Positions 1-58,485 of a stretch of DNA of 58,485 nt are shown here, in pieces (positions within the stretch are counted from its first letter, which is position 1; each line of letters begins with the position of its first letter). This stretch comes from Candidatus Woesearchaeota archaeon (GTDB lineage Archaea > Nanobdellota > Nanobdellia > Pacearchaeales > GW2011-AR1). Under the pieces are notes generated by a model. That model saw nothing but the letters and a program-made list of their open reading frames with translations. It searched no databases and was not told the DNA's origin. Made by a program: the position numbers and the translations under genes. The stretch covers positions 1 through 58,485 of the forward strand of contig CAYMES010000002.1 in the NCBI GenBank assembly GCA_964389765.1. The letters are read 5' to 3'.

Positions 1-153
1 CCACTACTGATAGCAAATATGATATTGCATCAAGACCAACAGAATTAAGTTCTGGCGGATATGTTGACATAACAGATTAAAGTTAATTTTTTATTTTTAT
101 TTTTATATTGTTCTTAATAGCTTTTGATTCTCCCCAAAAAAAGATTATTTCAT

Positions 154-176
154 CTTCTTTCTTAGGAAGAAAGAAG
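154..176. other. Perfect 10-bp stem / 3-nt loop hairpin at the outer edge of the cassette array
   Basis: cttctttctt-agg-aagaaagaag read directly. On the minus strand a T-run follows about 11 nt later, so it may terminate array transcription. Confidence 0.3.
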
Positions 177-186
177 CAAAGAAGGA

Positions 187-470
187 CGCGCACACCTCAA
201 ATTTAATGGGATGGCTAAAGGCCCACCTAAACTAAGAGAGATTTTAGAAATATCATAAAGGAGAATTAGAAACTCAAGCCACATTGCATTCTCGCCTACG
301 GCTCGGGTCGTTGAACAAGGCTTAAAGAGTTCGCTCGTTGCACTTAACTCTCCCAAATTAATTTCTCATCCAGCTCGTAAACTCGCGGGAGAAATTAACT
401 TTCCTTATCCCCAATGTTCAACTCAATAAAATTCTAATTGTTAGAAACGAGCGGGGGAGCCCCACCTCAC
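187..470 (-). repeat. Inter-cassette structured element E0 (attC-like, composite)
   Basis: GC-rich non-coding block sharing ordered motifs with E2-E4: gttgaacaRSgMttaaagag, GTTGCAC at 337-343, ctcccaaatt, a perfect 10-bp stem ttaatttctc/gagaaattaa, and aatgttcaactcaat. Its right end GAGCGGGGGAGCCCCAC (449-465) is the inverted partner of 1354-1371. Confidence 0.6.
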
Positions 471-485
471 GCTTCGCGTGAAAAG

Positions 486-1283
486 TCAAAGAATTCTAAA
501 CATCGGAAAATGAGCCCCTTCTTCAGTAGCTATAGCCTTTCTATGTTGTTCAATTCCATTACGTACACCTTGTTCAGCTCTTTGGTTTTTTCCTTCAACT
601 TCGGCAAGTCTTTTTTCCAAAGTTCTCATCTTAATCATTGCGTAAGGAATTTGAGTTGCTTCATAAATTTGTCTTTCTGGAATTCCTAAATAAGGTGTTT
701 CAAAACTCAAACTTAATTTATTTGTTCCAGGCAGAGATAATTTTGCAACTTCTTCTTCAATTCTATATGCAAAATCTGTTGCTTCTGTTGGTGTGTAATC
801 TACTTTTTTTGTTTGTGGAAATGTCCCTTCTCTATTATAACATCTTAAAGCAACTTCCCCATTTTCCTCATCTGTTAAAATATGTTCATCAAAATAATAA
901 CTTTTTCCCAACTCTCCAATCAATAAGGCTAATAAAAATGGATTAGATTCCATATCCTCATTTGTTAATCTGTTTGAAGGTCTGACAGCTCCCATATCTC
1001 TAAATGTTTTCCAACGAACTCTCGTGTAAATCCATTTTTCATCAAAACTAAATCTTTTATCTTTTTGTAAGGTTTCAAGAACACCTTCTAATTGTCCTCT
1101 ATCAAAAACCAAGAATTCTGTGCAATTATGCAAGTGATCTTCTCTTTGAAAACTTTCTCTTGCATATCCACTTTTTTCCAGACCATCATATAGGTCAGGC
1201 ATTGTAGCAATCTCAACAGAAGCAGTTCCATATCTACGAGTATTTGCCCAAATACTATCTAATTCTTGAATTCTTTGACTCAT
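486..1283 (-). CDS. Hypothetical protein (cassette ORF 1)
   Basis: 265-aa ORF with non-repetitive sequence, visibly higher G+C than the host background, and no motif I recognise. It is flanked by a 17-18 nt inverted repeat. Confidence 0.6.
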   Translation of the reverse strand: MSQRIQELDSIWANTRRYGTASVEIATMPDLYDGLEKSGYARESFQREDHLHNCTEFLVFDRGQLEGVLETLQKDKRFSFDEKWIYTRVRWKTFRDMGAVRPSNRLTNEDMESNPFLLALLIGELGKSYYFDEHILTDEENGEVALRCYNREGTFPQTKKVDYTPTEATDFAYRIEEEVAKLSLPGTNKLSLSFETPYLGIPERQIYEATQIPYAMIKMRTLEKRLAEVEGKNQRAEQGVRNGIEQHRKAIATEEGAHFPMFRIL

Positions 1284-1353
1284 ATAATTCTGTTATTTTA
1301 AACACTTTAAAAATCTTTCTATATATTACTACTAAATAATAACTATTAAAATA

Positions 1354-1474
1354 GTGGGGGCTCTCCCGCTCTAAAAAATAGTGCCTTCGGCATTATCTCT
1401 AATTAACAATTAAAATTTTACTCTTCGCCAGCCCTACACTTCGTTTCGGGACACATAACAAGGCTTAGTTTTAA
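1354..1474 (-). repeat. Inter-cassette structured element E1 (attC-like, short)
   Basis: GTGGGGGCTCTCCCGCTC at the left end, a tgcc-ttc-ggca hairpin (1382-1392), and ggcttagttttaat abutting the stop of the next ORF. Confidence 0.45.
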
Positions 1475-1789
1475 TTATTTTTTAGGTGCTAATTCTCTAA
1501 ATCCTTCTAAATTTCTAAAGAATGTATAGCGAACATGGTTAAATTCGGTTCGAGTTTCAAAAACACTTGCAAGAATCATGTTCCCATATGATAGATAATT
1601 GATTCTATCATCTGTTATCTGTGTAGAATTATATGCCAATTCACCTGATTTTATCTCAAATTCTGATTCTTTCACATTATATCTTTTTTGAATGAAAGCC
1701 CTTGTTTCAAGAAAAAAATCCTCAATAGTTTTTGAAACTCTGTGTTGTTCGCCAGTATTTACTATGAGGGGGTTTGGAATTAGATTCAT
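1475..1789 (-). CDS. Hypothetical protein (cassette ORF 2)
   Basis: 104-aa ORF between two structured elements. No recognisable motif. Confidence 0.45.
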   Translation of the reverse strand: MNLIPNPLIVNTGEQHRVSKTIEDFFLETRAFIQKRYNVKESEFEIKSGELAYNSTQITDDRINYLSYGNMILASVFETRTEFNHVRYTFFRNLEGFRELAPKK

Positions 1790-1841
1790 AATAGGATGAA
1801 AATTTCTCTAGTTTAAATAGTTGAATGTATTCACTTAAAAA

Positions 1842-2077
1842 ATAACTCTAAATTTTCCCTTCTGGGACGTTGCACTAAAATTCAATCCCTAACGGGAGAA
1901 TATAACAAGGATTTAGAGGAAAATTCCTGCTGAATTTTCCGAAATTTTTTCTTTCAGAAAAAACTCTCGAGCGTTCCGCAATTTTTCCAGCTCTGACTTC
2001 GTCGAGGGAAAAATTTCTTCACCTCAAGCCCTTCAGGTTGCTTAATCGCGATGTTAGTTTCAATCAGAGTTGGTGCC
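1842..2077 (-). repeat. Inter-cassette structured element E2 (attC-like)
   Basis: Contains GTTGCAC (1869-1875) in a ggga..tccc hairpin, a 9-bp stem aatttttcc/ggaaaaatt around AGCTC..TTCG, and gatgttagtttcaat. Its terminal cagagttggtgcc touches the stop codon at 2078. Confidence 0.6.
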
Positions 2078-2713
2078 TCAAAGTTCCAGCAGTTGTCTTA
2101 ACCCATACAAAGAATGAATTGTAAGAGAGGGATTTATATCAGGGAATTCATGTTCCCCTCTTACTAAAAGAACATCATACACTTGTGCATTTTTTGCAGT
2201 CGCCACATCTTCATCCGCATTTCCTACATAAATAGCTTTGCTTCTGTCCACTCCTAATATTTCTAAACATGATTCTAATCCATGCGGATGTGGTTTTGGT
2301 TTTATTCCATTTGAAGTTTGGGCAAGAATTACACTATCAAAATCTCCTTCGCCCAACATTCCAATTTCAAGAGACGCAATATGCATTGGTGCACCTGTAA
2401 CTATTCCTGTTTTATAGCTATTTTGTCTTAGTTCTTTTACAAAATCCACATCATCATACAATTTTGTGAATTGTCTTCTTAGTTCTGTTGTATCATGTTT
2501 TCTATATGTTTCCCAAAATTGTTTAGGATCTAAGCCAAAATGTTCTTGTATAATTGCATCTCTTCTAGCTTCAAACCAAAACCTATCAATATTACGATTA
2601 GAAGATGTGGCTCCTAAATCCTTTAATGTTTGCCCTAATATTTGATACCTATATTCAGGAGTAGTATGCACAAGTGTTCCATCCAAATCAAAGACAACTG
2701 CTTCATATATCAT
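2078..2713 (-). CDS. HAD-superfamily phosphatase (phosphoglycolate phosphatase-like), cassette ORF 3
   Basis: N-terminal VVFDLDGTLVHT (DxDGT motif I) and C-terminal YVGNADEDVATAK (motif IV), 211 aa. Confidence 0.8.
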   Translation of the reverse strand: MIYEAVVFDLDGTLVHTTPEYRYQILGQTLKDLGATSSNRNIDRFWFEARRDAIIQEHFGLDPKQFWETYRKHDTTELRRQFTKLYDDVDFVKELRQNSYKTGIVTGAPMHIASLEIGMLGEGDFDSVILAQTSNGIKPKPHPHGLESCLEILGVDRSKAIYVGNADEDVATAKNAQVYDVLLVRGEHEFPDINPSLTIHSLYGLRQLLEL

Positions 2714-2750
2714 AATAAAATAGAATTAATAGGACTTATAAAAAGATATC

Positions 2751-2964
2751 GGCACCAACTCTGACTTTGGATTTCCCTTTAGGGATTGTTGCACTAAAAA
2801 TCAATCCCTGCAAGTATTCGGGAGAGTTGAACAGCGATTAAAGAGCTCCGAAACCTTGCAGGTTTCTCCACCCAAATTTTTTCTTCAGCTCTGTTCCGCT
2901 TCGCTACACGAGGAGAACTCAACTTCTGTTAATGCAGATGTTAAACAGCATTTGAGTTGGGGCC
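2751..2964 (-). repeat. Inter-cassette structured element E3 (attC-like)
   Basis: Starts ggcaccaactctg, the perfect inverted copy of 2065-2077. GTTGCAC (2788-2794) sits in the loop of the agggattg/caatccct stem. It also carries the gttgaacagcgattaaagag block and ends gatgttaaacagcatttgagttggggcc. Confidence 0.65.
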
Positions 2965-2965
2965 T

Positions 2966-3585
2966 TTAGGCAGTTTTTCTCTGCAATTCCCTAACTGATA
3001 ATTTAGAAAGAACTTCTTCTAATCTTACTTCTTCAACATTTCTTAAATTATCCGAATTTCTTGAAAAATAATTTACAGGACAAACTGTATCTAAGTTTAG
3101 TTGAGGAACTAATGGCTCTAAAAACTCATAAAGATGTGGGTCGCTCCGATCAATAGCATATGCTACGGGAACATTTACATCTAATCCAAATCTTGTGCGA
3201 AGAGAACTCCTCTCCTAGCACCACTTCGATTTCCTCCTCTCTCGATTATTCGGTAAAGAACTTGTTGATCAATATCTTGTTCTGATAAATCTAATCTCGG
3301 AAATCCAAAATCTCTAGAGTTCTGAAACTGCTCCCATGTAAATGTTTTTTCTGCATCTGCCGTTCTTTGATTTTCATTTTCCATCCAATGACCATAATAA
3401 ACAGAAGGCCATCTCATCTCAGCATAAACTGCTTTAGATTCAATGAAATCTTTTAATTCTCTTGGAAAATGGAACTCTCCTATATCTGTGACAATATGGG
3501 CTTGTCTCAATGATCTATCATATTGTGCTATGAAAGTATCCACTTTATGATTTAAGTCATATTTTTGAAATTTTGAATTTACCAT
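2966..3585 (-). pseudogene. Hypothetical protein, apparently frameshifted (cassette ORF 4)
   Basis: The 134-aa ORF 3181-3585 stops at 3181. A second start-less frame is open from 3214 to 2966 (83 codons, protein-like, ..PVAYAIDRSDPHLYEFLEPLVPQLNLD..) and ends 1 nt from element E3, as in the other cassettes. Confidence 0.5.
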
Positions 3586-3641
3586 TGTTTATTCTTTAAA
3601 CTAGTTATTCTACTAAACTTTAAAAACTTATTGATTTCATA

Positions 3642-3797
3642 GACCTTAACTCAAACGCTTTGGATTTTCTACAAAAATTCTCGGGGAAGTTGCACTTCGC
3701 TCTCCCAAATTTTTTTCTCAGCTCTCACTCGCTACGTTCGTGGAGGAGAAAAAAACTTCCCTTAAGCCCGATGTTAGTTGCAATTTGAGATTTGGGC
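3642..3797 (-). repeat. Inter-cassette structured element E4 (attC-like)
   Basis: gaccttaactcaaacgc left end. 45 nt (3653-3697) are nearly identical to 5048-5092 and include GTTGCAC (3689-3695). It has a 10-bp stem tttttttctc/gagaaaaaaa and ends gatgttagttgcaatttgagatttgggc. Confidence 0.65.
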
Positions 3798-3853
3798 TAA
3801 AAGATAGTCAAAATCTTTGATTTTGAAAAAAATAATAAAAAAGAGGTTGGTAT

Positions 3854-4207
3854 CTAAAAATTAAGTGGTTCTTGAACACCTGATTCTCGTATCTTGTCAG
3901 TCAATTCTTTTCTGACACCTGAATCTTTAATTCTTCTTGCTTTTGTAAGACCAACAGATTGTTCAGTACCTGAAGCATGTAATGGCTCTAATAGTTCAAC
4001 CACATTAACAGTTCTGACTCTTGAACCAAAAGATGTATCATATTCATTTGTTTGAACAAGCACGTTCATACCTTTATATTGCATTACATCCTCTCTTAAA
4101 GTTACAATATGATTATCTCTTAAGGGTCCTTTTGTACAGCTCGCATGTAGATATTCCATTTTATTTACCTCCGTATATTTATTTCTAACAAAACCAAAGA
4201 TATACAA
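3854..4207 (-). CDS. Hypothetical protein (cassette ORF 5)
   Basis: 117-aa ORF between E4 and E5. No recognisable motif. Confidence 0.45.
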   Translation of the reverse strand: MYIFGFVRNKYTEVNKMEYLHASCTKGPLRDNHIVTLREDVMQYKGMNVLVQTNEYDTSFGSRVRTVNVVELLEPLHASGTEQSVGLTKARRIKDSGVRKELTDKIRESGVQEPLNF

Positions 4208-4208
4208 G

Positions 4209-4361
4209 TATTTAAATCTTTCGGTTTTTTACTACTATTAAGTTAATAAAAATAACTCCAGAATTCTGAACTAAAAATCCTTCGGATTTTGTTATGCTGC
4301 GATCTCCTCGTTTCACTCATAGGAGTGTATAATAAATGTTATGCTTAATCTAGATTTAGGC
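4209..4361 (-). repeat. Inter-cassette structured element E5 (attC-like, short)
   Basis: Perfect 7-bp hairpin aaaatcc-ttc-ggatttt (4274-4290). It ends aatgttatgcttaatctagatttaggc directly against the stop codon at 4362. Confidence 0.5.
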
Positions 4362-5000
4362 TCATTTGTATGGAATTATTAAAGAATCATTCATTCCATC
4401 AGATTTCCAAGATTGCGCAAAAACCTTTTTTGAAATCTTTTGATATGCTTTGTTTTTTGGATAAATATTGTGAAGATAAAAGTTCTTATCATCAAATCCA
4501 ACTACCACCACATAGTGTGGCCAAAGTTTATCTACATTACATGGGACAGCAATATTGAGATATAATAATACTGGCTTTTTTTGTCTAATATAATTTTCTA
4601 TATCTTTTAATGTTGGATTTTTTCTTATGAATTTATATCCAGAAAATTTTTCGCATTTCTTCTTGAATTTTTTTTCATATTTTTTTGCTCCAAATTTTCT
4701 TAGAAATTCTTTAAATCTTTTTGAATATTCTTTTTGTTCATAAGAAAAAGTATCATATTTATTTATGTAATCCACCTTAAATCCTTTTGATAGACAAAAA
4801 AAGACCAAACCTTCTGGAGAAGTTCCTCCTGAATTTTCTGCCTTCCCTTTTCTTTTTGGTGTATCTGCCCTGCCAACAATTTCTTCAACAGAACTTCTGT
4901 CTTTATAATATCTCAATATTGAAGCTAATGCTATTGGGCCACACCAACCATTACCCTTCCACTTTTTCAAATTTCTTACAAATGGAACCTTTATCTTCAT
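4362..5000 (-). CDS. Papain-fold cysteine peptidase, C39-like (cassette ORF 6)
   Basis: NGWCGPIALASILRYY (catalytic Cys context) and WPHYVVVVGFDDKNFYLHN (His context), typical of the Peptidase_C39_2 type. 212 aa. Confidence 0.55.
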   Translation of the reverse strand: MKIKVPFVRNLKKWKGNGWCGPIALASILRYYKDRSSVEEIVGRADTPKRKGKAENSGGTSPEGLVFFCLSKGFKVDYINKYDTFSYEQKEYSKRFKEFLRKFGAKKYEKKFKKKCEKFSGYKFIRKNPTLKDIENYIRQKKPVLLYLNIAVPCNVDKLWPHYVVVVGFDDKNFYLHNIYPKNKAYQKISKKVFAQSWKSDGMNDSLIIPYK

Positions 5001-5037
5001 TATGAATAAAAAAGAGGTTTTGTTTTATAATATTATC

Positions 5038-5150
5038 GTCTAAATCTAAACGCTTTGGATTCTCTACAAAAATTCTCGGGGAAGTTGCACTTTTCTCCTT
5101 CTAGTCTTAAGGATATTTAACAGGAGTTAATTTCAATTTAGAACAAGTCC
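5038..5150 (-). repeat. Inter-cassette structured element E6 (attC-like)
   Basis: gtctaaatctaaacgc left end (inverted partner of 4345-4361), 45 nt shared with E4 through GTTGCAC (5084-5090), then a different right half ending gttaatttcaatttagaacaagtcc. Confidence 0.55.
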
Positions 5151-5193
5151 TATCTTGTAGAATAGAACTTTGCCCAAAAGAAAAATACTGTAC

Positions 5194-5490
5194 TTATTGT
5201 TTTCCGAAGCTTAATTCTCTAGTTTGTTCTGTATATGCTTTTCCAGCTTTGTAATTATTTCCAATTCTTGATCTTCCATTCTTATCTTGATTTGGAAAGA
5301 AATGAGGATTATAAAATGGACTAACATGCTCATTGTCATAAAGAACACTTCCATCTTTTGTAAGAATAGATATGATTGCAACAGGTAATCCAAGAAATGG
5401 AAATCCTATTGTACTTTTAATAATTTTTCTTCCCTGAAAAATATCCCTCTCTTGTATCTCTTCAGGAACTCTTTCTAAATGAGTTACCAC
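5194..5490 (-). CDS. Hypothetical protein (cassette ORF 7, GTG start)
   Basis: 98-aa ORF with only a GTG start available. It is flanked by the direct repeat TTAGAACAAG (about 5137 and about 5497). Confidence 0.35.
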   Translation of the reverse strand: MVTHLERVPEEIQERDIFQGRKIIKSTIGFPFLGLPVAIISILTKDGSVLYDNEHVSPFYNPHFFPNQDKNGRSRIGNNYKAGKAYTEQTRELSFGKQ

Positions 5491-6017
5491 TAAATTAGAA
5501 CAAGGTGTTACCTTCTTTAATTTTACTCTGATTGATTTTTGTTAATTCATTTGATTAACATAAGTAATACTCACAAATTTTCCAAGATATTCTGGAAGTC
5601 TTTCCATTGCTTCAATTCTTTCAGCTTGATTCATCATTTTAATTACTTATAAGCCAAATATAAACTAATTTCTACAAATCTTTTTATTTATTACCACTTT
5701 AAAGTTACTTTCTTTAGAAAGATTTAAATATAGGAAAAAGATATTTTTTGTTATGTATATAGATAATTCTGCACAAGAAGATTATGAAAAAGCTCAAGTT
5801 TTTAGAATAAATGTAGCTTTAACTAGTTCAGCAGATGTAAGAGAAAATTGGTTAAAAGCAGCTACTAATTTAAAGCAAGCAGCTGATATAAATCAAAAAA
5901 CTAAATAGGAAAAGCAGAAGCTTAAAGAAGCTCTGCTTAAAGCAAGAGCAATTTTAAGTTATTTAAATTAGATAAATATTTCAAAAACTTTATAATCTAG
6001 CTTCTTATTTTATTTTT

Positions 6018-6563
6018 ATGGTTTTATATTTTATAACTGGAAATAAAAACAAATTTCAAGAAGTTAAAGAAGTTATTCCAGAAATTAAACAGTTTGATAT
6101 TGACTTGCCTGAAATTCAAGATAATGATGCTAAAAAGATTATTAAAGAAAAATTATTACAAGCATTAAGTCATAAAAAAGGAGAATTTATTGTAGAAGAT
6201 ACTTCTTTATATTTAGGTTGTCTTAATGGTTTGCCAGGACCATTAATTAAGTGGTTTTTGAAGAAAATTGGAAATAAAGGAATTTATAATATTGTTAAAA
6301 AGCTAGGAAATGACAAAGCACAAGCTAAAACCATTATAGGATATGCAAAAAATTCTAAAGAAGTATATTATTTTCAAGGAATTGTTAAAGGTAAGATTGT
6401 AGAGCCAAGAGCAAAATCAGATTTTGGATGGGATCCTATTTTTGAGCCAGAAGGATATTTTAAGAGTTTTGATGAAATGACAAAACAAGAAAAAAACAAA
6501 ATTAGTATGAGAAGAATTGCTTTGAATAAGTTAAAAGGGTTTATTGAGAAAGTCAAGGAATAA
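6018..6563 (+). CDS. Non-canonical purine NTP pyrophosphatase (ITPase, HAM1/RdgB family)
   Basis: FITGNKNKFQE, VEDTSL, GLPGPLIKWF, FGWDPIFEP and EKNKISMRRIA motifs. Confidence 0.85.
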   Translation: MVLYFITGNKNKFQEVKEVIPEIKQFDIDLPEIQDNDAKKIIKEKLLQALSHKKGEFIVEDTSLYLGCLNGLPGPLIKWFLKKIGNKGIYNIVKKLGNDKAQAKTIIGYAKNSKEVYYFQGIVKGKIVEPRAKSDFGWDPIFEPEGYFKSFDEMTKQEKNKISMRRIALNKLKGFIEKVKE

Positions 6564-6579
6564 TATCTTAATTTAGTTT

Positions 6580-7131
6580 TTAATTTCTGTCAGTTATCTC
6601 TAACCAATCATAATCTTGTTTTTTAGAAAATATTTCTGAAGGAAAAGGTTTTTTTGGAGATTGAATAATATAAGCTGCTCCTTTGCTATCTAAGTCTTTT
6701 CTATTATGTATTGGTAAGATTCTCGATTCAAGAATATTAAGATGAGTTAGTGAAGCAGTTAATGAAACTAGACCAGAATTTTTATGACATGCAATTTCTA
6801 AACCAAGATTTTCAAAAATATCTAATATATCTTGAGAAAGACAAGAACCTTTTCTTAGTTCTTCTGTATAATTAAAATAAAAATCTCTTTTACCTATTTC
6901 TCCACTATTTTCAAAAACTTCTTTTAATGCATTTGTTGTTTTATTATAAGAAATTTTTATTTTTTCTGGTAATTTTCTAAGATAATCTAAACATAGATTT
7001 CCAATACTCCAGTTTACGCCTTGAATAATTCCCATTCTTTGAGCAATATCTATTATATCAGGAAAAGGAGGAGAAGTAATAATAGATGCATAGTCTTTCA
7101 TATCTTGAGAACTAAATGATATATCTTCCAT
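6580..7131 (-). CDS. Hypothetical protein
   Basis: 183-aa ORF with host-like composition. Confidence 0.5.
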   Translation of the reverse strand: MEDISFSSQDMKDYASIITSPPFPDIIDIAQRMGIIQGVNWSIGNLCLDYLRKLPEKIKISYNKTTNALKEVFENSGEIGKRDFYFNYTEELRKGSCLSQDILDIFENLGLEIACHKNSGLVSLTASLTHLNILESRILPIHNRKDLDSKGAAYIIQSPKKPFPSEIFSKKQDYDWLEITDRN

Positions 7132-7187
7132 TTAATATTTAATAAATTTTAGTTTAAATATTTTTATATTCTCTAGAATATTTGAGA

Positions 7188-8021
7188 TTAGAGCTTTTCC
7201 ATTTCTTTTAATCTTTTTTCTGAACTTATAGATGAAGAAAACATGTTCCAGAAAATTCTTGAAAGCCACTCTGTCCAATCTTTATTTTTAATAGTATAAA
7301 ATATAAATATCTTTTTATCAAGTTCATGAATCTTTCCAGTAGGTTCTTTAATTTCTTTTATTCTTATAATTTTATTATCTATAATAAATGCTCTAATTGG
7401 ATGTTCTTTATGTCTGATTTCAATCATCTCTTTTCCATATTTAAAATTTAAAGAAAGAAGCTTCTTAATATTCTTTTTCCCTGCAATATCTACTCTACAA
7501 ATAACTTTTATACTTATGCCTTTTTTAACTAGTTCTTCGAGTATTTTAAACATATCAAAATTTTTATTTTTAAGATTGATAAATGAAAGATTTCCTGAAA
7601 ATGATAAGACTTGTTTTTTAGTTGTTTTAAGAATTTCAGCAAGTTCTTTTAAATTTGTAGAATTTTCATCTATAGCTTTTTCTAAGATTGCTCTTTTATC
7701 ATTGTCTTTTACATGTTGAAATATATCAAAAGCAGAAAAATCTTCTTTTTTTCTTGCTTGTAATATTTGTTTTTCTAATTGTTCTTGAAATACTGAGGAA
7801 GATGCTTTTTCAATTGATGCCCAGTAGACTATTTTTAGTGCTCCTCTTGTTCCTCCTCTAAAAACTTTTGTAGATATTGTTCCAAAATCTTTTTGTATTT
7901 CTTTTATATATCTATCAGCTGTTCTCCAACTCTTTTCAATATGTTTAGCTGTTTCTTGTATAGAACGTGGTTGTTTATAAACAAATTCCTCTATTTTTTT
8001 TACAATTTTATGATTTAACAT
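7188..8021 (-). CDS. Putative winged-helix transcriptional regulator (TrmB-like architecture)
   Basis: N-terminal HTH-like segment (PRSIQETAKHIEKSWRTADRYIKEI) plus a long C-terminal domain. This is a weak call. Confidence 0.35.
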   Translation of the reverse strand: MLNHKIVKKIEEFVYKQPRSIQETAKHIEKSWRTADRYIKEIQKDFGTISTKVFRGGTRGALKIVYWASIEKASSSVFQEQLEKQILQARKKEDFSAFDIFQHVKDNDKRAILEKAIDENSTNLKELAEILKTTKKQVLSFSGNLSFINLKNKNFDMFKILEELVKKGISIKVICRVDIAGKKNIKKLLSLNFKYGKEMIEIRHKEHPIRAFIIDNKIIRIKEIKEPTGKIHELDKKIFIFYTIKNKDWTEWLSRIFWNMFSSSISSEKRLKEMEKL

Positions 8022-8097
8022 TTTTATATTTTAAAATTTTAGGATATTTAAATATTTATATAATGTAAAACACTATTGACAGAATTTATACAGAAAT

Positions 8098-8718
8098 ATG
8101 TATATAGTTTGCAACTCTTCTGATAGTATGAGAAGAAAAAAATGTGAAATTAAAAGATATGTTCTTACAGGAGGTTCATGTTGTGGAAAAACTACTTTAC
8201 TTAATGAATTAAGAGGCAGAGGATTTTCTGTTTTGAATGAATCTGCAAGAGAAATATTAAATCATACTAGGTTTTTAGATAATAGGCAAAATTTTGTATC
8301 TTTTCAATCAGAAATTTTTTTAAGACAATTAGAGCAAGAACAGAAAGCTTTTAGTCAGAAGCAAGATAAAGAGGTTATTTTTTTAGACAGGAGCTTAATA
8401 GATAGTTATGCATATTTTTATCATAAGTTAGGTTATGTTCCTGAAAATATATCTAAGATTCCTGAAATTGATTTAAAGAATAGATATTCTTTAGTTTTTG
8501 TCTTAGAATTATTACCTTTTAAAAAAGATGGTATAAGGATTGAAGAAGATTCTAGACAAGCAGAAAAAATTCATAAAAAAATAATTTTAACATATCAAAA
8601 TTTTGGATATTCTCTTATATTTGTTCCAGCAAAATATTCTGTATTAGAAAGAGCAGATTTTATTCTAAAAATTGTTGAAAGGAGGTATGAAAGAAATGGG
8701 GGGATGTTATGGAACTAG
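8098..8718 (+). CDS. P-loop ATPase/kinase, AAA_28 (NadR-kinase-like) family
   Basis: Walker A LTGGSCCGKTTLLNEL, about 200 aa. The start may be the internal Met at 8128. Confidence 0.55.
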   Translation: MYIVCNSSDSMRRKKCEIKRYVLTGGSCCGKTTLLNELRGRGFSVLNESAREILNHTRFLDNRQNFVSFQSEIFLRQLEQEQKAFSQKQDKEVIFLDRSLIDSYAYFYHKLGYVPENISKIPEIDLKNRYSLVFVLELLPFKKDGIRIEEDSRQAEKIHKKIILTYQNFGYSLIFVPAKYSVLERADFILKIVERRYERNGGMLWN

Positions 8719-9706
8719 TTATGTATATAGTAGATGTTCAAAAACTAGCAGAGGAAACTATGGAAACAGCTTAAGAAAATTTGTAAGTGATAGAAACTTA
8801 GAAGATCTTGTTAAAGCATATAAAGATTTTTTCTTATCTAATGAATCAGGATTTATAGCAAAATTAGCAGAACAAACAGATATTGGAACAGTAGAAGATA
8901 TTCCTAAAGAATTTCCAGAAATAGAATATGAGGTTAAATTTGATATTAAACCATCTTCAGAATATCAGTTAAGTGAAAAAGAACCAGATGTAATACAATA
9001 TCTTGATGCATTTGATTTTCCAACAGCTAAAAAAGCCAGATTTTTAAAAGATCCTGTAAATAATTTTTCAATAGGAGTGAATAATTTTATCGGAGATGAT
9101 TCTGATGAAAAGTTAGTTATTATTGAAAAAGCAGGAAACATTTATCTAAAAGAAAAGGGTTTAGTTGAACTAACAGATGTAGGAGTTGATTTTGAAAAAA
9201 TAGTAATTAAAAGAAAAGAACAAAGATATCAGTCTTCTTTTGAACAAGCAATGGAAAAAGCAAATCAATTAACTAAGCAAAAAGGGGTTAATTATAGAGG
9301 AAAGATAAGAAAAGAAAAAGGAGACGCATTTGTTCTTGATACAAATGATGGAAGGATTTATTCATTTACAATAACAAGAGCACATCTTATAAAACCAGGA
9401 CAAGAGCAAGAATCAGGAATACAAAGACAATTAGAATTAGAATATGCAGGATATATTTCTGGATTTAAAGGATTTAAAAAAGATTCAGAAAAACAAATAG
9501 TTCAAGGAATAGTAGATTTAGCTAAATATACTTATGGATTGTATAATAATGCGCCTATAGAAGATGATGATTGGAGAATGAAACTAACTTTAACAGGAGA
9601 AAGAAAATATGATTTTATAAATCAGAAACAAGAGAAAAAAGCTTTGCCTTTACCTAAAAAAATGTTTTCAGTAAGTACAAGCAGAATAGGAGAACATGCA
9701 AAATAA
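8696..9706 (+). CDS. Hypothetical protein with CYTH-like (triphosphate tunnel) signature
   Basis: EIEYEVKFDIK (ExExK-type N-terminal strand) and a later QRQLELEYAGY strand, with alternating charged residues. The start was chosen 10 nt after GGAGG; alternatives are 8672 and 8687. Confidence 0.35.
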   Translation: MGGCYGTSYVYSRCSKTSRGNYGNSLRKFVSDRNLEDLVKAYKDFFLSNESGFIAKLAEQTDIGTVEDIPKEFPEIEYEVKFDIKPSSEYQLSEKEPDVIQYLDAFDFPTAKKARFLKDPVNNFSIGVNNFIGDDSDEKLVIIEKAGNIYLKEKGLVELTDVGVDFEKIVIKRKEQRYQSSFEQAMEKANQLTKQKGVNYRGKIRKEKGDAFVLDTNDGRIYSFTITRAHLIKPGQEQESGIQRQLELEYAGYISGFKGFKKDSEKQIVQGIVDLAKYTYGLYNNAPIEDDDWRMKLTLTGERKYDFINQKQEKKALPLPKKMFSVSTSRIGEHAK

Positions 9707-10337
9707 TTTGTTTTTTTTATGTGGTCCGCATGGCTCTGGAAAAACTACTTTTGGAAAAAAGTTAGCTGAACAAAACAATGAGATAGTGATTCCAGAGCTA
9801 TATTCACGGAATATTAAATTTAATATTCAGGATGAGCAATATAGACAATATCTTAAGATATGTTCAAGAGCTATAGAAAATTTTGAATATTTACAAATAG
9901 CAAAAAATAATCCAGATAAGATAATTTTAGCTAATAGATGTATTTATGGGGTATTAGCTTATAATTTTGTTTATTACCAGATGGGATGGATTTCAGAGCA
10001 GGCTTATAAAGGCAATAGTATTCATTCAAAAAATTTTTTTAGACAAGAAGTAAGAGAGCCATATGCTATAGTTGTTAATCCTGGATTAGATAAATGTAAG
10101 GAGCATTTAAAAAAAAGATGGAAACAAAAAGGAAAAAAATGGAGAGAACAGGATATGAGCTATTTGGAATTTGCATGTGAAGTTTATGAACAATACAAAC
10201 ATAATGATAAGATATTTTATATTGATTATGAACCTAATTTAAAAGATAATCAGAGTACAAAAGAAGTTTATAATTGGATTATTGAGAAGTCAGGGTTAAT
10301 AAAAGGTAAAGAACAAGGAGAAACAATTGCTGTTTAA
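9696..10337 (+). CDS. P-loop nucleoside/nucleotide kinase-like protein
   Basis: Walker A LCGPHGSGKTTFGKKLAE. Size and layout resemble deoxynucleoside kinases. It overlaps the upstream gene. Confidence 0.4.
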   Translation: MQNNLFFLCGPHGSGKTTFGKKLAEQNNEIVIPELYSRNIKFNIQDEQYRQYLKICSRAIENFEYLQIAKNNPDKIILANRCIYGVLAYNFVYYQMGWISEQAYKGNSIHSKNFFRQEVREPYAIVVNPGLDKCKEHLKKRWKQKGKKWREQDMSYLEFACEVYEQYKHNDKIFYIDYEPNLKDNQSTKEVYNWIIEKSGLIKGKEQGETIAV

Positions 10338-10630
10338 TTTTCATATTTTTTTATTAAGTATTCTGCTATTACAATGGTTATAAGTGAAGAATTAGGATTG
10401 TTGTAATCTAAACCTGTTCTCTTGCAGAATTCTCTATCATAACATAAATCTTGGACCAATTTTCTTGCTTTTAATCCAATATCTCTTGGAATTATTTGTT
10501 CTGCTTTTTGTCTTATATCTTTTTCTACAAAGCTTCTAGTTTTATCAGAATACTTATTATATATTTGAATTTTTTTAGCTATATCTTCTAAATCTATATC
10601 TAATCCTTTTACAATAGGAATTTTATCCAT
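10334..10630 (-). CDS. Hypothetical protein
   Basis: 98-aa ORF. Confidence 0.4.
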   Translation of the reverse strand: MDKIPIVKGLDIDLEDIAKKIQIYNKYSDKTRSFVEKDIRQKAEQIIPRDIGLKARKLVQDLCYDREFCKRTGLDYNNPNSSLITIVIAEYLIKKYEN

Positions 10631-10645
10631 CTTTTTTAAATTAAT

Positions 10646-11317
10646 TTAAATTTTAATAATTCTTCCTTTTCTTCCTATATTAATTACTTTTGTTTTTCCT
10701 ACTTTTTCTTCAACACCTTCTAATTCATGAATATGTCCTGATAAAAATAAATCTGGCTGAAATTTTTCTATTGCTTTTCTAATACCTTTATTTCCTGGCC
10801 ATCCAGAAAGTTCTGATTTAGTATCTGCTGCATGTAGATGAGTTACCATGATTTTTTTCTCAAGATTCCTTACTTTGTTGAAGTTTTTTCTTAATCTTTG
10901 AAAAGCTTGTTTATTAGGTATTTCAAGAGTTCCAGGATTTCCTAATCCAAATATCCCTATATTTCCATATTTAACATAATAATTATCAAGGTTTTTGATA
11001 TTATAAAATTTTGATAAGAAATTAGCTGTTTCTGGATCATCCCAGTTTCCAGGAACAAATAAAACTTTTTCTCCTCTTTTTTTAAATGGTTTAATTAAAT
11101 TTTTAGTTTCAGTTATTCCCGTAATATCTCCTGTTAATACAACTAAGTCCACTTTTTCTTTTTTAGCTTGTTTAGCAAGTTTTTCTGCTAATTTTGAATC
11201 TCCATGAATATCTCCTGCTGCAAGAATCTTAAGTTTTTCTTTCTTTTTTCTTTGTTGTTTTTTATGTGTTTTTTTTCTTATTTTACTTTTTTTACTTTTT
11301 TTATTTTTTGTTTTCAT
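10646..11317 (-). CDS. Calcineurin-like metallophosphoesterase with polybasic N-terminal tail
   Basis: ILAAGDIHGD, LTGDITG, GNWD, THLH and SGHIHE motifs. ATGA overlap with uppS. Confidence 0.8.
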   Translation of the reverse strand: MKTKNKKSKKSKIRKKTHKKQQRKKKEKLKILAAGDIHGDSKLAEKLAKQAKKEKVDLVVLTGDITGITETKNLIKPFKKRGEKVLFVPGNWDDPETANFLSKFYNIKNLDNYYVKYGNIGIFGLGNPGTLEIPNKQAFQRLRKNFNKVRNLEKKIMVTHLHAADTKSELSGWPGNKGIRKAIEKFQPDLFLSGHIHELEGVEEKVGKTKVINIGRKGRIIKI

Positions 11318-11997
11318 TTTCCAAATCTTCTTTTTCTTTTTTTAAATTCTTTAATAGCCTGCATTAGGTCTTGTTTTTGAAATTCAGGCCACATTTTATC
11401 TAAAAATAACCATTCACTATATGTAGATTGCCATGTTAGAAAGTTGCTTGTTCTTTTTTCACCACCTGTTCTTATTATTAAATCAGGTTGAGAAGACATA
11501 TAAAGGTTTTTATTTATGGTATTTTCATTAATATCTTTAGCAGGAATATCTTTTTTTATGATTTTTTTTATAGCTTGAATAATTTCTTGTTTTCCTCCAT
11601 ATGCAATTGCAAAATTAACTGTCATTTTATTATTTTTTTCTGTATCTTTTTCAAGTTTCTTACATTCTTTAGATAATTCTTGAGGCAGAAGGGAGAGATT
11701 TCCCATAAATCTAATTTTTATTTTGTTATTTTGAATCTTTTTTCTATCCATATTTTTAAATTCTTTTATAAAAAGGTTAAATAAGTATTTTAATTCTTTT
11801 TGAGGACGATTTTTAATATTTTCAACAGAAAGACAATAAAGGGTTAGTTCTTTTATCTGATGTTGATTAGCCCGTTCAATTAATTTTTCAACTTTTTTAG
11901 CCCCATATTCGTGCCCTTTCCAAGGTTTGAGAAGAAGTTTTTTTGCAAATCTTCTGTTTCCATCAAGTATAATAGCTAGATGATTTAATTTTTCCAT
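11314..11997 (-). CDS. uppS: cis-Prenyltransferase (undecaprenyl/di-trans,poly-cis-polyprenyl diphosphate synthase)
   Basis: HLAIILDGNRRFAKK and IRTGGEKRTSNFLTWQSTYSE motifs. Confidence 0.93.
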   Translation of the reverse strand: MEKLNHLAIILDGNRRFAKKLLLKPWKGHEYGAKKVEKLIERANQHQIKELTLYCLSVENIKNRPQKELKYLFNLFIKEFKNMDRKKIQNNKIKIRFMGNLSLLPQELSKECKKLEKDTEKNNKMTVNFAIAYGGKQEIIQAIKKIIKKDIPAKDINENTINKNLYMSSQPDLIIRTGGEKRTSNFLTWQSTYSEWLFLDKMWPEFQKQDLMQAIKEFKKRKRRFGK

Positions 11998-12075
11998 TTT
12001 ATATCCTTTTTTATTTTTTAATAATAAAATTCAATTAATAAATCTTGCTTTTTATATTTATTTAAATTAAATTTA

Positions 12076-12660
12076 TCAAATTATAAACAACTTTATTAGT
12101 AACATTGTTGCTCCTGCTACTAAAGGAATTATTAAGTCATCATCTAATTGGATTTTTTGAATTTCTATAATTAGTGATTCAAATATCATTGCTATAAATG
12201 CTCCTGAAAATGCTATTATAGGAGATACAAAAAACATAGCAAATAAACTGCTTATGATAAACCCTGCTATGTGTCCTTCTATATTTTTCTTTTTATTAAT
12301 TACAGAATTTGTTTTCCCAAAATTTTCTCCTACAAAATGTGAGATAGGGTCTGCAAATGTAAGGATTGTTATGGAAGCAAGAGCTATATCTAAAGGAAAG
12401 ATTTTCCATGCAAGAAGTATTCCCGCTAAAAACATTATAAATGCTTTTCCAGGTAGATCAGGATTTTCTCTTTCAAATTTTTCAAGAAAAAAATTCACAA
12501 CAGGTATTTTTAGTTTTAAACTTATAAAAGATAAAATTCCAGAAATTATTAAAATAATAAATAATTCAAGAGGAGAAATTAACTTATAAATAATTAGGAA
12601 TATAAAAAGAATTCCTAGCAATATATGAAGTATTTGTCTTCTAATTTCTTTAATTTTCAT
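12076..12660 (-). CDS. Membrane CTP-dependent polyprenol (dolichol) kinase / CdsA-family protein
   Basis: Multi-TM protein with FADPISHFVGENFGKT...KNIEGHIAGF (D..A...G...GK....K..EG pattern). It lies next to uppS. Confidence 0.55.
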   Translation of the reverse strand: MKIKEIRRQILHILLGILFIFLIIYKLISPLELFIILIISGILSFISLKLKIPVVNFFLEKFERENPDLPGKAFIMFLAGILLAWKIFPLDIALASITILTFADPISHFVGENFGKTNSVINKKKNIEGHIAGFIISSLFAMFFVSPIIAFSGAFIAMIFESLIIEIQKIQLDDDLIIPLVAGATMLLIKLFII

Positions 12661-12716
12661 TATTACTTGTTGTTTTTAATTTCTCACTCTTAATTCCCAG
12701 AAGAAGCTAATAATTA

Positions 12717-14045
12717 TTAAGATTTTGTTGTTGAAGAGTTCTTTGTTTTATTTTTAGGTTTTTTTATTGGTTTGATTTCTTTAAATCCTGTGTATTTATG
12801 AAGGGCTTTTGGAACTTTAATTATGCCTTGTTTTGTCTGATTGTTTTCTATAATTGCAACCAGAGCTCTTGAAGTAGCTATAGCTGTATTATTTAAAGTA
12901 TGGGGAACAATTCTTTCATTTTTTATTCTTGTTGATATTTCTAACTTTCTTGCTTGACAATCTGTTAGATTTGAGCAAGAGCCAACTTCAAAATAATCTT
13001 TTCTTCTTGGAGAATATGCTTCAACATCTATCTGGACCTTTTTTAAATCTCCTAAATCTCCTGAGCAGATTTTTAAAATCCTTATAGGGATTTCTAAATC
13101 CCTGAAAATTTCTACTGTTATGTTCTGCATCTGCTTAAAAAATTCATCGCTTTGTTCTGGATGGCATATGACAATCATCTCTATTTTATTAAACTGATGA
13201 GTTCTAAATAATCCTTTTTCATCTAAACCATGACTTCCTATTTCTTTTCTAAAGCACATACTATAAGAAGTTTGTTTTATGGGAAGTTTTTTTTCATTAA
13301 TTTCTTGTCCTGCAAATCTTCCAATTAAAGAATGTTCACTAGTTCCAATTAAAGCCATTTTTGGTTTATCTTCTACTAGATAGATTTGTTGTTGCTTGTC
13401 ATTTAGGTCTGTAACTTTATCAATAATCTTTTCTTTTAACATTAAAGGAGTTTCTACATATCTAAATCCTTTTGAAACCATCTTATCAATTCCAAATCTG
13501 ATTAAAGCTTGATTTAATAATGCAATTTTATCTTCTATATAATAAAAACCTGTTCCAGATACTCTTGCTGAAGAATTAAAATCCGCCATGCCTAGTTTTT
13601 CTGCTATTTCAACATGACTTTTAACTGGAAAGTTAAATTTTTTTGGTTTTCCTATTATCTTTTCAACTTTATTTTCACTATCATCTTTTCCCATAGGAAC
13701 ATCATCAGATATTAGGTTTGGAATTTCAGTAAGAATAGAATTAATTTCTTTTTTTATTTCTTGTTCTTTTTTTTGAGCTTGTTCTATTTGTTGAGGAATT
13801 TTTTTAGCTTTATTAATAAGATCTTTAGCTTTTTTCTCTTGTTTGTCTTTTTTAGCTTTGTTAATCTCCTTACTTACCTTGTTTCTTTGAGCTCTAAGAT
13901 CATCAGCTTGTTTTTTTAGATGTCTCCATTTTTTATCAAGTTCAGTTACTTTATCAACTAATTCTAATTTTTCATTTTGAAATTTTTTCTTGATATTTTC
14001 TTTAATAATCTCGGGATTTTCCCTAATTAGCTTTATATCTATCAT
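12717..14045 (-). CDS. serS: Seryl-tRNA synthetase
   Basis: MIDIKLIRENPE start, N-terminal coiled coil, class II core (GTSEHSL, FRKEIGSHG, RTHQFNKIE), and a Lys-rich C-terminal tail. Confidence 0.93.
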   Translation of the reverse strand: MIDIKLIRENPEIIKENIKKKFQNEKLELVDKVTELDKKWRHLKKQADDLRAQRNKVSKEINKAKKDKQEKKAKDLINKAKKIPQQIEQAQKKEQEIKKEINSILTEIPNLISDDVPMGKDDSENKVEKIIGKPKKFNFPVKSHVEIAEKLGMADFNSSARVSGTGFYYIEDKIALLNQALIRFGIDKMVSKGFRYVETPLMLKEKIIDKVTDLNDKQQQIYLVEDKPKMALIGTSEHSLIGRFAGQEINEKKLPIKQTSYSMCFRKEIGSHGLDEKGLFRTHQFNKIEMIVICHPEQSDEFFKQMQNITVEIFRDLEIPIRILKICSGDLGDLKKVQIDVEAYSPRRKDYFEVGSCSNLTDCQARKLEISTRIKNERIVPHTLNNTAIATSRALVAIIENNQTKQGIIKVPKALHKYTGFKEIKPIKKPKNKTKNSSTTKS

Positions 14046-14120
14046 AAGTCCAGTAAAAGAAGAGATTATTTAAAGATTATGATTAATAAACTTTATTAAC
14101 AATCTTCTCTTGTTTAAAAT

Positions 14121-14891
14121 ATGGATAAAATAAAAAATATGGAAAAAATAATTGATAATGCTCCTGAAAAGATGCAAAGCATGTTAGATTCTATTTATAG
14201 GTTTAACCACAGTTTTTTAATAAATAAAGAGGGTAAAAAAGTTGAAGATGAGATTTTATTAGAAAGACTATTATTTACTATGTCTATTATAGACAGAAGG
14301 TTTTTTGTTGAGGAGGACATTTTTGACGCATATTTAGATACAGCTCTTTCTATAAAAAAAGGTCAAACAATTAGCCAGCCATCTACAGTTGCAAGGATGA
14401 TTATGCTTGCTGAAATAAAGCAAGGAGATGATTTTTTAGAGATTGGTGCTGGAAGTGGATGGAATGCTGCTCTTATTTCTTTTCTTGCTTATCCAGGAAA
14501 AGTAGCAAGTGTCGATAGAATTAATAGTTTGATAAAAAACGCTATTAAAAATATTTCTGAATTAAGAAATAACTTAAAACAGATTAGTCCTCAAAATGTT
14601 AAAAAATTAAGTAAGATAAATTTTTTTTGTGAAGATATATTTAAAAAAGGCAAAGCATGGAAAAGCAATTATGATAAGATTATTTTTACTGCAGGCATAC
14701 AAAATAAAACTCACCAAGAAAAAATAAAAAAATTAGCAAAAGATTTACTAAAAAAACAAGGCATTTTAGTTTGCCCAAAAACAATAGGGCCTATATTATA
14801 TTTTAAAAAACAGAATAATGGAGAAATTAAAAGATATGAAACAAAAGAAGAATATAGATTTGTACCTTTATTAAATGGAAAAGAAAAATAA
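14121..14891 (+). CDS. pcm: Protein-L-isoaspartate O-methyltransferase
   Basis: TISQPSTVARMIMLAEIKQGDDFLEIGAGSGWNAALIS motif. Confidence 0.85.
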   Translation: MDKIKNMEKIIDNAPEKMQSMLDSIYRFNHSFLINKEGKKVEDEILLERLLFTMSIIDRRFFVEEDIFDAYLDTALSIKKGQTISQPSTVARMIMLAEIKQGDDFLEIGAGSGWNAALISFLAYPGKVASVDRINSLIKNAIKNISELRNNLKQISPQNVKKLSKINFFCEDIFKKGKAWKSNYDKIIFTAGIQNKTHQEKIKKLAKDLLKKQGILVCPKTIGPILYFKKQNNGEIKRYETKEEYRFVPLLNGKEK

Positions 14892-14917
14892 ATTTTTAAA
14901 AGAGGTAAAATAATAGA

Positions 14918-15493
14918 ATGGAAGTAAAAGCAAGAATTAAGATATGGTCATTTATATTAGCAATTATTTTAGTTATTATTCTTATTATAGGTGTGTTTTT
15001 TTATTATGCAACTGCTTCTCCTTCTAAGCCAAAATACAGTATAAAAGAGATTAAGAATCCAATAAATCAAACTAATACTACTTTTGAAAAAGCTCTTGTT
15101 AACTTTAATAAAAATTATGTTGAATATATGGTTTTTGCAATAGGTGGTTGGAAATTACATAATCCTCCTTTATCTAAAGATACACCTAAAGTAAAGATTA
15201 TTGTAGATGATGAAGTTTATAAATCAGAAATTAAAAATACAGAAGTAATAACTACTAAACGAGATTTTGATGATGAAGACATTTCAATTATAACTACAAA
15301 AGAAGAGATAACTAGGGCGATTCTTTCTTTAGATATTAAGGAATATATGGAAGAATCAATTCAACAAGGAAAAACAATTCTTGAGTTAAAAGCAGGACAT
15401 GTAAAATTATTTTCAAAAGGTTATTTAGAATTGTATAAAGATATTACTGGAAAAAGTTTAACTGGAGAGATTGTAAGAAAGATTAAATCATAG
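14918..15493 (+). CDS. Membrane-anchored hypothetical protein
   Basis: N-terminal TM helix (WSFILAIILVIILIIGVFFYY). Confidence 0.5.
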   Translation: MEVKARIKIWSFILAIILVIILIIGVFFYYATASPSKPKYSIKEIKNPINQTNTTFEKALVNFNKNYVEYMVFAIGGWKLHNPPLSKDTPKVKIIVDDEVYKSEIKNTEVITTKRDFDDEDISIITTKEEITRAILSLDIKEYMEESIQQGKTILELKAGHVKLFSKGYLELYKDITGKSLTGEIVRKIKS

Positions 15494-15511
15494 GAAGTTT
15501 TTTATACATAT

Positions 15512-15922
15512 ATGCTTAATAATTATATGAAAAGAGAAAAGAAAAGAAGAATTATTTATATTTCTCTTTTAGCAGCAGGAGTAGGATTAGGATTGGGAGC
15601 ATATTCTTTTTGGGTCCATAGGGTTTTATCAGAAGTTAGAAATGTCTCAGAAAATATACAAGCAATTTCAGAATTTGGAATTATTAATCCGGATTTTAAT
15701 CCAGATTTAGGAGGAGGATTAGGTAAAGAATTAGCTAAAGATGCTCATAAGTTTGAAAAAGTTTATAAGTTTGAAAAGAGATATAGGAGAACAAAAAGTT
15801 TTTTAGAAGAAAAAGCAGAAGAGAAAGGAGAAGAGCCAGATAAAATAAGTGATAGAGAAATTCTTAAATACATGGCTCTGGAAAAAAATTTGGTACTGAA
15901 AAAGCAGAAGAATTATATTTAG
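15512..15922 (+). CDS. Membrane-anchored hypothetical protein
   Basis: N-terminal TM helix followed by a charged tail. Confidence 0.45.
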   Translation: MLNNYMKREKKRRIIYISLLAAGVGLGLGAYSFWVHRVLSEVRNVSENIQAISEFGIINPDFNPDLGGGLGKELAKDAHKFEKVYKFEKRYRRTKSFLEEKAEEKGEEPDKISDREILKYMALEKNLVLKKQKNYI

Positions 15923-16115
15923 GATTAGAAGATAAGGGTATTGATATTAACGACGGTAAAGTGATTTATAGAAAGTAATTTCACTACCACTTGGTTAAAT
16001 TTTTTCACAGAAAGATTTATAAATCAAAACTGTTCTGTAATATATAGTTTAGATTATATATAACTTAGACTAAGGGACTTGTTATATATGATAAATAAAC
16101 ATTAAAATCTTTAAA

Positions 16116-16382
16116 ATGGACGATAATTTCGATATATTTTTTAGAAGAAAACCAGCTTTAATGTTGGTTGCTTTAAAAAAATTGAATAAATCAAAATATG
16201 GAAGTGTTCTTGCAAAAGAAGTTGACTGTACATACAGCCATGCAGTAAAAATACTACAGACTTTAGAGAAATTAGGGTTAGTGACTTTTGAAAAGAAAGG
16301 AAGAATCAAACTTATAGACTTGACAAAGAAAGGAAGAGATGTAGCTGATAATATTGATTCAATTAGAAGAGTTTTAGGTTAG
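16116..16382 (+). CDS. Small winged-helix DNA-binding protein (MarR/ArsR-like)
   Basis: GSVLAKEVDCTYSHAVKILQTLEKLGLVTFEKKGR pattern. Confidence 0.6.
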   Translation: MDDNFDIFFRRKPALMLVALKKLNKSKYGSVLAKEVDCTYSHAVKILQTLEKLGLVTFEKKGRIKLIDLTKKGRDVADNIDSIRRVLG

Positions 16383-16386
16383 TTTA

Positions 16387-16974
16387 TTAAGCTGCTCCTT
16401 TGCTTTCTCCAAAAACAATTCCTTGAGCAACTAGATGAGCTACTCTTAGAGGTTCAGGAATATTTGAATTAATACAGGTAATTTTTAAAATTTTTCTTGC
16501 TTGATTAATATTAAGTCCTTTTATCTGAATATAAGCTGTTTTTTCTTTGTTTTTATTTTTTATTCTAAGCTTATGAATTTTCCCTGCATTTTCTATAGCT
16601 TTTAATCTTTTTTTATCTATTTTTGATACAGCTTTTTTAAATTTCTTTATGTTTGGTTTTTTTCTCATAAAAATCATTATAGGTATTTTTGTTCTTTTCC
16701 AGATTTCTTCTATATCTAACATGTTAAATCCTGCAAAACTTATTCCATCTAACATTATTAATTGAAGTTGGTCTTTATGTCTTGTTTTGTTAATATTTTT
16801 AATTATTTTTAAAGTGGCATTATTGCCATCATTATCTACATAAAAAGAAATTAATCCGTCAATATAATTTCCTCCCCTATATATTGTTCCAACACATAGA
16901 ACTTCATCTTGTTTTCTAGAAAAAGGAGAATCGTCAATTCCTAATATTCTTATTTCTGGTTTTATCTTTTTCAT
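16387..16974 (-). CDS. DUF99 / UPF0215 family protein (EndoV-like fold)
   Basis: IRILGIDDSPF N-terminal signature, about 195 aa, archaeal family. Confidence 0.7.
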   Translation of the reverse strand: MKKIKPEIRILGIDDSPFSRKQDEVLCVGTIYRGGNYIDGLISFYVDNDGNNATLKIIKNINKTRHKDQLQLIMLDGISFAGFNMLDIEEIWKRTKIPIMIFMRKKPNIKKFKKAVSKIDKKRLKAIENAGKIHKLRIKNKNKEKTAYIQIKGLNINQARKILKITCINSNIPEPLRVAHLVAQGIVFGESKGAA

Positions 16975-17225
16975 AAATATCTAAAGGATAGATTATTTTT
17001 ATATTTATTTGATAAATTAGTTAAAATTAGGTTGTTTAATTTTAGGTTGTAATTATTTATATTAAATAAATGTGATTTTGTTAAGCAAGTTTTATAAATT
17101 GTAAAGATTATTATTAATAGAAGATATAGTTAAATATATACACAACTTTTATAAATTCTTTTTATTTTTAAATAACCCTTTAGAAACCATTAACTTTATC
17201 TGTAACTAAATTAAAAATAAGTAAA

Positions 17226-17912
17226 ATGGCCAATGTTTTAGTAAATACTTCCAGATATAAAAATAATATTGATTTACTTAGAGATTATTATGATTTAGTA
17301 ATAGATAGATATGCAGATACTATAAAAAGGATGGTTGATATAGGGCATAGGAAAAATATTAAATTTACAGAAATAATTGCAAGAAATTTTCCTGAAAAAG
17401 AAATAGTTTATTATGATAATGGTGAATCTATTCAAACATTGACAAATGCTTTAAAACAAGGGATTAGTAATGTTATGGGTTTTTGGGGAATTAAATCAAA
17501 TAAAGAAATTCCAGAAAATGTAAGTTTTACAAGTTCTCCTAATGGAGATTTTGATGCTGCTAGTTATTTTTTTACAATACATGAGTTTTATAAAGAAATC
17601 CATCCTAAGGAATCTTTAGGAAAAGCTTCTAGACTTTTAAAGCCAGGAGGACTTATTTTTGTTATAGACTATAATATAGATTGGTTAAGACAAGAAGAAG
17701 ATGATGCAAGAGAGATGTTTAAAGAGATATTTAATTCAGAAAATGAAAAAAGAGTTATACAAAAAGAAAAAGATTGTTATGAGGCACATACCCATTATAG
17801 TTTAGAAAAATGTGTTGCAGATGCAGAACATGTAGGATTTAAAACTCTGCATCATCAACCAGATATTAAAGAGAGAAGCAAGTTATTTTTTTACGTAGGA
17901 GAAAAATCCTAA
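17226..17912 (+). CDS. Class I SAM-dependent methyltransferase-like protein
   Basis: LKPGGLIFVIDYN post-motif segment and size. Motif I is weak. Confidence 0.4.
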   Translation: MANVLVNTSRYKNNIDLLRDYYDLVIDRYADTIKRMVDIGHRKNIKFTEIIARNFPEKEIVYYDNGESIQTLTNALKQGISNVMGFWGIKSNKEIPENVSFTSSPNGDFDAASYFFTIHEFYKEIHPKESLGKASRLLKPGGLIFVIDYNIDWLRQEEDDAREMFKEIFNSENEKRVIQKEKDCYEAHTHYSLEKCVADAEHVGFKTLHHQPDIKERSKLFFYVGEKS

Positions 17913-17914
17913 AA

Positions 17915-18559
17915 ATGAAAAAAAGAAGAGAATTTCTTAGATATGTGTTAGAAACAGCAGGAGTTGGATTAACAGGAGGTTGTGCTATTGAAACTAAGAA
18001 AAGTGTTTATGTCCAGTCAGAAGAAAATCTTGAAAAGAGAATTCAAAAAAAGTCGTTAATAGTGGGAATTGAAGGAGCTTTTGTTTCTGGATGGTTAATT
18101 CATAATTTTACTGGAAGAATTGCACATGATTTAGGACTTGCTCAGACAGTTGGACAAGACAACTATATGAGACATATGGAATATATTAAAGAAGCTCACG
18201 GACAAGGAAATGGAATTATTTTATTAGGATATAGTGCTGGGTGTGATAAAATAAGGAATTTAGCAGAAAAAAGTAAAGAAAAAAATATAGGTATTGATTT
18301 GGTGTTATATGTGGACCCTACTTATATAATGTGGACAAGCAATAAAGTTCCTTCAAATGTTAAAAAAGTAATTTGTTATAAATCAGATATTAGTGGATTA
18401 TTTGAAGGAAGAGCTTTAAATAAAGAGGATTTTGAATCTTCTGAAACAAAATATGAAAATAAAAATATAAAAGGAACAGACCATTGGAATATTATCCAGG
18501 ATGAAAGAACAATGCAAGAAGTTAAGAAAGATATTAAAAATTATCTGGAAAACAGATAA
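17915..18559 (+). CDS. Exported lipoprotein with alpha/beta-hydrolase-like GYSAG motif
   Basis: KKRREFLRYV..GVGLTGGC (twin-Arg-like signal plus lipobox Cys) and LLGYSAGC. Confidence 0.4.
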   Translation: MKKRREFLRYVLETAGVGLTGGCAIETKKSVYVQSEENLEKRIQKKSLIVGIEGAFVSGWLIHNFTGRIAHDLGLAQTVGQDNYMRHMEYIKEAHGQGNGIILLGYSAGCDKIRNLAEKSKEKNIGIDLVLYVDPTYIMWTSNKVPSNVKKVICYKSDISGLFEGRALNKEDFESSETKYENKNIKGTDHWNIIQDERTMQEVKKDIKNYLENR

Positions 18560-18651
18560 TTAAATTATACTTATTTTAATTATTATATTCTTTAATAATT
18601 ATTTTTATAAATAATTAAGATTTTTTAGTTAAATAAAGGGAGAGTATTAAT

Positions 18652-20232
18652 ATGGTTTTTAATAGAAGATTAAGTAATTTTTTGGAAAAAATATTTAAAG
18701 CTCGCAGAGATTTTTTAAATTCTACTAATGATCCTAAGTATGAACAAAGAAAAATCCTTTTAAAAATAATTAGAAATAATGAAGATAGTGTGTTCGGAAA
18801 AGATTATGGTTTTTCAAAAATTAATTCTATAGGTGATTTTTTAAAACATGTGCCTATAACCAATTATGATTTTATAAAAGAATATATTGATAGAGAAAAA
18901 AAAGGTGAAGCTGGACAACTAACTTCTAAAAAAGTTAAGATGTTTGCTTTAACTTCTGGAACTGTTTCTGATGTTAAGTCTATTCCTGTTACAGAAGATT
19001 ATATAAATTCTTATAGGGCAGGAACATGGATATGGATATCTTCTTTATTAATAGATCATCCTAGATTTTTTCCTAAAACATTAACTATTGCTTCTCCAAA
19101 AAGAGAAAAAGAGACATCAGCAGGAATCCCTTGTGGTTCTGTTTCAGGACTTTTTCATGAAGAACAAAGCAGGATTGTAAAGGCTTTATATGTGTCTCAA
19201 TATCCTATGTTTGAAATTCCAAATCCAGAATCAAAATATTATACTTTAACAAAAGCTGCTGTTGAAAATAATGTTCATCATATTAATACTGCTAATCCTA
19301 TAACTATTTTAAAAATCTGCAATATAATAAAAAATAATCCAGGAAAATTAATTAAAGATATATATGACGGAACAATTTCTGCGGAAATTCCTAAGGATTT
19401 AAGAAGTAGAATAAAAACAAAATCAAATAAGAGAAGAGCAAAGAAGTTAGAAGAACTTTTAAATAAAGATATGTTTAAACCAGAGTTTATCTGGCCAGAT
19501 TTAGGAGTAATAGGGTGTTGGAGAGGAGGAACTCAATACTTGTTTTTAGAAAGATTTCCAGAACATTTTGGAGATATTAGTGTAAGAGATATTGGATTGT
19601 TAGCTTCTGAAGGTAGGATGACTATTCCTATTTCAGATAACACAAGTTCTGGAATTTTAGATATAAAGAATAGTTTTTTTGAGTTTATTCCTGAATCTGA
19701 AATCCAAAATAAAAACCCGCAGGTTTTAAGAACAGAACAACTAGAAAAAGGAGAAAATTATTTTATTTTATTAACGACACAATCAGGGTTATATAGATAT
19801 AATATTAAAGATCTGGTAAAAGTTACAGGTTTTTATAATAATACTCCTGAACTAGCTTTTTTAAATAAAGGAAGCCAGATATCTTCTATAGTAGGTGAGA
19901 AAATTTCAGAATACCAGGTTATTAATTCTTATAAAAAAGCAAAACCTAATTCAAACCAAGAATTTTTTATATTTCCTGAACTAATTAATGAGATTCCTAA
20001 TTATGTTTTTTGTTCAATTTCTAATATAGAAGATAGATTTTTAGATGATTTTGATGGTGAATTGAGGAAAAGAAATATTGAATATGATTCTAGAAGGAAA
20101 TCTGGAAGGCTTGGGCCAATATCTTCTAGGACAATTTCTAAACAAGAATTTGATAATATTACTGGAAAAAATACCGGAAAATCTCAGTTTAAATTTAAAT
20201 ATTTAAGAAAAGAATTGAACCTTGTTAGGTAG
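18652..20232 (+). CDS. GH3-family acyl-acid amido synthetase-like adenylating enzyme
   Basis: FALTSGTVSDVKSIPVT (GH3 TSGT..K.IP motif), YRYNIKDLV, 526 aa. Confidence 0.65.
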   Translation: MVFNRRLSNFLEKIFKARRDFLNSTNDPKYEQRKILLKIIRNNEDSVFGKDYGFSKINSIGDFLKHVPITNYDFIKEYIDREKKGEAGQLTSKKVKMFALTSGTVSDVKSIPVTEDYINSYRAGTWIWISSLLIDHPRFFPKTLTIASPKREKETSAGIPCGSVSGLFHEEQSRIVKALYVSQYPMFEIPNPESKYYTLTKAAVENNVHHINTANPITILKICNIIKNNPGKLIKDIYDGTISAEIPKDLRSRIKTKSNKRRAKKLEELLNKDMFKPEFIWPDLGVIGCWRGGTQYLFLERFPEHFGDISVRDIGLLASEGRMTIPISDNTSSGILDIKNSFFEFIPESEIQNKNPQVLRTEQLEKGENYFILLTTQSGLYRYNIKDLVKVTGFYNNTPELAFLNKGSQISSIVGEKISEYQVINSYKKAKPNSNQEFFIFPELINEIPNYVFCSISNIEDRFLDDFDGELRKRNIEYDSRRKSGRLGPISSRTISKQEFDNITGKNTGKSQFKFKYLRKELNLVR

Positions 20233-20893
20233 TTTTTATTTAGATTATTTTCTTCTAAATAAGCTTGTTCTAGTATTAGATGTAAATCCAGGATAATCAG
20301 TTCTGCAGATGCTATATTTGTTAACTTTTTCTAGATATTTTCTTTCTCAGTCTTTTTATATATTTTATCTGTTATCTCTCCTGATGTATTAATATATTCT
20401 CCAATATCTATAAGATAATTTACACTATGAAAATCTAAGATACACTAACCTATTCTTGATTCATAAGGAGTCAAGAAATAACAATACCTTTTGTATGATA
20501 TTTTTTTAATGCTTATTTATAGGGTAATCTTTTAACTAGAGTTTCATTTGACAATTTCCACGAATAGTCATTATTTGTTATTGTATTTATTTTCTTTTTT
20601 TAGATGATGGGATAATTTTTCATTACCAGCACATATTTCAATAACTGGAGATTTATTTAATTTTTTTATTTTATCAGCTAATAAAGCTACAAATTCAACA
20701 TTAGATATGTTGTGTACTTTTGTTCTTCACAAAATGTAGACTATCCTAAAATCTTTTTATAAGGATTTTTAACTGCTCTTTGTTCAATAAAATTTAAGAA
20801 TTATTTTGTTTTTTTTAAGAAGGTAACCTATTTCTAAAATTTTAAGTTCAATTTCTTGTACCTTTATTGTTTTTCCATAATGGAAATTATTAT

Positions 20894-21943
20894 TTATTCA
20901 AATTTATCAAACCATTGAGAGATAAGTTCTGTAACTTTATCTGGAGCTTCTAAGGGTAGAAAGTGTTTACAACATGGGAAATTTATAAATTCTGCTTTTG
21001 AAGAACTAACTTCTAGAATTTTTTCTGAAGTTTCTGGTATATCAGATACTTCATCATTTTCAGAATAAAGAACAAGTATTGGGGAATAGATTTTATTTGA
21101 GGTATTTTCTATTTTTCCCATTAAATTAAAACCATAAAATAAATCTAAAGCTCTTGGAGCAACTACTCTTACTCTATCTTGATTTATTTTGTCTAGTGAT
21201 GCTTTATCTCTGGCAAACATTCTTGTATCTTTAATAGGGCTGTCAACTAATATATCTGGATTATTTAATAATGCAGAACTTATTATAGTTAGAGTTTCTA
21301 AAAAATTTGGTTTTATTTTTGTTTCTAAACTAGGAGAGATATATATTATACTTGAGATATTTCCTTTTATATTTTCATCAAGTGCATAAGCAGTTCCTAA
21401 TCTTGAGCCAAAACATGCTGCTATTAAATGAATATTGCTATTGGGATTTTCTTTATACAGATTTACAAATAATTTGTCAGTATCATTAATCCAATCTTGT
21501 TGATCTCCTTTTATCCTCATATTAACACCAGAACCTCTTCTATCTAAAGCATGAGTTTCTATTCCTTTTTTTGCAAGTTTTTTTGCAACAGGAGAAAACC
21601 ACGAGCAGTTACTTTCTAATCCATTTAAATAGACTATTATGTTGTCATTTTTTATTTCTTTTTCTGGTTTTGTTGTATATTTTACAACTGTTAAATTTCC
21701 TTGTTCTGTATTTTCCAAAGTATAAGAAGAAATATTTTTATCAGGTGTTGTAAAATTTCCACCATCTTTTGCTGTCAAATAAAGATGAAGATTTTCATTT
21801 GTAGATTTTGGATTTATAGGAACATTATCTATTGTATATGGTTTTTTATGTACATATGGTAAAGAACTAGTCATACACCCTGTTGTAGTTAGTAAACTGA
21901 GTCCTGCAAATGCTGATAATATTTTTTTAGTTAGAGAGCTCAT
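20894..21943 (-). CDS. Exported lipoprotein, alpha/beta-hydrolase (lysophospholipase/monoacylglycerol-lipase-like)
   Basis: Signal plus lipobox LLTTTGC, VYLNGLES oxyanion region, nucleophile elbow reads AACFG, and a C-terminal CCKHF His region. Confidence 0.55.
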   Translation of the reverse strand: MSSLTKKILSAFAGLSLLTTTGCMTSSLPYVHKKPYTIDNVPINPKSTNENLHLYLTAKDGGNFTTPDKNISSYTLENTEQGNLTVVKYTTKPEKEIKNDNIIVYLNGLESNCSWFSPVAKKLAKKGIETHALDRRGSGVNMRIKGDQQDWINDTDKLFVNLYKENPNSNIHLIAACFGSRLGTAYALDENIKGNISSIIYISPSLETKIKPNFLETLTIISSALLNNPDILVDSPIKDTRMFARDKASLDKINQDRVRVVAPRALDLFYGFNLMGKIENTSNKIYSPILVLYSENDEVSDIPETSEKILEVSSSKAEFINFPCCKHFLPLEAPDKVTELISQWFDKFE

Positions 21944-22169
21944 TTTCTAATTTGCTTTGATTTTTTCTTTTTTCTCCTGATTTTAAGGTTCCAAGTTTTT
22001 TTATACCTGAATACAATATAGCTGGAGGAACTGTTATGGGCAAGCTTATTAAACCTGCACATATACCTATATATCTTCCAAAATACTTTTCTGTTTCTTG
22101 TCTTATTCTTACAGCTGGAGAGATTGCATCATATAATATTGATTCTGTTTTAAAACTTCCCATTTTCAT
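21927..22169 (-). CDS. Small membrane protein
   Basis: 80 aa with one hydrophobic helix. It overlaps the downstream gene by 17 nt. Confidence 0.3.
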   Translation of the reverse strand: MKMGSFKTESILYDAISPAVRIRQETEKYFGRYIGICAGLISLPITVPPAILYSGIKKLGTLKSGEKRKNQSKLENELSN

Positions 22170-22199
22170 AAACTTATTTTAGTTACTTATTTTATTATT

Positions 22200-22910
22200 T
22201 TATTTAGTTTTAAAATATTGTTGTATTGTATTATTATATACATCTATTGTATATTTTTCTATAATATCTATTTGTGAAGAGCCTCCCAAAAATCTAACTA
22301 CAGGATTCATTGTTGATTCCATTGCAGTATATAATTCTTTGCTTGTTTTATTTTGTTTAGCTACATAAGATCCATATTTCTGTTTTGAATAAGTTGCTTG
22401 AATAAGTTCACTAAAATTATCAAAGTCTCCTTGTGTTCTTATTAGATTTTTAAAATGCTCAGTTCTTATTATTGCCCATTTTGTCTGAGCTATGATTACT
22501 GGGTGAGCAAGATAATCAATATGAGGACTTGAATATTCTTTTGCTTTTTTACATAGCTCTTTTCCTAAAGTTTCATATTCTTGTCCTGTTATATCTCTAT
22601 TCTCATCTATGCTTTGTTTTGCCAAATTTAAACATAAAAAATGTCCTTTTTGATATTTTTTAGTGAAACCTTCTAATCCATATTTATTCACATTTTTTTC
22701 AAAATTATCTGCTTTTTTAGAAACTTGTTCTAGATAATTTTTTAAAAAGTTATAGATATGTCCTGATATAAGTTCATAGTTTTGTTGAATATGGTTATTT
22801 TCTTTTATTGAATTTATATCTTGATTTGCATATATTTTTCTTTTATAAAAACCAGATAAAACTAAACCTGCTAATCCAGATATTATAAATTTTCTTCTTG
22901 TTAAGTTCAT
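22200..22910 (-). CDS. Tat-signal exported protein, paralog of 24779-25498
   Basis: MNLTRRKFIISGLAGLVLSG signal. Shares the NYELI.. and ..FSKQ(K/E)Y.. blocks with the other copy. Confidence 0.55.
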   Translation of the reverse strand: MNLTRRKFIISGLAGLVLSGFYKRKIYANQDINSIKENNHIQQNYELISGHIYNFLKNYLEQVSKKADNFEKNVNKYGLEGFTKKYQKGHFLCLNLAKQSIDENRDITGQEYETLGKELCKKAKEYSSPHIDYLAHPVIIAQTKWAIIRTEHFKNLIRTQGDFDNFSELIQATYSKQKYGSYVAKQNKTSKELYTAMESTMNPVVRFLGGSSQIDIIEKYTIDVYNNTIQQYFKTK

Positions 22911-23099
22911 TTTGATTATTGGAAGAAGAGATATATTATAAGGATTATTGTTATCTATTTTATCTTTTTATATGTTTATTGTTTAAAACAATTATACTAT
23001 TATATAGTTTATAAGATAAGAATATTTATATATAATTTTTTTATCTTTCCTAGTAAGAGGATATTAAAAAGAATAGAGATTGAAAGGAGGTATAAAAAG

Positions 23100-23579
23100 A
23101 TGAATTTAAAAACAAAAATTATCTCAGCAAGTGTAGGATTGACACTTTTAGCAGGAGGATGTATGAAATATCCTGCAGCTGGAGATTTTCCTAAAGATAA
23201 AAGTCTTGTAGCTGTTCCAGCTCATCCAGTTATAATGGGTATTTGGGGAGGAGTTAATAAACATAAAAAACTGGCCTTGGATGGAAGTTTAACAGGAATT
23301 GTAGTTCAAAAGGAACATTGGTTAGGACCAGAATCTGAACCAAGAAGATTTTATGCTCCTAAATTTTCAGAAGGAGTGGGAATTTTAGATAGTCCAGGGT
23401 TATTTAGACATAATTATTGGATAGGATATACCAAAGATGTAGATGGAGATGGAAAACTAGATAGAGCAATAAACCATCATAGTATTGACTGGAATGGAAA
23501 TGATCCAAAACTTGAAGAGACTTATATTAAGGCGAAGGATTCTAAAGAAGATAAATATATCAAATTAGAAAAACGTTAG
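23100..23579 (+). CDS. Exported lipoprotein with DxDGDGKLD Ca-binding-like loop
   Basis: Signal plus lipobox LLAGGC, DVDGDGKLD, and an AGGAGG SD upstream. Confidence 0.55.
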   Translation: MNLKTKIISASVGLTLLAGGCMKYPAAGDFPKDKSLVAVPAHPVIMGIWGGVNKHKKLALDGSLTGIVVQKEHWLGPESEPRRFYAPKFSEGVGILDSPGLFRHNYWIGYTKDVDGDGKLDRAINHHSIDWNGNDPKLEETYIKAKDSKEDKYIKLEKR

Positions 23580-23630
23580 ATAATCTTTTTCAATAGATTT
23601 TATTTTTTATTTTAAATTTTTTAATTAAAG

Positions 23631-24677
23631 ATGGAAGATAAAAATAGAAGAGCTTTTTTAAAAAGCTTAGCAGGATTAGTTTTTGTTGGAATTAGTGGAT
23701 GCAATAATCATTATATAAAAGTTTTAGAAGATATTGTTGTTGATAATAAAGGAACTTTAGAAAAAGAATTAAATAAAGAAGAAATTTTAGAAAGAGAAAA
23801 AATTTCTTTTAAGCATTTTGAAAAGTATTTGATAGATGATGATGGGAGATTGCATTTAGATGTTTATGAATCTGAAAAAGCTTTTTCAAATATTATATTG
23901 CTTCCTACTTTAGGAGAACCTGCTTGTTCTTTATCATGTTTTTCAAAAGAAATATCATCTTATGGATATAATGTTTATTCTCTTGATGTGAGAGGATTTG
24001 GAAAAAGTTCAGGTGGAAAAGGAGAAATAGATGTGAGAAGAGCAGAACAAGATATCTCAACAACAATAGAATATGTGGGAAATAGGAATAATAAAAGTAT
24101 TGTGCTTGCAGGAACAAGCATGGGAAGTGAATATTCTTTATTATATTCAGTAGAAGGGCAATATAGAGATAGTTTAGATGTTGTTATTGCACATGGTTCT
24201 TTTGTTCCTTCAGCAGATGTTCCTGATTTAGATGTTAGGGTTGGTTTTTGTAGAAATCCTTTAAATAAGCCATTAGTTGAGATTTTTTCTGGTGGAAAAC
24301 TCAATATATTAGAAACTCTTGGAAAAGAGAAATTTTATAACAATACAGAAGAATTAAAACAAATAACAGAAGATTCTGATCAAAGAGATTACATAGTTTC
24401 AGAAGATTATATAGATTTTTTAAATTATAAACCAGAAAATCCTGTGAATTCTTATAAAGGCCCTTTATTATTAATAGTTTCAAAAGATGATAAGATGATT
24501 CCTTTTAAACATTCTATACATGTTTTTAATTTTTTTAAAAAGAAAAATCTCAATGCTGTTTTATATATTCCAAATGGAGAAGAAAGAAATGGAGAAGTTC
24601 CTCATATGGCATTTGACACTAATTATAAAGAGATTTCAAAAGACATAGATAGATTTTTAAAAAAAGTTTTAAATTAG
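23631..24677 (+). CDS. Tat-signal exported alpha/beta-hydrolase
   Basis: NRRAFLKSLAGLVFVGISGC signal and GTSMG nucleophile elbow. Size matches 20894-21943. Confidence 0.6.
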   Translation: MEDKNRRAFLKSLAGLVFVGISGCNNHYIKVLEDIVVDNKGTLEKELNKEEILEREKISFKHFEKYLIDDDGRLHLDVYESEKAFSNIILLPTLGEPACSLSCFSKEISSYGYNVYSLDVRGFGKSSGGKGEIDVRRAEQDISTTIEYVGNRNNKSIVLAGTSMGSEYSLLYSVEGQYRDSLDVVIAHGSFVPSADVPDLDVRVGFCRNPLNKPLVEIFSGGKLNILETLGKEKFYNNTEELKQITEDSDQRDYIVSEDYIDFLNYKPENPVNSYKGPLLLIVSKDDKMIPFKHSIHVFNFFKKKNLNAVLYIPNGEERNGEVPHMAFDTNYKEISKDIDRFLKKVLN

Positions 24678-24778
24678 TTTTTTGAGAACAGATAGTTTTT
24701 TAAGTATGTAAAATAAAAAATATAAAGAAAATAATAAGGATTTAAATTCATATAGAGTTTAGTTTTAATTAGTTGAAA

Positions 24779-25498
24779 ATGAATAGAAGAAATTTTCTAA
24801 AAACTTCAGGATTAGCAGGTTTGGTTTTATCTGCTAAAGAAGATTTTTTATTTGCAGCTCAAGAACAGAGAGAAGAGCATAGTCATAATTATGAGCTAAT
24901 TGAAGAAGGTTTAACTCAGCATTATACTGATTATGTAGATTATGTTTTTCCTTTTTCCCAGACAGTAAGAGAAAATGTTAAAGAAAAAGGCAGACAAGGA
25001 GTAATTAAAGAGTATGTTCTGATGCATAAATATTGTTTAGATGTTGCTGGAAAATATAGGGATAAGGATTTTGATAAAATTCCAGAAGACGAATTTCAAA
25101 AATTAGGAAAAATATTAACTCAACATCAGAGTAAGACTTCCAATATCCCATTAGATTATAGTTCTGATGATTTAATAAAGACATATAAAGATTGGGGAGC
25201 TAAAAGAGTGTGGTTTTTTAAAAAATTACTTAAACAAGAAGAGAAAGTTGATAGTTATGATGAACTTGTAAGAAGTGTTTTTTCAAAACAAGAATATACT
25301 AATCATATTAAAGAAGAAAATATCTTGAGAAATAAAGTATATGAATCATATAAAAAATCATTTAATTTAAAAACTAAAATTTATAATGCTTTTAGCAGAG
25401 GAGAAGCTACAAAAAGAGTAAATACAGTTAAAGAAAAAGAAGAAGCATATTTTCTAGATACCATAGATAAGATTTATGGAAAAGATAAACAAGAATAG
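24779..25498 (+). CDS. Tat-signal exported protein, paralog of 22200-22910
   Basis: MNRRNFLKTSGLAGLVLS signal. ATG at 24779 is preferred over TTG at 24773. Confidence 0.55.
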   Translation: MNRRNFLKTSGLAGLVLSAKEDFLFAAQEQREEHSHNYELIEEGLTQHYTDYVDYVFPFSQTVRENVKEKGRQGVIKEYVLMHKYCLDVAGKYRDKDFDKIPEDEFQKLGKILTQHQSKTSNIPLDYSSDDLIKTYKDWGAKRVWFFKKLLKQEEKVDSYDELVRSVFSKQEYTNHIKEENILRNKVYESYKKSFNLKTKIYNAFSRGEATKRVNTVKEKEEAYFLDTIDKIYGKDKQE

Positions 25499-25507
25499 AG
25501 AAATTAA

Positions 25508-26185
25508 TTATCTACTTTTTTTAACATTAATTTTTGGACAGTATTTGTTAATTGGACATTGGCTGCATAAAGGAGATATAGGAAGGCAGATAGTCTTGCC
25601 AAATAAAACAAATATTGCATTAAATTCTTTCCAGTATTTTTTTGGCAAGATATGTTCAAGAGCTTTTTCAGTTTTTTCAGGATTTTTTGTTTTAACCCAT
25701 CCAAGCCTATTTGGAATTCGATGGCAATGAGTGTCTATGGGCAAGACACATTTATCATAAGCAAAACATAAGACAATATTAGCTGTTTTTGGCCCTATTC
25801 CTTTAATAGAAAGCAGCTCTTCTTTATTAGAAGGGACTTTTCTATTAAATCTCTCAATCAAAGTTTTTGAAACATGTTTTAGAGTGCGAGCTTTCTTTTT
25901 ATAATGTCCAGATGAGAAGATTAATTTTTCTAATTTTTTTATAGGCATTTCTGAAATAGATTGAGGAGTAGCTGCAACTTTGAATAGAGATTTTGAAACT
26001 TTTTCTGTATTTTTATCTTGAGTTCTTAGAGATAAAAGGCAGGAAATTAAAATTTTGAAGGCTTGTTTTTGTGTTTTGGTTTTTTTATTTTGTCTCATTT
26101 TATTTAAAGTAGTTCTTTGTGTATAATTAAAGTGTTTAGCAAGTTTGTCCATTATTTTGGATATATTTTTTTGATATTTTTTCAT
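25508..26185 (-). CDS. nth: Endonuclease III (HhH-GPD DNA glycosylase with 4Fe-4S cluster)
   Basis: LLSLRTQDKNT, IKGIGPKTANIVL, and C-terminal CLPISPLCSQCPINKYC. Confidence 0.9.
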   Translation of the reverse strand: MKKYQKNISKIMDKLAKHFNYTQRTTLNKMRQNKKTKTQKQAFKILISCLLSLRTQDKNTEKVSKSLFKVAATPQSISEMPIKKLEKLIFSSGHYKKKARTLKHVSKTLIERFNRKVPSNKEELLSIKGIGPKTANIVLCFAYDKCVLPIDTHCHRIPNRLGWVKTKNPEKTEKALEHILPKKYWKEFNAIFVLFGKTICLPISPLCSQCPINKYCPKINVKKSR

Positions 26186-26331
26186 TACATCAAAGGCAAG
26201 GATACCTAGGCTTTAAAGCTGAGCGAGGAATTGCCTTCCTCCATAAAATTTAATTTACTAATATGATTATTAATATAATATCTGCTAATTATTTTATCTT
26301 TTTTTAGTTTTTCTAACATTTTTATTTTGTT

Positions 26332-26526
26332 TTATGTTCCTAATTCTTGTATTGTTTCCAGACATTTTGTTAATTTAACAAGATTTCTTTTTGTTCTGTT
26401 CATTTCTAGATTATATTGTCTTTTAATTGAAAGATGGAAGTAATATTCTGATTTATCTTGTTTAGTTAGTTTTTGTTGTCCCCATTTTCCATAGATTTCT
26501 GAGATTCTTTTTTGTATTGTTGCCAT
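26332..26526 (-). CDS. Small hypothetical protein
   Basis: 64-aa ORF. Confidence 0.3.
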   Translation of the reverse strand: MATIQKRISEIYGKWGQQKLTKQDKSEYYFHLSIKRQYNLEMNRTKRNLVKLTKCLETIQELGT

Positions 26527-26533
26527 TTTCTAA

Positions 26534-26890
26534 TTATTTATGATTTTTTAAATATGTTGATAAGCCTTCAATATGGCTTATATTTTCTTTTAATAAAGCT
26601 CCTCTTAATGAATTATCTTGTTTAATTCCTAGTTCTTGAAATTTTTCTTTTAGTAAAAAGTAGAGTTTTTTACCTTCTTTATCAAAGTCAGTAAGAATAC
26701 AGATTTTATCTTTTTTATCACAATTTTCTGCTATTTTTTCTATTTTCCAATATAATGGTTTTCCTGTTTCATGTATTATAAAGATATTTTTAAATCCTAA
26801 ATCTTGCAATGCTTTTTTATCTTTTTTACCTTCAACAACAATTATATGTGATTTTGCTTTTTCTATTGTTTTCTTAAGTTGAGATTTCAT
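26534..26890 (-). CDS. Small Toprim-domain protein
   Basis: IIVVEGKKDKKAL and ILTDFDKEGKKL (Toprim E and DxD motifs). Confidence 0.7.
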   Translation of the reverse strand: MKSQLKKTIEKAKSHIIVVEGKKDKKALQDLGFKNIFIIHETGKPLYWKIEKIAENCDKKDKICILTDFDKEGKKLYFLLKEKFQELGIKQDNSLRGALLKENISHIEGLSTYLKNHK

Positions 26891-26906
26891 ATTTTTTAGA
26901 TAGTAT

Positions 26907-27164
26907 TTAAATTATTGTATCTAGATGATTTATAGACCGGGGCGATTTATGTGTAAAAGGATTTAGTAAGTCTTTTTCTTTAGTAAACTGTCTATTTTTA
27001 ACTTCACATTTTCTTGGATTTTTTCTTTGACAGAGATATTTGAATGCTACTCCCCATCCGCATATTTCCTTTTCATTAATTTGTCTATAATATTCGCATG
27101 TTTCACAATCTTCAGTTTTATATTTGTAACCTCCATCCCAGCAAGTTCTTTTAGGTATTTCCAT
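26907..27164 (-). CDS. Small Cys-rich hypothetical protein
   Basis: 85 aa with several Cys pairs (C..C.TC, C..C). Confidence 0.35.
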   Translation of the reverse strand: MEIPKRTCWDGGYKYKTEDCETCEYYRQINEKEICGWGVAFKYLCQRKNPRKCEVKNRQFTKEKDLLNPFTHKSPRSINHLDTII

Positions 27165-27205
27165 TTTTTAATTCTTTTATAAATGTAATTTAATCATAAA
27201 TCAAA

Positions 27206-27280
27206 TGGATCCGGAGGGATTTGAACCCACGACACCCAGGTTAAGAGCCTGGTGCTCTAACCGAGCTGAGCTACGGATCC
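27206..27280 (-). tRNA. tRNA-Lys (anticodon CUU)
   Basis: The reverse complement folds as a cloverleaf: acceptor GGATCCG/CGGATCC, D stem GCTC/GAGC, anticodon stem CCAGG/CCTGG with loop CTCTTAA, T loop TTCAAAT. There is one U-U mismatch in the T stem. Confidence 0.9.
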
Positions 27281-27358
27281 TTAGAATATTAAGAATTAAT
27301 GAATTTAAAAATATGTTGTTAGGAACATTTTTATAAGAAAGTATTTTATTAAAATCAA

Positions 27359-28147
27359 ATGGTTAAAGATAAGAGTAGTTTATTATACTGGTATCCAAAA
27401 ATAAAAAATTTAGATATTCCAATACCCAAGACAGAGATAATCAGATTAACTGAAAAAGAAAAAGAAATATATTATCATATGGAAGGAGATTGTTTTAATT
27501 TAAGCAGATTAGAAAATAAAACAAGAGAAGTGATTAAAGAAAAATTTTCTTTACCTGTTTTTATAAGAACAGATGAATTTTCCAATAAACATTTCTGGAA
27601 GAAAAGTTGTTTTCTTGATAAATTAGATAATCTTGAGCAGCATCTTTTTGAGTTAATATCAGGAAGTAAATTAGCTGATTTTTTAGGTGGCCTTCCAATG
27701 GAGGCAATGATTGTTAGGGAATATATTCAGATGGATACTAAGTTTTATGCTTTTTATGGAGAAATGCCTGTTAATCCTGAAAGGAGATATTTTATTAGAG
27801 ATGGAGAAGTTGAGTGTCATCATCCTTACTGGATAGAAGATGCTGTAGAAAGAGGAACTCCAGAAGAAAATCTTCCAGAAAATTGGAGAGAGATTGCTAA
27901 AAAAATAAATTATGAACAAGATTCTGAAATTAAATTATTAACAGGATATTCTAAAAAAGTAGCTCAATCTATAGAAGGTTATTGGAGTGTTGATTTTTGC
28001 AAATCAAGTGATAATACATGGATTTTAATTGATATGGCAGAAGGAGAAAAATCATGGCATCCTTCAGATTGTAAATATTCTAATATGTCTAAAGAAGATT
28101 CTCCTTTACCTGATTTCGATAATATGATTATAGAGAAAAATCAGTAA
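27359..28147 (+). CDS. ATP-grasp-like protein (phage/accessory type)
   Basis: LYWYPKI..IPIPKT, PVFIRTD, MIVREYI, ERRYFIRDGEV and WSVDF...WILIDMAEG resemble an ATP-grasp layout. This is a by-eye call only. Confidence 0.4.
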   Translation: MVKDKSSLLYWYPKIKNLDIPIPKTEIIRLTEKEKEIYYHMEGDCFNLSRLENKTREVIKEKFSLPVFIRTDEFSNKHFWKKSCFLDKLDNLEQHLFELISGSKLADFLGGLPMEAMIVREYIQMDTKFYAFYGEMPVNPERRYFIRDGEVECHHPYWIEDAVERGTPEENLPENWREIAKKINYEQDSEIKLLTGYSKKVAQSIEGYWSVDFCKSSDNTWILIDMAEGEKSWHPSDCKYSNMSKEDSPLPDFDNMIIEKNQ

Positions 28148-28257
28148 GTTTTCAATGATATTCTTGCTAAACACATTCAGAGAGACAACTAAAAGTTTGT
28201 AAATTATACTTTCTGTATAATAATTATACTAAATAATTATATTAAGATTTGGGAAAA

Positions 28258-28479
28258 ATGATAACTAAAACAAAAGTAAAAAAATGGGGAAATTCTATAG
28301 GAATTGTAATTCCTAAAGAAGATGCTGAAAGAATGAACATCAAGATAGGAGAAAGAATTATTATAGAAGTAAAGAAAAAAGAAAATGTTTTAAGGGAATT
28401 AAAAGGCACTATGAATTTTGGAGATTCTAAAAAATTTCTAAAAGAGGTAAGAAAAGAGATGAAAAGTAAATGGATGTAA
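28258..28479 (+). CDS. vapB: AbrB/SpoVT-type antitoxin (VapB-like)
   Basis: VKKWGNSIGIVIPKEDAERMNIKIGERIIIEV. It overlaps the PIN gene start. Confidence 0.7.
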   Translation: MITKTKVKKWGNSIGIVIPKEDAERMNIKIGERIIIEVKKKENVLRELKGTMNFGDSKKFLKEVRKEMKSKWM

Positions 28480-28841
28480 AAAAATATTTAGATACTTACG
28501 ATTTAATGGAAATTTCTCAAGGCAATCCTAAATTTAATATTTATTTAGATTCTGATTTTATAATTACTGATTTGACTTTAGCTGAATTTTATGGTGTTAT
28601 TTTAAGGAGATATAATGAACAAACAGCAGAATACTGATTCAAGAAATTTGAGCAATATGTCTTCTCTGTTGACAAAGAAATTTTAAAACAAGCAGTTAAA
28701 TTCAGGTTTGAAAATAAGAAATTAGACATTTCATTTTTTGACGCTGTAGGTTATATTTTCTCTATTAAAAATGGATATGCTTTTGTTACTGACGATAAAG
28801 AATTTGCAAATTTTAAAAATGTGGAATTTAAAAAGAAATAA
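28470..28841 (+). pseudogene. vapC: PIN-domain toxin (VapC-like) interrupted by in-frame TGA
   Basis: The 124-codon frame has YLDTYDL, FFDAVGY and VTDDKEF PIN acidic motifs. The stop at 28635-28637 falls in ..TAEY*FKKFE.. (likely TGG to TGA). Confidence 0.65.
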
Positions 28842-28899
28842 CTATCAATGATATTCTCTTCTCAAACATCCTTGATTTATTTTTATAATTCAGTTACTA

Positions 28900-29032
28900 T
28901 CAAGGATACTCTCGCCAAGTATGTTTGCATTTAGTACATCTAAAGAATCTTGTTTCAGCTTCATCACCTGCTCTTGTTTAAGCACCGCAGAAATAAGCTT
29001 CTTTATGACCACATTTAAGATATACTGCATTT
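28900..29032 (-). pseudogene. Decayed duplicate of the tfs 3' end (C-terminal zinc ribbon)
   Basis: 28906-29032 aligns base for base with 30216-30342 with about 10 mismatches. It translates INAVYLKCGHKEAYFCGA*TRAGDEAETRFFRCTKCKHTWREYP*, with one Cys lost and an internal stop. Confidence 0.8.
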
Positions 29033-29213
29033 ATGATTTTATTGCTATACTTTTTTAAATTTTTTTGATTTACTTCTCTGTTAACTTATTTACAGAATTT
29101 ACAATATAAAAGATTAAAAACCAATCTAATAGAATTTTAACTAAGAAAAAGCTTTGGTTTTTATAGTGATTCATGATAACAAGATTTTTATATTTTAAAA
29201 CAATTGATATTTT

Positions 29214-29582
29214 ATGATTTCCAGACAGAAAATGCAAGAGAGATATTCAGTTGAATATTCAATACAAGAAGATTCAGGAGGTTATAGAGCTTTATGGTTA
29301 TCTGATAAACCAAAATATCCTAATGATTGTTTTAAATGGTTTATAGGTATTGAAAATATGTCTACACAAAAAGTTAGAGTGATTCCTGTTAAAAGATTTT
29401 GTTTTGGAAAAGATAATCCTTACTTTTGTTTACAAGAAATGGAATTTGATGACTCAGGACTTATAGCAAAAATTCAAGAGATATTAGATATTAAAGATAA
29501 TGGAAATCTTATACATCTTACTTCTAATCAGAGGTTCAGATATAAGACAATGAATATTCCTAGAAGTAAGTTTCCTAATTAG
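29214..29582 (+). CDS. Hypothetical protein (inside tfs-duplication-bounded insert)
   Basis: 122-aa ORF. Confidence 0.45.
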   Translation: MISRQKMQERYSVEYSIQEDSGGYRALWLSDKPKYPNDCFKWFIGIENMSTQKVRVIPVKRFCFGKDNPYFCLQEMEFDDSGLIAKIQEILDIKDNGNLIHLTSNQRFRYKTMNIPRSKFPN

Positions 29583-29644
29583 ATAAGATTTAATTTATTG
29601 TTTTGAATCTGGATTATCTTTAGAATTATATTAACTATAGAAAA

Positions 29645-30106
29645 TTAATCATAAGGGTCATCAAGAGCATTTGGATTTATAAGATGTTCTTTAAATTCTT
29701 TACTATTAAAATCTTCTCTAACTTTGTCTTTAATTGAGTCAAAAGCTCTTCTTAAAGTGTGTGCTGAAAGATTTGAACTCCTATTATTGGACAAAAGATT
29801 AGAAAAATATTCAGCATAATTATGCATCTTTTCAAATAATCCATCAAAGTTAATACTTTCTACATGTAGATATGCTGGTTTCCATTTTAAAGAAGGATAT
29901 TTATTTGCTTTTCCAGTATATCCTGTTAAGAATTCAATATTTAAGTCAATATAACAGAGATGATCTATTCCTCTTTTCCAACGAGCTTCTTCTTGATGTT
30001 GTAATTTTAAACTTACTTTTGCTTTTCCTACATTAGCTTCATATTCTATTTCATTACTTTTGAAGAATTCCTCTATTTTTTTCTTATCTGTTATAAAGAT
30101 AATCAT
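29645..30106 (-). CDS. Hypothetical protein (inside tfs-duplication-bounded insert)
   Basis: 153-aa ORF. Confidence 0.45.
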   Translation of the reverse strand: MIIFITDKKKIEEFFKSNEIEYEANVGKAKVSLKLQHQEEARWKRGIDHLCYIDLNIEFLTGYTGKANKYPSLKWKPAYLHVESINFDGLFEKMHNYAEYFSNLLSNNRSSNLSAHTLRRAFDSIKDKVREDFNSKEFKEHLINPNALDDPYD

Positions 30107-30209
30107 TATTTAAAAATAAAAGTATTGTTTAAGAAATATATTATGGTATTATTTAATCTAAATTACCTTTCTATTCAGATATCTTTTACTTGTTCCATAT
30201 ACTTATTTT

Positions 30210-30518
30210 TTAGTCGTATTCTCGCCAAGTATGTTTGCATTTGGTGCATCTAAAGAATCTTGTTTCAGCTTCATCACCTGCTCTTGTTTGAGCACTCCAG
30301 AAATAAGCTTCTTTATGACCACATTTAGGACATACGGCATTTGTAACAGGAAAAACATCAGTATCTTTTTCTTTAATAACTCCTATTTCCTGGTTTTTTT
30401 TCATTTTTTCACTTGCTCTTATTTTAACTCTTCCTTTAGTACTGTAACCACATCTGGGACATCCGAAATTTTTTCTTTTTTCTATTAAAACAGAACCACA
30501 TTTTGGACAAAATTCCAT
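30210..30518 (-). CDS. tfs: Transcription factor S / RNAP subunit M-type zinc-ribbon protein
   Basis: N-terminal CPKCGS..CPRCG and C-terminal CPKCGH..AYFWSAQTRAGDEAETRFFRCTKCKHTW. Confidence 0.9.
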   Translation of the reverse strand: MEFCPKCGSVLIEKRKNFGCPRCGYSTKGRVKIRASEKMKKNQEIGVIKEKDTDVFPVTNAVCPKCGHKEAYFWSAQTRAGDEAETRFFRCTKCKHTWREYD

Positions 30519-30563
30519 TATTGGTTTTATTTATGATACTTTTTAAACTTTTTGGTATCTCTC

Positions 30564-31166
30564 TTATTTAGTAAAAGCGTTAATAATTTCTACAAATACT
30601 AATTTAATCCATCCTAGTTTTGGAACTCTAAATACAGCTTCTCCAATAACTGCATTTTCTGTTATGCTTTTTTCGTCGTGAAGTTGAGCAATATTATTGT
30701 CTCCTTTTGTTTCTATAACTCCTTTGTTTTTGTCAATATCTACTATTCTATGGATTATTGGATGTTTTGCATTTGCATTAAATATAATTACATCTCCTAT
30801 TTCTAAGTTGCCTCTTCCCCAGACAAGCATTATATCTCCTTTATCAAATCCTGTTTTTAAAGGCCATTCTGAAGCTTGAGATTTTTCTATATTCCTATCT
30901 TCATACCAATCTCCTTGAGATTGCCACCATAATTCAAATGAATCTTCTAATCCTATGACATTTCCTACAAATCCTGCTTGTGGATGTTTCATACTTTCGC
31001 TTTCTACAACTACAAGAGGAAGAGATGTTCCTAAAACTAAGGATAAAAAAGGAAAAAATACAAATTTAACTAATATAAAAGCTATTATTAAAGATACGAT
31101 CCAACTTAATAAACTGTCTGAATACCATAACCAGTTCCATGCTTTTTTAATCTTTTTTTTAATCAT
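30564..31166 (-). CDS. Signal peptidase I, archaeal/Sec11 (S26B) type
   Basis: N-terminal TM helix, VVESESMKHP (catalytic Ser), GDIMLVW, IIHRIV (His) and TKGDNN boxes. Confidence 0.85.
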   Translation of the reverse strand: MIKKKIKKAWNWLWYSDSLLSWIVSLIIAFILVKFVFFPFLSLVLGTSLPLVVVESESMKHPQAGFVGNVIGLEDSFELWWQSQGDWYEDRNIEKSQASEWPLKTGFDKGDIMLVWGRGNLEIGDVIIFNANAKHPIIHRIVDIDKNKGVIETKGDNNIAQLHDEKSITENAVIGEAVFRVPKLGWIKLVFVEIINAFTK

Positions 31167-31198
31167 TTTATTTTATAAGATTTTATGCTTTTTTAAGT

Positions 31199-31507
31199 TT
31201 ATCTTATATGGTATTTTTTCCTATATTTTCTTATTGTTGTTTTTAATTCTGTATTGAGGATTTCAACTGATTTATAAAAATCTGCTCCATTTATTTTTTG
31301 TATTATCTTACTAGTTTTTTCATCTACCAGGGTTTCAAAATCTACACTTTTTCCAATATAAGATTCATCAATTGTTCCATAAAAATTTCTTTTTGTATCT
31401 CTAAATTTTTCTGCAGGAGTTTGAAGAGTTATTATTGTCAAATTTTTATGTATTTTTTCTATTGAAGTTATTACTCCTGATACAAGATTTTTTCTTTGTT
31501 CTGACAT
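31199..31507 (-). CDS. Hypothetical protein
   Basis: 102-aa ORF. Confidence 0.45.
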   Translation of the reverse strand: MSEQRKNLVSGVITSIEKIHKNLTIITLQTPAEKFRDTKRNFYGTIDESYIGKSVDFETLVDEKTSKIIQKINGADFYKSVEILNTELKTTIRKYRKKYHIR

Positions 31508-31567
31508 TTTTATTATTTTTATCTAATATACAGCATATTTAAATGTTTTCTTTTATTTACTTAATAG

Positions 31568-31597
31568 TGATTACAGATAGAAAGATTTAAAAAGGGG
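31568..31597 (+). promoter_or_regulatory. BRE/TATA-like promoter block, copy 1 of a duplicated 30-32 nt motif
   Basis: tgattacagatagaaagatttaaaaagggg lies about 20 nt upstream of the ATG at 31618 and is nearly identical to 56989-57020. Confidence 0.5.
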
Positions 31598-31617
31598 TTT
31601 TTACTTTGTTGTTTAAG

Positions 31618-32040
31618 ATGGAAATAAAAAAATTGCCAAGATTTAAAACAGGTTTACTAGGTTTAGTTGGTTTAGTTGCAAGTGTTTTGCCTCTTGGTTG
31701 CGAAAAAATAGAAGAACCAAAAAAACAAGATTATGACTCAGATAGTTCTTTATCTTGTGTCAGTTGGAGAGAATTTCCAGGAGGAGCTTATTTAACAGAT
31801 TTAGATGGAGATAAAAAAGTAGATGTAATAAGAGAAGGTAAAAATCCAAGTTTAGCAAGATATATACAAATAGGTTATGAAGAACAGGCAGAAGGAAGAG
31901 TTGAATTAGGACTTGCAAAACCAATGACTCCTGGAATAAGAGATGCAGCATCAAGATTATTAAAAGCTCAAAATGATTTGGCATATGAATTTGCAAAAAG
32001 AGCTTATGAATCAGAATTAGGACAGTCTAAACAGAAATGA
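31618..32040 (+). CDS. Exported lipoprotein with DLDGDKKVD loop
   Basis: Signal plus lipobox VLPLGC. ATG at 31618 is preferred over TTG at 31606. Confidence 0.55.
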   Translation: MEIKKLPRFKTGLLGLVGLVASVLPLGCEKIEEPKKQDYDSDSSLSCVSWREFPGGAYLTDLDGDKKVDVIREGKNPSLARYIQIGYEEQAEGRVELGLAKPMTPGIRDAASRLLKAQNDLAYEFAKRAYESELGQSKQK

Positions 32041-32375
32041 GGAAAGAGATAAGATGAATGGAAATTTTTAAAATGCAAGATAGATTAAATAAACTTAAGA
32101 AAGCAGATGATGGAGAAAGTATAAGATTAGCTTTAAGAGAATTTCATTTATCTGAATCAGACACCAATCTTTAGTTAATGTGAGAAAATATCTAGGTACA
32201 ATTATTAAATATGCTAATGAGGTTTGTGAAGAAAAAGGTCGATTTCATCTAGATATAGAGGTCATTCTTCAAGTAGCTTCAGATTATCTTAACCAATTTT
32301 ATGAAGAACTAAGTAGAAGGAGATAATTTCTACACAAACTTATAAAAACCAAAACATTTATAAATGTATATTTCT

Positions 32376-32398
32376 GTGTATACACATAAGGTGTATAC
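32376..32398. promoter_or_regulatory. Tandem palindromic boxes GTGTATACAC-N5-GTGTATAC
   Basis: Read directly, about 100 nt upstream of the AbrB-like/cdc48 pair. Candidate operator. Confidence 0.3.
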
Positions 32399-32430
32399 GG
32401 TAAGTATATGCCGAGTTAAACTTCCTTTCC

Positions 32431-32451
32431 TGCCGTCTCAAAGAGACGGCA
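32431..32451. other. Perfect 9-bp stem / 3-nt loop hairpin
   Basis: tgccgtctc-aaa-gagacggca, a GC-rich island in an AT-rich spacer with no T-run after it. Confidence 0.4.
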
Positions 32452-32497
32452 AATATTCATAAAACTAAAAAAATAAACTAATAAAAACAAGATAAAA

Positions 32498-32860
32498 ATG
32501 GCAGATATTTTTGATAATACAATATTATGTAAACACTGTAATAAAGAAATGCAAAAAATAAAATTAGAGAAAAATGGTTTTTTACTTAGGGCAGTTAAAT
32601 GTCCTTCATGTAGTTCTATTATATTGCATCCAAAAGATGAACAAGAATATGAACAATTTTCAAAATTAAAGAAAAAAACTTATAAAGTCAAGATGCGTAT
32701 AGTAGGAAATAGTTATGCAGTATCAATACCTAAAGAGATTGTCGAGTTTATAAGAGAACAGGAGAAGATTATGGATGATATGGTGAGATTATGTTTTAAT
32801 GATGCTAAAAAATTAAGTTTATTATTTGGCAAAACTAAGGAGAAAGAAAAAAATGCCTGA
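32498..32860 (+). CDS. Zinc-ribbon plus AbrB/SpoVT-like DNA-binding protein
   Basis: CKHCN..CPSCSS, then MRIVGNSYAVSIPKEIVEFI. It overlaps the cdc48 start. Confidence 0.5.
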   Translation: MADIFDNTILCKHCNKEMQKIKLEKNGFLLRAVKCPSCSSIILHPKDEQEYEQFSKLKKKTYKVKMRIVGNSYAVSIPKEIVEFIREQEKIMDDMVRLCFNDAKKLSLLFGKTKEKEKNA

Positions 32861-35138
32861 AGAAAAAAAAGTTAATCTAAGAGTAGTAGAAGCATTGCAA
32901 GATGATGCATATAAAGGAATTGCTAGAATAGATGGAGAAATAATGAGAAAATTAGATGTTAAAAGAGGAGATGTTATTTCTATTAAAGGAGAAAGAGAAA
33001 CCCTGGCTATTGTTGATAGAGCTTATCCTGCAGATGTTGGAGAAGGAATGATAAGGATAGATGGAATAATTAGAAGAAATGCTAAAACAGGTATTGGAGA
33101 GATGGTTAGTATTAAAAGAGCAGATGTAAAAGAAGCTAAAAAAGTAACAGTTGCTCCTGCTCAAAAAGGTGTTATGGTTAAAGCTAATCCTGAAGTTTTT
33201 AAACAAGGATTGTTAGGAAGAGCAGTTGTTAAAGCAGATATTGTTGTTTTAGGAGGAGCTCAAAGAAGAAGAGATATTATGGAAGAAAGTTTCCAAGATT
33301 TATTTGATATTTTTGGAGAAGCATTAGGAGGATTTATGCCTTCTGTAAGCCAGACAAAATTTATTATTGTTTCTACATCACCAGGAGGACCATGTGTTAT
33401 AACAGAAAATACTGAAGTTGTAGTTTCTCCAAAAGCTGTAGAAATTGTTGAAGAAAAAATTCCTGATGTTACTTATGAAGATATTGGAGGATTAGAAAAT
33501 GAGATTAAAAAAATTAGGGAAATGGTAGAATTGCCTTTAAAACATCCTGAAATTTTTGATAGATTAGGAATAGAACCTCCAAAAGGAGTTCTTCTTCATG
33601 GGCCTCCAGGAACAGGAAAAACATTATTAGCTAAAGCAGTTGCAAATGAAAGTGAAGCTAACTTTATTTCATTAAATGGACCTGAAGTAATGTCAAAATT
33701 TTATGGTGAAAGCGAGAAAAAAATTAGAAATATTTTTGAAGAAGCTGAAAAAACAGCTCCAAGTATTATATTTATAGATGAAATAGATGCTATTGCTCCA
33801 AAAAGAGAAGAAGCATATGGAGAAGTTGAAAGAAGAGTAGTCTCCCAATTATTGTCAATGATGGATGGTTTGAAAGGGAGGGGAAAAGTGATAGTTATTG
33901 CAGCTACTAATCGTCCAAATGCAATAGACCCTGCTTTAAGAAGACCAGGAAGATTTGACAGAGAAGTAACAATAGGAGTTCCAGATAAAAAAGGAAGAGA
34001 CGCAATCTTGAAGATTCATACTAGAAATATGCCTCTTGGTAATGATGTAAAAATGGACCAGTTAGCTAAAGTAACTCATGGTTTTGTAGGAGCAGATATT
34101 TCTGCTTTAACTAAAGAAGCTGCTATGAATGTTTTAAGAAGACATCTTCCAGATATTAATCCAAAAGAAGAAACTCCAATAGATGAAGAAATATTATCTA
34201 AATTAAGAGTTAATGATAAAGATTTTAAAGAATCTTTAAAAATTGTAAGACCAAGTGCTATGAGAGAAGTTCTTGTAGAAAGTCCAAATGTAAGTTGGAA
34301 TGATGTTGGAGGATTACAAGGAACAAAACAAGAACTTAAAGAAGCTGTTGAATGGCCTCTTAAATATCCTAGCTCCTTTTCAAGAATGGGGATAAGAGCT
34401 CCTAAAGGATTGTTATTATATGGGCCTCCAGGAACAGGAAAAACATTATTAGCTAAAGCAATTGCAAATGAATCAGAATCTAATTTTATACAAGTTAAAG
34501 GACCTGAATTATTAAGTATGTGGGTAGGTAAAAGTGAAGAAGGAGTAAGAAAAGTATTTGAAAAAGCAAGACAAGTAGCTCCATGTGTTGTGTTTTTTGA
34601 TGAAATTGATTCTTTAGCTGGTAAAAGAGGACAAGAAACAGGGACAAAAGTTACAGAAAGAGTTCTTAATCAGTTATTAGCTGAAATGGATGGAATTGAA
34701 GATCTGACAAATGTTGTTGTAATTGCAGCTACTAATCGTCCAGATATGTTAGATCCTGCATTATTAAGACCAGGAAGATTTGACAGAATGTTATTAGTTA
34801 AACCACCTCAAAAGAAAGAAAGAGAACAAATATTAAAGATTCATACTAAAGACAGAAAGATGCCTCTTGGTAATGATGTTAATTTAAAAGAGTTCTCAGA
34901 AAAAACAGAAGGATATGTAGGAGCTGATTTAGAAGCTCTTGCAAGAGAAGCAGCAATGTTAGCTTTAAGAAAAGATATTAAAGCTAAAAATGTTGGAAAG
35001 AAATATTTTGAAGAAGCTATGAAAAAAATTAAACCTAGCGTAAGTAAGAAAGATTTAGAAAAATATCAGAAAATAGAAGAGAACTATCTTAGAAGTGCAA
35101 AAGCAGCTTTAGCTGAACAACCAAGATATTTAAGTTAA
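32853..35138 (+). CDS. cdc48: CDC48/VCP-type AAA+ ATPase (two AAA domains)
   Basis: N-domain GDVISIKG, two Walker [14 protein letters not shown], two Walker B ([18 protein letters not shown]), and RPGRFDR twice. ATG at 32853 after AAGGAG is preferred to 32826. Confidence 0.93.
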
Positions 35139-35163
35139 TTATACTCACCTCTTTTTCCCCAGG

Positions 35164-35204
35164 AGAGGCTGACTAGCATCTCTTTTTATCGCTAGAAAGC
35201 CTCT
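35164..35204 (+). terminator. Nested hairpin downstream of cdc48
   Basis: agaggct/agcctct outer stem and ctagc/gctag inner stem, with a T-rich loop and T-rich sequence downstream. Confidence 0.35.
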
Positions 35205-35439
35205 TCGAGGGTTTAAATATTTTTTAAAATAATTTACAATTGTTTTATTGATGATAAAAAGAGATTAACAAGAATTATATGTTTAAGAATTTTAGGATTA
35301 AATATAGATGAAATAAATTATAAAGCAAAAGAATAAGCAGAAAAATATGTTTCTGAATTAATTTTATAGTGATTTAGGATTAAGAGCATATAAAGATTTG
35401 CAAGAATATAGAAATGATTATAAATTAGAGTTGTAAAAA

Positions 35440-35742
35440 ATGGAAAATTTAAAAGAAAGAATTCAAGCTTTAGATAGAGATGTTGATAGATATGGGGCAA
35501 GAGTAATTTCTCAGATTAAGGGTGATGTTGGACAAGTTGTAGATACACAAAGTTTGTGTGTTGCAGATTCTGGAACTGCTGAAGTTGTTCAAAAAGAATT
35601 AGTTCAGAAAGCAGTTCGTGAAGGAAGACTAAATCCTAATCAGTATTTAGCGATGGTACGTGAAGAATTGCCAGAAGGAGCTTATCAAGATAGAGTTTTG
35701 GAAACTGTAGAGAGAGTGTTAGAAAGAAATTATTTTTTTTAA
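35440..35742 (+). CDS. Hypothetical protein
   Basis: 100-aa ORF, somewhat GC-richer than its neighbours. Confidence 0.45.
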   Translation: MENLKERIQALDRDVDRYGARVISQIKGDVGQVVDTQSLCVADSGTAEVVQKELVQKAVREGRLNPNQYLAMVREELPEGAYQDRVLETVERVLERNYFF

Positions 35743-35757
35743 TAGCAAAATAAAATT

Positions 35758-36666
35758 TTATCTTGTTGTAATTTTCACTTTTTCATTATTTATTATTATA
35801 GTATGTTCTGCTTGTGAAACTGGTTGTCCAGATTTTTCTACAAGCTGAGGATAGTGATGTAAGATTCCTGCTTTTTCTAAAAATAAGAGAGCTATTCTTG
35901 CTCTGCTTCCAAATTCTTTTTCAATAGCTCTTTGTGAAAATGGAAGAGTCTGATATTTTTCAAGAATATGATTATAGATTTTTCTTGCTATTGGGTCTCT
36001 TACTCCAGCTTCTTTTTCTAATATGTATATTTTGCTTTTTCCACCTTCTTTAACAATTCCTGTTCCATATGTTGCAAAAGGTTCTATTGCATATGCTCCA
36101 TTAGGTATTTTATTATCATTACCATTATCATAATTTGGAATTGTTATTCCTGCATGAACTAGATAATTTCCTAATTCATGTCCTGATAAATTTCTTACAG
36201 GAGAAAATCCTTTTGAAGTTATTGTAGAATGTATTATGCCTCCTATTTGTTTTAATTCAATATCTTTTTCAATTGTTTTTAAAGCTTGATTTAAAGCTTC
36301 TTTACTTGCATTAATTAGTTCAATATGTTTTTTATTATCTGTCAGATCTATGGAAAAAGCAGTATCTGCTATATATCCATTAACATGAACTCCAATATCA
36401 ACTTTTAAAAGTCCTCTTGCTTTTGTATCTTCATTAAGTGAAGGTGTATAATGAGCTGCAACTTCATCTATAGAAAGGTTAACAGGAAATGCAATTTCTC
36501 CTCTAAGCTCAATAATCTTTGCTTCAATTTTTTCTGCTATATCTACAAGCAACATATCTTTTTTAACAATTGATTTAGCATATTTCACAACATCAGAAGC
36601 TATTTTTCCTGCTTTTTCATAATCTTTTATTTCTTTATCTGTTAATTTTGTTGTTTCTTTTTCCAT
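35758..36666 (-). CDS. map: Methionine aminopeptidase, type 2 (archaeal)
   Basis: AAHYTP, DIGVHVNGYIADTAF, SGHELG, YAIEPF and AEHTI metal-ligand contexts, 302 aa. Confidence 0.9.
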   Translation of the reverse strand: MEKETTKLTDKEIKDYEKAGKIASDVVKYAKSIVKKDMLLVDIAEKIEAKIIELRGEIAFPVNLSIDEVAAHYTPSLNEDTKARGLLKVDIGVHVNGYIADTAFSIDLTDNKKHIELINASKEALNQALKTIEKDIELKQIGGIIHSTITSKGFSPVRNLSGHELGNYLVHAGITIPNYDNGNDNKIPNGAYAIEPFATYGTGIVKEGGKSKIYILEKEAGVRDPIARKIYNHILEKYQTLPFSQRAIEKEFGSRARIALLFLEKAGILHHYPQLVEKSGQPVSQAEHTIIINNEKVKITTR

Positions 36667-36752
36667 GACTTTTTAAGAAAATAAGGTTATTTAAATTTAA
36701 CATAAATTAGCTTTATCGTAATTTTTAAATACCCTTTTATATTTAGATAAAA

Positions 36753-37823
36753 ATGGGAAGGAACAAAGAAAAAGAGAGCCTACTTGTTAGAAGTTTGGAG
36801 AGATTTCAAAAAACATACATAGGGGAAAAAGTTATTAGAGGAGTTTATGATTTTTTAATAAGAAATTTTCCTGATTATTTTCATCAAAAAGTACAGAGTT
36901 CAAAAGAATATAATAGTTTAATTTCTTGTTATTCTGAATTAAGAGGAGATTTTGAGAATACTAGAGCTAGTTTAGATAAAGAGGAAAAAACAAGACAAGG
37001 AGCAGATAAAAGAATTAAGGATATTGGAAGAGAATTAAGGATGGTTTATAAAGAACAAGAAAATCTGAGAAATATTTTAGCATTATCATATGAACAAAGG
37101 AGAAAAATGCAAGAAAAAGTAAAAATATGTTCTCCTGAAAGATTAGTTGAATTAGAAAAAATGCTTCAAAAAAAAGATAAAGTTCTTGATCAAAGAGATA
37201 AATTAATCCAGTTTCAGAGACAGACTATTTCTCAAGAAAGAAGAGCTTATAAATTTTTAAAAGCTCAAGAAAGAAAAAATATGCTTAGCTCTTGTATTCA
37301 GGATAATGCTGATAGAAAAGAAGCTGTTTTTATTTTAAATCATTCAGGAAGAATAATTGCTCAATCAGAACATGCAAAGAAAGTATATGGAGATTTAGAA
37401 AGAAGACATTATTTTGATTTAGTTTCAGGTTCAGATTCAGAAAAACAAGCAGTAAAAAGAGAATTTAATAAAGAAACTGAAGGATGGATTGAGTTAAATA
37501 TTTGGAAAAATGGAGGAAAACATAACCAATCTGAAGCTGTTCCAGAATCTGCACATATAAAAGTTAGTCCTAAATATTTTTTAGAAAGAGTTGAAAATGG
37601 AAGAACTCAAGAGCTAAGAAATGTTGAAGTAAGATATGGAACAGTAATTGAAGTTTCAAGACATCCATTTAAAGAAACTCTTAAAAGAATCATGTCAGGA
37701 GAAAAAGTTTTTCAAGAAAAATTAAGGAAGAAAATGCAAGGGCTCCAGGAAGCTTTGGAAACTTCGAAGAGATTTGAAGAACAGGAAAAGAAAGGTGGTT
37801 TAGAAGGATTAAGTCCTGCTTAA
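36753..37823 (+). CDS. Coiled-coil protein with PAS-like segment
   Basis: Long heptad-like charged region, then AVFILNHSGRIIAQSEHAKKVYG. Weak call. Confidence 0.35.
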   Translation: MGRNKEKESLLVRSLERFQKTYIGEKVIRGVYDFLIRNFPDYFHQKVQSSKEYNSLISCYSELRGDFENTRASLDKEEKTRQGADKRIKDIGRELRMVYKEQENLRNILALSYEQRRKMQEKVKICSPERLVELEKMLQKKDKVLDQRDKLIQFQRQTISQERRAYKFLKAQERKNMLSSCIQDNADRKEAVFILNHSGRIIAQSEHAKKVYGDLERRHYFDLVSGSDSEKQAVKREFNKETEGWIELNIWKNGGKHNQSEAVPESAHIKVSPKYFLERVENGRTQELRNVEVRYGTVIEVSRHPFKETLKRIMSGEKVFQEKLRKKMQGLQEALETSKRFEEQEKKGGLEGLSPA

Positions 37824-37837
37824 TAGAGTTTTTTTGA

Positions 37838-38302
37838 TTAATTTTTAATACGCCTTTCTTTTGGAACAAAATTAAATATGGTTCTTCCATTTGATTTTCC
37901 ACACCCTACAATATCATTATTATTTTTCAATATTATAATTCCTTCTTTAATCTTTTTTTTAAATTCTATATCTTGTCCTTTTAACCATTTTTTAATTTGG
38001 GAGAGGTTAATTTCTACTATATTTTTTTGAATTTGATTTTTAAATAAAGATACAGCATCATGACTTAGTCTTATTTCTTTGTCTTGATTTTCTTGTTTAG
38101 CTATATATAATCCAATAATCTCTATATTTATGTTTCTTGCAAGTATAGAGATTTCTTCTTTGGAAAGATTTCCAGAAAAAGCTCTTATCTTGCTTTTTCC
38201 TGACTTAAATAAGAGATAATTTAAATTATCTATTCCAAATTGTTGTTTTAATTTTTTAAGAGTTTTCTTTTTTTCTCCTTTTGGCATGAATTTAAGGTTC
38301 AT
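37838..38302 (-). CDS. PUA-domain RNA-binding protein, Nip7-like
   Basis: 154 aa. The C-terminal IIILKNNNDIVGCGKSNGRTIFNFVPKERRI resembles the archaeal Nip7 PUA end. Confidence 0.45.
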   Translation of the reverse strand: MNLKFMPKGEKKKTLKKLKQQFGIDNLNYLLFKSGKSKIRAFSGNLSKEEISILARNINIEIIGLYIAKQENQDKEIRLSHDAVSLFKNQIQKNIVEINLSQIKKWLKGQDIEFKKKIKEGIIILKNNNDIVGCGKSNGRTIFNFVPKERRIKN

Positions 38303-38328
38303 TTTTCTGTTTATTCTGATTTAGGTAT

Positions 38329-38595
38329 TCATTTATATACTTTATCGTGATGATCAGCATAATAGATGATTATGGTTTTTCTGTTATGATTTATTTTAAA
38401 AATTAATACAAAGTGTTGACCTATATGAATCTTATTAAATGTTTGTAATGGCTTTTTTAGGAACTTATATAGATAATAATGATTTTTTCTTATTTCTTGA
38501 ATCTTTTTATTAATTATTTTTAGTTGTTTTGGATTCTTCTTTGAAAGTTTTTTAAATGTTTTATGTGCCTCTTCTTTAACTTTTAGAGCATACAT
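38329..38595 (-). CDS. relE: RelE/ParE-superfamily toxin
   Basis: 88 aa with an N-terminal helix-pair pattern (A.K.FKKL.KKNP...I..KI.EI) and a C-terminal ..IIIYYADHHDKVYK. Confidence 0.55.
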   Translation of the reverse strand: MYALKVKEEAHKTFKKLSKKNPKQLKIINKKIQEIRKNHYYLYKFLKKPLQTFNKIHIGQHFVLIFKINHNRKTIIIYYADHHDKVYK

Positions 38596-38628
38596 TTTAG
38601 TTTAATATGTATACTTTTGAAAAATCCT

Positions 38629-38829
38629 CTATTTTAATACTTTTTGTCTTTCTATTTCATTAATCTTTTTTATAAATTCAGGTTTTAATTTTGGTTCATC
38701 CTCTTGTCCTATATATTTTTTAGTCACAAAATTTATTGCTTCTTCTTTATCTTTTAGCCCATATTTTGCTTTAATTATATTTAAGATTCTATTAGCATTT
38801 TCATCTATTTTAATTAAAGCATTTACCAT
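38629..38829 (-). CDS. Putative cognate antitoxin
   Basis: 66-aa ORF immediately upstream of the toxin. IKIDENANRILNIIKAKYGLKDKEEAINF resembles DUF2683-type antitoxins. Confidence 0.45.
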   Translation of the reverse strand: MVNALIKIDENANRILNIIKAKYGLKDKEEAINFVTKKYIGQEDEPKLKPEFIKKINEIERQKVLK

Positions 38830-38849
38830 TTTAATATAATTATTTTAAT

Positions 38850-39311
38850 TTATTTATGAACTTTGTGTTTTTTTATGAAGATTTTTTCCATATAAACAAC
38901 AGGAAGTCTTTTTTTATCTTTAAATTTTTTAATTCTTTTATAATTATTTTTTAAGTAAAATCTCTCAGATTCTGGGTGAGTATATAAGAATAGTTTTTCA
39001 ATTTTATTTTTTTTAGCTTGTTTTTCAATTTTTCTTAATATTAAAGAACCAACTCCTTTTTTTTGAAAGTTTGGAGAAGTATACATGTTAATTATCTCTC
39101 CTTTTTTTAAAGCTCCTACACCAATTATCTTTCCATTATGTTCACATATAAAATATTCTTTTTCACCTGCTTTTGTCAGCTGTTCAGGAGAAGTTTGTTT
39201 TTTAATTATTTTTTGTTCTCTTTTTTTAAGAACTTTAGATTGTTTCATTGTATCTTCAATTAATTTGTTAACTTGTTTTGCATCTTTTTTTTGAAGTTTT
39301 CTAATTTTCAT
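38850..39311 (-). CDS. GNAT N-acetyltransferase
   Basis: IIGVGAL...FQKKGVGSLILRKIEKQAKK (Q/RxxGxG acetyl-CoA motif). Confidence 0.8.
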   Translation of the reverse strand: MKIRKLQKKDAKQVNKLIEDTMKQSKVLKKREQKIIKKQTSPEQLTKAGEKEYFICEHNGKIIGVGALKKGEIINMYTSPNFQKKGVGSLILRKIEKQAKKNKIEKLFLYTHPESERFYLKNNYKRIKKFKDKKRLPVVYMEKIFIKKHKVHK

Positions 39312-39693
39312 TTAATTCTTTTAATATTGAAATATCTCCTGGATTCATCTTTAATTTTAATGCTTTTTCAATATCTGTTAGAAATGGCTTCCCTTCTTCA
39401 CATTTTATTTTATTCAAATCAGGAATTAATGCAAAAAAAATAAAATATTCTATTTCTAAGTTTATTTCAGGAATTTTTTTTATTGTATGTTTATAGAATT
39501 TAAAATTCTTTATAAGGATGTTAAGTTCTTCTTTTATTTCTCTTTTTAGAGTTTGTTCTGGATTTTCTCCTTCTTCTACTTTTCCTCCAAAAAAACCATA
39601 TTCAAAATTATATTTGTCCCAAGGCCTTCTATCTTGGATTAGTATTTTTTTTCCTTTTTTAAATATAGCTATTGATACTTTTTTCTTATTCAT
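39301..39693 (-). CDS. Nudix hydrolase (MutT-like)
   Basis: Nudix box GGKVEEGENPEQTLKREIKEELN. Confidence 0.8.
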   Translation of the reverse strand: MNKKKVSIAIFKKGKKILIQDRRPWDKYNFEYGFFGGKVEEGENPEQTLKREIKEELNILIKNFKFYKHTIKKIPEINLEIEYFIFFALIPDLNKIKCEEGKPFLTDIEKALKLKMNPGDISILKELNEN

Positions 39694-39702
39694 TTTTTCT
39701 GT

Positions 39703-40227
39703 TTATTCTAAAAAATTTAATCCCTTTGTTATATCTAAAGTTATTATTAAATTGTCTTGTAATTCTTGAATTTGTTGAATTATTTTTATATTTTGTCCAA
39801 TATCTAGTTGAAAAACTTTTTTATTATAATTTTTTATAGCTTGAATAGTTTCAGAAAGAGTCAGAGCTCTTCCACTTAATGCAATAACAGCATCACATTT
39901 GTCAATATAATATGCATCTCTTATTGCATAGTTGTAATTTGTTTGTATTTTTTTATCAGGTTTTGGAGTTTTGATTTTTTTATTACTTTCTTTATTTTTA
40001 TATTCTTCTATAGCAAGATATGCTGTCCATTTTTTTCCTCTTGCTTTTTTATAAGCAGAAACAACATGTTTTTGCAGTCCACCTACTTCTCCGGTAACAA
40101 TTTCATAATTTCTTTTTGCTATTTCTTTTCCAAGTTGTTCAGATAATTTCTGATGTTTTTTTATCTTGTGTTCTTTGTCATTATCTCTGCATGAACCAAT
40201 TATCAGGATTTTCATTTTTCCTTCCAA
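39703..40227 (-). CDS. LOG/TIGR00725-like Rossmann-fold protein
   Basis: KILIIGS..., EIVTGEVGGLQ and DAVIALSGRALTLSE layout. Confidence 0.4.
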   Translation of the reverse strand: MEGKMKILIIGSCRDNDKEHKIKKHQKLSEQLGKEIAKRNYEIVTGEVGGLQKHVVSAYKKARGKKWTAYLAIEEYKNKESNKKIKTPKPDKKIQTNYNYAIRDAYYIDKCDAVIALSGRALTLSETIQAIKNYNKKVFQLDIGQNIKIIQQIQELQDNLIITLDITKGLNFLE

Positions 40228-40433
40228 TTTTTACAATTTATTTTTAAAGATATGTCAGAATCTTGATTTAATTCACATAATACCCATGGATTTTCGGGAT
40301 TTTCTCTATCTTCTGAATCAGTATCTACAAATTCATTTTGAAGAGGGCTATAGTATTTGCAAGTAAAGCATCCTTTATATTTTTTTCCTCTTGCTTTTTT
40401 TATTATCTCATTAAGATATTTTTCATCAGCCAT
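40212..40433 (-). CDS. Small Cys-containing hypothetical protein
   Basis: 73-aa ORF. Confidence 0.3.
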   Translation of the reverse strand: MADEKYLNEIIKKARGKKYKGCFTCKYYSPLQNEFVDTDSEDRENPENPWVLCELNQDSDISLKINCKNWKEK

Positions 40434-40443
40434 TTTCTATAAT

Positions 40444-41424
40444 TTAGAGGGATTTTTTTAATTTAGCAAGAAAAAATCCTTCTGTATTGTTGTCTTGTGG
40501 CCAGATTCTGACAGCTTTTTTCATATCTGGATGAAATTTCTTATCTTGCCATGATATTAGTCCTTGTCTTGTTTTTATTTCTTTTGGCAAATCTATGGGT
40601 TGAAGTTTTAAATTGAAGTTTTTGATAAGGAAATCAACAACTTCTTCATTTTCTTCAGGAGTATGGGTGCATGTTGAATATATTATTTCTCTATTTTGCT
40701 TTAATAAAGGAATAGCAGATGCAGAAATCTTCTTTTGCAAGCGGGAAAGTTTTTCAATTACTTTTAAATTCCACATTAAAAATGTTTTTGGTGAAGAACG
40801 AAGAGTGCCTTCTCCTGAACAAGGAACATCTAAAAGAATTTTGTCAAATTTCATCCCTATATTTTCTAATTTTTTACATAATTGAACCGAATCTTGTCTT
40901 GTTATTATTGTGTTTGTGCATCCACATCTTTCTAAGTTGCTTATTAAGATTTTTAATCTTCCTATATTTTTATCATTTGCAATTATTGTTCCTTTATTTT
41001 TCATTAATGTAGCTGCCTGGGTTGTTTTGCTTCCTGGAGCTGCACAACAATCAAATAATAAATCTTCTTGCTTTGGATTTAAAGCAAGGATAGGTAGCAT
41101 TGAACTTATTTCTTGAATATAATAATATCCTATCAGATGTTCTGATGATTTTCCTAATTCTCCTGGTTGTAGATTGCTTTTTTTATCAATAATCATAATT
41201 TCTGGATGATTTTTAAATGGCTGTTTAATTTTCCATCCTTTGTTTTCTAATTTTTGTTTTAATTTATCAGTAGATATTTTTAAAGTATTACAACGAATTG
41301 TTTTTGGAGCTTCGCTCTTAAGAATTTTCCAAAATGAATCTGTATCTGATTTATCAGGAAGAAGTTTTTTTAATCTACTAATAAATTCTTTTTTAGGCTG
41401 ATAGTTTTTTCTATTTTTTTTCAT
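40444..41424 (-). CDS. RNA (cytosine-C5)-methyltransferase, NOL1/NOP2/Sun (RsmB) family
   Basis: DCCAAPGSKTTQ, ILLDVPCSGEGTLR and IYSTCT motifs. Confidence 0.88.
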   Translation of the reverse strand: MKKNRKNYQPKKEFISRLKKLLPDKSDTDSFWKILKSEAPKTIRCNTLKISTDKLKQKLENKGWKIKQPFKNHPEIMIIDKKSNLQPGELGKSSEHLIGYYYIQEISSMLPILALNPKQEDLLFDCCAAPGSKTTQAATLMKNKGTIIANDKNIGRLKILISNLERCGCTNTIITRQDSVQLCKKLENIGMKFDKILLDVPCSGEGTLRSSPKTFLMWNLKVIEKLSRLQKKISASAIPLLKQNREIIYSTCTHTPEENEEVVDFLIKNFNLKLQPIDLPKEIKTRQGLISWQDKKFHPDMKKAVRIWPQDNNTEGFFLAKLKKSL

Positions 41425-41482
41425 TTTTAATATTTTAAAAACAGATAATAAACTTTATAAACTATTTTATCTATTTTTAAAT

Positions 41483-42394
41483 ATGCAAAAAAAAGGTTGG
41501 GGAGATTTATTTGTAGAAAGTTTTAAAGAATATGGACAGAAGTTCAAAACGTTTTTGTTAGTTTTTATATTCTTGTTTTTGATTCCACTATTTATTGTCG
41601 GGGTAATTGTTATGATTCTTTTTTTTATGGTTTTTGCAATACCTTCTTTATCAGGAATGACAATTTCTGGTTTAGCTTCACAAGAAACAATTGAATTAAT
41701 AAGTCATAGTCCAAGTACATCAACTATGTCTCTATTATTGGGTGTTTTTATAGCTATTATTTTTGTAATATTTATTTTAGCATTTATTCTTTTAACTACT
41801 TTAATTAATTTAAGTTATATAATTATTGGTTTTAGTAGCAAGGAAATAGGAGCTAAAAAAGCAGTTAAACAAGGATGGAAATATTTTTGGAGATATCTTT
41901 TTTTATGGGTTCTTATTATGTTAATTTTTATTGCTTTATTTATTCCAGATGTTATTTTTATATTAATAACAGTTTTTGCATGGAGTTCTTTTAATATGGG
42001 TTTAAAAATATTTTTTATTCTTTTAGATGTTCTGTTGTTTTTTGCAGGAGTTATTTTTTGGATAATGATTACGAATTATCTTATTTTCTCCCAGTATGTT
42101 TTGATAAAAGAAAATACAAGAATTGTAGAAAGTATGAGAAAATCTTGGAAAATGGTTAAAGGAAGATGGTGGAAAGTTTTTGGTTATGCCTTGTTGTTTG
42201 GATTAGTTATGTCAGGATTTTCTCTTGCATTTTCAATGATATTACTTCCTTTTAATTTTTTAGGAAGTCTATTTTTTCCATTAGGTATGATATCAGGGTT
42301 TTTGCCATATGCATTTAATTATTTATTTTTAATACCTTTTTCAATATTGTTTTTTAAGAATTTTTATCTTAGTTTGAAAGAAGGAAGGAAATAA
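41483..42394 (+). CDS. Polytopic membrane protein
   Basis: At least six hydrophobic helices, 303 aa. Confidence 0.6.
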   Translation: MQKKGWGDLFVESFKEYGQKFKTFLLVFIFLFLIPLFIVGVIVMILFFMVFAIPSLSGMTISGLASQETIELISHSPSTSTMSLLLGVFIAIIFVIFILAFILLTTLINLSYIIIGFSSKEIGAKKAVKQGWKYFWRYLFLWVLIMLIFIALFIPDVIFILITVFAWSSFNMGLKIFFILLDVLLFFAGVIFWIMITNYLIFSQYVLIKENTRIVESMRKSWKMVKGRWWKVFGYALLFGLVMSGFSLAFSMILLPFNFLGSLFFPLGMISGFLPYAFNYLFLIPFSILFFKNFYLSLKEGRK

Positions 42395-42546
42395 TTAAAA
42401 GAAAGGTAGATAATTCGAAATAATTTAAATATAGTATTTAATAGATAATATTAATGAGGATAGTAACAAGATGACTTTATATCTAATTTTTGAGAAAATG
42501 CTAAAAATATTAAGATAATAGGATTATAATTATTTAAAAAATGAAG

Positions 42547-43218
42547 TTATAGAATTTCTACTATATCTCCAATATTTTTATTTAGTTTATATAGTTTAGG
42601 AGGACGATGAGAAACATCTTTTTTTAGTTCTTTTGTAGGTTTGACAAGATTAAGTGAGAAGATTTTTTTTCTGAAATTTCTCTTGTCAAATTTTTTGTTA
42701 AACACAATTTCATAAATTTTTTGTAGGGATGTTAGGGTGAATTTTTTTGGAAGTAAAGAAAAAGCAACAGTAGTATATCCAAATTTCCACTTTAATCTTT
42801 TGATAGCATATTCAAGAATCTCTTGATGGTCAAATGCAAGTTGAGGAAATTTATAAGCAGAAAACCATCTTGCATCAGATGCATCTGTAGAAGCCCTTAA
42901 TTTTTGTTGTTCTGATTTTATTAAGACAAAATAAGCAACTGTTATAACTCTTCCTCTTGGATCTCTTTCTGGATTTCCAAAAGTATATAACTGTTCTAAA
43001 TATGCAGTTTTAACTCCTGTTTCTTCTTCTAATTCACGTTTAGCAGCTTGTTCAAGACTTTCATCAAGATGAACAAATCCTCCAGGAAGTGCCCATTTAT
43101 CTTTAAATGGTGCAACTCCTCTTTTAATAAGTAAAACTTTAAGATCATTATCTTTAATAGTGAATATAACTATATCTGCAGTTACTGCTGGTTTTGGAAA
43201 ATCTTTAAGATTTTTCAT
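42547..43218 (-). CDS. nrtR: NrtR-type Nudix-related transcriptional regulator (Nudix plus C-terminal winged helix)
   Basis: WALPGGFVHLDESLEQAAKRELEEETG Nudix box, FDHQEILEYAIKRLKWKFGYTTVAFSLLPKKFTLTSLQKIYE C-terminal domain, and position at the end of the NAD cluster. Confidence 0.75.
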   Translation of the reverse strand: MKNLKDFPKPAVTADIVIFTIKDNDLKVLLIKRGVAPFKDKWALPGGFVHLDESLEQAAKRELEEETGVKTAYLEQLYTFGNPERDPRGRVITVAYFVLIKSEQQKLRASTDASDARWFSAYKFPQLAFDHQEILEYAIKRLKWKFGYTTVAFSLLPKKFTLTSLQKIYEIVFNKKFDKRNFRKKIFSLNLVKPTKELKKDVSHRPPKLYKLNKNIGDIVEIL

Positions 43219-43235
43219 AGTGTTATTAAGACAAT
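43219..43235. promoter_or_regulatory. Candidate NrtR operator (AGTGT-N7-ACAAT)
   Basis: agtgttattaagacaat sits directly upstream of the nrtR ATG, between a TATA-like atatttaaat and the start codon. It is similar to 52334-52350. Confidence 0.35.
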
Positions 43236-43268
43236 AAGATATTTAAATCTTATCAATTTTTTTAAGAA

Positions 43269-44141
43269 CTACATTAATATAGCACCAGGATATTGCCAGT
43301 CATATCTCAGATGTCCATCTGGAAAAAATATAAGTTGTCTTAGTTCGTCTGTATCTGCTTTAATAGTTAGACAGTCTGAATTTGCAATATTCTGTCCATT
43401 TAAATCATAGACAATTGCTCCATGTCCAAGAGTCATTAGTTTTCTTGCATTTTTTTGAAGAAAATTCCCAATTTCTTTTATTTTTGATTTGGGAAGAGCA
43501 TGTTTTTTTGTCCATTCACGTATTTTTTTATTTTCAGAATTTTCAGAAGCTTTTATTGAGCGTATTGTTAGTTGTTCTACATTATTTTTCTTTGCAAATT
43601 GTGCAAGTTTTTTAACTTCCTTTACACTGTCAATTGAACCTTTAAACATCATGCAACATAATCTTATAGAATATCCAATATCATGCAGATTTTTAATAAC
43701 TTCTTCTAAATCTATATATTCTGAGTTAGGAGTATAGACTTTTTTGTTTTTATCTTTAGAATAATTAACTATAGAAATTGCCATTGTGTTAAGTCCTAAT
43801 TCTTTCCATTTTTTTAAATAAGGTTTATATTTTTGAAATTGTTTTCCAAAAACTAATGCATTTGTCTGGAGTTCTATTAAAGGAAAGTTGAATTTTTTCA
43901 TATGTTTTAGAAATTCTGTAAGTTGTTCAGGATATAGGGTGGGTTCTCCTTTCCCAGTTATTAGAACTGTAGATACTCCATTAACTTGAGATAATCTGCA
44001 TGCTTTTTCAAAATTTCCCCAATTAACTTTTGGTTGTTTAAAATTAACTCCTTGTTTAGGAGTCATCTTAGAAATACAATAAGGGCATTTCGCATTACAA
44101 GCAGCAGTTCCAGCAACAATTGTGAAGGTTTGGATTTTCAT
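43269..44141 (-). CDS. Radical SAM enzyme of unknown function
   Basis: CNAKCPYC (CxxxCxxC) near the N-terminus and ITGKGEPTLYPE (GGE-like SAM motif). Confidence 0.75.
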   Translation of the reverse strand: MKIQTFTIVAGTAACNAKCPYCISKMTPKQGVNFKQPKVNWGNFEKACRLSQVNGVSTVLITGKGEPTLYPEQLTEFLKHMKKFNFPLIELQTNALVFGKQFQKYKPYLKKWKELGLNTMAISIVNYSKDKNKKVYTPNSEYIDLEEVIKNLHDIGYSIRLCCMMFKGSIDSVKEVKKLAQFAKKNNVEQLTIRSIKASENSENKKIREWTKKHALPKSKIKEIGNFLQKNARKLMTLGHGAIVYDLNGQNIANSDCLTIKADTDELRQLIFFPDGHLRYDWQYPGAILM

Positions 44142-44175
44142 TATTCTGCTTTCTTTTTTATTAACTTTAAGGTAT

Positions 44176-44766
44176 TTATTGATATAGATTGTTTTTTTCT
44201 ATATACTGTTTAATTTTTAAAGGAACCATGTTTTTAAAAGGTTTTCTTTTGTTAATATTTTGTCTGATTTTAGTTGAACTTATATTACTTAGAGAGCTGG
44301 TTATTTTAGCAAGAATTTTGAGATTATTTATATTAATAAATTCATATCCTTTTCTTTTAAATATTATAAATTCAGATATATTTAGCAATTGTTTATAATT
44401 ATACCATTTATGAATTTCATATAAGATATCAGAACCAACAACTATGGAAAATTTAAATTTAGGATATTTTTTTTGAAGTTTTTTTAAAGTTTTTAAAGTG
44501 TAATTTTTTCCTTTTGATTTAAGTTCAATTTTAGAGATTTTTATTCTTTTTTTAAAATTAGAAAGAGGAGATATAGCAAGTTTAATCATGTTTATTCTGT
44601 GTTTTGCAGAAATAAGTTTTTTGTTAAATGCATGATTTTTACATGGAATAATCCATAATTCATCTATTAGATTTTTAGATATAATTTTTTTAATTAATTT
44701 AATATGTTCTTTGTGTATGGGATTAAAAGAACCTCCAAATAATCCAATTTTCTTTTTTACTTGCAT
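44176..44766 (-). CDS. nadD: Nicotinate-nucleotide adenylyltransferase (bacterial NadD type)
   Basis: GLFGGSFNPIHKEH (HxGH-type motif) and SSTKIRQNI. Confidence 0.85.
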   Translation of the reverse strand: MQVKKKIGLFGGSFNPIHKEHIKLIKKIISKNLIDELWIIPCKNHAFNKKLISAKHRINMIKLAISPLSNFKKRIKISKIELKSKGKNYTLKTLKKLQKKYPKFKFSIVVGSDILYEIHKWYNYKQLLNISEFIIFKRKGYEFININNLKILAKITSSLSNISSTKIRQNINKRKPFKNMVPLKIKQYIEKNNLYQ

Positions 44767-44767
44767 T

Positions 44768-45553
44768 TTAATTGTTGTTTTTAATAACTTTTAAAGGAAT
44801 ATCTGATATTTTAATTTCCACTATATCTCCAGTATTAAAAGGATAAGTTAAATTTGAGTCAAGAGCTATAATTCCTCCTTCATATCTTAATGATTCAATA
44901 ATTATTTTTTCTTGAGTAGAGATTTTTCCTTGTAATATCTTTGGTTTATAGATATTTCCGAAATATGGCTCTCTGACAATAAACCTTAATTCCTGCTCCT
45001 GAAAATGAAAGGGTTCTCCTCCTGCAGAACTATACCATGCAGTACTTCCAGAACCTGTAGAAATAAGAACTCCTGAACTTCTATGTTCTTCTTTTTTATC
45101 TTTAAATTTTATCCTGTATCTTGAAGTATGAAAATGTCTGTCAGAACCAACATAAATTTCATTTAAAGCATGAAAAGGAATTTCTTTTCCATTTAATTTT
45201 AATTTTGCTCTTGTTCTATGAATAATTTCATGGTTACCTTTTAATATATTGTGAAGTTGATTTAATTCAGATTCTTTTAAACTAGTTAAAGCTCCTTCAC
45301 TCATTTCTGGTTCTGAATTTATTCCTATTATTGGAATGTGTTTTAAAAAATGTGAAGCTCTTATAAAAGTTCCATCTCCTCCTATGGTTATTATCATATC
45401 TGTATCTGAGAAATCTTCTTTTATTAGTTCATGAGAATCTTTTGATAGATATTCCATGTTGTTCTGTCTTAAAATATCTTTTACTTTTTCAATTGTATTT
45501 GCATGGTTTTTTGTCAGCCTTTTGCTGTAAGTTATTAAAATTTTATTAAACAT
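44768..45553 (-). CDS. nadK: NAD kinase
   Basis: IITIGGDGTFIRA, ALNEIYV and STGSGSTAWYSSAGG motifs. Confidence 0.88.
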   Translation of the reverse strand: MFNKILITYSKRLTKNHANTIEKVKDILRQNNMEYLSKDSHELIKEDFSDTDMIITIGGDGTFIRASHFLKHIPIIGINSEPEMSEGALTSLKESELNQLHNILKGNHEIIHRTRAKLKLNGKEIPFHALNEIYVGSDRHFHTSRYRIKFKDKKEEHRSSGVLISTGSGSTAWYSSAGGEPFHFQEQELRFIVREPYFGNIYKPKILQGKISTQEKIIIESLRYEGGIIALDSNLTYPFNTGDIVEIKISDIPLKVIKNNN

Positions 45554-45554
45554 T

Positions 45555-46616
45555 TTAGTTTTTGTTTTTTAATTTATAAAGTTGTTCTCCTAATTTTTTT
45601 ATTTTTTCAGAATCTTTAAGTGTTTTTATCCATTGTTTTGGAAAGATGTTTCCATGTTTAGCTCCTGCTAAAGCTCCATATATTGCTCCAGTAGTGTCAC
45701 AATCTCCTCCATAATTTATTGTTTCAATTAATCCATCTAAAGGTTTATTCCAGTATTTTTGAAACATAAATAATGCAAAAGGATAACTTTCAAAAGCAAG
45801 AGCAGAATTTCCAAGTTTATAAAAAGCATTATCTGAACTTGTTTTTTTGTTTTGAGAAATCCATCTTAGTTTTGATAAAAGACTTCCTCTTTCATATAAT
45901 TTATCTTCAGGAGAAAGAGGTAGTTCATTTTTTTCACAACATTGTAATAAGCTGTTTAAAAATTTTTGTTTTGAAAGGTTATTATCATTCTTTTGAAGTA
46001 AAGTGTAAACTGCATGAGCTTGGACAATACCTCCTGCAATTGCTCTTTTATCTTTATGCGTAGCTTTTGCAACTTGTTCTGAAACTGTTATTCCTAAGTT
46101 ATATTTGCCTGTTGCATGCATGTAAATTCCAATAGGAGAGATTTTCATAATTGGCCCATTTCCTAATCCAGGTGTTATTCCAGATGAATATACGCTAGAC
46201 CCTTTTAAGATATTTTCAAATGCTTTTTTTGTTGTTCCTCCAAATCCTCCTCTAATATGTCCATCTTCTTGCTTGCATTTTTTGTAAGCTTGAACTTGTT
46301 TTTTGCATAAATCTTCTAAATCAAGAGTTTTATTTTGAATAATTGATTTAGCCATTGCAATAGTAAGAATTGTGTCATCTGTATATTCTCCAAGACAGAG
46401 ATCTCTGGTATAATATTTAAGTTCTCCGTGTTCATCTTTTTTTATTATATTGCCTTTATCATCTTTTGGTATTAATGGAGCAATAGGGCAAGTAACCCTG
46501 CCTTCTGGAACATATTTCTGAATATGTTTTTTAGACCAAGCTTCAACTGGCATCCCTAAACAATCCCCAATTCCACACCCTATAAGTGTTGCAATATATT
46601 TTTCTTTAGTTTTCAT
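45555..46616 (-). CDS. ADP-ribosylglycohydrolase (ARH/DraG family)
   Basis: GCGIGDCLGMPVE, YTDDT and GGDCDTTGAIYGALAGA motifs. Confidence 0.85.
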   Translation of the reverse strand: MKTKEKYIATLIGCGIGDCLGMPVEAWSKKHIQKYVPEGRVTCPIAPLIPKDDKGNIIKKDEHGELKYYTRDLCLGEYTDDTILTIAMAKSIIQNKTLDLEDLCKKQVQAYKKCKQEDGHIRGGFGGTTKKAFENILKGSSVYSSGITPGLGNGPIMKISPIGIYMHATGKYNLGITVSEQVAKATHKDKRAIAGGIVQAHAVYTLLQKNDNNLSKQKFLNSLLQCCEKNELPLSPEDKLYERGSLLSKLRWISQNKKTSSDNAFYKLGNSALAFESYPFALFMFQKYWNKPLDGLIETINYGGDCDTTGAIYGALAGAKHGNIFPKQWIKTLKDSEKIKKLGEQLYKLKNKN

Positions 46617-46643
46617 TTTTTCCTCCTTGTTTGTTTTAGGTTT

Positions 46644-47684
46644 TTATTTTTTAAATAATTTATTTATTAATCCTGTTGCTTTTCCAAATCTCTGTTTATA
46701 ATTACCTGAAATAGTTACAAATTCAATTCCATAGTGTTTATACATTTGTTTTAATTTTTCATTGTTTTTTTGTCTTAATTTTTTTTCTCCTGCAAATCTT
46801 ATTCCATCATTTACCCATTTGATATCTGGCTCAAGATAAATAACTAAATCATAATCTTGCATTTTTATAATATTATCTATTAATTCAGATTTTTGCCCTT
46901 TAAAATACATATCTAAATAATATTTAGTTATAACTGCTTCACTATCAACAAATATTAATTTATTGCTTTGTTTTAATTTTTTTTGTTGGAGTAAAAAATG
47001 TTCCATTGCAATTAAATCAAACATATCTCTTGTTAGAAAATTAGAATATTCTTCACAATAATCTCTTCCAACTTCATGAACATAATTTGTATTATAGAAT
47101 TTTGCTAATTGTTTTGTTAATGTTGTTTTTCCGCAGCTTTCTGTTCCTACTATAGCTACTTTTTTAACAAAATATTGTCTTACACAATCTGGAAGTTTTT
47201 CCCAGTTACCATATATGTTTTTCCTTATTTGAGTAGAAGATATATTTATTGTCTTTCTTTTATCATCTATTACAATGTGTTTTGATTTTGGATAGTTTTC
47301 TCTGAAAACTTTTTCATATTTTTTTTCTGAACTAAAGACATAATCTATATCTTCAGGAATTGCTTGTTTAATTTTTTTTGCTCCATCTTTCCAATCATAA
47401 TCTTCTATACCTTTTTCATCTTTTATATGTATAATTTCAATATTATCAAGGTCATTAAACATTTGTCCTAAACATGATAAACGAACTTGAGCTGGAATAT
47501 ACCTAATTCCTTGTTTTTTACATAGTTCTTTATCTCTTTTTTCTGATGAAGTTAATACTACATATAATTTATCTACATGATTAGATGCACTAATAACTAG
47601 ATATGTATGCCCTAAATGTGGAGGAAGGAATTTTCCTCCTACAAATCCTGTTTTTTGTTTATTTGCCATTGTGTTTTTTTTCAA
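46644..47684 (-). CDS. nadR: NadR-like bifunctional NMN adenylyltransferase / ribosylnicotinamide kinase (no HTH)
   Basis: GGKFLPPHLGH (HxGH), ISSTQIR, and Walker A VGTESCGKTTL in the C-terminal half. Confidence 0.85.
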   Translation of the reverse strand: MKKNTMANKQKTGFVGGKFLPPHLGHTYLVISASNHVDKLYVVLTSSEKRDKELCKKQGIRYIPAQVRLSCLGQMFNDLDNIEIIHIKDEKGIEDYDWKDGAKKIKQAIPEDIDYVFSSEKKYEKVFRENYPKSKHIVIDDKRKTINISSTQIRKNIYGNWEKLPDCVRQYFVKKVAIVGTESCGKTTLTKQLAKFYNTNYVHEVGRDYCEEYSNFLTRDMFDLIAMEHFLLQQKKLKQSNKLIFVDSEAVITKYYLDMYFKGQKSELIDNIIKMQDYDLVIYLEPDIKWVNDGIRFAGEKKLRQKNNEKLKQMYKHYGIEFVTISGNYKQRFGKATGLINKLFKK

Positions 47685-48390
47685 GTTTTTTCCAATTTAT
47701 ATAACCATAAACAGCATTAACTAAAAATGCTGACCACATTATTAATACACTTATATCATTTCCACCTGTAAATAAAACATATACCCACATAAAAATTGAA
47801 ATTACATCAATTGTTATCCATAATAGCCATTGTTCTTTTACTCTCCTGACCATTAATATCATTGCTATAACAGACAAGACAGTTGATGCTGAATCTACAA
47901 ATGGAAGAGTTCCTTTTAATAACATTAATATTAAACCATAGCTAAATATTCCTATAATAGATATAGATGCCCATATTCCTTTTTCTTTCCAAGGCATATA
48001 TCTAACTTTTACATCATCTTTTGTTTTGTTTTTGTTAACATGTTTTTTCCAGTAATAAATTCCTACAAATTGCATTGGAAGATAATATATCATGTTTAGC
48101 ATTACTTCTCCAAAATATCTGCTTTGATATGCAACATAAGCATATGCAAGAATATTTACAATCCCAAAATAATAATTGCTTATTCTTCCTTTTGCAACTA
48201 AAACCACACATATCATTCCTGTTAAAGAAGCTGTTAAACCAATCCAGCTATCTTGCCATATAAAAAATAAATATAAATTTATTAGAGTGAAGCTTAATAA
48301 CCATATTTTTTCAAATAATGTCCAGTCTTTTACATATTCTCTTATGAATTTTGCTATTTTCTTTTCTGGTTTTACATATTTAGTTTTCAT
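47659..48390 (-). CDS. pnuC: Nicotinamide riboside transporter PnuC
   Basis: About 7 TM helices, 243 aa, Trp-rich helices typical of PnuC. It overlaps both neighbours. Confidence 0.7.
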   Translation of the reverse strand: MKTKYVKPEKKIAKFIREYVKDWTLFEKIWLLSFTLINLYLFFIWQDSWIGLTASLTGMICVVLVAKGRISNYYFGIVNILAYAYVAYQSRYFGEVMLNMIYYLPMQFVGIYYWKKHVNKNKTKDDVKVRYMPWKEKGIWASISIIGIFSYGLILMLLKGTLPFVDSASTVLSVIAMILMVRRVKEQWLLWITIDVISIFMWVYVLFTGGNDISVLIMWSAFLVNAVYGYINWKKLEKKHNGK

Positions 48391-48806
48391 TTTTTCCTCC
48401 TTGTTTGTTTTATATAATCATCTATTATTTTTTTATGGTCAAATGCAAGTAATGGAAGCTGAGAAATTGGAAACCATCTAACATTTTTAGCATCATCTCC
48501 TGCTTTTGTCCTGCCTTTAAACATGTTTGCAAGATAAACATGGGTTATATAATGTGCTCTTGGATCTCTGTCTGGAGAAGAATATACTCCAAATAACTTT
48601 AAATCCTGTATATTCACTTTTAGTCCTGTTTCTTCTTCTAATTCACGTTTAGCAGATTGTTCAAGAGTTTCTTTTCCATAATCAATGTGTCCTCCAGGAA
48701 GAGCCCATCTATCTTTAAAGGGTTCATATCCTCTTTGTATTAAGAGTATTTTTTCTTGTTTCCTTATTATTATGTCAGCTGTTGAGCACGGATTTTTATA
48801 TTGCAT
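48387..48806 (-). CDS. Nudix hydrolase (ADP-ribose pyrophosphatase-like)
   Basis: WALPGGHIDYGKETLEQSAKRELEEETG and ..LAFDHKKII, closely resembling the Nudix half of the NrtR at 42547-43218. Confidence 0.7.
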   Translation of the reverse strand: MQYKNPCSTADIIIRKQEKILLIQRGYEPFKDRWALPGGHIDYGKETLEQSAKRELEEETGLKVNIQDLKLFGVYSSPDRDPRAHYITHVYLANMFKGRTKAGDDAKNVRWFPISQLPLLAFDHKKIIDDYIKQTRRKK

Positions 48807-48808
48807 TT

Positions 48809-49528
48809 TTATCTCCTTATTTTAAATATTGGAGGTATGTTTTTTTTATGTTCAGAACCTTTTCTTAGTTTCTGAACCTTATCATAGATTTCCCCATTGT
48901 TTATTTTTTGTTTTAAAACATCATCTATTTGTTGATAAGTTATTCCTAATTCATCTTCATCTGTTTGTCCTTGCCAAAGTCCTGCACTTGGTTTTTTGTT
49001 TATTATTTGTTTTGGGAGTGCAAGAAGATTGGCAATTTCATAAACTTCTGTTTTATAGATGTTTCCTATTGGTTCTATATCTACACCACCATCTCCATAT
49101 TTGGTGAAATATCCAATCTCTATTTCTGATTTATTTCCAGTTCCAATAACCATTCCATCAATAGAATTTGCTACACCATAAAGTAGCTTCATTCTTTCTC
49201 TTGCCATTAAGTTTCCTTTAGTTATTTTATCAATTTCTTTGTCAAGTACTTGTTCAAGTTTTCTAATATTGTTGTCTACTACTTTTCCAATGTTTATTTC
49301 TCTTGAATTGATTTCTAAATTATCAATAACTAATTGTGCATCAGATGTATCTTGATTTTTATAAGGCATTGAAATTCCCCAGACATTTTGTTTTCCTATT
49401 GCTCTTACAGCTAATGCTGCTACAACAGTTGAATCAATTCCTCCAGAGATTCCTATAACTGCTTTTTTATTTCCAAGATATTCTTTTAACTGGATTTCAA
49501 TATCTTTTATGATTTTTTGATAGTTCAT
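48809..49528 (-). CDS. nadE: NH3-dependent NAD+ synthetase
   Basis: PP-loop GISGGIDSTVVAAL and the GTGNKSEIEIGYFTKYGDGG block. Confidence 0.9.
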   Translation of the reverse strand: MNYQKIIKDIEIQLKEYLGNKKAVIGISGGIDSTVVAALAVRAIGKQNVWGISMPYKNQDTSDAQLVIDNLEINSREINIGKVVDNNIRKLEQVLDKEIDKITKGNLMARERMKLLYGVANSIDGMVIGTGNKSEIEIGYFTKYGDGGVDIEPIGNIYKTEVYEIANLLALPKQIINKKPSAGLWQGQTDEDELGITYQQIDDVLKQKINNGEIYDKVQKLRKGSEHKKNIPPIFKIRR

Positions 49529-50331
49529 TTTTCTTCTACAATATTTAGTATCCTTGTTTTTAATTCTAAGTCAACATTATTTGACAGATATCTTCCATTT
49601 GATTTTTTGAAAGTTACATATGGTTCTTGCAATCCTGCTGAAACTGTTAAAACATCATACATAGCTATTTTGTCTCTTTGTTTGTTTCTTTTTGTATAAT
49701 CTAGCCAGTTTATTGCAGATTCATATAAAAAATTTCCAAGAGGATTTCCTTTAAATTGTTGTAATTCTTTTTTTGTAAATGAAATTTTAAATGAATCTTG
49801 TTTTCTTATTAGATATTTCTTCCATTTTTGTTCTAAGACTTTTTCAGCAGATATTTTATCAACTTTAAAATTATGAGAACTTTCTAAAGCACCCATAAAA
49901 TACATCTGGGTGATGTTTCTTATGCTTGGATTTTGCTCAAGTTGTAAAGCTATATTTGTTAGTGGGCCTATACAAATTAAATCTGTATTTTCATAATCTA
50001 GGTTTTTTAAAGAGCAATGGCTATCTAATGTTTGTGTTATTTCTTGTGATGTTAGAGCTTTTTGCTCAATTCCTGTCCAATATTTTTGGATATTAGGTGA
50101 AGTTAGTGTTCTTTTTTCACCAGCAATTACTTTTATTCCTTGATTTTGTTTGTTCATAAGTTTGATTATTTTTCTTGCTATTTTTGCTCTTATTTTTGTA
50201 TCTCCATGTACAGTTGTTATTGCTTTGATTTTTTCTGGATGATATTTTAAAGCATAAGCTATTGCAAATACATCATCACAATCTGTACCTATGTCTGTAT
50301 CTATTATTTTATTTTTCATTTTACATAGCAT
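49525..50331 (-). CDS. Nucleoside hydrolase (IUNH family)
   Basis: N-terminal IIDTDIGTDCDDVFAI (DxDxxxDD Ca/ribose motif). Confidence 0.7.
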   Translation of the reverse strand: MLCKMKNKIIDTDIGTDCDDVFAIAYALKYHPEKIKAITTVHGDTKIRAKIARKIIKLMNKQNQGIKVIAGEKRTLTSPNIQKYWTGIEQKALTSQEITQTLDSHCSLKNLDYENTDLICIGPLTNIALQLEQNPSIRNITQMYFMGALESSHNFKVDKISAEKVLEQKWKKYLIRKQDSFKISFTKKELQQFKGNPLGNFLYESAINWLDYTKRNKQRDKIAMYDVLTVSAGLQEPYVTFKKSNGRYLSNNVDLELKTRILNIVEEK

Positions 50332-50373
50332 GAGCTAGATATTTAATTTTGTTTTCATTTTAATTAATTTTAT

Positions 50374-51018
50374 TTAAATTTTTGAAGGAATTGGTTTTTC
50401 TTCTAATATTTTTCCTATATCTTTTGTTTTAGTTAATTTTGCCCCTAGTTTTCTCCAATTATTAAATGGTAAAGGAAGATTTGGCAGTTCTTTTATTGCA
50501 TCTGTTGGAATGTAAACTTTAATACCTTTTTTAAGCAACCCCTTTACTGCAAAATCTACACAGACATTTGTAGCTACTCCATATACTACTGCTCTATCTG
50601 GATTAATTGCTTCTAAGATTTTTTCTGTTTTATAATTGCCTGAAAATACATCAAATTTATCTTTGTAAATTACAATATTTCTTTCTTCTCTAATTTCGTC
50701 TAAATCTAATTCATTATCCTCCCAGTGAACTTTGTAGGGATTTACAGGACTGGTAATAGGTATAAATTCTGCTCCCCTTGTATATTCTAAACAATGAGGG
50801 GGAAATGTTTTTTTAAAATCAGGATTATCTGATAATTCTTCTGAATTTCTCTTATGCCAGTCTGCTGTATTGATTACTTTTAATCTTTTTATTTTTGCTA
50901 TATGAGTTAGTTTTTCTAAATTTCTTTCTATTTCTTTTGCTCCTGGAACAGGCAAGGCTCCTTTATCATTTCTCATAAAATCATATTGTGTGTCTACATT
51001 CCAAAATATTGTTTCCAT
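50374..51018 (-). CDS. pncA: Nicotinamidase (isochorismatase family)
   Basis: WNVDTQYDF, ADWH, and VYGVATNVCV (catalytic Cys context). Confidence 0.8.
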   Translation of the reverse strand: METIFWNVDTQYDFMRNDKGALPVPGAKEIERNLEKLTHIAKIKRLKVINTADWHKRNSEELSDNPDFKKTFPPHCLEYTRGAEFIPITSPVNPYKVHWEDNELDLDEIREERNIVIYKDKFDVFSGNYKTEKILEAINPDRAVVYGVATNVCVDFAVKGLLKKGIKVYIPTDAIKELPNLPLPFNNWRKLGAKLTKTKDIGKILEEKPIPSKI

Positions 51019-51020
51019 TT

Positions 51021-52292
51021 TTATCTGCCTCCTAATCTTAATTCTAATTTATTATTGCTTCTATAATTTCTTCCTATTTTAGAGATTGCTTGCATATGGA
51101 TTGGATCTGGTCCTACAGCTATTATATCCATTGTTGCCATTTTAGCTGGATAGATTCCTCCTACTCCAAAAGCTCCGCATAATCTTCCTTCTAGTCCAAG
51201 TATTTTTTCAGCCCTCATAAATGCTTCAACTTTTTTTGGATTGCCAAAACCACTTGTTAAAAATATCTTTACATCTTGAAAACCTGCATTATCTAAACCT
51301 TTTCTAACTGCATATGCTCCTGTAACTGTAACTCCATTTCCAAACCAGTATTTTTTATCTTCTTGAGGAATTTTTATATTTCTTCCTATTAAATCATCTA
51401 AAGCATTTTTGTCAGGAGTAGAAAGTGCTCCCTGACAGATGTTTTCTCCACATGTATCAATTCTTACTCCATAAAGAGTGCTTCCTTGTTGTTCTAGAGC
51501 TTTAGCAGTTTCAACTGCATCATCTACTTCTTTATTTGCGTAGTCTATTAAAGCAATTCTTGGAATAGCTTCGTCCATATGTTTGTCAAATGCTTTTGTT
51601 GATTCTACAACTGCTTTATTATATCCATATCTCCAAGCATAGACATTTTCTGATGCATGAGGAATTGTTCCCATTCCTTTTAATCCTGCAGTTGCTGCTC
51701 CTATATCTGTTGAAGTAGATTTAGCTCCTGCTTCAAATGCAGCTTGTGTTATAGCAGCATCTAAATCCCATCTCCAATGGCGTGCTCCAAAATAAGAGAC
51801 AGGCCTATCTTGAGCAGCTTCTACAACTAGTTGCATTTGTTTTTTTACATCATCTAAATGATTAGCTACATCATAATTGTCATTTATTTTTGTAGTTTCA
51901 GCTGTTAAAACTCCAAGATACATTGTTTCTAATTCAACAATATCCTGGACAGGAGCTGTAATTAAAGCTTGAGTATCTTTTGGAGCATAAAATTTTCCTT
52001 CTTGCAGAGCTTTTACATTTCCTTTATGTTCAACTAAAGAGGTATATTTATCTAAAATTGCAAGAGCTTCATCAATTCCATAAGTTTTTCCTGGACCTTT
52101 TCTTATAAAAACCTGTCCAATTACCCATGGATTTAAGTTTTCTGCTTTTAATATCTGATTTGCTCTTAAAAAATATTTGTCAATATATGGTTGATGATTT
52201 TCTGGTAATTGATAGATTTGTTGCCATACTTGTCTATTTTCTTTAATTGCATCTTGAGTTTTTTGTTTTTCTTGTTGAATTTGTGTTTGCAT
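51021..52292 (-). CDS. pncB: Nicotinate phosphoribosyltransferase-family enzyme
   Basis: 423 aa with GTIPHA and YGVRIDTCGE (type II PRTase barrel motifs). It is the first gene of the NAD cluster. Confidence 0.7.
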   Translation of the reverse strand: MQTQIQQEKQKTQDAIKENRQVWQQIYQLPENHQPYIDKYFLRANQILKAENLNPWVIGQVFIRKGPGKTYGIDEALAILDKYTSLVEHKGNVKALQEGKFYAPKDTQALITAPVQDIVELETMYLGVLTAETTKINDNYDVANHLDDVKKQMQLVVEAAQDRPVSYFGARHWRWDLDAAITQAAFEAGAKSTSTDIGAATAGLKGMGTIPHASENVYAWRYGYNKAVVESTKAFDKHMDEAIPRIALIDYANKEVDDAVETAKALEQQGSTLYGVRIDTCGENICQGALSTPDKNALDDLIGRNIKIPQEDKKYWFGNGVTVTGAYAVRKGLDNAGFQDVKIFLTSGFGNPKKVEAFMRAEKILGLEGRLCGAFGVGGIYPAKMATMDIIAVGPDPIHMQAISKIGRNYRSNNKLELRLGGR

Positions 52293-52333
52293 TTTTTGAA
52301 TTTTTTAATTTATTTTATTGTTTTTCTTAACAT

Positions 52334-52350
52334 AGTGTATATTTTACACT
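52334..52350. promoter_or_regulatory. Candidate NrtR operator (AGTGTA-N5-TACACT palindrome)
   Basis: agtgtatattttacact lies 42-58 nt upstream of the pncB ATG and abuts the TATA-like ctttataaag. Confidence 0.4.
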
Positions 52351-52492
52351 TTATAAAGATTATTGTAGTGCAGTATACATATTGTTGTTAATACACTAAG
52401 TATTTATATTTTCAACGATAATCTAAGTTTGAAGTGACACTTAGTTTAATTGAATTTCATGATTTTTTGATTTTTGAAATTTTATATGTGAT

Positions 52493-53125
52493 TTATTTAG
52501 GAATATCTGGAAAAAGATGTTCTAGAAGATATGGCATTTCATCTTTCCAAACATCCCAGATTTTAACCATGTTTTTTCTTATAATTTTAGGTATTTGTTG
52601 ATTAATATATGCAATATCCATTAATTGTAATGAAACATCACCTATAGCAGAATACATTTTTGCTAATCCATTTATATTTCCATACACTTCAATAGCAGCA
52701 TCATTAATTTCTTTGTCAGTTAGTTCTCTAGGTGTAATTTCATCTGATTTCTGTCTAACTTTATTAACAAAATCCCCTATTTTCTCTGAAACTTTTATTA
52801 ATGGTTCAATATATTCATTACGAACACCTTCTGGAATATTATCAATAGTTTCACCTTCTATTTTAGATCCTTCTATAAGTGCTTCAAGAGAAGCATATCC
52901 TTCACTAAAATAAGTTCCTGCTTTGTTTAGTTGAGCTTTCCTACTAAAAAATTGTGGAAATATTATATTGAAGATGACCAGTGTACTAAAATCTCTTTTT
53001 TCAATTAATTTTTCAGTTACTCTTTTATTTAATTCTTGTTCTAATTTAGGATTGAAGTTTTCTTTAATTTTATTTATGTACTATTTATCTAGTCTTTGTA
53101 AAACATATTCTCTTGATGCAACCAT
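52493..53125 (-). pseudogene. Hypothetical gene interrupted by an in-frame TAG at codon 15
   Basis: ATG at 53125 with one continuous 211-codon frame, broken only by TAG at 53081-53083. There is no ATG/GTG/TTG for about 130 codons after it. Confidence 0.5.
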
Positions 53126-53209
53126 GATATTTAATTCCAGGACTTTATATATAAACTTTTCTATTAATTTACTACTATGAAATTAATATAAAATAGATTA
53201 TAACAAGAA

Positions 53210-56200
53210 TTAAAATAATTTCTTTTGTCTGCTTCCTTGAACAATTTCTTCTATAATTTCTTCAACATTTACATTAAAAACTTTGAAGATATTTTCAACA
53301 GCAGGTTTTATTTGATTGTTTAAATAATAAGAGATATCATATCTACCTTTTTCATTTGGAAGTTTTACTCTTTCTCTTACTAATTGTTTTGTTTTGCTTT
53401 TTCCATTTTTTGTTTCTGCAACATAATATTCTATTAAATCTCCTTGTTCTGCTCCTATTCCTTGTTCTTCCATTTTTAAAGCAGCTATAACATGAGGACC
53501 TTTAGCTATATATTCAGAAAGAGGTTTTTTTAACTGTGTTTTAATAATTAATTGTTTTTTTTCTATATTTTTATTTTTTACTTTTTTAATAGTTTTTTTT
53601 AGATATTTAAGAGCAGATTTTTCATTTCCATTTTTTAAAATAAGTTCTAGAACTTTATTTTGTAATTCACGAGCAAGATTACACCAGTCTCTTCTTACTG
53701 TTTCAAATCCCCTTACTTTTAATTGTTTGTTATAATCAATTAAAGCATATTTTTTCTTTGCTCCTGTTGAAACAGTTCTTTTTGAAACAAATAATCCTCT
53801 TTTATAAAAATCTTCTAATTCAAGTTCCATTATTCCAGGCAACTTAGAGTTTAGTTTATTTAAAAATTCAAGAGTTTGTTTTTGAGTTTTGTTATTTAAG
53901 AGAAACGCGATTGAGTCTGTGTTATGAACTAAGACATAGTTAGCAAAGAATCTATGATTATCTCTAACCTCAATATCATAAATGTAATTAGGAGTTTTTA
54001 TTTTTTCAATATTTTTAACATTTTGTATATCAAATTCAAATTGATTTACTATACTTTTTTTCAAACTTTTTGAAGTTACTTGTGCTCTTTTATTTTTTCT
54101 TTCTAATAAAAATCCAATTTTTTCTGCAAATGCTTCTTTATTTTTTACTATTATATTTTTCGAATAACTATCAGAGCTATAAATTCTATCTTTAGTTTTA
54201 TAAGTGTTTTTAGTATTTTCTTTAAATACAGAATGAGAAATTCCTATCCGATATAGTAGTTTCCTAGCTTCTTTAATATAATCTTCTCTAACTGAGGTAT
54301 ATTTAATTATTGGAGCTCCTCCTCTTAACATCACACATCCATTAGCTGAAAATAATCCTCTAAGGAATGAAGCAATATTTTCTTCTTTTTCATAAAATAA
54401 CCATCTAGGAATAATCTTTTTTTTGCTTTTCCTACAGTTATTAAAAACCAAATTCACTAGTTTAAGCCCATTAACTACAATATCTCCTTTTTCTCTTTCC
54501 CATATATTTTTAATATAACCTTTTTTTTGTAAAGGAGTTATTAACTTGTTTTTTAATTCTTTAGTGTCTTTTCCTGCAGAAATCCTTAAATAATAATTCT
54601 TGCCATATTTATTAGGCATAAAACTTCCATCACCAATAAAATAACCTAAGAATTCATATATCTCTTTTGGATACTTTTTCTCTTTAGAATTTTCACAATT
54701 AATTTTTTTTAATGTGATTATACTATTTGCTTTTTCCTTTACCTCTCCAGGTTTTATTTCAATGAGCCTCTTAATTGGATTTTGTTTTTTTTCATTACTT
54801 TGATTGTGTTTTGTGGATTGATAACCAATTAAAGAGTGATCTTCAGTAACATCAATATACCAATGATTTGTGAACCAAACCCTATAAATTTTTTTATTGC
54901 ATTTATGCCTCATTACATAAACAATTGGTTTAAACACAGAATTTCCCTCCTTATCAATAGTTAGCACCTCAATATTCTTTTTAAAATTATATTCTTTTCC
55001 AAGTCCTGTTTTTTTATCTATCCTTTCAAAAATTTTTTCAATTTCTTCTTCATATACATTGCCTTTTTTTCTAATAAAGATTTTTGTTTTTCCATCAATA
55101 CTGTCAGAATATATAATTTCATAACCTTGTTTTTTTATATTTTCAATTGCATTTAGTATGTTTTCTTTTGCTAATTTAGCAGTAGATGCAGCTGCCTCTC
55201 TGCAATAATATCTTGCTCCAAAATATCCTTGATATCCATAAGCTGCATTTGCTAATAATTTATAAGCATTGCTTCTTGCTTTTGTTATTGGATTTTTATT
55301 TTTATTATATTGTCTTTTATATTGTTTTCTTAAATTAATTATTTCTTTTAACATTTTAGGAAAAAATCCTTGTTTTTTTGAGAAATAAACATTTCCTTCT
55401 TTGTCTAGATTTACTTTAATGATATCTTTATTTTTTAATGTAGATTTATTTTCTATTAGTGTGGAAAGAGATAAATTATATGATACAATAACAGAAGCAT
55501 ACATTGATGTGAAATCAAACATCCCAATATTTTCATATAATCCAGGCAAGGGTTGGAAGACAAATGCTCCTTCATATTTTCCTTTTGCTCTTCTTTTGCC
55601 TATTTCATCGTGAAGAGGACGTTTTTCTGCAATTTCATTATAAAGATGCAAGTTATGTAAGATATAATCTTCTACATGTGCTGACATGCTGTTTCTTGTA
55701 ATTCTGAAAATTGGTTCTTGGATAATATTGGTAAATTCTTGTATATCTGGCCATGTTTTTTTAAATAACAAGTAAGTTAGTTTTGAATCTTGTAAATTAT
55801 ATTTAAAGAAATCTTTCCAGTCATTTTTATCTAGATATTCTAATTTTGAAAAATCAAAATCATGTTTTTTCTCTCCCAATAATTCAGAAGCTATATCATT
55901 TAATCCAAGAGTCTCGCTCTGGAGGTATTGAGAATAAACTGATTCTATAAATCTATAAATGTCTATATGAATTATGCCAGTTATTTTTCCTTTACTTAAT
56001 CTTCCTTTTGAAAATATTGGTTGGCTGTTGTCTAAACCAATATCTAATTTAATGTTGTTATTTTCAGCTGCTGCTCTTAGATATGGTAAGTCAAATCCAT
56101 CTGAAAAATAACCAACTAAAAAATCTGGGTCATAGTCTTTTACATATTTTACAAATTGTTTTAACATTTGTCTTTCACTTGGAAAACTTTGTACAAAATC

Positions 56201-56917
56201 AGGGTTTTTTGAATCAGCAGATTTCCATGTTAAAACTTTTTTAAATTCCTTTTCTTTATTATGTTTATCAGAAGTTTTACCATATAAAGAAATCATTAGG
56301 ATGTCACCTTTTCCAATTTCAAATTTACTTGTTTCTATATCAAATGCAAGTATTTTTGGTTTGAATTTTAGATTTTTTTGTTCTTTTTGTTTTAGTTTTT
56401 TAAAAGAATTTAATTTATAGCAGTTTAGGTCAAGGCATTCAGATAAATAGCCAAAATCTTCACTATCTAACTTTTCAATGTTTACATTATGCCATTTTAA
56501 AGGCAAGATGTTTTTATCCATAATATATTTTGTAATTAGACGCATATCATATTCTCTTCTTGCATATATCTCAGAAAAATCAAGTTCATCTGCAACAGCA
56601 TGAGAATCTTTATAGTTTTCAACAAATATTTTAATGGCTTTATGTTTTTTTCCGAGAAAATTTTTATCATGAATTTCAGTTTTAAGAACTTTTGTTTTTC
56701 TTCCTGCTCTTTCAACCTGGATTTTTTCAATTTTTTGTTTTATTTTTTGAATTTTTTTATCACTTGTATTTTGTTTTAATATTGCCCAGAAATTTGGTTC
56801 ATAACTATCTATTATACAGATTTTTTCATTTTGAGAAGTTCTTCCAAATATCCTTATGTAGTTTTTACCTTTCCAGTCAAAATAATCATAATCAAGAGGT
56901 ATAAATTTGAGGTTCAT
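53210..56917 (-). CDS. polB: Family B DNA polymerase (intein-containing precursor)
   Basis: Exo I FDIET, motif A DFTSMYASVI, motif B KLLANAAYGY, and motif C YSD/TDS split by the intein. The extein is 841 aa. Confidence 0.93.
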   Translation of the reverse strand: MNLKFIPLDYDYFDWKGKNYIRIFGRTSQNEKICIIDSYEPNFWAILKQNTSDKKIQKIKQKIEKIQVERAGRKTKVLKTEIHDKNFLGKKHKAIKIFVENYKDSHAVADELDFSEIYARREYDMRLITKYIMDKNILPLKWHNVNIEKLDSEDFGYLSECLDLNCYKLNSFKKLKQKEQKNLKFKPKILAFDIETSKFEIGKGDILMISLYGKTSDKHNKEKEFKKVLTWKSADSKNPDFVQSFPSERQMLKQFVKYVKDYDPDFLVGYFSDGFDLPYLRAAAENNNIKLDIGLDNSQPIFSKGRLSKGKITGIIHIDIYRFIESVYSQYLQSETLGLNDIASELLGEKKHDFDFSKLEYLDKNDWKDFFKYNLQDSKLTYLLFKKTWPDIQEFTNIIQEPIFRITRNSMSAHVEDYILHNLHLYNEIAEKRPLHDEIGKRRAKGKYEGAFVFQPLPGLYENIGMFDFTSMYASVIVSYNLSLSTLIENKSTLKNKDIIKVNLDKEGNVYFSKKQGFFPKMLKEIINLRKQYKRQYNKNKNPITKARSNAYKLLANAAYGYQGYFGARYYCREAAASTAKLAKENILNAIENIKKQGYEIIYSDSIDGKTKIFIRKKGNVYEEEIEKIFERIDKKTGLGKEYNFKKNIEVLTIDKEGNSVFKPIVYVMRHKCNKKIYRVWFTNHWYIDVTEDHSLIGYQSTKHNQSNEKKQNPIKRLIEIKPGEVKEKANSIITLKKINCENSKEKKYPKEIYEFLGYFIGDGSFMPNKYGKNYYLRISAGKDTKELKNKLITPLQKKGYIKNIWEREKGDIVVNGLKLVNLVFNNCRKSKKKIIPRWLFYEKEENIASFLRGLFSANGCVMLRGGAPIIKYTSVREDYIKEARKLLYRIGISHSVFKENTKNTYKTKDRIYSSDSYSKNIIVKNKEAFAEKIGFLLERKNKRAQVTSKSLKKSIVNQFEFDIQNVKNIEKIKTPNYIYDIEVRDNHRFFANYVLVHNTDSIAFLLNNKTQKQTLEFLNKLNSKLPGIMELELEDFYKRGLFVSKRTVSTGAKKKYALIDYNKQLKVRGFETVRRDWCNLARELQNKVLELILKNGNEKSALKYLKKTIKKVKNKNIEKKQLIIKTQLKKPLSEYIAKGPHVIAALKMEEQGIGAEQGDLIEYYVAETKNGKSKTKQLVRERVKLPNEKGRYDISYYLNNQIKPAVENIFKVFNVNVEEIIEEIVQGSRQKKLF
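53921..55102 (-). mobile_element. 394-aa intein with LAGLIDADG homing-endonuclease domain in PolB motif C
   Basis: Starts SIDGKTKIF after ..IIYSD, has block B VTEDHSL, LAGLIDADG motifs LGYFIGDGSF and FLRGLFSANGCV, and ends YVLVHN followed by TDSIAF. Confidence 0.88.
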
Positions 56918-56988
56918 AAATAAAAAAGGAGTAAAGGCTTTTTATAGTTTAAGATACCTTTTATTTTTATTTTGTTATCATTTTATAA

Positions 56989-57020
56989 TGATTACATATA
57001 GAAAGATTTAAAAAGAGGGG
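56989..57020 (+). promoter_or_regulatory. BRE/TATA-like promoter block, copy 2 of the duplicated motif
   Basis: tgattacatatagaaagatttaaaaagagggg lies about 48 nt upstream of the ATG at 57068. Confidence 0.5.
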
Positions 57021-57067
57021 ATATGTAGGTTTTATACATAAAATATGTATAAATAGTTAAAGGAAAG

Positions 57068-57631
57068 ATGGTAAATATAAGAGTTGCAAAGCTTGAAGAT
57101 ATAAGTAAAGTTAAAGATATAATTGATAGTTTGCAAGTTTCAAGAAAGCAGCAAGATTGGGAGCAGAGAGAAGATGGTTTATTTGAATATCCAAAATCTG
57201 AACAAGAATTAAGAAGAGCTTTAAATCCTTATTTTATAGTTGCAGAAATAGAACAAGGAATTAGAGGGTTTTTTTTAGGTTATGATGATATTTTTTTTAA
57301 AGATAGATTTTCAGATAGTCAAGAAGAATTTAGATTTGTTTTAGATAATGTTAGAGGAGATTTTGTTTATCTTGACCAAGGAGGAGTTGTTAATTCTGAA
57401 TCATTAGGAAAAGGAAGAATTGTTTTTGGATTATGGGAAAGCTTGGTTTCAAAAGCAGTTAGAGATAGAAAAGATAAAATAATTACATATGTTTGTCATA
57501 AACCTTTGTTAAATGTTCGTTCTAAAAGATTTGTAGAAGGAAGAGGATTTCATAATTTTAAAGAACTTCTTATAGGAGATGGAATTGTTCTTGGTGCTTA
57601 TGAATTAAATTTACATGAAGATAGAAAATGA
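57068..57631 (+). CDS. Hypothetical protein, possibly GNAT-like
   Basis: IRVAKLEDISKVKDII start and size are GNAT-like, but the acetyl-CoA motif is not clear. Confidence 0.3.
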   Translation: MVNIRVAKLEDISKVKDIIDSLQVSRKQQDWEQREDGLFEYPKSEQELRRALNPYFIVAEIEQGIRGFFLGYDDIFFKDRFSDSQEEFRFVLDNVRGDFVYLDQGGVVNSESLGKGRIVFGLWESLVSKAVRDRKDKIITYVCHKPLLNVRSKRFVEGRGFHNFKELLIGDGIVLGAYELNLHEDRK

Positions 57632-58041
57632 CAGGTAAATTAAATTATAAAGATTATATTGTTTCAGATAAAGATCATTGTACATTTCTCCATAGAACAT
57701 TTAGAGACTGTGTTCCAAGTATTCTTGAAAAAGGTCTACAATCAGGTACAGATATAAGGTCATCTACAACATGGCAACCACAAGAATTAGAAAAAGCAAT
57801 AGGAATATATGATCAAGGAAGAGATTATGGAAATTCAGTTATTGTTATTAAAATTCCAAGACAATTGTGGGAATCTGTAAGATTAGATCCTGAATATAGA
57901 GGAGATGAAGTTATGCATCCTAGTATTGGTTATTTTTCAGATTCTTTAAAATTTACAGTTAAGCCAGAATTTGTAAAAGCTTGGATAGATAGAGATACAA
58001 ATGAAGTTCATTTAAAGGAGGATGAAAATGAAAGAAGATAA
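57628..58041 (+). CDS. Hypothetical protein
   Basis: 137-aa ORF with ATGA overlap to the upstream gene. Confidence 0.45.
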   Translation: MTGKLNYKDYIVSDKDHCTFLHRTFRDCVPSILEKGLQSGTDIRSSTTWQPQELEKAIGIYDQGRDYGNSVIVIKIPRQLWESVRLDPEYRGDEVMHPSIGYFSDSLKFTVKPEFVKAWIDRDTNEVHLKEDENERR

Positions 58042-58213
58042 AAATCAAGAGAATAATAAGCAATTCACAATAACAAAGAAAATTGCAAAGCATGGAGGTC
58101 AGGCAATTATTGTTGTGCCAAGAGTTTTACAAGAACAACTACTGCCAGGTACAGTAGCTAAAATCACCATAGATGTTTTAAAAGAAAATTCACGAGAGGA
58201 GGCAGGAAGATGA
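58022..58213 (+). CDS. Small AbrB/SpoVT-like protein
   Basis: KHGGQAIIVVPRVLQEQLLPGTVAKITIDV. Confidence 0.35.
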   Translation: MKMKEDKNQENNKQFTITKKIAKHGGQAIIVVPRVLQEQLLPGTVAKITIDVLKENSREEAGR

Positions 58214-58467
58214 ATGAAGTAGCTAAAGAACCCTACACAGGATTTTCTTTAAGAGGAACAAGAGGTAGAGAACCAATAGCTTTTGAAAGCAGATTAGCAG
58301 AACCAATAGATAGCGATACATTCACATCAACAGGAAGAACTATAGGGTATGGTTGCTGGGGGATAGTTGATGAGTATAGGGACCCTTCAGATCGTAGCTG
58401 GGCTATTAAAAGGTTCTGCCCAACTGGTGGTGTGCGACCAGGTGACATATGTCACCCCCTAAAATAA
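58210..58467 (+). CDS. Short ORF resembling a protein-kinase N-lobe fragment
   Basis: IGYGCWGIVDEY....WAIKRF (Gly-rich loop plus AxK). GC-richer than its surroundings. It stops after 85 aa, 18 nt before the window end. Confidence 0.3.
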   Translation: MNEVAKEPYTGFSLRGTRGREPIAFESRLAEPIDSDTFTSTGRTIGYGCWGIVDEYRDPSDRSWAIKRFCPTGGVRPGDICHPLK

Positions 58468-58485
58468 TTTAGTAAAATCAAAGTA

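Follow-up and report, generated by a model that had tools for sequence, protein, structure and literature searches.

A probable mobile gene cassette array, integron-like but associated with Xer recombinases, in a DPANN archaeon

Among described systems, integrons and CALINs come closest to the locus analyzed here, and CALINs have been listed in Nanoarchaeota, including a metagenome-assembled genome (MAG) of the GTDB species of locus L017 (Ghaly et al. 2022). The locus shares with integrons its array architecture, the co-orientation of its parts and its composite sites, and its GTTA-N4-CAAT and TAACAG motifs resemble the integron core sites GTTRRRY and RYYYAAC. Like a CALIN, it lacks a recombinase gene; unlike attCs, its elements show strong cross-lineage sequence conservation and carry an extra domain of 70-90 nt. 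We consider the region to be probably a mobile gene cassette array that is integron-like yet not an integron, and is Xer-associated; the copy in our window (the whole stretch of DNA analyzed, an entire contig of 58 kb) would be recombinase-less and partly decayed. In the literature we found no prior description of such an archaeal Xer-linked cassette system.

Seven minus-strand ORFs, all pointing in the same direction, lie within positions 486-5490 of the window, and the spacers E0-E6, likewise on the minus strand, are all members of a single element family. The features are as follows, where X' and X denote the terminal arms.

107..271, minus strand: conserved non-coding module 3' of the last element (array end), with hairpin CTTCTTTCTTCCTAAGAAAGAAG (154-176) and a candidate degenerate terminal site GGGGAGAATCAAAAGCTATTAAGAACAAT (107-135)
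260..443, minus strand: E0, long form; X' 428-443, ATTGAGTTGAAC 416-427, central domain to TGTTC ~308-320, 3' block GGCTTGAGT 272-280, X 260-271
486..1283, minus strand: cassette ORF1, 265 aa, no Pfam match; arms 1404-1419 and 428-443 (15/16 complementary), inner G+C-rich inverted repeat 1354-1371 and 449-465
1311..1342, minus strand: promoter-like module, consensus TAGTAGTAA..GAAAGATTT.TAAA; further copies at 4214-4245 and 5676-5707
1404..1485, minus strand: E1, short form; X' 1476-1485 (overlaps ORF2 end), ATTAAAACTAAG 1464-1475, core AAACTAA-GCCTTG-TTATGTG within 1452-1470, GGCGAAGAGT 1420-1429, X 1404-1419
1475..1789, minus strand: cassette ORF2, 104 aa, no Pfam match; arms 1834-1844 and 1476-1485 (9/10)
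1834..2077, minus strand: E2, long form; X' 2065-2077, ATTGAAACTAAC 2053-2064, TGTTATATTC within 1898-1910, AAAATTTAGAGT 1845-1856, X 1834-1844
2078..2713, minus strand: cassette ORF3, HAD-family hydrolase (Pfam); TATA-like box TTTTTATAA ~25-30 nt 5' of the ATG; arms 2751-2763 and 2065-2077 (perfect, 13/13)
2751..2964, minus strand: E3, long form; X' 2952-2964, ATGCTGTTTAAC 2940-2951, TGTTCAACTC within 2824-2836, AATCCAAAGT 2764-2773, X 2751-2763
2966..3585, minus strand: cassette ORF4, frameshifted pseudogene, 620 nt; open frame 3181-3585 (134 aa), C-terminal part to 2966 in a different frame
3642..3797, minus strand: E4, long form; X' 3785-3797, ATTGCAACTAAC 3773-3784, AATCCAAAGCGT 3655-3666, X 3642-3654
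3854..4207, minus strand: cassette ORF5, no Pfam match; 101 aa from the likely start ATG 4159
4258..4361, minus strand: E5, short form; X' 4350-4361, ATTAAGCATAAC 4338-4349, core AGCATAA-CATTTA-TTATACAC within 4325-4344, GGATTTTTAGT 4270-4280, X 4258-4269
4362..5000, minus strand: cassette ORF6, C39-like peptidase, 212 aa; arms 5038-5049 and 4350-4361 (10/12)
5038..5150, minus strand: E6, short form; X' 5138-5150, ATTGAAATTAAC 5126-5137, core AAATTAA-CTCCTG-TTAAATAT within 5113-5132, AATCCAAAGCGT 5050-5061, X 5038-5049
5194..5490, minus strand: cassette ORF7, 98 aa, GTG start, no Pfam match

The seven co-oriented ORFs of the initial annotation were recovered at its coordinates, except that ORF4 is frameshifted (near 3180-3200) and that the probable start of ORF5 is ATG 4159, preceded by GGAGG, rather than TTG 4207. 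As it had also stated, the ORFs are mutually dissimilar (zero similarity in an all-vs-all BLASTP) and mostly lack a recognizable function, Pfam matches being limited to ORF3 and ORF6; the stop codons of four of them (ORF2, ORF3, ORF4 and ORF6) touch or overlap elements; and the 58-kb window yielded no tyrosine recombinase (tblastn with two Xer protein queries, E<=1). The non-coding spacers between ORFs measure 154-288 nt, the E0 spacer being longer. The G+C richness claimed for the elements (0.30-0.40, against 0.27 in the remaining window) is real but modest, since the cassette ORFs themselves reach 0.29-0.35. By our own reading of the sequence, each cassette ORF has an individual TATA-like box upstream. 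The module at 1311..1342, whose TATA-like sequence suggests a promoter, has arm X on one side and the cassette ORF on the other, and is also kept in L015 upstream of an unrelated ORF. ORF7 is the array member most distant from the presumed recombinase end; a search upstream of it revealed no partner arm.

On the folding strand (window minus), the element reads X', ATTG-N4-TAAC, an optional central domain, TGTTA-N5, a 3' domain, ...AGT and X. Arm X' is 12-18 nt long and cassette-specific; the central domain is a ~115-nt three-way junction closed by an 11-bp covarying stem; the 3' domain (70-90 nt) contains an AG(T/C)GCA(A/G)CG block and GNA-tipped hairpins; and arm X, at the 3' edge, belongs to the next cassette. 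Each inter-element segment has at its ends a 12-18 nt inverted repeat (X...X') of its own, adjoining the conserved ...AGT and ATTG-N4-TAAC blocks. The outer inverted repeats, which the initial annotation took for attC-like core sites or R boxes, are instead variable, cassette-specific arms that pair mainly across the ORF, and the core-site-like motif is internal to the element (ATTG-N4-TAAC, reverse complement GTTA-N4-CAAT). Of E0-E6, which it described as sharing sequence blocks, E0, E2, E3, E4 and E6 are significantly similar to each other (nhmmer E 1e-6 to 1e-9); similarity of E1 and E5, short forms without the central domain, to other window copies was not significant. An HMM of the 3' domain matched E5 with E 7e-4 and E1 with E 0.017, and E5 matched L015:1814-1908 with E 4e-13. 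By eye, the 3' end of E1 resembles an element in L108. The shared motifs are confined to positions 1-5500, and AGTGCAACNNCCC occurs four times in the window, against 0.05 expected.

The central stems of all four long-form window copies are defective. Only 9/12 positions pair in E0, and the stem of E2 is degenerate (9/12); E3 looks chimeric because its stem arms mismatch (CTGCATTAACAG versus CTCTTTAATCGC); and E4, read against the full-length copies L015:2353 and L030:846, has an internal deletion between two AGTGCAAC blocks and therefore lacks the 3' strand of the stem. The 3' halves of E6 and E4 are 94% identical, and E0 is near-identical to L020:3895-4108 (E 6e-49) and L023:774-973. At the array end, next to which a convergent plus-strand ORF stops at 80, the module 107..271 recurs in L020 (twice), L023, L046 and L013 (nhmmer); within it, GGGGAGAATCAAAAGCTATTAAGAACAAT is possibly a degenerate terminal site.

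Relatives were collected by a three-block pattern scan of species-representative genomes (~1 chance match expected by our own estimate from pattern length and database size), followed by iterated nhmmer. The scan placed the family in 24-25 loci, mostly in MAGs labelled DPANN (Woese-, Pace-, Nano- and Nanohalarchaeota), and the iterated search yielded 59 copies. MAGs and metagenome contigs are the source of all data, and repeats may be mis-assembled in them; the same element and array patterns recur across many independent assemblies. Copies are co-oriented in 19/19 loci with at least two copies, window included (p ~2^-34 by our own calculation, from 34 extra copies in 19 loci). The median element spacing is 910 nt, and 23 of 30 inter-element intervals contain a single ORF of 60 aa or more.

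Sites within these arrays are composite. In 20/25 adjacent pairs, the 3' flank of one element (k) shows complementarity to the 5' flank of its successor (k+1; mean 12.9 matches versus 7.0 in controls, whose 95th percentile is 9). This rule holds in five of the six window pairs; the ORF4 arms match at 10/13 positions, and those of ORF5 are decayed (6/12). Furthermore, the five nucleotides that follow TGTTx pair with the five preceding the next site's xAAC in 21/37 cases (at least 4/5 paired), versus 5/42 for the element's own 5' side and 11% for random pairs; in the window this inner-arm rule fails in all six adjacent pairs.

The window HAD cassette (ORF3) recurs in three further gene contexts, where its protein is 82-93% identical, so that the unit X + TATA box + ORF + X' + ATTG-AAAN-xAAC occupies four different neighbourhoods in all. 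Homology among the copies stops precisely after xAAC; on the other side, conservation starts at AGT|X, without the upstream element body. The mobile unit would be a cassette bounded at xAAC, its extent and the number of exchange points being provisional. Homologues of ORF1 and ORF3 elsewhere have wholly different neighbours, those of ORF1 (37-50% identity) lying in non-array contexts, and the flanks of ORF5 are homologous to L015:1700-2560, where the enclosed ORFs are unrelated. Judged from these sequence comparisons, the element is best read as the border of swappable single-gene cassettes in related genomes.

The TAACA/TGTTA helix and the 11-bp central stem are 97.8% paired, and among copies pre-selected for at least 10/12 pairing, double changes affect 11 of their 16 pairs, a count reached by 0/500 shuffles. 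Stem mismatches are G.T in 35 cases versus A.C in 2, and CGNAG hairpin tips number 232 on the sense strand versus 7 on the antisense strand; the pairing constraints are carried by one strand. C(GNA)G triloops are unusually stable in DNA. Folded as single-stranded DNA, a circle-junction site that we reconstructed reaches -38.8 kcal/mol (z -7.4), compared with -25.4 kcal/mol (z -3.3) for that element in its array form. The strand asymmetry of G.T pairs and GNA tips fits single-stranded DNA and also RNA. The elements might be structured-RNA genes or UTR modules (processing, stability, terminator or guide-like), the array being genes that share one; covarying stems with one-strand, G.U-compatible wobbles, the sense orientation of window elements immediately 3' of stop codons, and conserved junction sequences (GAAGTT, AATTTGGG) are consistent with this. 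We regard it as unlikely, because an Rfam search gave zero family matches even at E<=5, the cassette ORF is antisense to the element in 27/39 cases among relatives, cross-ORF arm pairing, composite sites and the sharp xAAC breakpoint are footprints of DNA recombination, and the triloop tips suit DNA. An RNA role could coexist with recombination.

Xer genes are present in 4/24 element loci, each downstream on the element strand. In the reverse search, elements lay upstream on the same strand in 14/54 Xer loci that extend 500 nt or more upstream, a rate of only 26%, limited by HMM sensitivity and short contigs, and in 8/16 loci of close relatives; zero lay downstream on the same strand. ATT[GTA]N4[TG]AAC occurs within 260 nt upstream of xer in 26/62 loci, versus 5/62 on the opposite strand; in L043, L080 and L041, the last full element pairs with the arm of this partial site. 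The arrays abut the 5' side of an XerA-type gene, with fixed end and orientation, and an attI-like partial site precedes the gene. The enzyme resembles XerA, the ordinary resolvase of chromosome dimers, and its nearness to the arrays could reflect a shared chromosomal region instead of catalysis.

Dispersed MITE-like or REP-like repeats, shuffled by homologous recombination without a dedicated site-specific enzyme, would account for the modular, mosaic copies (the E4 deletion between AGTGCAAC blocks, the mismatched stem arms of E3), the near-identical central domain joined to differing flanks, the HAD-cassette boundary at a conserved block (AGT|X) and the many pattern matches at contig ends. 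This has a low probability in our judgement: multi-copy loci are uniformly co-oriented, xer has a fixed position and orientation with a partial site in front, and no recurring transposase appeared among 134 neighbouring ORFs. Moreover, the terminal arms differ per cassette yet are complementary in pairs, whereas ends recognized by a transposase should show conservation, and such complementarity is not a product of homologous exchange.

An ordinary integron CALIN, with divergent attCs and an IntI integrase encoded elsewhere, as reported in archaeal MAGs, agrees with the co-oriented arrays of composite sites, the similarity to integron core sites and the listed Nanoarchaeota CALINs; it is nevertheless very improbable. 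The covariance model that we derived from nine archaeal attCs in the literature, our proxy for the IntegronFinder model, gave zero matches to any window element (best window matches, E>=0.04, outside elements) and nothing at E<=1 in 25 related loci. Against the XerA model (cutoff 220), the array-linked recombinases reach 245-246 bits; they lack the IntI-specific insertion and match the IntI models TIGR02249 and PRK15417 in two pieces, below cutoffs; cross-lineage conservation and the extra 70-90 nt domain are likewise unlike attCs. Membership in the integron family proper is not supported, given the attC-model result and the XerA-type recombinases. Vertical inheritance of an ordinary operon or gene cluster whose intergenic regions are structured, suggested by the close, co-oriented window ORFs, is scarcely credible given their separate TATA-like boxes, unrelated functions, the different neighbours of ORF1 and ORF3 homologues, and a G+C content above the rest of the contig.

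Taken together, the mobile, Xer-associated cassette array is the reading we favour. The initial annotation's proposal of a cassette architecture with recombination-site-like elements, possibly a divergent or undescribed system in a DPANN-type archaeon, is upheld by the co-oriented arrays, flanking arms and composite sites of relatives, by their Xer-linked arrays and by the shuffled HAD cassette; of the signs it had named, attC-model matches were absent, and stable hairpins, cassette reordering (the HAD cassette in four contexts) and a recombinase in related genomes (XerA-type, at a fixed array end) were all found. If recombination is analogous to that of integron attC and CTX-phage/dif, excision would release a cassette in circular form; X' would pair with X, and N5-TAACA with TGTTA-N5, within a single DNA strand; a Xer-type recombinase would cut near TAA|C; and strands would be exchanged with the site beside the xer gene or with another element. 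The window array is probably old and decaying, because the recombinase gene is absent, the long-form stems are broken or deleted and one cassette gene is frameshifted, and its activity is doubtful given the missing recombinase, the failing inner-arm rule and the four defective central stems. If our reading is true, these archaea would possess a cassette platform that works like the bacterial integron and is built from different parts.

The window spans the whole of the public contig, which is archaeal and codes for a CDC48-type ATPase, a seryl-tRNA synthetase and an intein-containing family-B DNA polymerase. Its G+C content is 25–29% over most of its length and 29–37% in the first 5 kb; one tRNA-Lys was found, the sole match to Rfam 15 at gathering score in the window. 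Between positions 154 and 5490, the seven minus-strand ORFs claimed by the initial annotation (ORF1–ORF7) are present and, as it had also claimed, similarity is absent among all seven. They are separated by seven non-coding elements, E0–E6, and these spacers have a G+C content of 30–40%. The product of ORF3 is a HAD hydrolase and that of ORF6 a C39-like peptidase; none of the other ORFs has a Pfam match, and ORF4 is a frameshifted pseudogene. Exact-protein look-ups found neither ORF1 nor ORF3 on record, and the contexts of ORF1 homologues (L001–L008) contain no elements, so that elsewhere ORF1 is an ordinary gene. Outside the array, the polymerase gene (53210–56917, minus strand) is split by an intein with a LAGLIDADG homing-endonuclease domain, and a gene at 18652–20232 (plus strand) encodes a GH3-family (acyl-acid amido synthetase-like) protein, a family that is probably unusual for DPANN archaea. 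An ADP-ribosylglycohydrolase gene, a homologous family member of which lies outside the array at window 45555–46616, is a cassette gene beside an element in a related locus (L009:1135–2109).

E0, E2, E3, E4 and E6 are significantly similar to one another, and the remainder of the 58 kb is free of their motifs. Rfam gave no match to the elements at gathering score and nothing meaningful at E ≤ 5 in positions 1–6000. Owing to the modular build of the elements, nothing could be learned from a MAFFT alignment of all seven spacers. A search pattern was composed of three blocks common to E0, E3 and E4, for which pattern length and database size lead one to expect ∼1 chance match; it matched 25 loci in one-genome-per-species contigs, many of them at contig ends. 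The labels of these loci are mostly Woese-, Pace-, Nano- or Nanohalarchaeota. Several element contigs (among L009–L011, L014, L016, L027, L028 and L030) are labelled Methanosarcinales, Gammaproteobacteria, Nitrospira or "bacterium"; most of these have about 30–36% G+C and DPANN-like elements, and they are probably mis-binned DPANN contigs. One of them, L016, matched the pattern yet gave no HMM hit. Viral contigs scanned with two element patterns yielded no matches.

Iterated nhmmer searches recovered 59 copies, covering the 5′ two-thirds of the element, plus further 3′ domains. Orientation is uniform among the copies in 19/19 multi-copy loci, as it is for all seven window elements on the minus strand. 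Successive copies are spaced by a median of 910 nt, and 23 of the 30 inter-element intervals contain exactly one ORF of at least 60 aa. The cassette architecture described in the initial annotation, co-oriented sites around mostly single ORFs, extends from the window to its relatives. Cassette genes include DNA methylases, GmrSD/HNH nucleases, methyltransferases, hydrolases and peptidases.

A full-length copy, read in the element sense (the minus strand in the window), is built as follows, X and X′ denoting arms specific to each cassette:

5′ part: X′ arm, then ATTG-N4-TAAC-ATC, an 11-nt stem arm, and GAAGTT with a variable hairpin
Middle: AATTTGGG(A/T)GAG with a second hairpin, the complementary 11-nt arm, then C-TGTTA-N5
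3′ part: two hairpins around AG(T/C)GCA(A/G)CG, then ...A(A/G)AGT and the X arm

The window elements are 105–245 nt long. E1, E5 and E6 are short forms in which the central domain is absent; by geometry, their cores consist of an arm (...TAA), 6 nt and an arm (TTA...), that of E5 being AGCATAA-CATTTA-TTATACAC, whereas ∼115 nt lie between the arms of the long forms. In 23 distinct copies, pre-selected for pairing, the TAACA/TGTTA helix and the 11-bp stem are 97.8% paired. Compensatory double changes occur at 11 of these 16 pairs, a number reached in 0/500 shuffles, again for copies pre-selected for pairing. Among stem mismatches, G·T outnumbers A·C by 35 to 2, and C(GNA)G hairpin tips number 232 on the element-sense strand versus 7 on the other; the folding constraint therefore acts on one strand. 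C:G-closed GNA triloops are classic, very stable DNA mini-hairpins, and the tips are a lead to single-stranded DNA, not proof of it.

The hairpins that the initial annotation had proposed to check were borne out in one form of the element and not in another. Whole-element minimum-free-energy folds of the window copies are weak (z −0.25 to −2.2). In contrast, the excised-circle site reconstructed for a related locus (L043) folds as single-stranded DNA with −38.8 kcal/mol (z −7.4) into an outer, an inner and a central stem plus two hairpins; the array form of the same element reaches −25.4 kcal/mol (z −3.3). Good folding is thus limited to the reconstructed cognate form, and array-form and decayed copies fold poorly.

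In 20 of 25 adjacent pairs, the 12–18 nt that follow ...AGT are the reverse complement of the 12–18 nt that precede the ATTG of the next element, and the arms of adjacent elements share a mean of 12.9 complementary matches versus 7.0 in controls. Every cassette is thus framed by an inverted repeat of its own; for ORF1 to ORF6 of the window, complementarity is, in order, 15/16, 9/10, 13/13, 10/13, 6/12 and 10/12. A second pairing rule concerns the 5 nt after TGTTx and the 5 nt before xAAC. Paired with the next downstream site, these are perfectly complementary in 13/37 cases and at ≥4/5 positions in 21/37; paired with the 5′ side of the same element, the figures drop to 2/42 and 5/42, close to the 3% and 11% of random pairs. 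The N5 thus pairs with the next site and not with its own, and the sites are therefore composite; their junction falls in TAAC(ATC), where N5 gives way to the central stem. This rule holds in the relatives; in the window it applies to the outer arms only. A purely RNA-level role of the elements would leave the composite sites, and the breakpoints described next, unexplained.

Regrouping of single units among relatives, another check suggested by the initial annotation, was found for the HAD cassette of ORF3, whose homologues reach 82–93% protein identity. It recurs in three other fetched contexts (L114, L115–L118 and L119/L120; homologues 82–91% identical), and every neighbour is different. 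The conserved unit comprises X (CAGAGTTGGYGCC), a TATA-like box, the ORF, X′ (GGCRCCAACYCTG) and ATTR-AAAN-xAAC, and similarity between contexts ends exactly after xAAC. Likewise, the flanks of ORF5 are homologous to a related locus, L015, in which the enclosed ORF is unrelated to ORF5.

Several other local features were seen. ORF1 is bracketed, inside X/X′, by a second G+C-rich inverted repeat, GAGCGGGAGAGCCCCCAC / GTGGGGCTCCCCCGCTC (window 1354–1371 and 449–465); nested arm pairs also occur in L041 and L015. The stretch L041:780–860 reads ...GCAGAGT-TTTTTTG-TATAG-CAAAAAA-TTTCGTTGAACAT and looks like an "empty" junction, in which the 3′ block of an element would be followed by X and X′ with a 5-nt loop and by the partial site proximal to the recombinase gene. 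Compared with L015:2353–2600, E4 looks, at window 3672–3700, like a full-length element shortened by ∼60 nt through a deletion between its two AGTGCAAC blocks, which is evidence that elements are remodelled by homologous exchange between conserved blocks. A promoter-like module, TAGTAGTAA..GAAAGATTT.TAAA, is repeated between arm X and cassette ORFs at window 1311–1342, 4214–4245 and 5676–5707, and it is also found 5′ of an unrelated ORF in L015:1900–1960, which suggests that some elements carry an outward promoter.

Among 134 ORFs around elements, the Phage_integrase family was matched four times; one of the four loci has fragments of xer, the gene of a XerA-type tyrosine recombinase. The array-end recombinases score 245–246 bits on the XerA model NF040815 (cutoff 220) and 196–206 bits on the IntI model TIGR02249 (cutoff 265). 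The IntI models matched in two pieces and below their cutoffs, so the IntI-specific insertion is missing. In 4/4 loci xer lies downstream of the array on the element strand. No xer was found in the window, in agreement with the initial annotation, which had reported no recombinase in the 58 kb. ORFs of ∼320 aa beside elements were considered as integrases and rejected; they encode methylases, wHTH proteins, TruB and others. A ∼320-aa protein with two AsnC/Lrp-type winged-helix domains recurs beside arrays at three loci (L018:3811–4770, L023:2636–3601 and L026:2659–3618) and could be an accessory DNA-binding factor.

In a reverse search, 80 metagenomic Xer loci were fetched, 16 of which contain elements. 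In 14 of these the elements share the strand of the gene and lie upstream of it, in two they are on the opposite strand, and same-strand elements downstream were found in none. Of the loci that extend ≥500 nt upstream, 54 in all, 14 thus have upstream same-strand elements; among close relatives the share is 8/16. The partial site ATT[GTA]N4[TG]AAC occurs 90–180 nt before the xer start in 26/62 loci, versus 5/62 on the other strand. It is followed by a perfect locus-specific palindrome, which in L017 and L041 has dif geometry (11–12 bp/6 bp/11–12 bp), and the arm 5′ of the partial site pairs with the last full element. This partial element, absent from the window, would be analogous, not homologous, to attI. 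On the opposite strand the order is xer, pointing outward, then the partial site, then successive cassette-element units; an integron is laid out in this way, with GTTRRRY where these loci have GTTA-N4-CAAT. The tie between the Xer-family recombinase and the elements is one of genomic linkage only.

The array of the window ends at E0, followed by a conserved non-coding module and a convergent gene. The module (∼150 nt, window 107–271, minus strand) ends in the hairpin CTTCTTTCTTCCTAAGAAAGAAG followed by GATGAAATAATCTTTTTTTGGGG. Conserved copies are present in L023, L046, L013 and, twice, L020; the module may mark the array end, encode a small RNA or be a cassette that lacks an ORF. Central stems are defective in 4/4 long-form window copies, E4 having lost one stem strand. 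The inner-arm rule fails for adjacent window sites, and the right arm of E3 matches the left arm of E0 instead (sequences read by eye). Because its arms are perfect and its homologues close, the ORF3 cassette is suggested to have arrived more recently than the others.

Taken together, we hold it slightly more probable than the contrary that a gene-capture platform not described so far is widespread in DPANN archaea, an independently arisen functional analogue of the integron. A XerA-type recombinase, possibly a housekeeping one, would insert and excise single-gene cassettes via a large site of folded single-stranded DNA whose closing stems are specific to each cassette, and the window would be a recombinase-less relic. 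A full-text literature search found no earlier description of such a system, an absence that is not proof of novelty.

Integrons, defined by one integrase clade and attC sites, are the textbook example of how single genes are stockpiled and shuffled. The initial annotation's integron reading is not supported in this proper sense: no recombinase of the IntI clade was found beside related arrays or in the window, and an attC model gave no hit on the supposed attC-like sites E0–E6 and none at E ≤ 1 in 25 related loci (L009–L033). This model was a proxy covariance model, not that of IntegronFinder, made from nine archaeal attCs used experimentally by Ghaly et al. with variable loops trimmed. Integrons, comprising an IntI integrase, attI, attC cassette arrays and CALINs, have also been reported in archaeal MAGs (Ghaly et al. 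2022, PMC9668308). The likeness is extensive: tandem co-oriented sites with mostly single-gene cassettes between them; composite sites, whose part beyond the exchange point belongs to the neighbouring cassette; a tyrosine-recombinase gene at one array end, directed away from the array and preceded by what may be a partial primary site; a folding strand that is the coding strand of the recombinase gene; a GTTA.../...TAAC core resembling GTTRRRY/RYYYAAC; and the occurrence of arrays without recombinase. Unlike integrons, the recombinase is XerA-type and lacks the IntI extra domain, the elements (105–245 nt in the window, versus 57–141 bp for attC) have strongly conserved blocks and an extra 3′ domain, the 12–18-nt complementary arms are specific to each cassette, and cassettes occur in both orientations, seemingly with their own promoters.

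IMEXs are mobile elements that exploit Xer at dif; in CTX-phi, a folded single-stranded attP is recombined by XerCD, with tandem pile-up at dif (PMC5357621). Our system shares with them an Xer-type recombinase of housekeeping appearance (here by genomic linkage), a site whose working form is probably a single strand folded into a forked, branched stem, the tandem build-up of insertions beside one chromosomal site and, in L017 and L041, a dif-geometry palindrome abutting the partial site. It differs in that cassettes of one gene each take the place of phages or islands, that XerA would act alone in these archaeal hosts, and that the elements all belong to one conserved family, which has a three-way-junction domain. 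The pdif sites around a module are inverted, plain 28-bp duplex sites, whereas our elements are repeated in direct orientation, have long structured additions and arms specific to each cassette, and lie in chromosomal arrays that adjoin xer. In Acinetobacter plasmids, the genes of pdif modules lie between dif-like sites that bind XerC/D (PMC11705084); these modules are similar in their small size, Xer-type borders and varied contexts, and our short-form cores, such as E5, fit an arm-6 nt-arm geometry. Archaeal XerA/dif resolves chromosome dimers at a 28-bp dif (11+6+11), with a xerA/dif module in some species (PMC5357621); the associated protein passes the XerA equivalog model and dif-like palindromes lie just upstream of its gene, but cassette arrays and structured elements set our loci apart from the XerA/dif described.

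A MITE or other transposon-derived repeat is at odds with arms that differ per cassette, with uniform orientation within loci and with the lack of a recurrent transposase among the 134 neighbouring ORFs. CRISPR-like repeats and C/D-box RNAs were also dropped. So were IS200/IS605-derived elements and TnpB/IS110 guide RNAs, since genes of these kinds do not occur nearby; retrons, as there is no reverse transcriptase; and the processing stems of BHB introns, because the arms form perfect, bulge-free helices.

Small DPANN genomes depend on acquired accessory genes. If the gene-capture reading is true, cassette platforms evolved more than once, following the same logic with an Xer-type enzyme and a different, larger structured site. 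Such arrays would escape current integron finders, and they would account for metagenome assemblies breaking at such regions. They would further offer new recombination substrates for XerA biochemistry and provide a mechanism for gene flux in DPANN archaea.

Follow-up and report, generated by a model that had tools for sequence, protein, structure and literature searches.

A covarying mini-hairpin in attC-type sites of a probable integron-like cassette array on an archaeal chromosome

Here we report that positions 80-5700 of the window, by which we mean the whole 58,485-nucleotide stretch analysed, probably form a cluster of integron-type gene cassettes on the chromosome of an AT-rich archaeon, with the intergenic elements E0 to E6 serving as attC-type recombination sites of an integron-like array and the heptamer GTTGCAC as a mini-hairpin cap within them. 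The top strand of these sites would be the + strand of the window, and a complete site would comprise, in order, a 5' leader of 60-80 nt, R'' (RYYYAAC), L'', a Y-shaped terminal structure of two hairpins linked by CCCAAAT, L' and R' (GTTRRRY). The seven elements separate seven ORFs in a tandem single-ORF array, which is laid out as follows.

272-422, + strand: E0, intact attC-type site with 5' leader
272-309, + strand: E0 leader, containing the mini-hairpin variant ATTGCAT (283-289)
310-316, + strand: E0 R'' box GTTGAAC, followed by the L'' arm (317-329)
337-343, + strand: heptamer of the E0 terminal structure; junction motif CCCAAAT at 352-358
358-367/389-398, + strand: E0 hairpin 2; R' box GTTCAAC at 416-422
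1420-1470, + strand: E1, collapsed site; leader from ACTC at 1420, without heptamer
1453-1459, + strand: E1 R'' box ACATAAC, spacer AAGG and R'-like box CTTAGTT (1464-1470), as read from the sequence
1845-2059, + strand: E2, attC-type site with leader; leader heptamer at 1869-1875
1900-1906, + strand: E2 R'' box ATATAAC; hairpin 1 at 1918-1940 with TGC at its tip
1980-1988/2007-2015, + strand: E2 hairpin 2; R' box GTTAGTT at 2053-2059
2764-2946, + strand: E3, attC-type site with leader
2788-2794, + strand: E3 leader heptamer, in the loop of stem 2781-2788/2802-2809
2826-2832, + strand: E3 R'' box GTTGAAC; R' box GTTAAAC at 2940-2946, the boxes pairing at 6 of 7 positions
2850-2866, + strand: E3 hairpin 1, 7-bp stem with a TGC triloop cap (CTTGCAG, 2855-2861); CCCAAAT at 2871-2877
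3644-3779, + strand: E4, 5'-truncated site; heptamer at 3689-3695
3710-3719/3746-3755, + strand: E4 hairpin 2, followed by L' and R' box GTTAGTT (3773-3779)
4262-4344, + strand: E5, collapsed site; GAA-capped hairpin on the + strand in its leader (4274-4290)
4296-4302, + strand: decayed mini-hairpin GCTGCGA in the E5 leader
4327-4333, + strand: E5 R''-like box GTATAAT, spacer AAAT and R' box GTTATGC (4338-4344)
5039-5132, + strand: E6, collapsed site with full leader; heptamer at 5084-5090
5115-5121, + strand: E6 R'' box ATTTAAC, spacer AGGA and R' box GTTAATT (5126-5132)
416-422, 2053-2059, 2940-2946, 3773-3779, 4338-4344 and 5126-5132, + strand: true R' boxes
427-443 with 1404-1420 (94%) and 454-465 with 1354-1367, no strand: cassette-specific inverted repeats flanking ORF 486-1283
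2064-2077 with 2751-2764, no strand: perfect inverted repeats of 13-14 nt flanking ORF 2078-2713
486-5640, - strand: seven cassette ORFs, all antisense to the sites
486-1283, - strand: cassette ORF
1475-1789, - strand: cassette ORF
2078-2713, - strand: cassette ORF, HAD hydrolase (Pfam HAD_2, E=9e-23)
2966-3585, - strand: cassette ORF, frameshifted
3854-4160/4207, - strand: cassette ORF
4362-5000, - strand: cassette ORF, C39-like peptidase
5194-5640, - strand: cassette ORF with an in-frame stop

Several lines of evidence assign these elements to the attC type, and the original prediction that they are DNA recombination sites of the GTTRRRY kind is borne out by their R boxes, covarying L boxes and Y-shaped tip. 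A family profile, built from 40 contexts in other MAG contigs and then searched against the window and related contigs, finds four copies on the + strand of the window and co-oriented arrays of 2-8 sites in the related loci. An alignment of 78 sites displays the R''/L''/L'/R' order with RYYYAAC and GTTRRRY as pairing, inverse core sites. In addition, L'' and L' pair in 83% of cells, measured on a sequence-based (HMM) alignment, compared with a shuffle maximum of 75% and 41-60% in slid controls, with GC, CG and AT pairs replacing one another. Reconstructed circular cassettes fold into a single long stem with a Y tip. Of 53 elements, 49 fold more stably on the bottom strand, and the purine fraction of the top strand is 0.43; in attC sites of mobile integrons, purine-rich bottom strands favour strand selectivity and the terminal loop of the bottom strand is mostly GAA (PMC5027507).

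Within the window, E0 is the clearest example (nhmmer E=4e-27): its R''/R' boxes pair at 7 of 7 positions and its bottom strand folds into an R-box stem with a Y-shaped tip (-18.2 kcal/mol, z -3.2; top strand -14.0 kcal/mol). E3 is matched at E=4e-8. E2, whose arms pair imperfectly, is matched by nhmmer at 1983-2069 and in BLAST pieces by the related loci L036, L030 and L015. The leader of E5 is 83% identical to that of L010. E1 has neither L boxes nor a terminal structure and shows no stable fold (z +0.8). E6 resembles the attI junctions of complete loci. Among the observations that count against our explanation, E0 is the sole window element that folds significantly better than shuffles, and the sites have almost no unpaired central spacer, with 1 nt (A) against 3 nt (GAT) and a predicted 2-nt bulge where classical attC sites have about 5-6 unpaired nt per arm (PMC5027507). 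Classical attC sites also carry extrahelical bases on the L'' arm (PMC5027507); here these are not consistent, a single extra A in L'' occurring in the GGGCTTAA-A-GGG subtype and being absent from others. A search of the window against Rfam, which holds no attC family, matched only a tRNA and none of the elements. Overall, the window array looks decayed: it has no tyrosine recombinase, three of its sites have collapsed, two genes are broken and every ORF runs antisense to the sites. In integrons, cassette ORFs run in the direction of attC and share one promoter; ORF and site point the same way in 20 of 27 intervals of the other loci. A promoter-like motif (repeat family D2) lies at each window ORF.

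The heptamer that drew attention to these elements occurs five times between them, at 337-343, 1869-1875, 2788-2794, 3689-3695 and 5084-5090, always intergenic and on the + strand as first described; a sixth copy (43110-43116, - strand) lies within an ORF. Six copies compare with 1.22 expected, and at least six occur in 1 of 100 shuffles. A stronger argument is the recurrence of its 19-base context, GTTGCACTTNNCTCTCCCAAA, in 40 contigs from other genomes, in 39 of which it lies inside the same element type, so that the motif and its flanks recur in 39 unrelated MAG contigs. The proposal that the loop is kept by selection rather than drift is upheld. The description of the heptamer as invariant does not hold, since ATTGCAT (283-289), GCTGCGA (4296-4302) and CTTGCAG (2855-2861) occupy equivalent positions in the window. 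That it is displayed on changing stems is only partly right: the arms vary, but E2 and E3 are homologous with one common 3' arm, E4 and E6 have a common 5' arm, and the stem of E0 is idiosyncratic. The 9-10 bp stems reported in three elements are present and correspond to 358-367/389-398, 1980-1988/2007-2015 and 3710-3719/3746-3755, and the TTC(G)-loop mini-hairpins are likewise found.

We find that the heptamer is conserved as a base-paired structure, N1N2-TGC-N2'N1', and not as a sequence. Compensatory forms include GTTGCAC, GCTGCGC, ATTGCAT and CTTGCAG, and in a set of 48 distinct leader copies pairing holds in 99% of cells, a value reached by 0 of 500 shuffles, with 20 double changes (outer pair GC 40, AU 4 and CG 3; inner pair UA 32, CG 13 and UG 3). 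This covariation lies in the motif's own two pairs. Among the outer stems only that of E3 has some folding support (z -1.8; E2 is weak at z -0.9). On the bottom strand the motif reads N1N2-GCA-N2'N1' (for example GTGCAAC and GCGCAGC), two base pairs capped by a GNA triloop, so that sequence and covariation agree with the d(GCGNAGC) pattern of two complementary pairs closing a G-N-A triloop on one strand. Such seven-base mini-hairpins are extraordinarily stable (PMC13037366), and d(gcGCAgc), to which the GCTGCGC variant corresponds exactly on the bottom strand as d(GCGCAGC), has been examined directly (PMC3201870). That study reports a dependence on the closing pair, for C-G versus G-C closure, and does not address T-A closure. 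Unlike d(GCGNAGC), most heptamer copies, including the commonest form GTGCAAC, have a T-A closing pair and, by analogy with this dependence, are probably a weaker cap than d(gcGCAgc); the setting inside a recombination site would be a further difference. Moreover, the heptamer hairpin is one among many GNA caps in the sites: of 141 triloops on stems of at least 4 bp, 63 read TNC on the top strand and 2 GNA, and the resulting bottom-strand loops are GAA (28), GCA (24) and GTA (10). Three of the 48 leader copies carry T·G, which pairs on the top strand or in RNA and is a C·A mismatch on the bottom strand, and these count against a bottom-strand hairpin.

The same T·G copies, being compatible with G·U, raise the alternative that the elements act as RNA, as UTR stabilisers, terminators or processing signals of the cassette genes, with the heptamer as an RNA loop motif. 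The inverted repeats around every ORF could pair in a transcript, and each window ORF has its own promoter-like motif. We regard this as very improbable, since no Rfam family is matched, the loops are triloops and not UNCG or GNRA tetraloops, the strand with the GNA bias is the one antisense to most cassette ORFs, the element accompanies ORFs of either orientation, and both an adjoining recombinase with attI and the R'/R'' relationship described below are signatures of DNA recombination.

The mini-hairpin might instead be recognised by a protein, either a XerA-like recombinase or an accessory factor, as an arm-type or accessory-like site that sets orientation and strand in place of the extrahelical bases found in classical attC. 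The leader copies share only the T and G of the loop without exception, and conservation of the flanking C and T exceeds 90% while the stem covaries; the leader position is fixed at about 25-35 nt 5' of R''; one copy of the motif is in the leader and a second caps terminal hairpin 1, where the stem is sometimes longer (E3), both copies lying on the R''/L'' arm; and neither a normal unpaired spacer nor a recombinase with the IntI domain that reads extrahelical bases is found. Set against this, the terminal copy is missing or replaced by other loops in many family members, some leaders (E1, L027/4265, L038) have no motif, and the excess of GNA caps in general points to a generic role in folding. 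We therefore consider such a recognition element unlikely.

With regard to the position of exchange, the crossover lies at G|TT of the true R' boxes and not at the heptamer, because R'(n) of related arrays is complementary at its six variable positions to R''(n+1) (mean 4.6 of 6, perfect in 11 of 21), compared with 2.9 of 6 for the site's own R'' and 2.66 at random. Adjacent sites within the window itself do not follow this rule (0-3 of 6), which counts against our explanation. The original prediction placed the exchange of element halves at the heptamer itself, as a site-specific crossover point for a recombinase. Its 6-of-7 match to GTTRRRY is correct, and bottom-strand GTGCAA|C resembles the cleavage box RYYYAA|C. 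E4 and E6 are indeed identical at 44 of 45 nt from 3653 to 3697, up to GTTGCACTT, L036 and L014 are identical for 32 nt through the heptamer and TCTC and then diverge, and in the window, L001 and L009 the inverted repeats match and the R boxes do not, which implies an exchange somewhere within the leader. Yet when breakpoints are mapped across 81 elements, the ends of similarity tracts fall at R' and R''/L'' and almost never just past a heptamer, and the tracts that begin at a heptamer all come from four E4-type elements. In addition, the attI sites of complete loci lack the heptamer, compensatory variation fits a structure where a crossover core would need homology between partners, and neither a loop nor a 2-bp hairpin offers a recombinase a duplex substrate. 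A crossover at the heptamer thus seems quite improbable to us.

The claim that junctions in relatives coincide with the heptamer holds only for the E4 type. In E4 the leader is joined at the heptamer straight to the terminal-structure interior TTCGCTCTCCCAAA, R'' and L'' are missing, and all of the more than 30 BLAST matches in other genomes begin exactly at 3689, with 95-99% identity. L003, L005 and L031, whose leaders all differ, carry independent examples of this fusion. Cassette junctions and nearly all other tract ends lie elsewhere. E4 would be a site that lost its R''/L'' arm between two direct heptamer copies. As these copies are 8-nt direct repeats about 58 nt apart, occasional deletion of the intervening R'' and L'' would explain the E4 type equally well as site-specific exchange.

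Related loci supply the integron layout that the window lacks. In 7 of 40 loci, and in 5 of 6 reached through recombinase homologues, the array has a tyrosine recombinase upstream that is oriented divergently from it, and in L017, L023, L029, L032, L040 and L044-L046 an attI adjoins the recombinase gene, with the first cassette joined at GTT (...GGT|GTTAAAT). The gene has a housekeeping setting, with SRP54 behind it in L044 and L045. These recombinases of 259-290 aa lack the IntI-specific additional domain, about 42 aa of the region matching IntI1 residues 191-257 being absent. They match TIGR02249 in two stretches at 178-206 bits, below its cut-off of 265, and the match to VchIntIA (2A3V) is likewise split in two. 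Three of four exceed the cut-off of 220 for NCBIfam NF040815 (XerA; 227, 245, 234.5 and 214 bits), and the best solved relative is Pyrococcus XerA (4A8E; 168 bits, one stretch, residues 10-262). Judged by sequence, the recombinase adjoining these arrays is XerA-like, and because the domain for reading extrahelical bases is absent from it, an integron mechanism is ascribed to it by analogy. The dif site spans 28 bp (11-6-11). Related loci resemble archaeal XerA/dif systems in this recombinase and its housekeeping context, and differ in its consistent divergence from a cassette array starting at a GTT junction and in collapsed and attI-like sites whose 7-bp arms flank a spacer of 4 nt; the analysis identified no dif site.

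As in the sedentary chromosomal integrons typified by the Vibrio cholerae repeats, and in CALINs, tandem single-gene cassettes lie between imperfect palindromes of about 100-135 bp that carry RYYYAAC/GTTRRRY and L boxes, a branched terminal structure and a purine-rich, more stable bottom strand with GAA-type loops. R' is a hybrid box, with its 3' part derived from the next cassette, near-identical sites occur across different cassettes, and a divergent recombinase gene adjoins attI. Peculiar to the present family are the conserved 60-80-nt leader 5' of R'' with its mini-hairpin, a central spacer reduced to about 1 versus 3 nt with inconsistent extrahelical bases, a recombinase of about 270 aa without the IntI-specific domain, and perfect cassette-specific inverted repeats of 11-16 nt placed exactly 4 nt past R', which, unlike in sedentary integrons, lengthen the stem of the excised circle. 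The left repeat of the ORF 486-1283 cassette begins at this distance, as in 14 of 21 cassettes elsewhere. As described in the sections considered here, Ghaly et al. (2022; PMC9668308) reported attC cassette arrays in DPANN (Nanoarchaeota) and other archaea, mostly without a detectable IntI (CALINs), as here, and with some sites near-identical across domains. Their six archaeal IntIs carry the IntI-specific domain, whereas the array recombinase here scores best as XerA and lacks it, and those sections mention neither leader, mini-hairpin nor cassette inverted repeats. Targeted literature searches found no description of a XerA-like recombinase lacking the IntI domain beside such arrays.

In our preferred reading of the family as attC-type sites, a tyrosine recombinase would, by analogy with integrons, act on the folded bottom strand, cutting R' at G|TT and thereby exchanging cassettes. 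The heptamer would be the top-strand image of a seven-base mini-hairpin on the bottom strand. The most likely role of this mini-hairpin, shared with the many GAA and GTA caps, would be to nucleate and stabilise the extrusion of that strand into hairpins; it may also mark the R''-side arm and so provide the strand asymmetry of the site.

GTTGCAC starts on the + strand of the window at 337, 1869, 2788, 3689 and 5084, in spacers between seven ORFs that all lie on the - strand, and one further copy occurs within an ORF at 43110 (-), giving six matches vs 1.2 expected. The context shared by E0 and E4, two of the seven intergenic elements (E0 to E6), namely GTTGCACTTNNCTCTCCCAAA, is present in 40 contigs of the species-representative genomes that we searched. 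These come mostly from Woese-, Pace- and Nanoarchaeota and from CPR bacteria, the taxon labels of MAG contigs being uncertain. One architecture was found in 39 of the 40 aligned context matches, and its parts follow one another in this order:

leader, a 60-80-nt stretch: ACTC, GAA-capped hairpin, C-heptamer-TCTC, TCGGG
R'' box RYYYAAC, then A, then L'' box (e.g. GGGCTTAA(A)GGG)
terminal hairpin 1/block, then CCCAAAT
hairpin 2 (variable), then AACTTC
L' box, GAT, R' box GTTRRRY, NCAAT

Judged by sequence, the elements have the anatomy of integron attC sites, with the boxes arranged as defined for attC (PMC5027507). A profile built from the context matches finds four copies in the window, all on the + strand (298-437, 1983-2069, 2821-2946 and 3689-3788), and co-oriented arrays in most of the related loci; a home-made attC finder that combined AAC...GTT with arm folding gave symmetric results on the two strands, lacked specificity and was dropped. 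The two heptamer contexts had no match among the viral contigs scanned. Contigs labelled Methanosarcinales, Bdellovibrio or Gammaproteobacteria (L001, L003, L011, L020, L024, L032 and L033) also carry these sites at 30-34% G+C, and L032 encodes a XerA-like recombinase as well. These contigs probably derive from DPANN or CPR genomes and were misbinned, which calls for care with claims of cross-domain spread. In another related locus (L035, 60-174) two elements stand head to head, with a leader in reverse complement (..GAGAGTGCAACGG..) straight after the R' box GTTAAAT of one of them, an arrangement that would make a very long palindrome.

Second, the heptamer varies in the manner of a small structure. 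The original prediction had called it invariant, which does not hold: the outer positions change compensatorily, and only the central T and G are constant among 48 distinct leader copies. This variation was measured for the leader copy only, because the search pattern by which the family was gathered requires GTTGCAC in the terminal structure. The leader variants were:

GTTGCAC, 27 copies
GCTGCGC, at least 10 copies
ATTGCAT, 3 copies
CTTGCAG, 3 copies
GTTGCGC, 3 copies
ACTGCGT, 1 copy

One copy is lengthened to GCCT-TGC-AGGC. Under the structure ((...)), 99% of cells are paired, with 20 double changes, and none of 500 shuffles was as good, a control that overstates significance since the sequences are related. 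The L box also covaries in the family alignment; the perfect 9-10-bp stems and the TTC(G) mini-hairpins described earlier were recovered in the sequence. The same loop, TGC, closes longer stems where it stands at the tip of terminal hairpin 1 (e.g. E3, 2850-2866). Of 141 triloops closed by stems of 4 bp or more across the whole family, 63 read TNC on the top strand and 2 read GNA. The bottom strand therefore bears GAA, GCA and GTA caps, and it is also the more stable strand in 49 of 53 elements. UNCG RNA tetraloops were rejected because the hairpins are of odd length and hence close triloops. Mini-hairpins of the type d(GCGNAGC) are extraordinarily stable (PMC13037366, PMC3201870), and attC sites are known for a GAA loop on the bottom strand and for the purine richness of that strand, properties tied to strand selectivity (PMC5027507). 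Taken together with the covariation and the bottom-strand GNA caps, this means that the heptamer is best read, from its sequence, as complementary to a mini-hairpin with a GCA triloop on the strand that recombines. Such a mini-hairpin may nucleate folding or mark the R'' arm.

Third, the cassette junctions point to the site of crossover. In arrays of other genomes, the six variable bases of an R' box are complementary to the R'' box of the next cassette at a mean of 4.6 of 6 positions, perfectly so in 11 of 21 cases, as compared with 2.9 of 6 for the R'' box of the same site and 2.66 at random. This complementarity is the mark that crossover at G|TT of R' leaves. REP/RAYT or IS200-type hairpin elements were considered and rejected, since no HUH transposase is present and the junction rule fits crossover by a tyrosine recombinase. 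In addition, 14 of the 21 cassettes contain a perfect inverted repeat of 11-16 nt (control mean 6.3 nt), of which the left arm begins exactly 4 nt after R' and the right arm abuts the leader; every ORF of the window is flanked by such repeats. Circular cassettes rebuilt in silico fold as one long stem, predicted to run from the inverted repeat through a 10-bp R box, a 2-nt bulge and a 12-bp L box to a Y-shaped tip, with the leader as a branched insert on the R'' side. Archaeal bulge-helix-bulge processing of the ORF-flanking repeats was rejected because the circular-cassette stem explains them. CRISPR-like arrays were also rejected, given the irregular spacing (about 0.75-1.45 kb), the differing length and sequence of the elements, and intervals that are whole protein-coding ORFs.

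Where, then, does the heptamer act as an exchange point? The reported identity of the E4 and E6 leaders at 44 of 45 nt was confirmed. All BLAST matches of E4 in other genomes begin exactly at 3689, with identities of up to 95-99%, and E4 joins an E6-type leader, up to the heptamer, to the inner part of a canonical site and lacks R'' and L''. A canonical site has two copies of the motif as direct repeats about 58 nt apart, one in the leader and one in the terminal structure, and a deletion between two such repeats would yield E4 exactly. The same leader-to-interior fusion, with differing leaders, is found in L003, L005 and L031. A scan of metagenomes with the E4/E6 leader (AATTCTCGGGGAAGTTGCAC) found no intact parent of E4; one of its three matches was leader-like without a site and two were due to chance. 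A breakpoint map of similarity tracts from 81 elements places the tract ends at R' (+2/+3 and +11 to +13) and at R''/L'', with almost none directly after a heptamer, and so does not show the predicted clustering there. The 26 tract ends that begin at the heptamer all come from four E4-type elements, and the L036/L014 pair diverges 4 nt past it. The heptamer is an occasional deletion or exchange point, as the original prediction had it in part, and not the cassette crossover site, which is R'.

A tyrosine recombinase is encoded in 7 of the 40 related loci gathered by motif context, in every case in a divergent position upstream of the array, and the first cassette of these loci is joined at ...GGT|GTTAAAT; the window contains no such gene. 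A reverse search from recombinase homologues led to the same site family in the same layout in 5 of 6 loci. The recombinases of the related loci, 259-290 aa long, score best against archaeal XerA (NF040815; 214-245 bits, cut-off 220) and fall below the integron-integrase cut-off (178-206 vs 265, in two stretches). They align to XerA 4A8E in one stretch and to VchIntIA 2A3V in two, and some 42 residues corresponding to IntI1 191-257 are absent. This IntI-specific domain has been regarded as essential for the recognition of folded attC sites. In two Pacearchaeota-like contigs (L044, 7001-9221; L045, 7001-9191) SRP54 follows immediately after the XerA-like gene, which for this reason looks like a resident chromosomal gene and not part of a mobile element.

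The window itself belongs to an archaeon, since it encodes a CDC48 ATPase, a family-B DNA polymerase and a Nop2p-type methylase; its cassette region has 29-37% G+C and the surrounding genome about 26%. The following features were located in it:

1453-1470, collapsed site E1 (R''-4 nt-R')
4327-4344, collapsed site E5 (R''-4 nt-R')
5115-5132, collapsed site E6 (R''-4 nt-R')
1311-1342, promoter-like block
4214-4245, promoter-like block
5676-5707, promoter-like block
53210-56917 (-), family-B DNA polymerase, 1235 aa, polymerase matches split into 63-635 and 999-1211

Among the elements of the window, E0 is intact with a good fold (z -3.2), and folding is weak for E2, E3 and E4. A regular expression for R''-spacer-R', itself too permissive, found no convincing collapsed site besides E6, and these sites seem peculiar to the window. 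Their form (a 7-bp R''-like arm, a 4-nt spacer and R') is shared by the attI junctions (..TTCGATTAAAAGGT|GTTAAAC..) of L029, L040, L023 and L044-L046, and the collapsed sites may accordingly be double-stranded core sites, not just scars of deletion. The junction rule does not hold between adjacent sites of the window. Two of its cassette genes look broken: ORF 2966-3585 (-) goes on in another frame after 3181, and ORF 5194-5640 (-) has an in-frame TAA after 'VNQMN'. All window ORFs are antisense to the sites; elsewhere 20 of 27 are co-oriented. Three of the seven ORFs (486-1283, 3854-4207 and 5194-5640) are each preceded by one of the promoter-like blocks, at a distance of about 25-40 nt from the start codon. 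The block reads AGTAGTAA..(A)CCGAAAGATTTATAAAG on the ORF strand and looks like an archaeal BRE/TATA; the same block adjoins the leader of a reversed cassette in L010, though the ORFs differ. An exact-protein look-up returned no record for ORF 486-1283. We read the window array as an old, integrase-less, decaying cassette cluster. Upstream of the E0 leader, the stretch 132-271 is 86-88% identical to two Woesearchaeota contigs (L016 and L021) but itself contains no convincing ORF; it may represent a small RNA or a cassette that lacks an ORF. At the end of a + strand ORF, GATTAAAGTTAATT (70-90) looks like the attI/R' motif (GATTAAAAGGTGTTAAAC) with its spacer shortened; this may mark where the array begins on the left, or be due to chance. 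The polymerase insert, about 360 residues with a weak match to a replicative-helicase model (NF005852, PRK07773) over residues 745-958, is a suspected intein.

Archaeal cassette clusters, including those of DPANN, are already known, mostly as CALINs, that is, clusters without an integrase, according to PMC9668308. A targeted search of open-access papers found no description of a leader with a covarying mini-hairpin, of cassette-terminal repeats of this kind, of the near-absence of a central spacer, or of arrays consistently linked to a XerA-like recombinase without the IntI domain, and no paper matching a Xer-type integron integrase in DPANN or CPR. The mechanism of the arrays is one that we infer throughout. 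Tentatively, and with the odds rather against it, DPANN and some CPR may have a widespread sedentary integron-like system, in which a resident XerA-family recombinase of about 270 aa without the IntI-specific domain would act on an extended attC that has almost no unpaired spacer and whose branched leader carries the GTTGCAC motif, as a GNA-triloop mini-hairpin, on the R'' arm. Cassette-terminal inverted repeats would lengthen the stem only in the excised circle, and the leader hairpin would replace extrahelical bases in telling the recombinase which strand and box to cut. As the recombinase lacks the IntI-specific domain, such arrays would be scored integrase-less by current integron finders.

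Recognition of a recombination site by shape and not by sequence has its textbook example in integron sites, and the seven-base motif, which looked like a sequence signal, is also a shape signal in the form of a covarying mini-hairpin. Taken by itself, the window yields a smaller result, namely a cassette cluster in decay on an archaeal chromosome. If the XerA-like recombinase is the integrase, many archaeal and CPR clusters now regarded as integrase-less would be complete elements, and they would offer both a living intermediate for the origin of integron integrases from Xer and a compact structure-specific recombination system open to testing.

Follow-up and report, generated by a model that had tools for sequence, protein, structure and literature searches.

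Cassettes of class 1 integrons, which carry the 59-base element or attC, are cut between the G and the TT of the R' box, and their first integrated bases complement the inverse core (R'') of their own attC. The spacer in the R and L boxes of these sites is asymmetric, and the bottom strand is the one preferred for folding. The complementarity that brackets the ORF does not extend beyond the 7-9 nt of the core sites, and the cassettes are promoterless. The sedentary chromosomal integrons of Vibrio cholerae carry long homogeneous attC, the Vibrio cholerae repeats, and sites of this type are found in a single lineage. In Archaea, integrons and CALINs have been described as short ORFs in tandem, with attC sites between them that fold in single-stranded form (Ghaly et al. 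2022, Sci Adv, PMC9668308). The CALINs in Nanoarchaeota (DPANN) mostly lack an adjacent integrase, the attC types cross domains, and IntIs are defined by an IntI-specific additional domain. The term inverted repeat does not occur in the main text of that paper, and no description of cassette-specific outer repeats was found there.

The DNA analysed here, a stretch of 58,485 nt that we call the window, carries at 110-5097 (+) an integrase-less cassette array of integron type (a CALIN), partly decayed, from an AT-rich DPANN-like archaeon. It was delimited by core HMM matches and manual mapping, and it fits this picture of archaeal CALINs. There are seven cassettes, and the top strand of attC is the + strand. 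No tyrosine-recombinase motif was found among window ORFs of at least 150 aa, no Pfam integrase among the 20 window ORFs scanned, and no recombinase gene on the contig that carries the array. The inter-ORF elements belong to an attC family whose 21-nt core motif was found in 37 other genomes (Woese-, Pace- and Nanoarchaeota and CPR bacteria), and same-orientation arrays hold 82 elements of it by core HMM. On the + strand the family reads rcX, 5' extension, R'', L'', variable hairpin, L', R' (G/TTRRRYNN, the slash marking the cut), AAT and X, where X and rcX are the two arms that bracket the ORF. RNAalifold recovers an R stem and an L stem with compensatory changes at 10/15 pairs. Three things set these arrays apart from the CALINs of that paper: private arms of 12-16 nt that are often nested, a 60-75 nt 5' extension of attC carrying small TGC hairpins ("GTTGCAC"), and recombinases beside related arrays that lack the IntI-specific domain.

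Those recombinases are XerA-like. Their alignment with Pyrococcus abyssi XerA (PDB 4a8e, 168 bits) runs from end to end, and against the NCBIfam XerA_Arch cut-off of 220 bits the one at locus L046 passes with 234.5 while those at L035 (206) and L018 (184) fall just below. Unlike XerA or XerCD at dif they are divergent, lie roughly 60-130 nt from the first G/TT junction, and are placed like intI beside attI rather than beside a dif site. No array accompanies most of their relatives in metagenomes (27-45% identity). Like class 1 cassettes, the related arrays have the G/TT cut, complementarity between R' and the cassette's own R'', and the asymmetric R/L spacer, and here too folding predictions favour the bottom strand over the top. 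Unlike class 1 cassettes, they have a second and often a third perfect repeat further out, apparent promoters of their own (judged by eye), and ORFs that are 28% antisense to attC elsewhere in the family (28 same-strand, 11 opposite) and all antisense in the window. The attC are long (over 100 nt) and highly similar along an array, as in Vibrio cholerae, and toxin-antitoxin genes occur among the cassettes there as here, a PIN/RHH pair adjoining the HAD gene in locus L130. Unlike VCR-type sites, this attC type is near-identical between MAGs assigned to archaea and MAGs assigned to CPR bacteria, though some of these assignments may be binning errors.

The attC core E0 (308-424, +; nhmmer E = 1e-23) is intact, with R'' TCGTTGAAC at 308-316, L'' at 317-329, a side hairpin GTTGCAC at 337-343 followed by the variable hairpin, L' at 402-412 and R' GTTCAACTC at 416-424. 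Its 5' extension (272-307, starting ACTCAAGCC) holds the TGC mini-hairpin variant ATTGCAT at 283-289. E1 (1451-1475) is collapsed to R'' ACACATAAC, 8 nt and then GTTTTAAT, the hairpin body being deleted; the same collapse is seen in E5 and beside the HAD gene in L130. E2 (1845-2061) has its extension at 1845-1897 with GTTGCAC at 1869-1875, R'' GAATATAAC at 1898-1906, L'' at 1907-1919 and R' GTTAGTTTC at 2053-2061. E3 (2764-2948; nhmmer E = 6e-8) has its extension at 2764-2823 with GTTGCAC at 2788-2794, R'' GAGTTGAAC at 2824-2832, L'' at 2833-2845, a side hairpin AACCTTGCAGGTT at 2852-2864, L' at 2926-2936 and R' GTTAAACAG at 2940-2948. E4 (3655-3781) is without R'' and L'': its extension (3655-3688) is fused at GTTGCAC 3689-3695 to a right half with the variable hairpin, L' at 3759-3769 and R' GTTAGTTGC at 3773-3781, which looks like a deletion between two GTTGCAC copies. 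E5 (4270-4346) keeps an extension with the hairpin AAAATCC-TTCG-GGATTTT, a TGC motif GCTGCGA at 4296-4302, an R''-like GTGTATAAT at 4325-4333 and R' GTTATGCTT at 4338-4346; this extension is comparable with that of L018. The truncated E6 (5050-5097), an extension with GTTGCAC at 5084-5090, is the distal end of the array, and GTTCTTAAT at 110-118 is tentatively the array-proximal junction. All of these elements are on the + strand.

Between them, on the - strand, lie ORFs at 486-1283 (265 aa, no Pfam family; homologues at 50% identity or less occur in other DPANN archaea, in ordinary chromosomal surroundings), 1475-1789 (104 aa), 2078-2713 (a HAD-family hydrolase of 211 aa; Pfam HAD_2, E = 9e-23), 2966-3585, 3854-4159/4207 and 4362-5000 (a C39-like peptidase). 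The ORF at 2966-3585 is frameshifted and not a single open frame; the frame at 3181-3585 gives 134 aa.

The original prediction was that four of these ORFs are bracketed by matching inverted repeats, and direct comparison finds all four pairs where it placed them. The HAD gene has a perfect one, CAGAGTTGGTGCC at 2065-2077 against GGCACCAACTCTG at 2751-2763 (13/13), after which the 5' extension begins with ACTTTGGATTTCCC. The pair 2948-2964/3642-3658 matches at 13/17, with X at 2952-2964 and rcX at 3642-3654 (10/13), and 4345-4361/5038-5052 at 11/15 with 9 contiguous matches, X being 4350-4361 and rcX 5038-5049 (10/12). The GC-rich pair of ORF 486-1283, 449-465/1354-1371, matches at 16/17 aligned bases plus one 1-nt gap, and it is a nested inner pair (X2). 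An outer pair that had gone unnoticed consists of AAAATTCTAATTG at 428-440, directly 3' of R'-AAT, and CAATTAAAATTTT at 1407-1419 (12/13), which runs into the start of the attC 5' extension, ACTCTTCGCC. The arms first noticed are thus X/rcX or the nested second pair. Three more pairs were found: 1476-1488/1832-1844 (12/13) for ORF 1475-1789, 3813-3835/4179-4201 (about 20/23) as the inner pair of ORF 3854-4159, and 122-133/260-271 (10/12) for an ORF-less cassette, where the spacing is atypical and the assignment tentative. The expected outer pair of ORF 3854 is absent, TTGAGATTTGGGC at 3785-3797 not being complementary to CTCCAGAATTCTGA at 4256-4269. When left and right ORF flanks are compared all against all, the own pair scores highest in 5/6 rows.

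The same holds across the family, well beyond what chance would give. In 36 cassettes from other genomes, the two ends of one cassette share perfect inverted matches whose maximum length has a median of 12.5 nt and reaches at least 11 nt in 25 of the 36; for the two flanks of one element, and for random pairs, the median is 6 nt (Mann-Whitney p = 3e-10). Nesting, with a second arm of 10 nt or more, is present in 16/26 family cassettes and in 3.7% of controls, and around one family cassette in four has no detectable X pair. Arms of different cassettes across the family bear no relation to one another. The HAD cassette has been found in four other contexts, in which it retains X, AAT, the R' remainder and rcX; HAD homologues with these arms on either side (82-91% protein identity) lie in L127/L128, L129 and L130-L137. 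The bracketing repeats are therefore cassette-specific and move with the ORF, as had been proposed. We believe that they are in all likelihood an extra cassette-specific clamp stem inside ordinary integron-type cassettes and are not evidence of a new exchange geometry.

It could be argued that the arms are left over from cassette formation, with no role in later recombination: the gene carried them before capture, or capture copied a short terminal segment inverted beside attC. The arms are indeed unique to each cassette, usually perfect, and set at fixed spacing (AAT or ACT) to conserved parts of attC. The HAD gene in L130-L137 retains both although its attC is a collapsed remnant, and an earlier capture could have left the nested second pair. 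But complementarity stays perfect among HAD copies of 82-93% protein identity whose arms have diverged. Where the window has GGTGCC/GGCACC the others have GGCGCC/GGCGCC, a compensatory double change that speaks for selection on pairing. No intermediate of capture turned up, and we consider this explanation unlikely.

A role in RNA, by 5'-3' pairing of the cassette transcript or as terminator or insulator stems, seems quite improbable. The arms do bracket complete transcription units, and AT-rich TATA-like boxes can be read close to them. Yet in the window such boxes lie between arm and start codon, as does TTTTTATAA some 30 nt before the ATG at 2713, so the promoter-side arm is probably untranscribed. 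Arm position is fixed relative to the attC boxes and not to the ORF ends, and it is independent of ORF orientation.

The most important disagreement with the original prediction concerns where exchange takes place. It placed the exchange point inside the inter-ORF spacer, which stands, and at GTTGCAC, which does not; nor is it the middle of the element. The comparisons place crossover at the canonical G/TT of R', after G416 in E0 and after G2053 in E2. The R' boxes starting at 416, 2053, 2940, 3773 and 4338 each lie 12 nt to the left of the left arms that had been noticed, so under a classical cut both arms fall inside one cassette, move with it, and are unrelated to the arms of its neighbour. 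Window positions 133-418 are 88-92% identical to two other genomes and identity stops exactly at the GTT at 416-418; homology to L024 and L028 stops at 418. Homology of the HAD cassette to its copies elsewhere likewise stops at the GTT of R'. The right half of E4's attC elsewhere precedes seven different cassettes, which diverge directly past GATGTTA. In related arrays the 8 bases 3' of the R' G pair perfectly or nearly so with the R'' of the element that follows, scoring at least 8/9 in 20/27 cases; for the R'' of the same element the figure is 5/57. The recombinase-proximal first cassette begins at G/TT in five loci, and those of L046, L052 and L115 match their own R'' at 9/9. In the window a cassette's R' remainder lacks complementarity to the R'' of the attC that belongs to it (3-6 of 9), the R'' of E3 matching the R' of E0 instead. 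The cut site therefore cannot be proved from the window by itself, and the assignment rests on the related loci and on the homology breakpoints at 418 and 2054-2056.

That failure of complementarity would suit an exchange at GTTGCAC, with a mobile unit of right half-element, ORF and left half-element, and so would several other observations. E6 (5048-5097) and E4 (3653-3702) are 94% identical through GTTGCACTT, past which E6 continues into unrelated sequence. A 5' extension is fused to the right half of attC at GTTGCAC in E4, L012 and L037, and the motif resembles GTTRRRY. We nevertheless find this geometry very improbable. The R'' and the preceding cassette start co-vary in related arrays, which would be impossible if the two were split at GTTGCAC, and with the breakpoints at the GTT of R' this largely refutes it. 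Nor does it agree with one attC right half, from GTTGCAC to GATGTTA, being linked to many downstream cassettes. The motif itself varies as a hairpin does, through compensatory changes (GCTGCGC, CCTTGCAGG, ATTGCAT, TTTTTTCTTGCAGAAAAAA). An NN-TGC-N'N' palindrome lies 22-35 nt upstream of R'' in 51/61 elements against 7% of shuffles, and each element has two TGC hairpins, one in the 5' extension and one within attC proper. GTTGCAC is the apex of a covarying structural side hairpin and only secondarily a deletion junction. Since the junctions in E4, E6, L012 and L037 fall exactly on it, some recombination or deletion does occur there, and such deletions inactivated E4 and E6. A departure from textbook geometry is not supported. 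The premise that only 6 nt of R' travel with a cassette is a misreading, as all sequence 3' of the G/TT cut travels. The classical-cut evidence makes the mobile unit about 25 nt (TTRRRYNN-AAT-X), the ORF, and rcX with nearly the whole attC, rather than two half-elements.

That the arms are one consensus, or the spacers MITE-like insertions with terminal repeats of their own, is hardly credible: several window arms are alike (TTGAGTTGGGGCC, CAGAGTTGGTGCC, TTGAGATTTGGGC) and those either side of E3 match at 10/11, but family arms are unrelated, the flanks of one element match only as well as random pairs do, and the HAD gene keeps its arms from context to context, which refutes this reading. The partial agreement of the E3 ends (ggcNccaactc) is real and arises because the arms of two neighbouring cassettes, CAGAGTTGGTGCC and TTGAGTTGGGGCC, happen to be similar.

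We consider it highly likely that a partly decayed chromosomal array of integron type, with a classical G/TT cut and private arms acting as a clamp, accounts for the locus. On the + strand a cassette starts with TTRRRYNN, the R' remainder, then AAT and a private arm X of 12-16 nt. Often a second private arm X2 follows, and then a self-contained gene, which may lie in either orientation and seems by eye to have a TATA-like promoter of its own. It ends with rcX2, rcX, the 60-75 nt extension with its TGC-apex hairpins, and attC proper in the order R'', L'', second TGC hairpin, variable hairpin, L' and G. Folding is predicted to be about 10 kcal/mol more favourable for reconstituted circular junctions of 27 cassettes than for the array form, and X/rcX forms the basal stem of the three-way junction that is their MFE structure. 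In a circle or single strand X would pair with rcX and TTRRRYNN with the cassette's own R'', closing a long basal stem under the attC hairpin to give that junction. In the array X/rcX pairing would loop out the ORF and draw the two flanking attC sites close to each other. Judged by these pairing energetics, the arms may serve as a clamp specific to each cassette, helping the correct two sites to fold or synapse.

The original prediction was that four ORFs in the array at 110-5097 are bracketed by matching inverted repeats. This observation is confirmed, and it is general across the family of related arrays. The coordinates of the four pairs are right. One pair is perfect (13/13), one matches at 16/17 apart from a 1-nt gap, one has a run of 9 contiguous matches in 15, and the last reaches 13/17. 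Chance matches dominate the output of a default repeat finder in AT-rich DNA, so targeted scripts were used instead. When the 70 nt left of each ORF in the array were compared all-against-all with the 110 nt right of each, an ORF's own pair scored highest in 5 of the 6 rows, and an additional pair was revealed around ORF 3854. The layout across the family is an attC site ending in its R' box, then two variable bases, a conserved AAT, and an arm, X, of 12-16 nt. At its opposite end the same cassette carries the exact reverse complement of this arm, rcX, directly 5' of a conserved ACTCTYC with which the following attC begins its 5' extension of 60-75 nt. Across 36 cassettes from other genomes, the longest perfect inverted match joining the positions of X and rcX has a median of 12.5 nt and reaches 11 nt or more in 25 of them. 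For the two flanks of one element the median is 6 nt, the same as for random pairs (p = 3e-10 against the own-cassette match). A nested inner pair, X2, that is perfect over at least 10 nt is found in 16 of 26 cassettes versus 3.7% of controls.

In the window, where we name cassettes by the start of their ORF, the outer arms lie at 122-133 and 260-271 in cassette 0, which has no ORF (match 10/12), at 428-440 and 1407-1419 in c486 (12/13), at 1476-1488 and 1832-1844 in c1475 (12/13), at 2065-2077 and 2751-2763 in c2078 (13/13), at 2952-2964 and 3642-3654 in c2966 (10/13), and at 4350-4361 and 5038-5049 in c4362 (10/12). The GC-rich pair at 449-465 and 1354-1371, one of the original four, is of the inner X2 type, as is a pair at 3813-3835 and 4179-4201. 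Between arm and start codon, on the minus strand upstream of the ATGs, there are AT-rich TATA-like boxes, TTTTTATAA, ATTTTTAAA, ATATTATAAAA and AGTTTTTAAAG, at 2714-2750, 1284-1353, 5001-5037 and 3586-3641, about 25-35 nt from the start codons. Boxes like TTTATATA stand between X and X2 in same-strand cassettes elsewhere. The sequence and placement of these boxes suggest that each cassette may carry its own archaeal promoter.

The spacer elements are attC sites, which makes these integron-type cassette arrays. A 21-nt motif, GTTGCACTTNNCTCTCCCAAATT, common to two of the window elements (E0 and E4 in the series E0-E6), is present in 37 other genomes, mostly Woese-, Pace- and Nanoarchaeota and CPR bacteria. 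The aligned copies read in plus-strand order R'' (RYYYAAC), L'' (for example AGGGCTTAAAGGG), TTCGCTC-GTTGCAC-TTCGCTCTCCC, a variable hairpin, L' (CCCTTAAGCCC), GAT and R' (GTTRRRY). The ends of the HMM consensus, GTTTAAC and GTTATAT, are the inverse core R'' (RYYYAAC) and the core R' (GTTRRRY), and the boxes in the window were verified. RNAalifold recovers the R stem and the L stem from 28 distinct cores with 15 pairs, 10 of which have changes on both sides. In the consensus L'' has one extra A (GGGCTTAA[A]GGG versus CCCTTAAGCCC), three bases bulge out between L' and R', and the R''/L'' arm bears a large side hairpin; these are only candidates for the role that the canonical extrahelical G/T plays in marking the recombined strand. 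The core HMM gives 82 elements in same-orientation arrays at 0.3-3 kb spacing, with an ORF on the element strand in 28 of 39 cassettes; in AT-rich sequence a regular-expression cassette finder gives too much noise to be relied on by itself. The Rfam 15 covariance models return nothing at E <=1 from window 1-6000. One could instead take the ORF strand as the top strand of attC, with GTTGAAC/GTTCAAC or the arms themselves as R boxes, and this is ruled out by the family consensus, the ORF-orientation statistics and the side on which the recombinase lies.

Seven attC sites fall within 5 kb in the window. The array at 110-5097 has at least two clustered attC sites and no integron integrase nearby, which is what makes an array a CALIN. 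Arrays of the integron type have already been reported in DPANN archaea, mostly as integrase-less CALINs (PMC9668308). What the window contains is an archaeal integron-type cassette array, a kind of object already known, whose variant features are apparently undescribed. The same attC type also occurs in genomes assembled from metagenomes and labelled Gammaproteobacteria, Bdellovibrio and Omnitrophota (L010-L046, where L numbers denote related loci in other genomes). A stretch of 1,860 nt is identical between L015 (6141-8000) and L027 (1-1860), whose assembled genomes are labelled Peribacteria and Methanosarcinales. Either cassettes have spread between domains or there are binning errors.

The original prediction went on to argue for an exchange point inside the spacer, with a mobile unit made of a right half-element, an ORF and a left half-element. 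We reject this geometry. Five independent lines place the crossover at the canonical G|TT of R', which in the window means cuts after G416, G2053, G2940, G3773 and G4338, each cut lying 12 nt to the left of the corresponding left arm. In related arrays the GTTRRRYNN of one element complements the NNRYYYAAC of the next at 8 or more of 9 positions in 20 of 27 pairs, 13 of them perfectly; the R'' of the same element reaches this level in 5 of 57 cases and random pairs in 7%. The next element in that pairing is the cassette's own attC, and a cassette start that complements its own R'' is classically the mark of a cut inside R'. Two Woesearchaeota contigs match window 133-418 at 88-92% identity; the identity ends at GTT 416-418, and past that point the three sequences read TTCAACTC, TTATATGA and TTATGTCT. 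From GTTGCAC to GATGTTA, the right half of E4 recurs almost unchanged in seven other genomes, where seven different cassettes follow it. In arrays adjacent to a recombinase gene the first cassette begins at G|TT, about 60-130 nt from the recombinase start codon and on the other strand, and the cassette's own R'' matches at 9/9 in L046, L052 and L115.

The fifth line is the same ORF in other contexts, the comparison called for at the outset, which exists for the HAD cassette, c2078. Its homologues, at 82-91% protein identity, occur in four other contexts (L127/L128, L129, L130-L137), and both arms are kept in all of them. In the relatives GGTGCC/GGCACC in the arm has become GGCGCC/GGCGCC, two changes that compensate each other. 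Towards X the homology takes in the arm, AAT and the variable bases of R' and ends at GTT. On the other side it extends into the 5' extension of attC where attC persists.

GTTGCAC itself, of which there are five copies on the plus strand of the array, had been the proposed exchange point, and this is not borne out. Across the family it forms the tip of a small hairpin, NN-TGC-N'N', a palindrome found 22-35 nt upstream of R'' in 51 of 61 elements versus 7% of shuffled windows. Its forms covary (GCTGCGC, CCTTGCAGG, ATTGCAT, TTTTTTCTTGCAGAAAAAA). A second copy lies between L'' and CCCAAATT, and there are long-stem variants such as AAAATCC-TTGCA-GGATTTT. This covarying pattern makes GTTGCAC a structural part of the site and not the crossover, with the cut at G|TT instead. 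At E4 the 5' extension is fused straight to the right half of attC at GTTGCAC, without R''/L''; the same is true in L012 and L037, and the truncated last site, E6, is also joined at GTTGCAC. We read these junctions as deletions between, or at, two direct GTTGCAC copies, which may have arisen by slippage or by recombinase action on a secondary site containing GTT.

No tyrosine recombinase was detected on the contig, that is, in the whole 58,485-nt record, and the window has no attI beside a recombinase gene. Related arrays do have divergent XerA-like tyrosine recombinase genes of about 255-275 aa, some 60-130 nt from the first G|TT junction (L046, oriented 2945-3830; L035, L018, L052, L053, L115, L047, L049, L059). 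A first cassette at G|TT by the recombinase gene, the position of an attI, is found in L046, L035, L053, L052 and L115. A hairpin, GTATTAAGCG..CGCTTAATAC, stands just before GTT in L047, L049, L052, L053 and L059 and is probably that of an attI. Along their whole length the recombinases align with archaeal XerA (4a8e). Their match to the integron-integrase model TIGR02249 is in two pieces only, skipping profile positions 204-236, and they lack the additional domain specific to IntI, with 28 residues there versus 70 in VchIntIA (2a3v). An adjacent intI with that domain, as in a complete integron, is thus found neither in the window nor in the related loci. Three of the array recombinases group with two further metagenomic genes that have GTT-N6-AAT upstream on their contigs, one of which ends just beyond it. 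In the metagenome scan 77 of 80 recombinase relatives have no attC-model match. An incomplete literature search found no published description of XerA-type integrons.

The window array is a decaying CALIN. Only E0, E2 and E3 are complete attC sites. E1 and E5 have collapsed to R'', a few nucleotides and R', E4 lacks its left half, and E6 is truncated. One cassette has lost its outer arm pair. The gene at 2966-3585 is not one ORF; a frameshift near 3181-3230 separates a 134-aa frame from a shifted continuation, and it is probably a pseudogene. Complementarity between own R' and R'' in the window cassettes is at random level (3-6 of 9), which is consistent with decay. Collapsed remnants with R'' and R' only 4-13 nt apart (window 1451-1475 and 4325-4346; L130 just downstream of the HAD stop, gene 3001-3654) recur in independent contexts, as if the hairpin body had been excised, and they may mark immobilised cassettes.

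Among the array ORFs are a HAD hydrolase and a C39-like peptidase; the others encode proteins with no Pfam family. All are on the minus strand and so antisense to attC, versus 28% of ORFs elsewhere. In L127 the HAD ORF is likewise antisense, which makes orientation a property of the cassette. Exact look-up of the window proteins found no record, and the homologues of ORF 486-1283, at no more than 50% identity, lie in ordinary chromosomal contexts that are uninformative about flanks. In L130-L137 (560-1360) PIN_2 and RHH toxin-antitoxin genes adjoin the HAD copy in a conserved Nanoarchaeia locus with attC remnants only, reminiscent of the toxin-antitoxin cassettes that stabilise large bacterial integron arrays. 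Upstream of E0, at window 133-300, lies a non-coding stretch of some 160 nt that two Woesearchaeota contigs (L024, L028) share at 88-92% identity. It contains a hairpin at 147-172 in which the copies differ by compensatory changes. Possible readings are a small RNA, a terminator and the cargo of the ORF-less cassette. The window is the entire public contig, and outside the array it is archaeal (CDC48, family B polymerase, SerRS) at 25-28% GC. The polymerase ORF (53210-56917, 1,235 aa) matches polymerase models in two separated stretches with a helicase-intein-like match between them, at residues about 745-958, which suggests an intein.

When a cassette's own start is joined to its own attC, mimicking the circle, the predicted folding energy is about 10 kcal/mol lower than that of the array form (27 cassettes), and the predicted fold is a three-way junction of an X/rcX basal stem, the R/L stem of attC and the hairpins of the 5' extension. 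In a single-stranded array this pairing would leave the ORF looped out and bring the attC sites on either side of it together. The arms would then be a cassette-specific clamp, an aid to the folding or meeting of the right sites, and on these models we believe this is probably their role. They may instead be a footprint of cassette formation, and this is the most viable alternative to the clamp. A role in RNA is less likely. Pairing between the arms of neighbouring cassettes appears in minimum-free-energy folds of array-form elements and is a by-product of the similar arms in the window, absent family-wide. A MITE or small non-autonomous transposon is rejected, as the flanks of single elements match at random level and the repeats pair across the ORF.

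Incomplete searches found no description of outer cassette repeats in the literature. We put forward tentatively, with somewhat less than even confidence, that DPANN and CPR share a distinct integron lineage, marked by a short XerA-type recombinase without the IntI-specific domain, an attC 5' extension with TGC hairpins, and private, selection-maintained clamp repeats X and X2 that complete a long stem only when the cassette is excised or looped out. If confirmed, XerA-like recombinases without the domain regarded as the mark of integron integrases bear on the evolution of those integrases out of Xer-like enzymes. They also bear on the large number of archaeal and CPR arrays that score as integrase-less. 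R'-AAT-X ... rcX-ACT is also a simple signature for delimiting cassettes. Within this widespread attC family each cassette has one or two private perfect inverted repeats immediately beyond its attC boxes, and double changes have preserved their complementarity. Their long-range pairing is predicted to act in cassette folding, excision or integration, in organisms whose routes of single-stranded DNA entry are unclear. If the clamp is real, it would be a new layer of control over site pairing and possibly a trace of how cassettes are constructed.

Follow-up and report, generated by a model that had tools for sequence, protein, structure and literature searches.

The minus strand of the window, by which we mean the whole 58.5-kb stretch of DNA analyzed, raises the question of whether a run of NAD-related genes, several of them of bacterial type, forms one regulated unit in an archaeon, and of how such a unit came to be there. 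Our reading, which we hold with fairly high confidence, is that the locus is a single operon for NAD salvage, recycling and homeostasis of a DPANN archaeon, under predicted control of the NrtR encoded by its last gene. The ORF listing gives twelve minus-strand ORFs between positions 42547 and 52292, separated by gaps of -11 to +50 nt, and thus agrees with the tight co-directional packing described in the original prediction, as does the share of the window given to the cluster (9.8 of 58.5 kb, about 17 percent). All features described below lie on this strand. The genes on either side (an intein-containing family-B DNA polymerase, CDC48, type II methionine aminopeptidase and Nop2p) are archaeal and the nearest relatives are DPANN MAGs, which together indicate an archaeal setting. 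No NAD riboswitch was found by the Rfam search, and no T5 run was found in the intergenic gaps within the cluster; a run of six T at 42536..42541, 5 nt past the nrtR stop codon, is a candidate archaeal terminator and may mark the end of the operon. The strong AAGGAGG sites that were said to precede the genes proved to be less common than claimed, since a GGAGG-type site is present ahead of only four of the twelve (PncA, Nudix, PnuC and ARH).

All twelve family names proposed at the outset agree with the HMM assignments (Pfam and NCBIfam). The first gene encodes a type II phosphoribosyltransferase (PRTase) of 423 aa (51021..52292), whose best NCBIfam matches are nicotinate PRTase models, all of them sub-threshold (NF006415, 131 bits vs. 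a cut-off of 243), whose Pfam match is QRPTase_N only, under the gathering score, and whose best PDB match is 2I14, the small nicotinate PRTase of Pyrococcus furiosus. These matches point to an enzyme that is most likely a small, archaeal-type nicotinate PRTase, so that its former description as pncB-like probably holds for the substrate but not for the type. The pncA gene starts 2 nt after it and encodes a PncA-type nicotinamidase of 214 aa (50374..51018), with an Isochorismatase domain, a weak PRK11609 match and the motifs D9, K, GVATNVC (D/K/C) and DWH...PPHC. The following inosine-uridine-type nucleoside hydrolase (268 aa, 49525..50331; PF01156, IU_nuc_hydro, 100 bits) has the N-terminal sequence DTDIGTDCDD and may split nicotinamide riboside. 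NadE (239 aa, 48809..49528) is an NH3-dependent NAD synthetase without a glutaminase domain (NF010587, 275 bits, above the cut-off of 255; PF02540, 245 bits). The stand-alone Nudix hydrolase (139 aa, 48387..48806; PF00293) has an intact Nudix box, and its best NCBIfam matches are the Nudix parts of NadM-Nudix and of NrtR. Its 46% identity to residues 7-145 of NrtR, with a 54-nt DNA stretch that is 93% identical, marks it as paralogous to the N-terminal part of NrtR, and it would act as an ADP-ribose pyrophosphatase.

The nicotinamide riboside transporter PnuC (243 aa, 47659..48390; PF04973) scores 153 bits against TIGR01528, with a cut-off of 42. NadR (341 aa, 46644..47669), which joins NMN adenylyltransferase and ribosylnicotinamide kinase, scores 228 bits against NF005988 (cut-off 201) and contains the motifs GKFLPPHLGH, ISSTQIR and GTESCGKT; because its alignment begins at model position 61 (61-407), it lacks the HTH domain. 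Its start is the ATG at 47669 and not the TTG at 47684, and entry P0001 of the protein collection is identical. The ADP-ribosylglycohydrolase family protein (ARH; 353 aa, 45555..46616; PF03747, ADP_ribosyl_GH, 176 bits) has as best PDB matches the archaeal MJ1187, which is the closest, Thermus ARH and ARH3. The 49-nt leader and first codons of the ARH gene share 86% identity with their counterparts in pnuC. NAD kinase (NadK; 261 aa, 44768..45553) matches PF01513 and PF20143 over the gathering score and carries the GGDG motif, and the nicotinate-nucleotide adenylyltransferase NadD (196 aa, 44176..44766) is of bacterial type (TIGR00482, 154 bits, above the cut-off of 112), reaching only 26 bits against the archaeal NadM model TIGR01527, the cut-off of which is 181. 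These families agree with the pathways originally proposed, namely Preiss-Handler salvage, riboside salvage through PnuC and NadR, NADP formation and ADP-ribose recycling. Neither nadA, nadB nor nadC was found within the 58.5-kb window; some related DPANN clusters carry nadA and nadB.

The remaining enzyme is a radical SAM protein of 290 aa (43269..44141; PF04055), with the CX3CX2C motif at residues 15-22; no auxiliary-cluster cysteines were found in it, those of the MoaA C-terminal cluster being absent. The AF2 model (pLDDT 91) gave, with Foldseek, TM values of 0.69 to MoaA and 0.68 to viperin-like enzymes, so that the predicted fold, a partial TIM barrel, is MoaA/viperin-like. MoaA (GTP 3',8-cyclase) and the viperin-like families act on nucleoside triphosphates. 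The protein in the cluster differs from them in sequence, with an identity of 10-17% and scores far under the family cut-offs, and in being accompanied by NAD genes rather than by molybdopterin or kinase/defence genes. Gene neighbourhoods show that its family is linked to NAD genes, which it adjoins in DPANN and bacterial loci and on contigs of IMG/VR. On the latter, the homologues lie within Preiss-Handler gene sets and tRNA-repair genes are also aboard, a context which, together with the viperin-like modelled fold and the ARH gene and two genes of Nudix type in the cluster, would fit a role mainly in countering the loss of NAD to NADases and ADP-ribosyltransferases of viral or host origin, as phage NAD-reconstitution pathways do, rather than in housekeeping. 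We consider this unlikely, because a PADLOC search gave no convincing defence match (the 31 bits of pVip reflect no more than a general radical SAM resemblance), the gene set consists of ordinary salvage and universal steps, the cluster is stable in the lineage and not a variable island, and both regulator and operator are of the kind that governs housekeeping NrtR regulons.

NrtR (223 aa, 42547..43218) consists of a PF00293 Nudix domain and a C-terminal winged-helix domain (PF21906, NrtR_WHD, 85 bits), and scores 199 bits against NF050029, under the equivalog cut-off of 400. Its Nudix box is perfect, and the protein may be an active hydrolase as well as, or instead of, a regulator. Two candidate operators resembling TAGTGTA-N5-TACACTA precede the PRTase gene. 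The proximal one, AAGTGTAAAATATACACTA (52333..52351), 41 nt upstream of the PRTase ATG, has one mismatch and is a perfect 6-N5-6 palindrome, whose GT-N7-AC core fits the consensus published for the operators of bacterial NrtR regulons (Rodionov et al., 2008; PMC2330246). It is abutted by a TATA-like box, TTTATAA (52351..52357), the predicted main promoter of the operon. The distal one, TAGTGTATTAACAACAATA (52380..52398), has two mismatches and a ATATAAATA stretch just upstream. A further TATA box, TTTAAATA (43240..43247), precedes the nrtR ATG by about 25 nt and is predicted to be an internal promoter, and a weaker candidate operator, TATTGTCTTAATAACACTA (43218..43236), which shares its last base, an A, with the nrtR start codon, is a predicted autoregulation site. 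Since this operator stands between the TATA box and the start codon, the nrtR mRNA made from the internal promoter is probably leaderless. In the window alone, four operator matches with up to two mismatches were counted vs. 1.7 expected, which is not significant, and the case therefore rests on cross-genome conservation.

Variable versions of the cluster are present, at 60-72% identity, in more than 25 DPANN MAGs (Pace-, Woese- and Nanoarchaeota), one locus (L012) having all twelve gene kinds together; what had been taken for a striking peculiarity of one genome is how these genes are usually arranged in a large group of DPANN. When palindromes were searched without a prior over 31 DPANN loci, the commonest perfect 6-N-6 palindrome was the candidate NrtR operator. 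Sites with at most one mismatch numbered 26 in the DPANN loci as compared to 0-2 in shuffles, and 79 distinct sites were found over all loci. In the DPANN loci they stand ahead of the genes that open the clusters, a TTTAWA box abuts the operator at 17 of the 26 sites in named loci, and tandem sites, with a spacing of 22-47 bp, are common in related loci. The layout at nrtR (TATA box, operator and ATG, the box being identical and equally far from the ATG) is kept in at least 15 related loci. The same TAGTGTA-N5-TACACTA sequence is also found in bacteria, behind TTGACA -35-like boxes on GC-richer contigs, one of which is proven bacterial by RpoB, RpoC and EF-G. It could be argued, from the intact Nudix box, the score under the equivalog cut-off and the near-duplicate Nudix gene, that the genes are merely co-located, NrtR being an ADP-ribose pyrophosphatase and the palindromes belonging to another factor or to the promoters; this appears quite improbable given the winged-helix domain, the palindrome copy at the nrtR start in so many loci, and the co-occurrence of a palindrome having the NrtR core with nrtR in two domains of life, ahead of different promoter types.

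In an NrtR-controlled operon, an NrtR dimer bound between the TATA box and the transcription start would block the recruitment of RNA polymerase. ADP-ribose, a product of NAD consumption and the effector of bacterial NrtR (PMC2330246), would by analogy release the repressor. We infer that the genes, which would be co-transcribed, then provide riboside uptake by PnuC followed by the kinase and adenylyltransferase of NadR, the Preiss-Handler route through nucleoside hydrolase, PncA, PRTase, NadD and NadE, and NADP formation by NadK. ADP-ribose would be freed and degraded by ARH and Nudix and, since Nudix would also destroy the inducer, the feedback loop would be closed. NrtR would additionally be expressed from its own autoregulated promoter.

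As for the origin of the operon, profile matches and nearest relatives confirm that NadD, NadR, PnuC and NrtR are of bacterial type. The closest bacterial NrtRs carry CPR names (Sungbacteria, Harrisonbacteria and Daviesbacteria) and come from loci with the same operator, and for NadR the nearest sequences outside DPANN are those of Francisellaceae and Bacillaceae; in neighbour-joining trees, built from a limited sample, DPANN NadR is not one clean clade. A horizontal origin of the bacterial-type members is thus supported by sequence comparison, whereas the proposal that a whole regulon was acquired does not hold for the entire cluster, which is a mosaic whose PRTase and ARH are closest to archaeal proteins. 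Because the NrtR subfamily, the operator and the radical SAM gene are common to bacteria including CPR, the regulon seems to have crossed domains long ago, and it would then have been refitted to archaeal promoters. The composition break that would betray a chimera was not seen, the GC content being level from one flank through the cluster to the other. If a bacterial regulon had recently entered this one genome, or if the assembly had fused bacterial with archaeal DNA, the bacterial-type families would be accounted for, and Bacillaceae do have an nrtR-pnuC-nadR operon, but either event is very improbable considering the even GC, the TATA-type promoters common to other DPANN loci, the many MAGs in which the cluster adjoins archaeal genes such as thermosome and TruD, and the mere 33-59% identity of the nearest bacterial proteins. 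The cluster is better described as an old, domesticated acquisition, as its archaeal TATA promoters suggest.

Archaeal NAD metabolism of the NadM type resembles the cluster in its PRTase and ARH, nearest to 2I14 and MJ1187; it differs in that no NadM was found in the window, where NadD and NadR would supply the adenylyltransferase steps. The Bacillaceae operon (L033-L084) has the same three-gene core (identity of about 50% for PnuC, 43-49% for NadR and 33-38% for NrtR), but comprises three genes only, with another operator and bacterial promoters. The NAD clusters of CPR/Patescibacteria type (e.g., L155, L166 and L124) are closer, with clustered NAD genes, the same operator, and identities of 47-59% for NrtR and 48-52% for the radical SAM protein; their operator, however, follows -35-like boxes, their GC is higher, and a PLP-fold gene, absent from the window, often accompanies their radical SAM gene. 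With the bacterial NrtR regulons (PMC2330246) the cluster shares a Nudix and winged-helix regulator gene located beside its targets and, as predicted here, autoregulated, a palindromic and often tandem operator with the GT-N7-AC core, and targets that include pnuC, nadR, pncA, nicotinate PRTase, nadD, nadE and ADP-ribosylglycohydrolase. It differs from them in its archaeal host, in an operator that abuts TATA boxes, with nrtR probably leaderless, in the lineage-specific operator sequence (ATTAACA-N3-TGTTAAT in Bacillaceae), in the intact Nudix box of NrtR, in having a radical SAM gene among its members, and in uniting in one twelve-gene unit modules that are scattered among bacteria. To judge from these likenesses the cluster is an archaeal version of the known bacterial NrtR regulon, of which the radical SAM enzyme is the novel part.

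The twelve ORFs of the cluster, taken from the ORF listing of the window, lie on the minus strand at 42547-52292 with gaps between neighbours ranging from -11 to +50 nt. In order of transcription they encode a phosphoribosyltransferase (PRTase), PncA, a nucleoside hydrolase, NadE, a Nudix hydrolase, PnuC, NadR, an ADP-ribosylglycohydrolase (ARH), NAD kinase (NadK), NadD, a radical SAM protein and NrtR. All twelve families had been named in the original prediction from the sequence alone, and Pfam and NCBIfam scans confirmed them. NadE (275 vs. 255), PnuC (153 vs. 42), NadR (228 vs. 201) and NadD (154 vs. 112) scored above the curated equivalog cut-offs, and the NAD kinase, the ARH, the nucleoside hydrolase, the Nudix protein, the isochorismatase-fold PncA, the radical SAM protein and NrtR scored above the Pfam gathering score. 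PnuC was recognized by both TIGR01528 (152.7 bits, cut-off 42.45) and PF04973 (166.5 bits as compared to 27.3). NadD matched the bacterial model TIGR00482 (153.6 vs. 112.45 bits) and not that of the archaeal NadM (TIGR01527, 25.9 bits against a cut-off of 181.2). In ARH, the PF03747 match (175.9 bits) extended over residues 10-322 and covered the domain in full. PncA contained the Asp-Lys-Cys triad and the DWH...PPHC motif with the metal-binding Asp/His residues (PF00857, 61.7 bits), and scored below the PRK11609 equivalog cut-off (35 vs. 174). The PRTase is the weakest of the twelve family calls: the best nicotinate PRTase model gave 131 bits vs. a cut-off of 243, QRPTase_N was below the gathering score, and PF04095, the Pfam NAPRTase domain, was not matched; the best PDB match was 2I14, the small Pyrococcus enzyme.

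NadR (NF005988, 228 bits, above the cut-off of 201) keeps the HxGH, ISSTxxR and Walker A motifs. Since its alignment begins at position 61 of the model, it is without the N-terminal HTH repressor domain, which is found only in the enterobacterial form; in this respect, it resembles other non-enterobacterial NadR proteins. The true start of the gene is the ATG at 47669, in agreement with the protein entry P0001, which is the exact NadR of the window. An ORF on the plus strand at 8098-8718 weakly resembles the NadR kinase half, the two sharing 25% identity over 168 aa, and may encode another AAA_28-type small-molecule kinase.

Two short repeats were observed within the cluster. Positions 43009-43062 of nrtR and 48618-48671 of the stand-alone Nudix gene are 93% identical over 54 nt despite an overall identity of 46% between the two proteins, pointing to gene conversion confined to the region of the Nudix box. 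The leader, the GGAGG site and the first codons (MKTK) of the ARH gene (46605-46653) and of pnuC (48379-48427) are 86% identical over 49 nt, apparently through duplication of this translation-start cassette. A GGAGG-type site was present before only four of the twelve genes.

The cluster is flanked by genes encoding a family-B DNA polymerase with a LAGLIDADG intein, CDC48, a type II methionine aminopeptidase, Nop2p and seryl-tRNA synthetase. The GC content, 25-31% in the cluster, is similar elsewhere in the window, which corresponds to an entire NCBI contig of 58,485 bp. The closest relatives of NadR (60-67% identity) come from metagenome-assembled genomes (MAGs) titled Pacearchaeota, Woesearchaeota, Nanoarchaeota or "archaeon", with two exceptions that are probably mis-binned; the next tiers are Francisellaceae (53-54%) and Bacillaceae (43-49%). 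Flanking genes, even GC content and nearest NadR relatives therefore support an archaeal DPANN setting of the cluster, and a chimeric assembly, in which bacterial genes would have been joined artificially to an archaeal contig, is unlikely.

The polymerase gene (53210-56917, minus strand) is split at about residues 606-1000 by the intein, which has a homing-endonuclease domain. The stretch that separates this gene from the operon promoter contains an open frame some 195 codons long (52493-53080, minus strand), in which no ATG, GTG or TTG occurs before about codon 131, and of which the ORF listing gives the last 64 aa only. A chance origin of this frame is unlikely at 25% GC; it may represent either a decayed gene or one that starts in an unusual way. 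On the other side, just beyond the Nop2p gene (38850-40227, minus strand), three small genes lie next to one another and encode a GNAT acetyltransferase, a third Nudix hydrolase (130 aa) and a SLOG cluster-4 protein. They may be nucleotide-related; no operator of the type described below was found in this stretch.

The conservation of the cluster was analyzed by tblastn of the twelve window proteins against the fetched loci and by the called genes of those loci. Related DPANN genomes contain the same cluster with the gene order shuffled: one locus (L012) has all twelve gene kinds, and five others (L002, L008, L021, L027 and L029) have eight to ten. In some DPANN loci a classical PF04095 nicotinate PRTase takes the place of the small type, and in some clusters nadA and nadB are added. 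The NAD cluster is thus what is normal for a large DPANN group, and no oddity of one genome. Bacillaceae loci contain nrtR-pnuC-nadR only. One related DPANN cluster (L086, 5834-7654 and 1532-2755) carries a NadD-NadK fusion, a NADAR-domain protein and a DUF1152 protein adjoining NadE, together with a second radical SAM protein of the B12-binding type.

NrtR consists of an N-terminal Nudix domain (PF00293, 79.9 bits) and a C-terminal NrtR winged-helix domain (PF21906, 85.5 bits). Its score with NF050029, the equivalog model of the ADPR-responsive repressor, was below the cut-off (199 vs. 400 bits), and the protein belongs to a diverged subfamily. The homologues P0312, P0317 and P0319, from Woesearchaeota and Nanoarchaeota, are about 380 aa long and have an extra domain of about 160 aa.

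Bacterial NrtR operators are palindromic, measure about 21 bp and contain a GT-N7-AC core (PMC2330246). In a count of perfect 6-N-6 palindromes made without a prior over 31 DPANN loci, the top rank went to AGTGTA-N5-TACACT, present in 12 of the 31. The extended 19-mer TAGTGTA-N5-TACACTA, which includes the GT-N7-AC core of the bacterial operators (PMC2330246), gave 26 matches with at most one mismatch, as compared to 0-2 in shuffled sequence. The matches precede the first gene of a cluster, and tandem arrangements are frequent. In named DPANN loci, a TTTAWA box abuts the operator at 17 of 26 sites, and a TTGAC box precedes it at none of the 26. In the window, the proximal candidate operator (52333-52351, one mismatch) is placed 41 nt before the PRTase ATG and directly abuts the sequence TTTATAA; a distal candidate with two mismatches is found 47 bp further upstream. 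The second commonest palindrome, GGAATA-N5-TATTCC, was rejected as a signal, as it falls within the nadR coding sequence (DGIKYIP).

A common arrangement precedes nrtR in at least 15 loci: TTTAAATA, two bases, TTATTGTcttaataACACT and the ATG, in this order. In the window, this corresponds to a TATA box at 43240-43247 and a candidate operator at 43218-43236, both on the minus strand. With some 25 nt between the TATA box and the start codon, the nrtR mRNA is predicted to be leaderless and autoregulated. A further palindrome upstream of nrtR, ATAAGAT-N6-ATCTTAT, was discarded as a separate element, being a by-product of TATA box and operator. Runs of T5 are absent from within the cluster, whose last gene, nrtR, has a T6 run after its stop codon. 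The Rfam scan detected no NAD riboswitch. By analogy with bacterial NrtR and with the usual mode of action of archaeal repressors, NrtR would repress the NAD operon, with ADP-ribose as the effector. The relation between NrtR and the operators of the window is a computational one, in which both DNA binding and its relief by ADP-ribose are predicted.

A conserved radical SAM enzyme belongs to the regulon. The protein, of 290 aa, has a CX3CX2C motif at residues 15-22; its only invariant cysteines are C15, C19, C22 and C163, and it contains no further conserved cysteine cluster. Its NCBIfam family hits are weak, and its more than 1,200 homologues are named at best "radical SAM protein". MoaA and viperin-like enzymes act on nucleoside triphosphates. 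The AlphaFold model (pLDDT 91) superposed best on MoaA (TM 0.69) and on viperin-like enzymes (TM 0.68, rmsd 3.5). Identity with MoaA is contradicted by the absence of the cysteines of the C-terminal second [4Fe-4S] cluster and by the TIGR02666 score (60.5 bits vs. 284). Similarly, the scores with the pVip models (NF038283, 30.4 bits vs. 180; PADLOC pVip, 31 bits) leave only a similarity of fold. A PDB sequence search with the protein returned one weak match, and a BFVD fold search nothing useful.

Three homologues of the radical SAM protein, looked up independently, are all in NAD clusters with NrtR or PncA/PncB/NadE. We considered 59 metagenome loci with enough flank, and searched within 8 kb of the radical SAM gene for the NAD-cluster genes, NrtR and the PLP-fold partner, a gene paired with the radical SAM gene in relatives. 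At least one query gene was present in 51 of the 59 loci (NadE in 27, NrtR in 24, NadK in 23, the PLP-fold partner in 22, PncA in 21 and NadA in 19). The PLP-fold partner, absent from the window, is the sole neighbour from the query set in several of the loci. Homologues with 27-53% identity are also present on 80 IMG/VR contigs; six of these (L177, L181-L183, L200 and L214; 34-234 kb, classed as viral) contain the radical SAM gene inside PncA-PncB-NadD-NadE sets that adjoin genes for RtcB, an RNA ligase, a CCA-adding enzyme and thymidylate synthase. No operator was found on the radical SAM IMG/VR contigs. The independent neighbourhoods, the survey and the IMG/VR sets therefore make the link with NAD genes, mainly of the Preiss-Handler branch, a robust one.

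In five contigs, L124 (10001-11823), L116, L125, L151 and L165, the radical SAM and PLP-fold genes form a two-gene unit directly behind a TTGACA box and the operator, with no other NAD gene within 10 kb. These contigs are bacterial or of bacterial type, the bacterial status being established by marker genes for L124 only.

Among the metagenome loci anchored on the radical SAM gene, the operator also occurs on GC-richer contigs (0.40-0.65), where it follows TTGACA-like boxes at -35 spacing; L124 is a bacterial contig on the basis of RpoB, RpoC and EF-G. The identity to the window NrtR is 59-72% for DPANN proteins, 47-59% for those of the operator-bearing GC-richer contigs and 33-38% for those of Bacillaceae. 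For the NrtR of one of these contigs (L155), the homologues bear the names Candidatus Sungbacteria, Harrisonbacteria and Daviesbacteria, with Woesearchaeota and Nanoarchaeota entries mixed in among them. In crude, unrooted neighbour-joining trees, the NadR and PnuC of the window fall within a large DPANN clade, two Woesearchaeota sequences group closer to Bacillaceae, and strong divergence marks some of the metagenome sequences; more than one exchange is therefore likely. Because the trees are crude and unrooted, we infer the direction of transfer only from the wide bacterial spread of the families. Two MAGs titled Woesearchaeota (L039 and L082) have a NadR closer to that of Bacillaceae, with 46-50% identity to the window protein, and L039 has an operator of the DPANN type upstream of pnuC; this hints at a second, separate acquisition. 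The closest solved relatives of the PRTase (2I14-like) and of the ARH (MJ1187-like) are archaeal; the cluster is a mosaic.

The proposal that the cluster copes with NAD depletion received no positive support as a defence function, since PADLOC returned generic weak matches only. Our own tentative reading, which we hold to be somewhat short of probable, is that the radical SAM protein is an undescribed pyridine-nucleotide enzyme tied to the Preiss-Handler branch, and that the NrtR regulon has moved among CPR (Patescibacteria-type) bacteria, DPANN archaea and large phage-like genomes, the same operator being re-used before sigma-70-type and TATA-type promoters. This reading is based on the nucleotide-type fold shared with MoaA and viperin-like enzymes and on the pairing with the PLP-fold gene in many relatives.

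Searches of open-access full text found no account of the cluster, of an archaeal NrtR or of the link between radical SAM and NAD genes. The cluster provides a concrete, testable picture of NAD upkeep in ultra-small archaea, with predicted import of nicotinamide riboside and recycling of nicotinamide and ADP-ribose, in which DPANN archaea would sense NAD turnover via ADP-ribose. It also points to a widespread radical SAM family, located almost always beside NAD genes, as a candidate new enzyme. Moreover, it is a clean example from nature in which a repressor of bacterial origin and its operator have been placed on TATA promoters of the archaeal kind, and in related clusters bacterial promoters are served by that operator as well. 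This bears on the survival of regulons in cross-domain transfer and on CPR-DPANN gene exchange.

The original prediction of a consolidated NAD gene cluster thus stands as an observation; its interpretation as a whole bacterial regulon acquired horizontally is supported in part only. As compared to known systems, the palindrome differs from the Bacillaceae operator, and the cluster represents the known NrtR regulon of bacteria in an archaeal variant, enlarged and adapted in its promoters. This variant is widespread among DPANN, and CPR-type bacteria share it.
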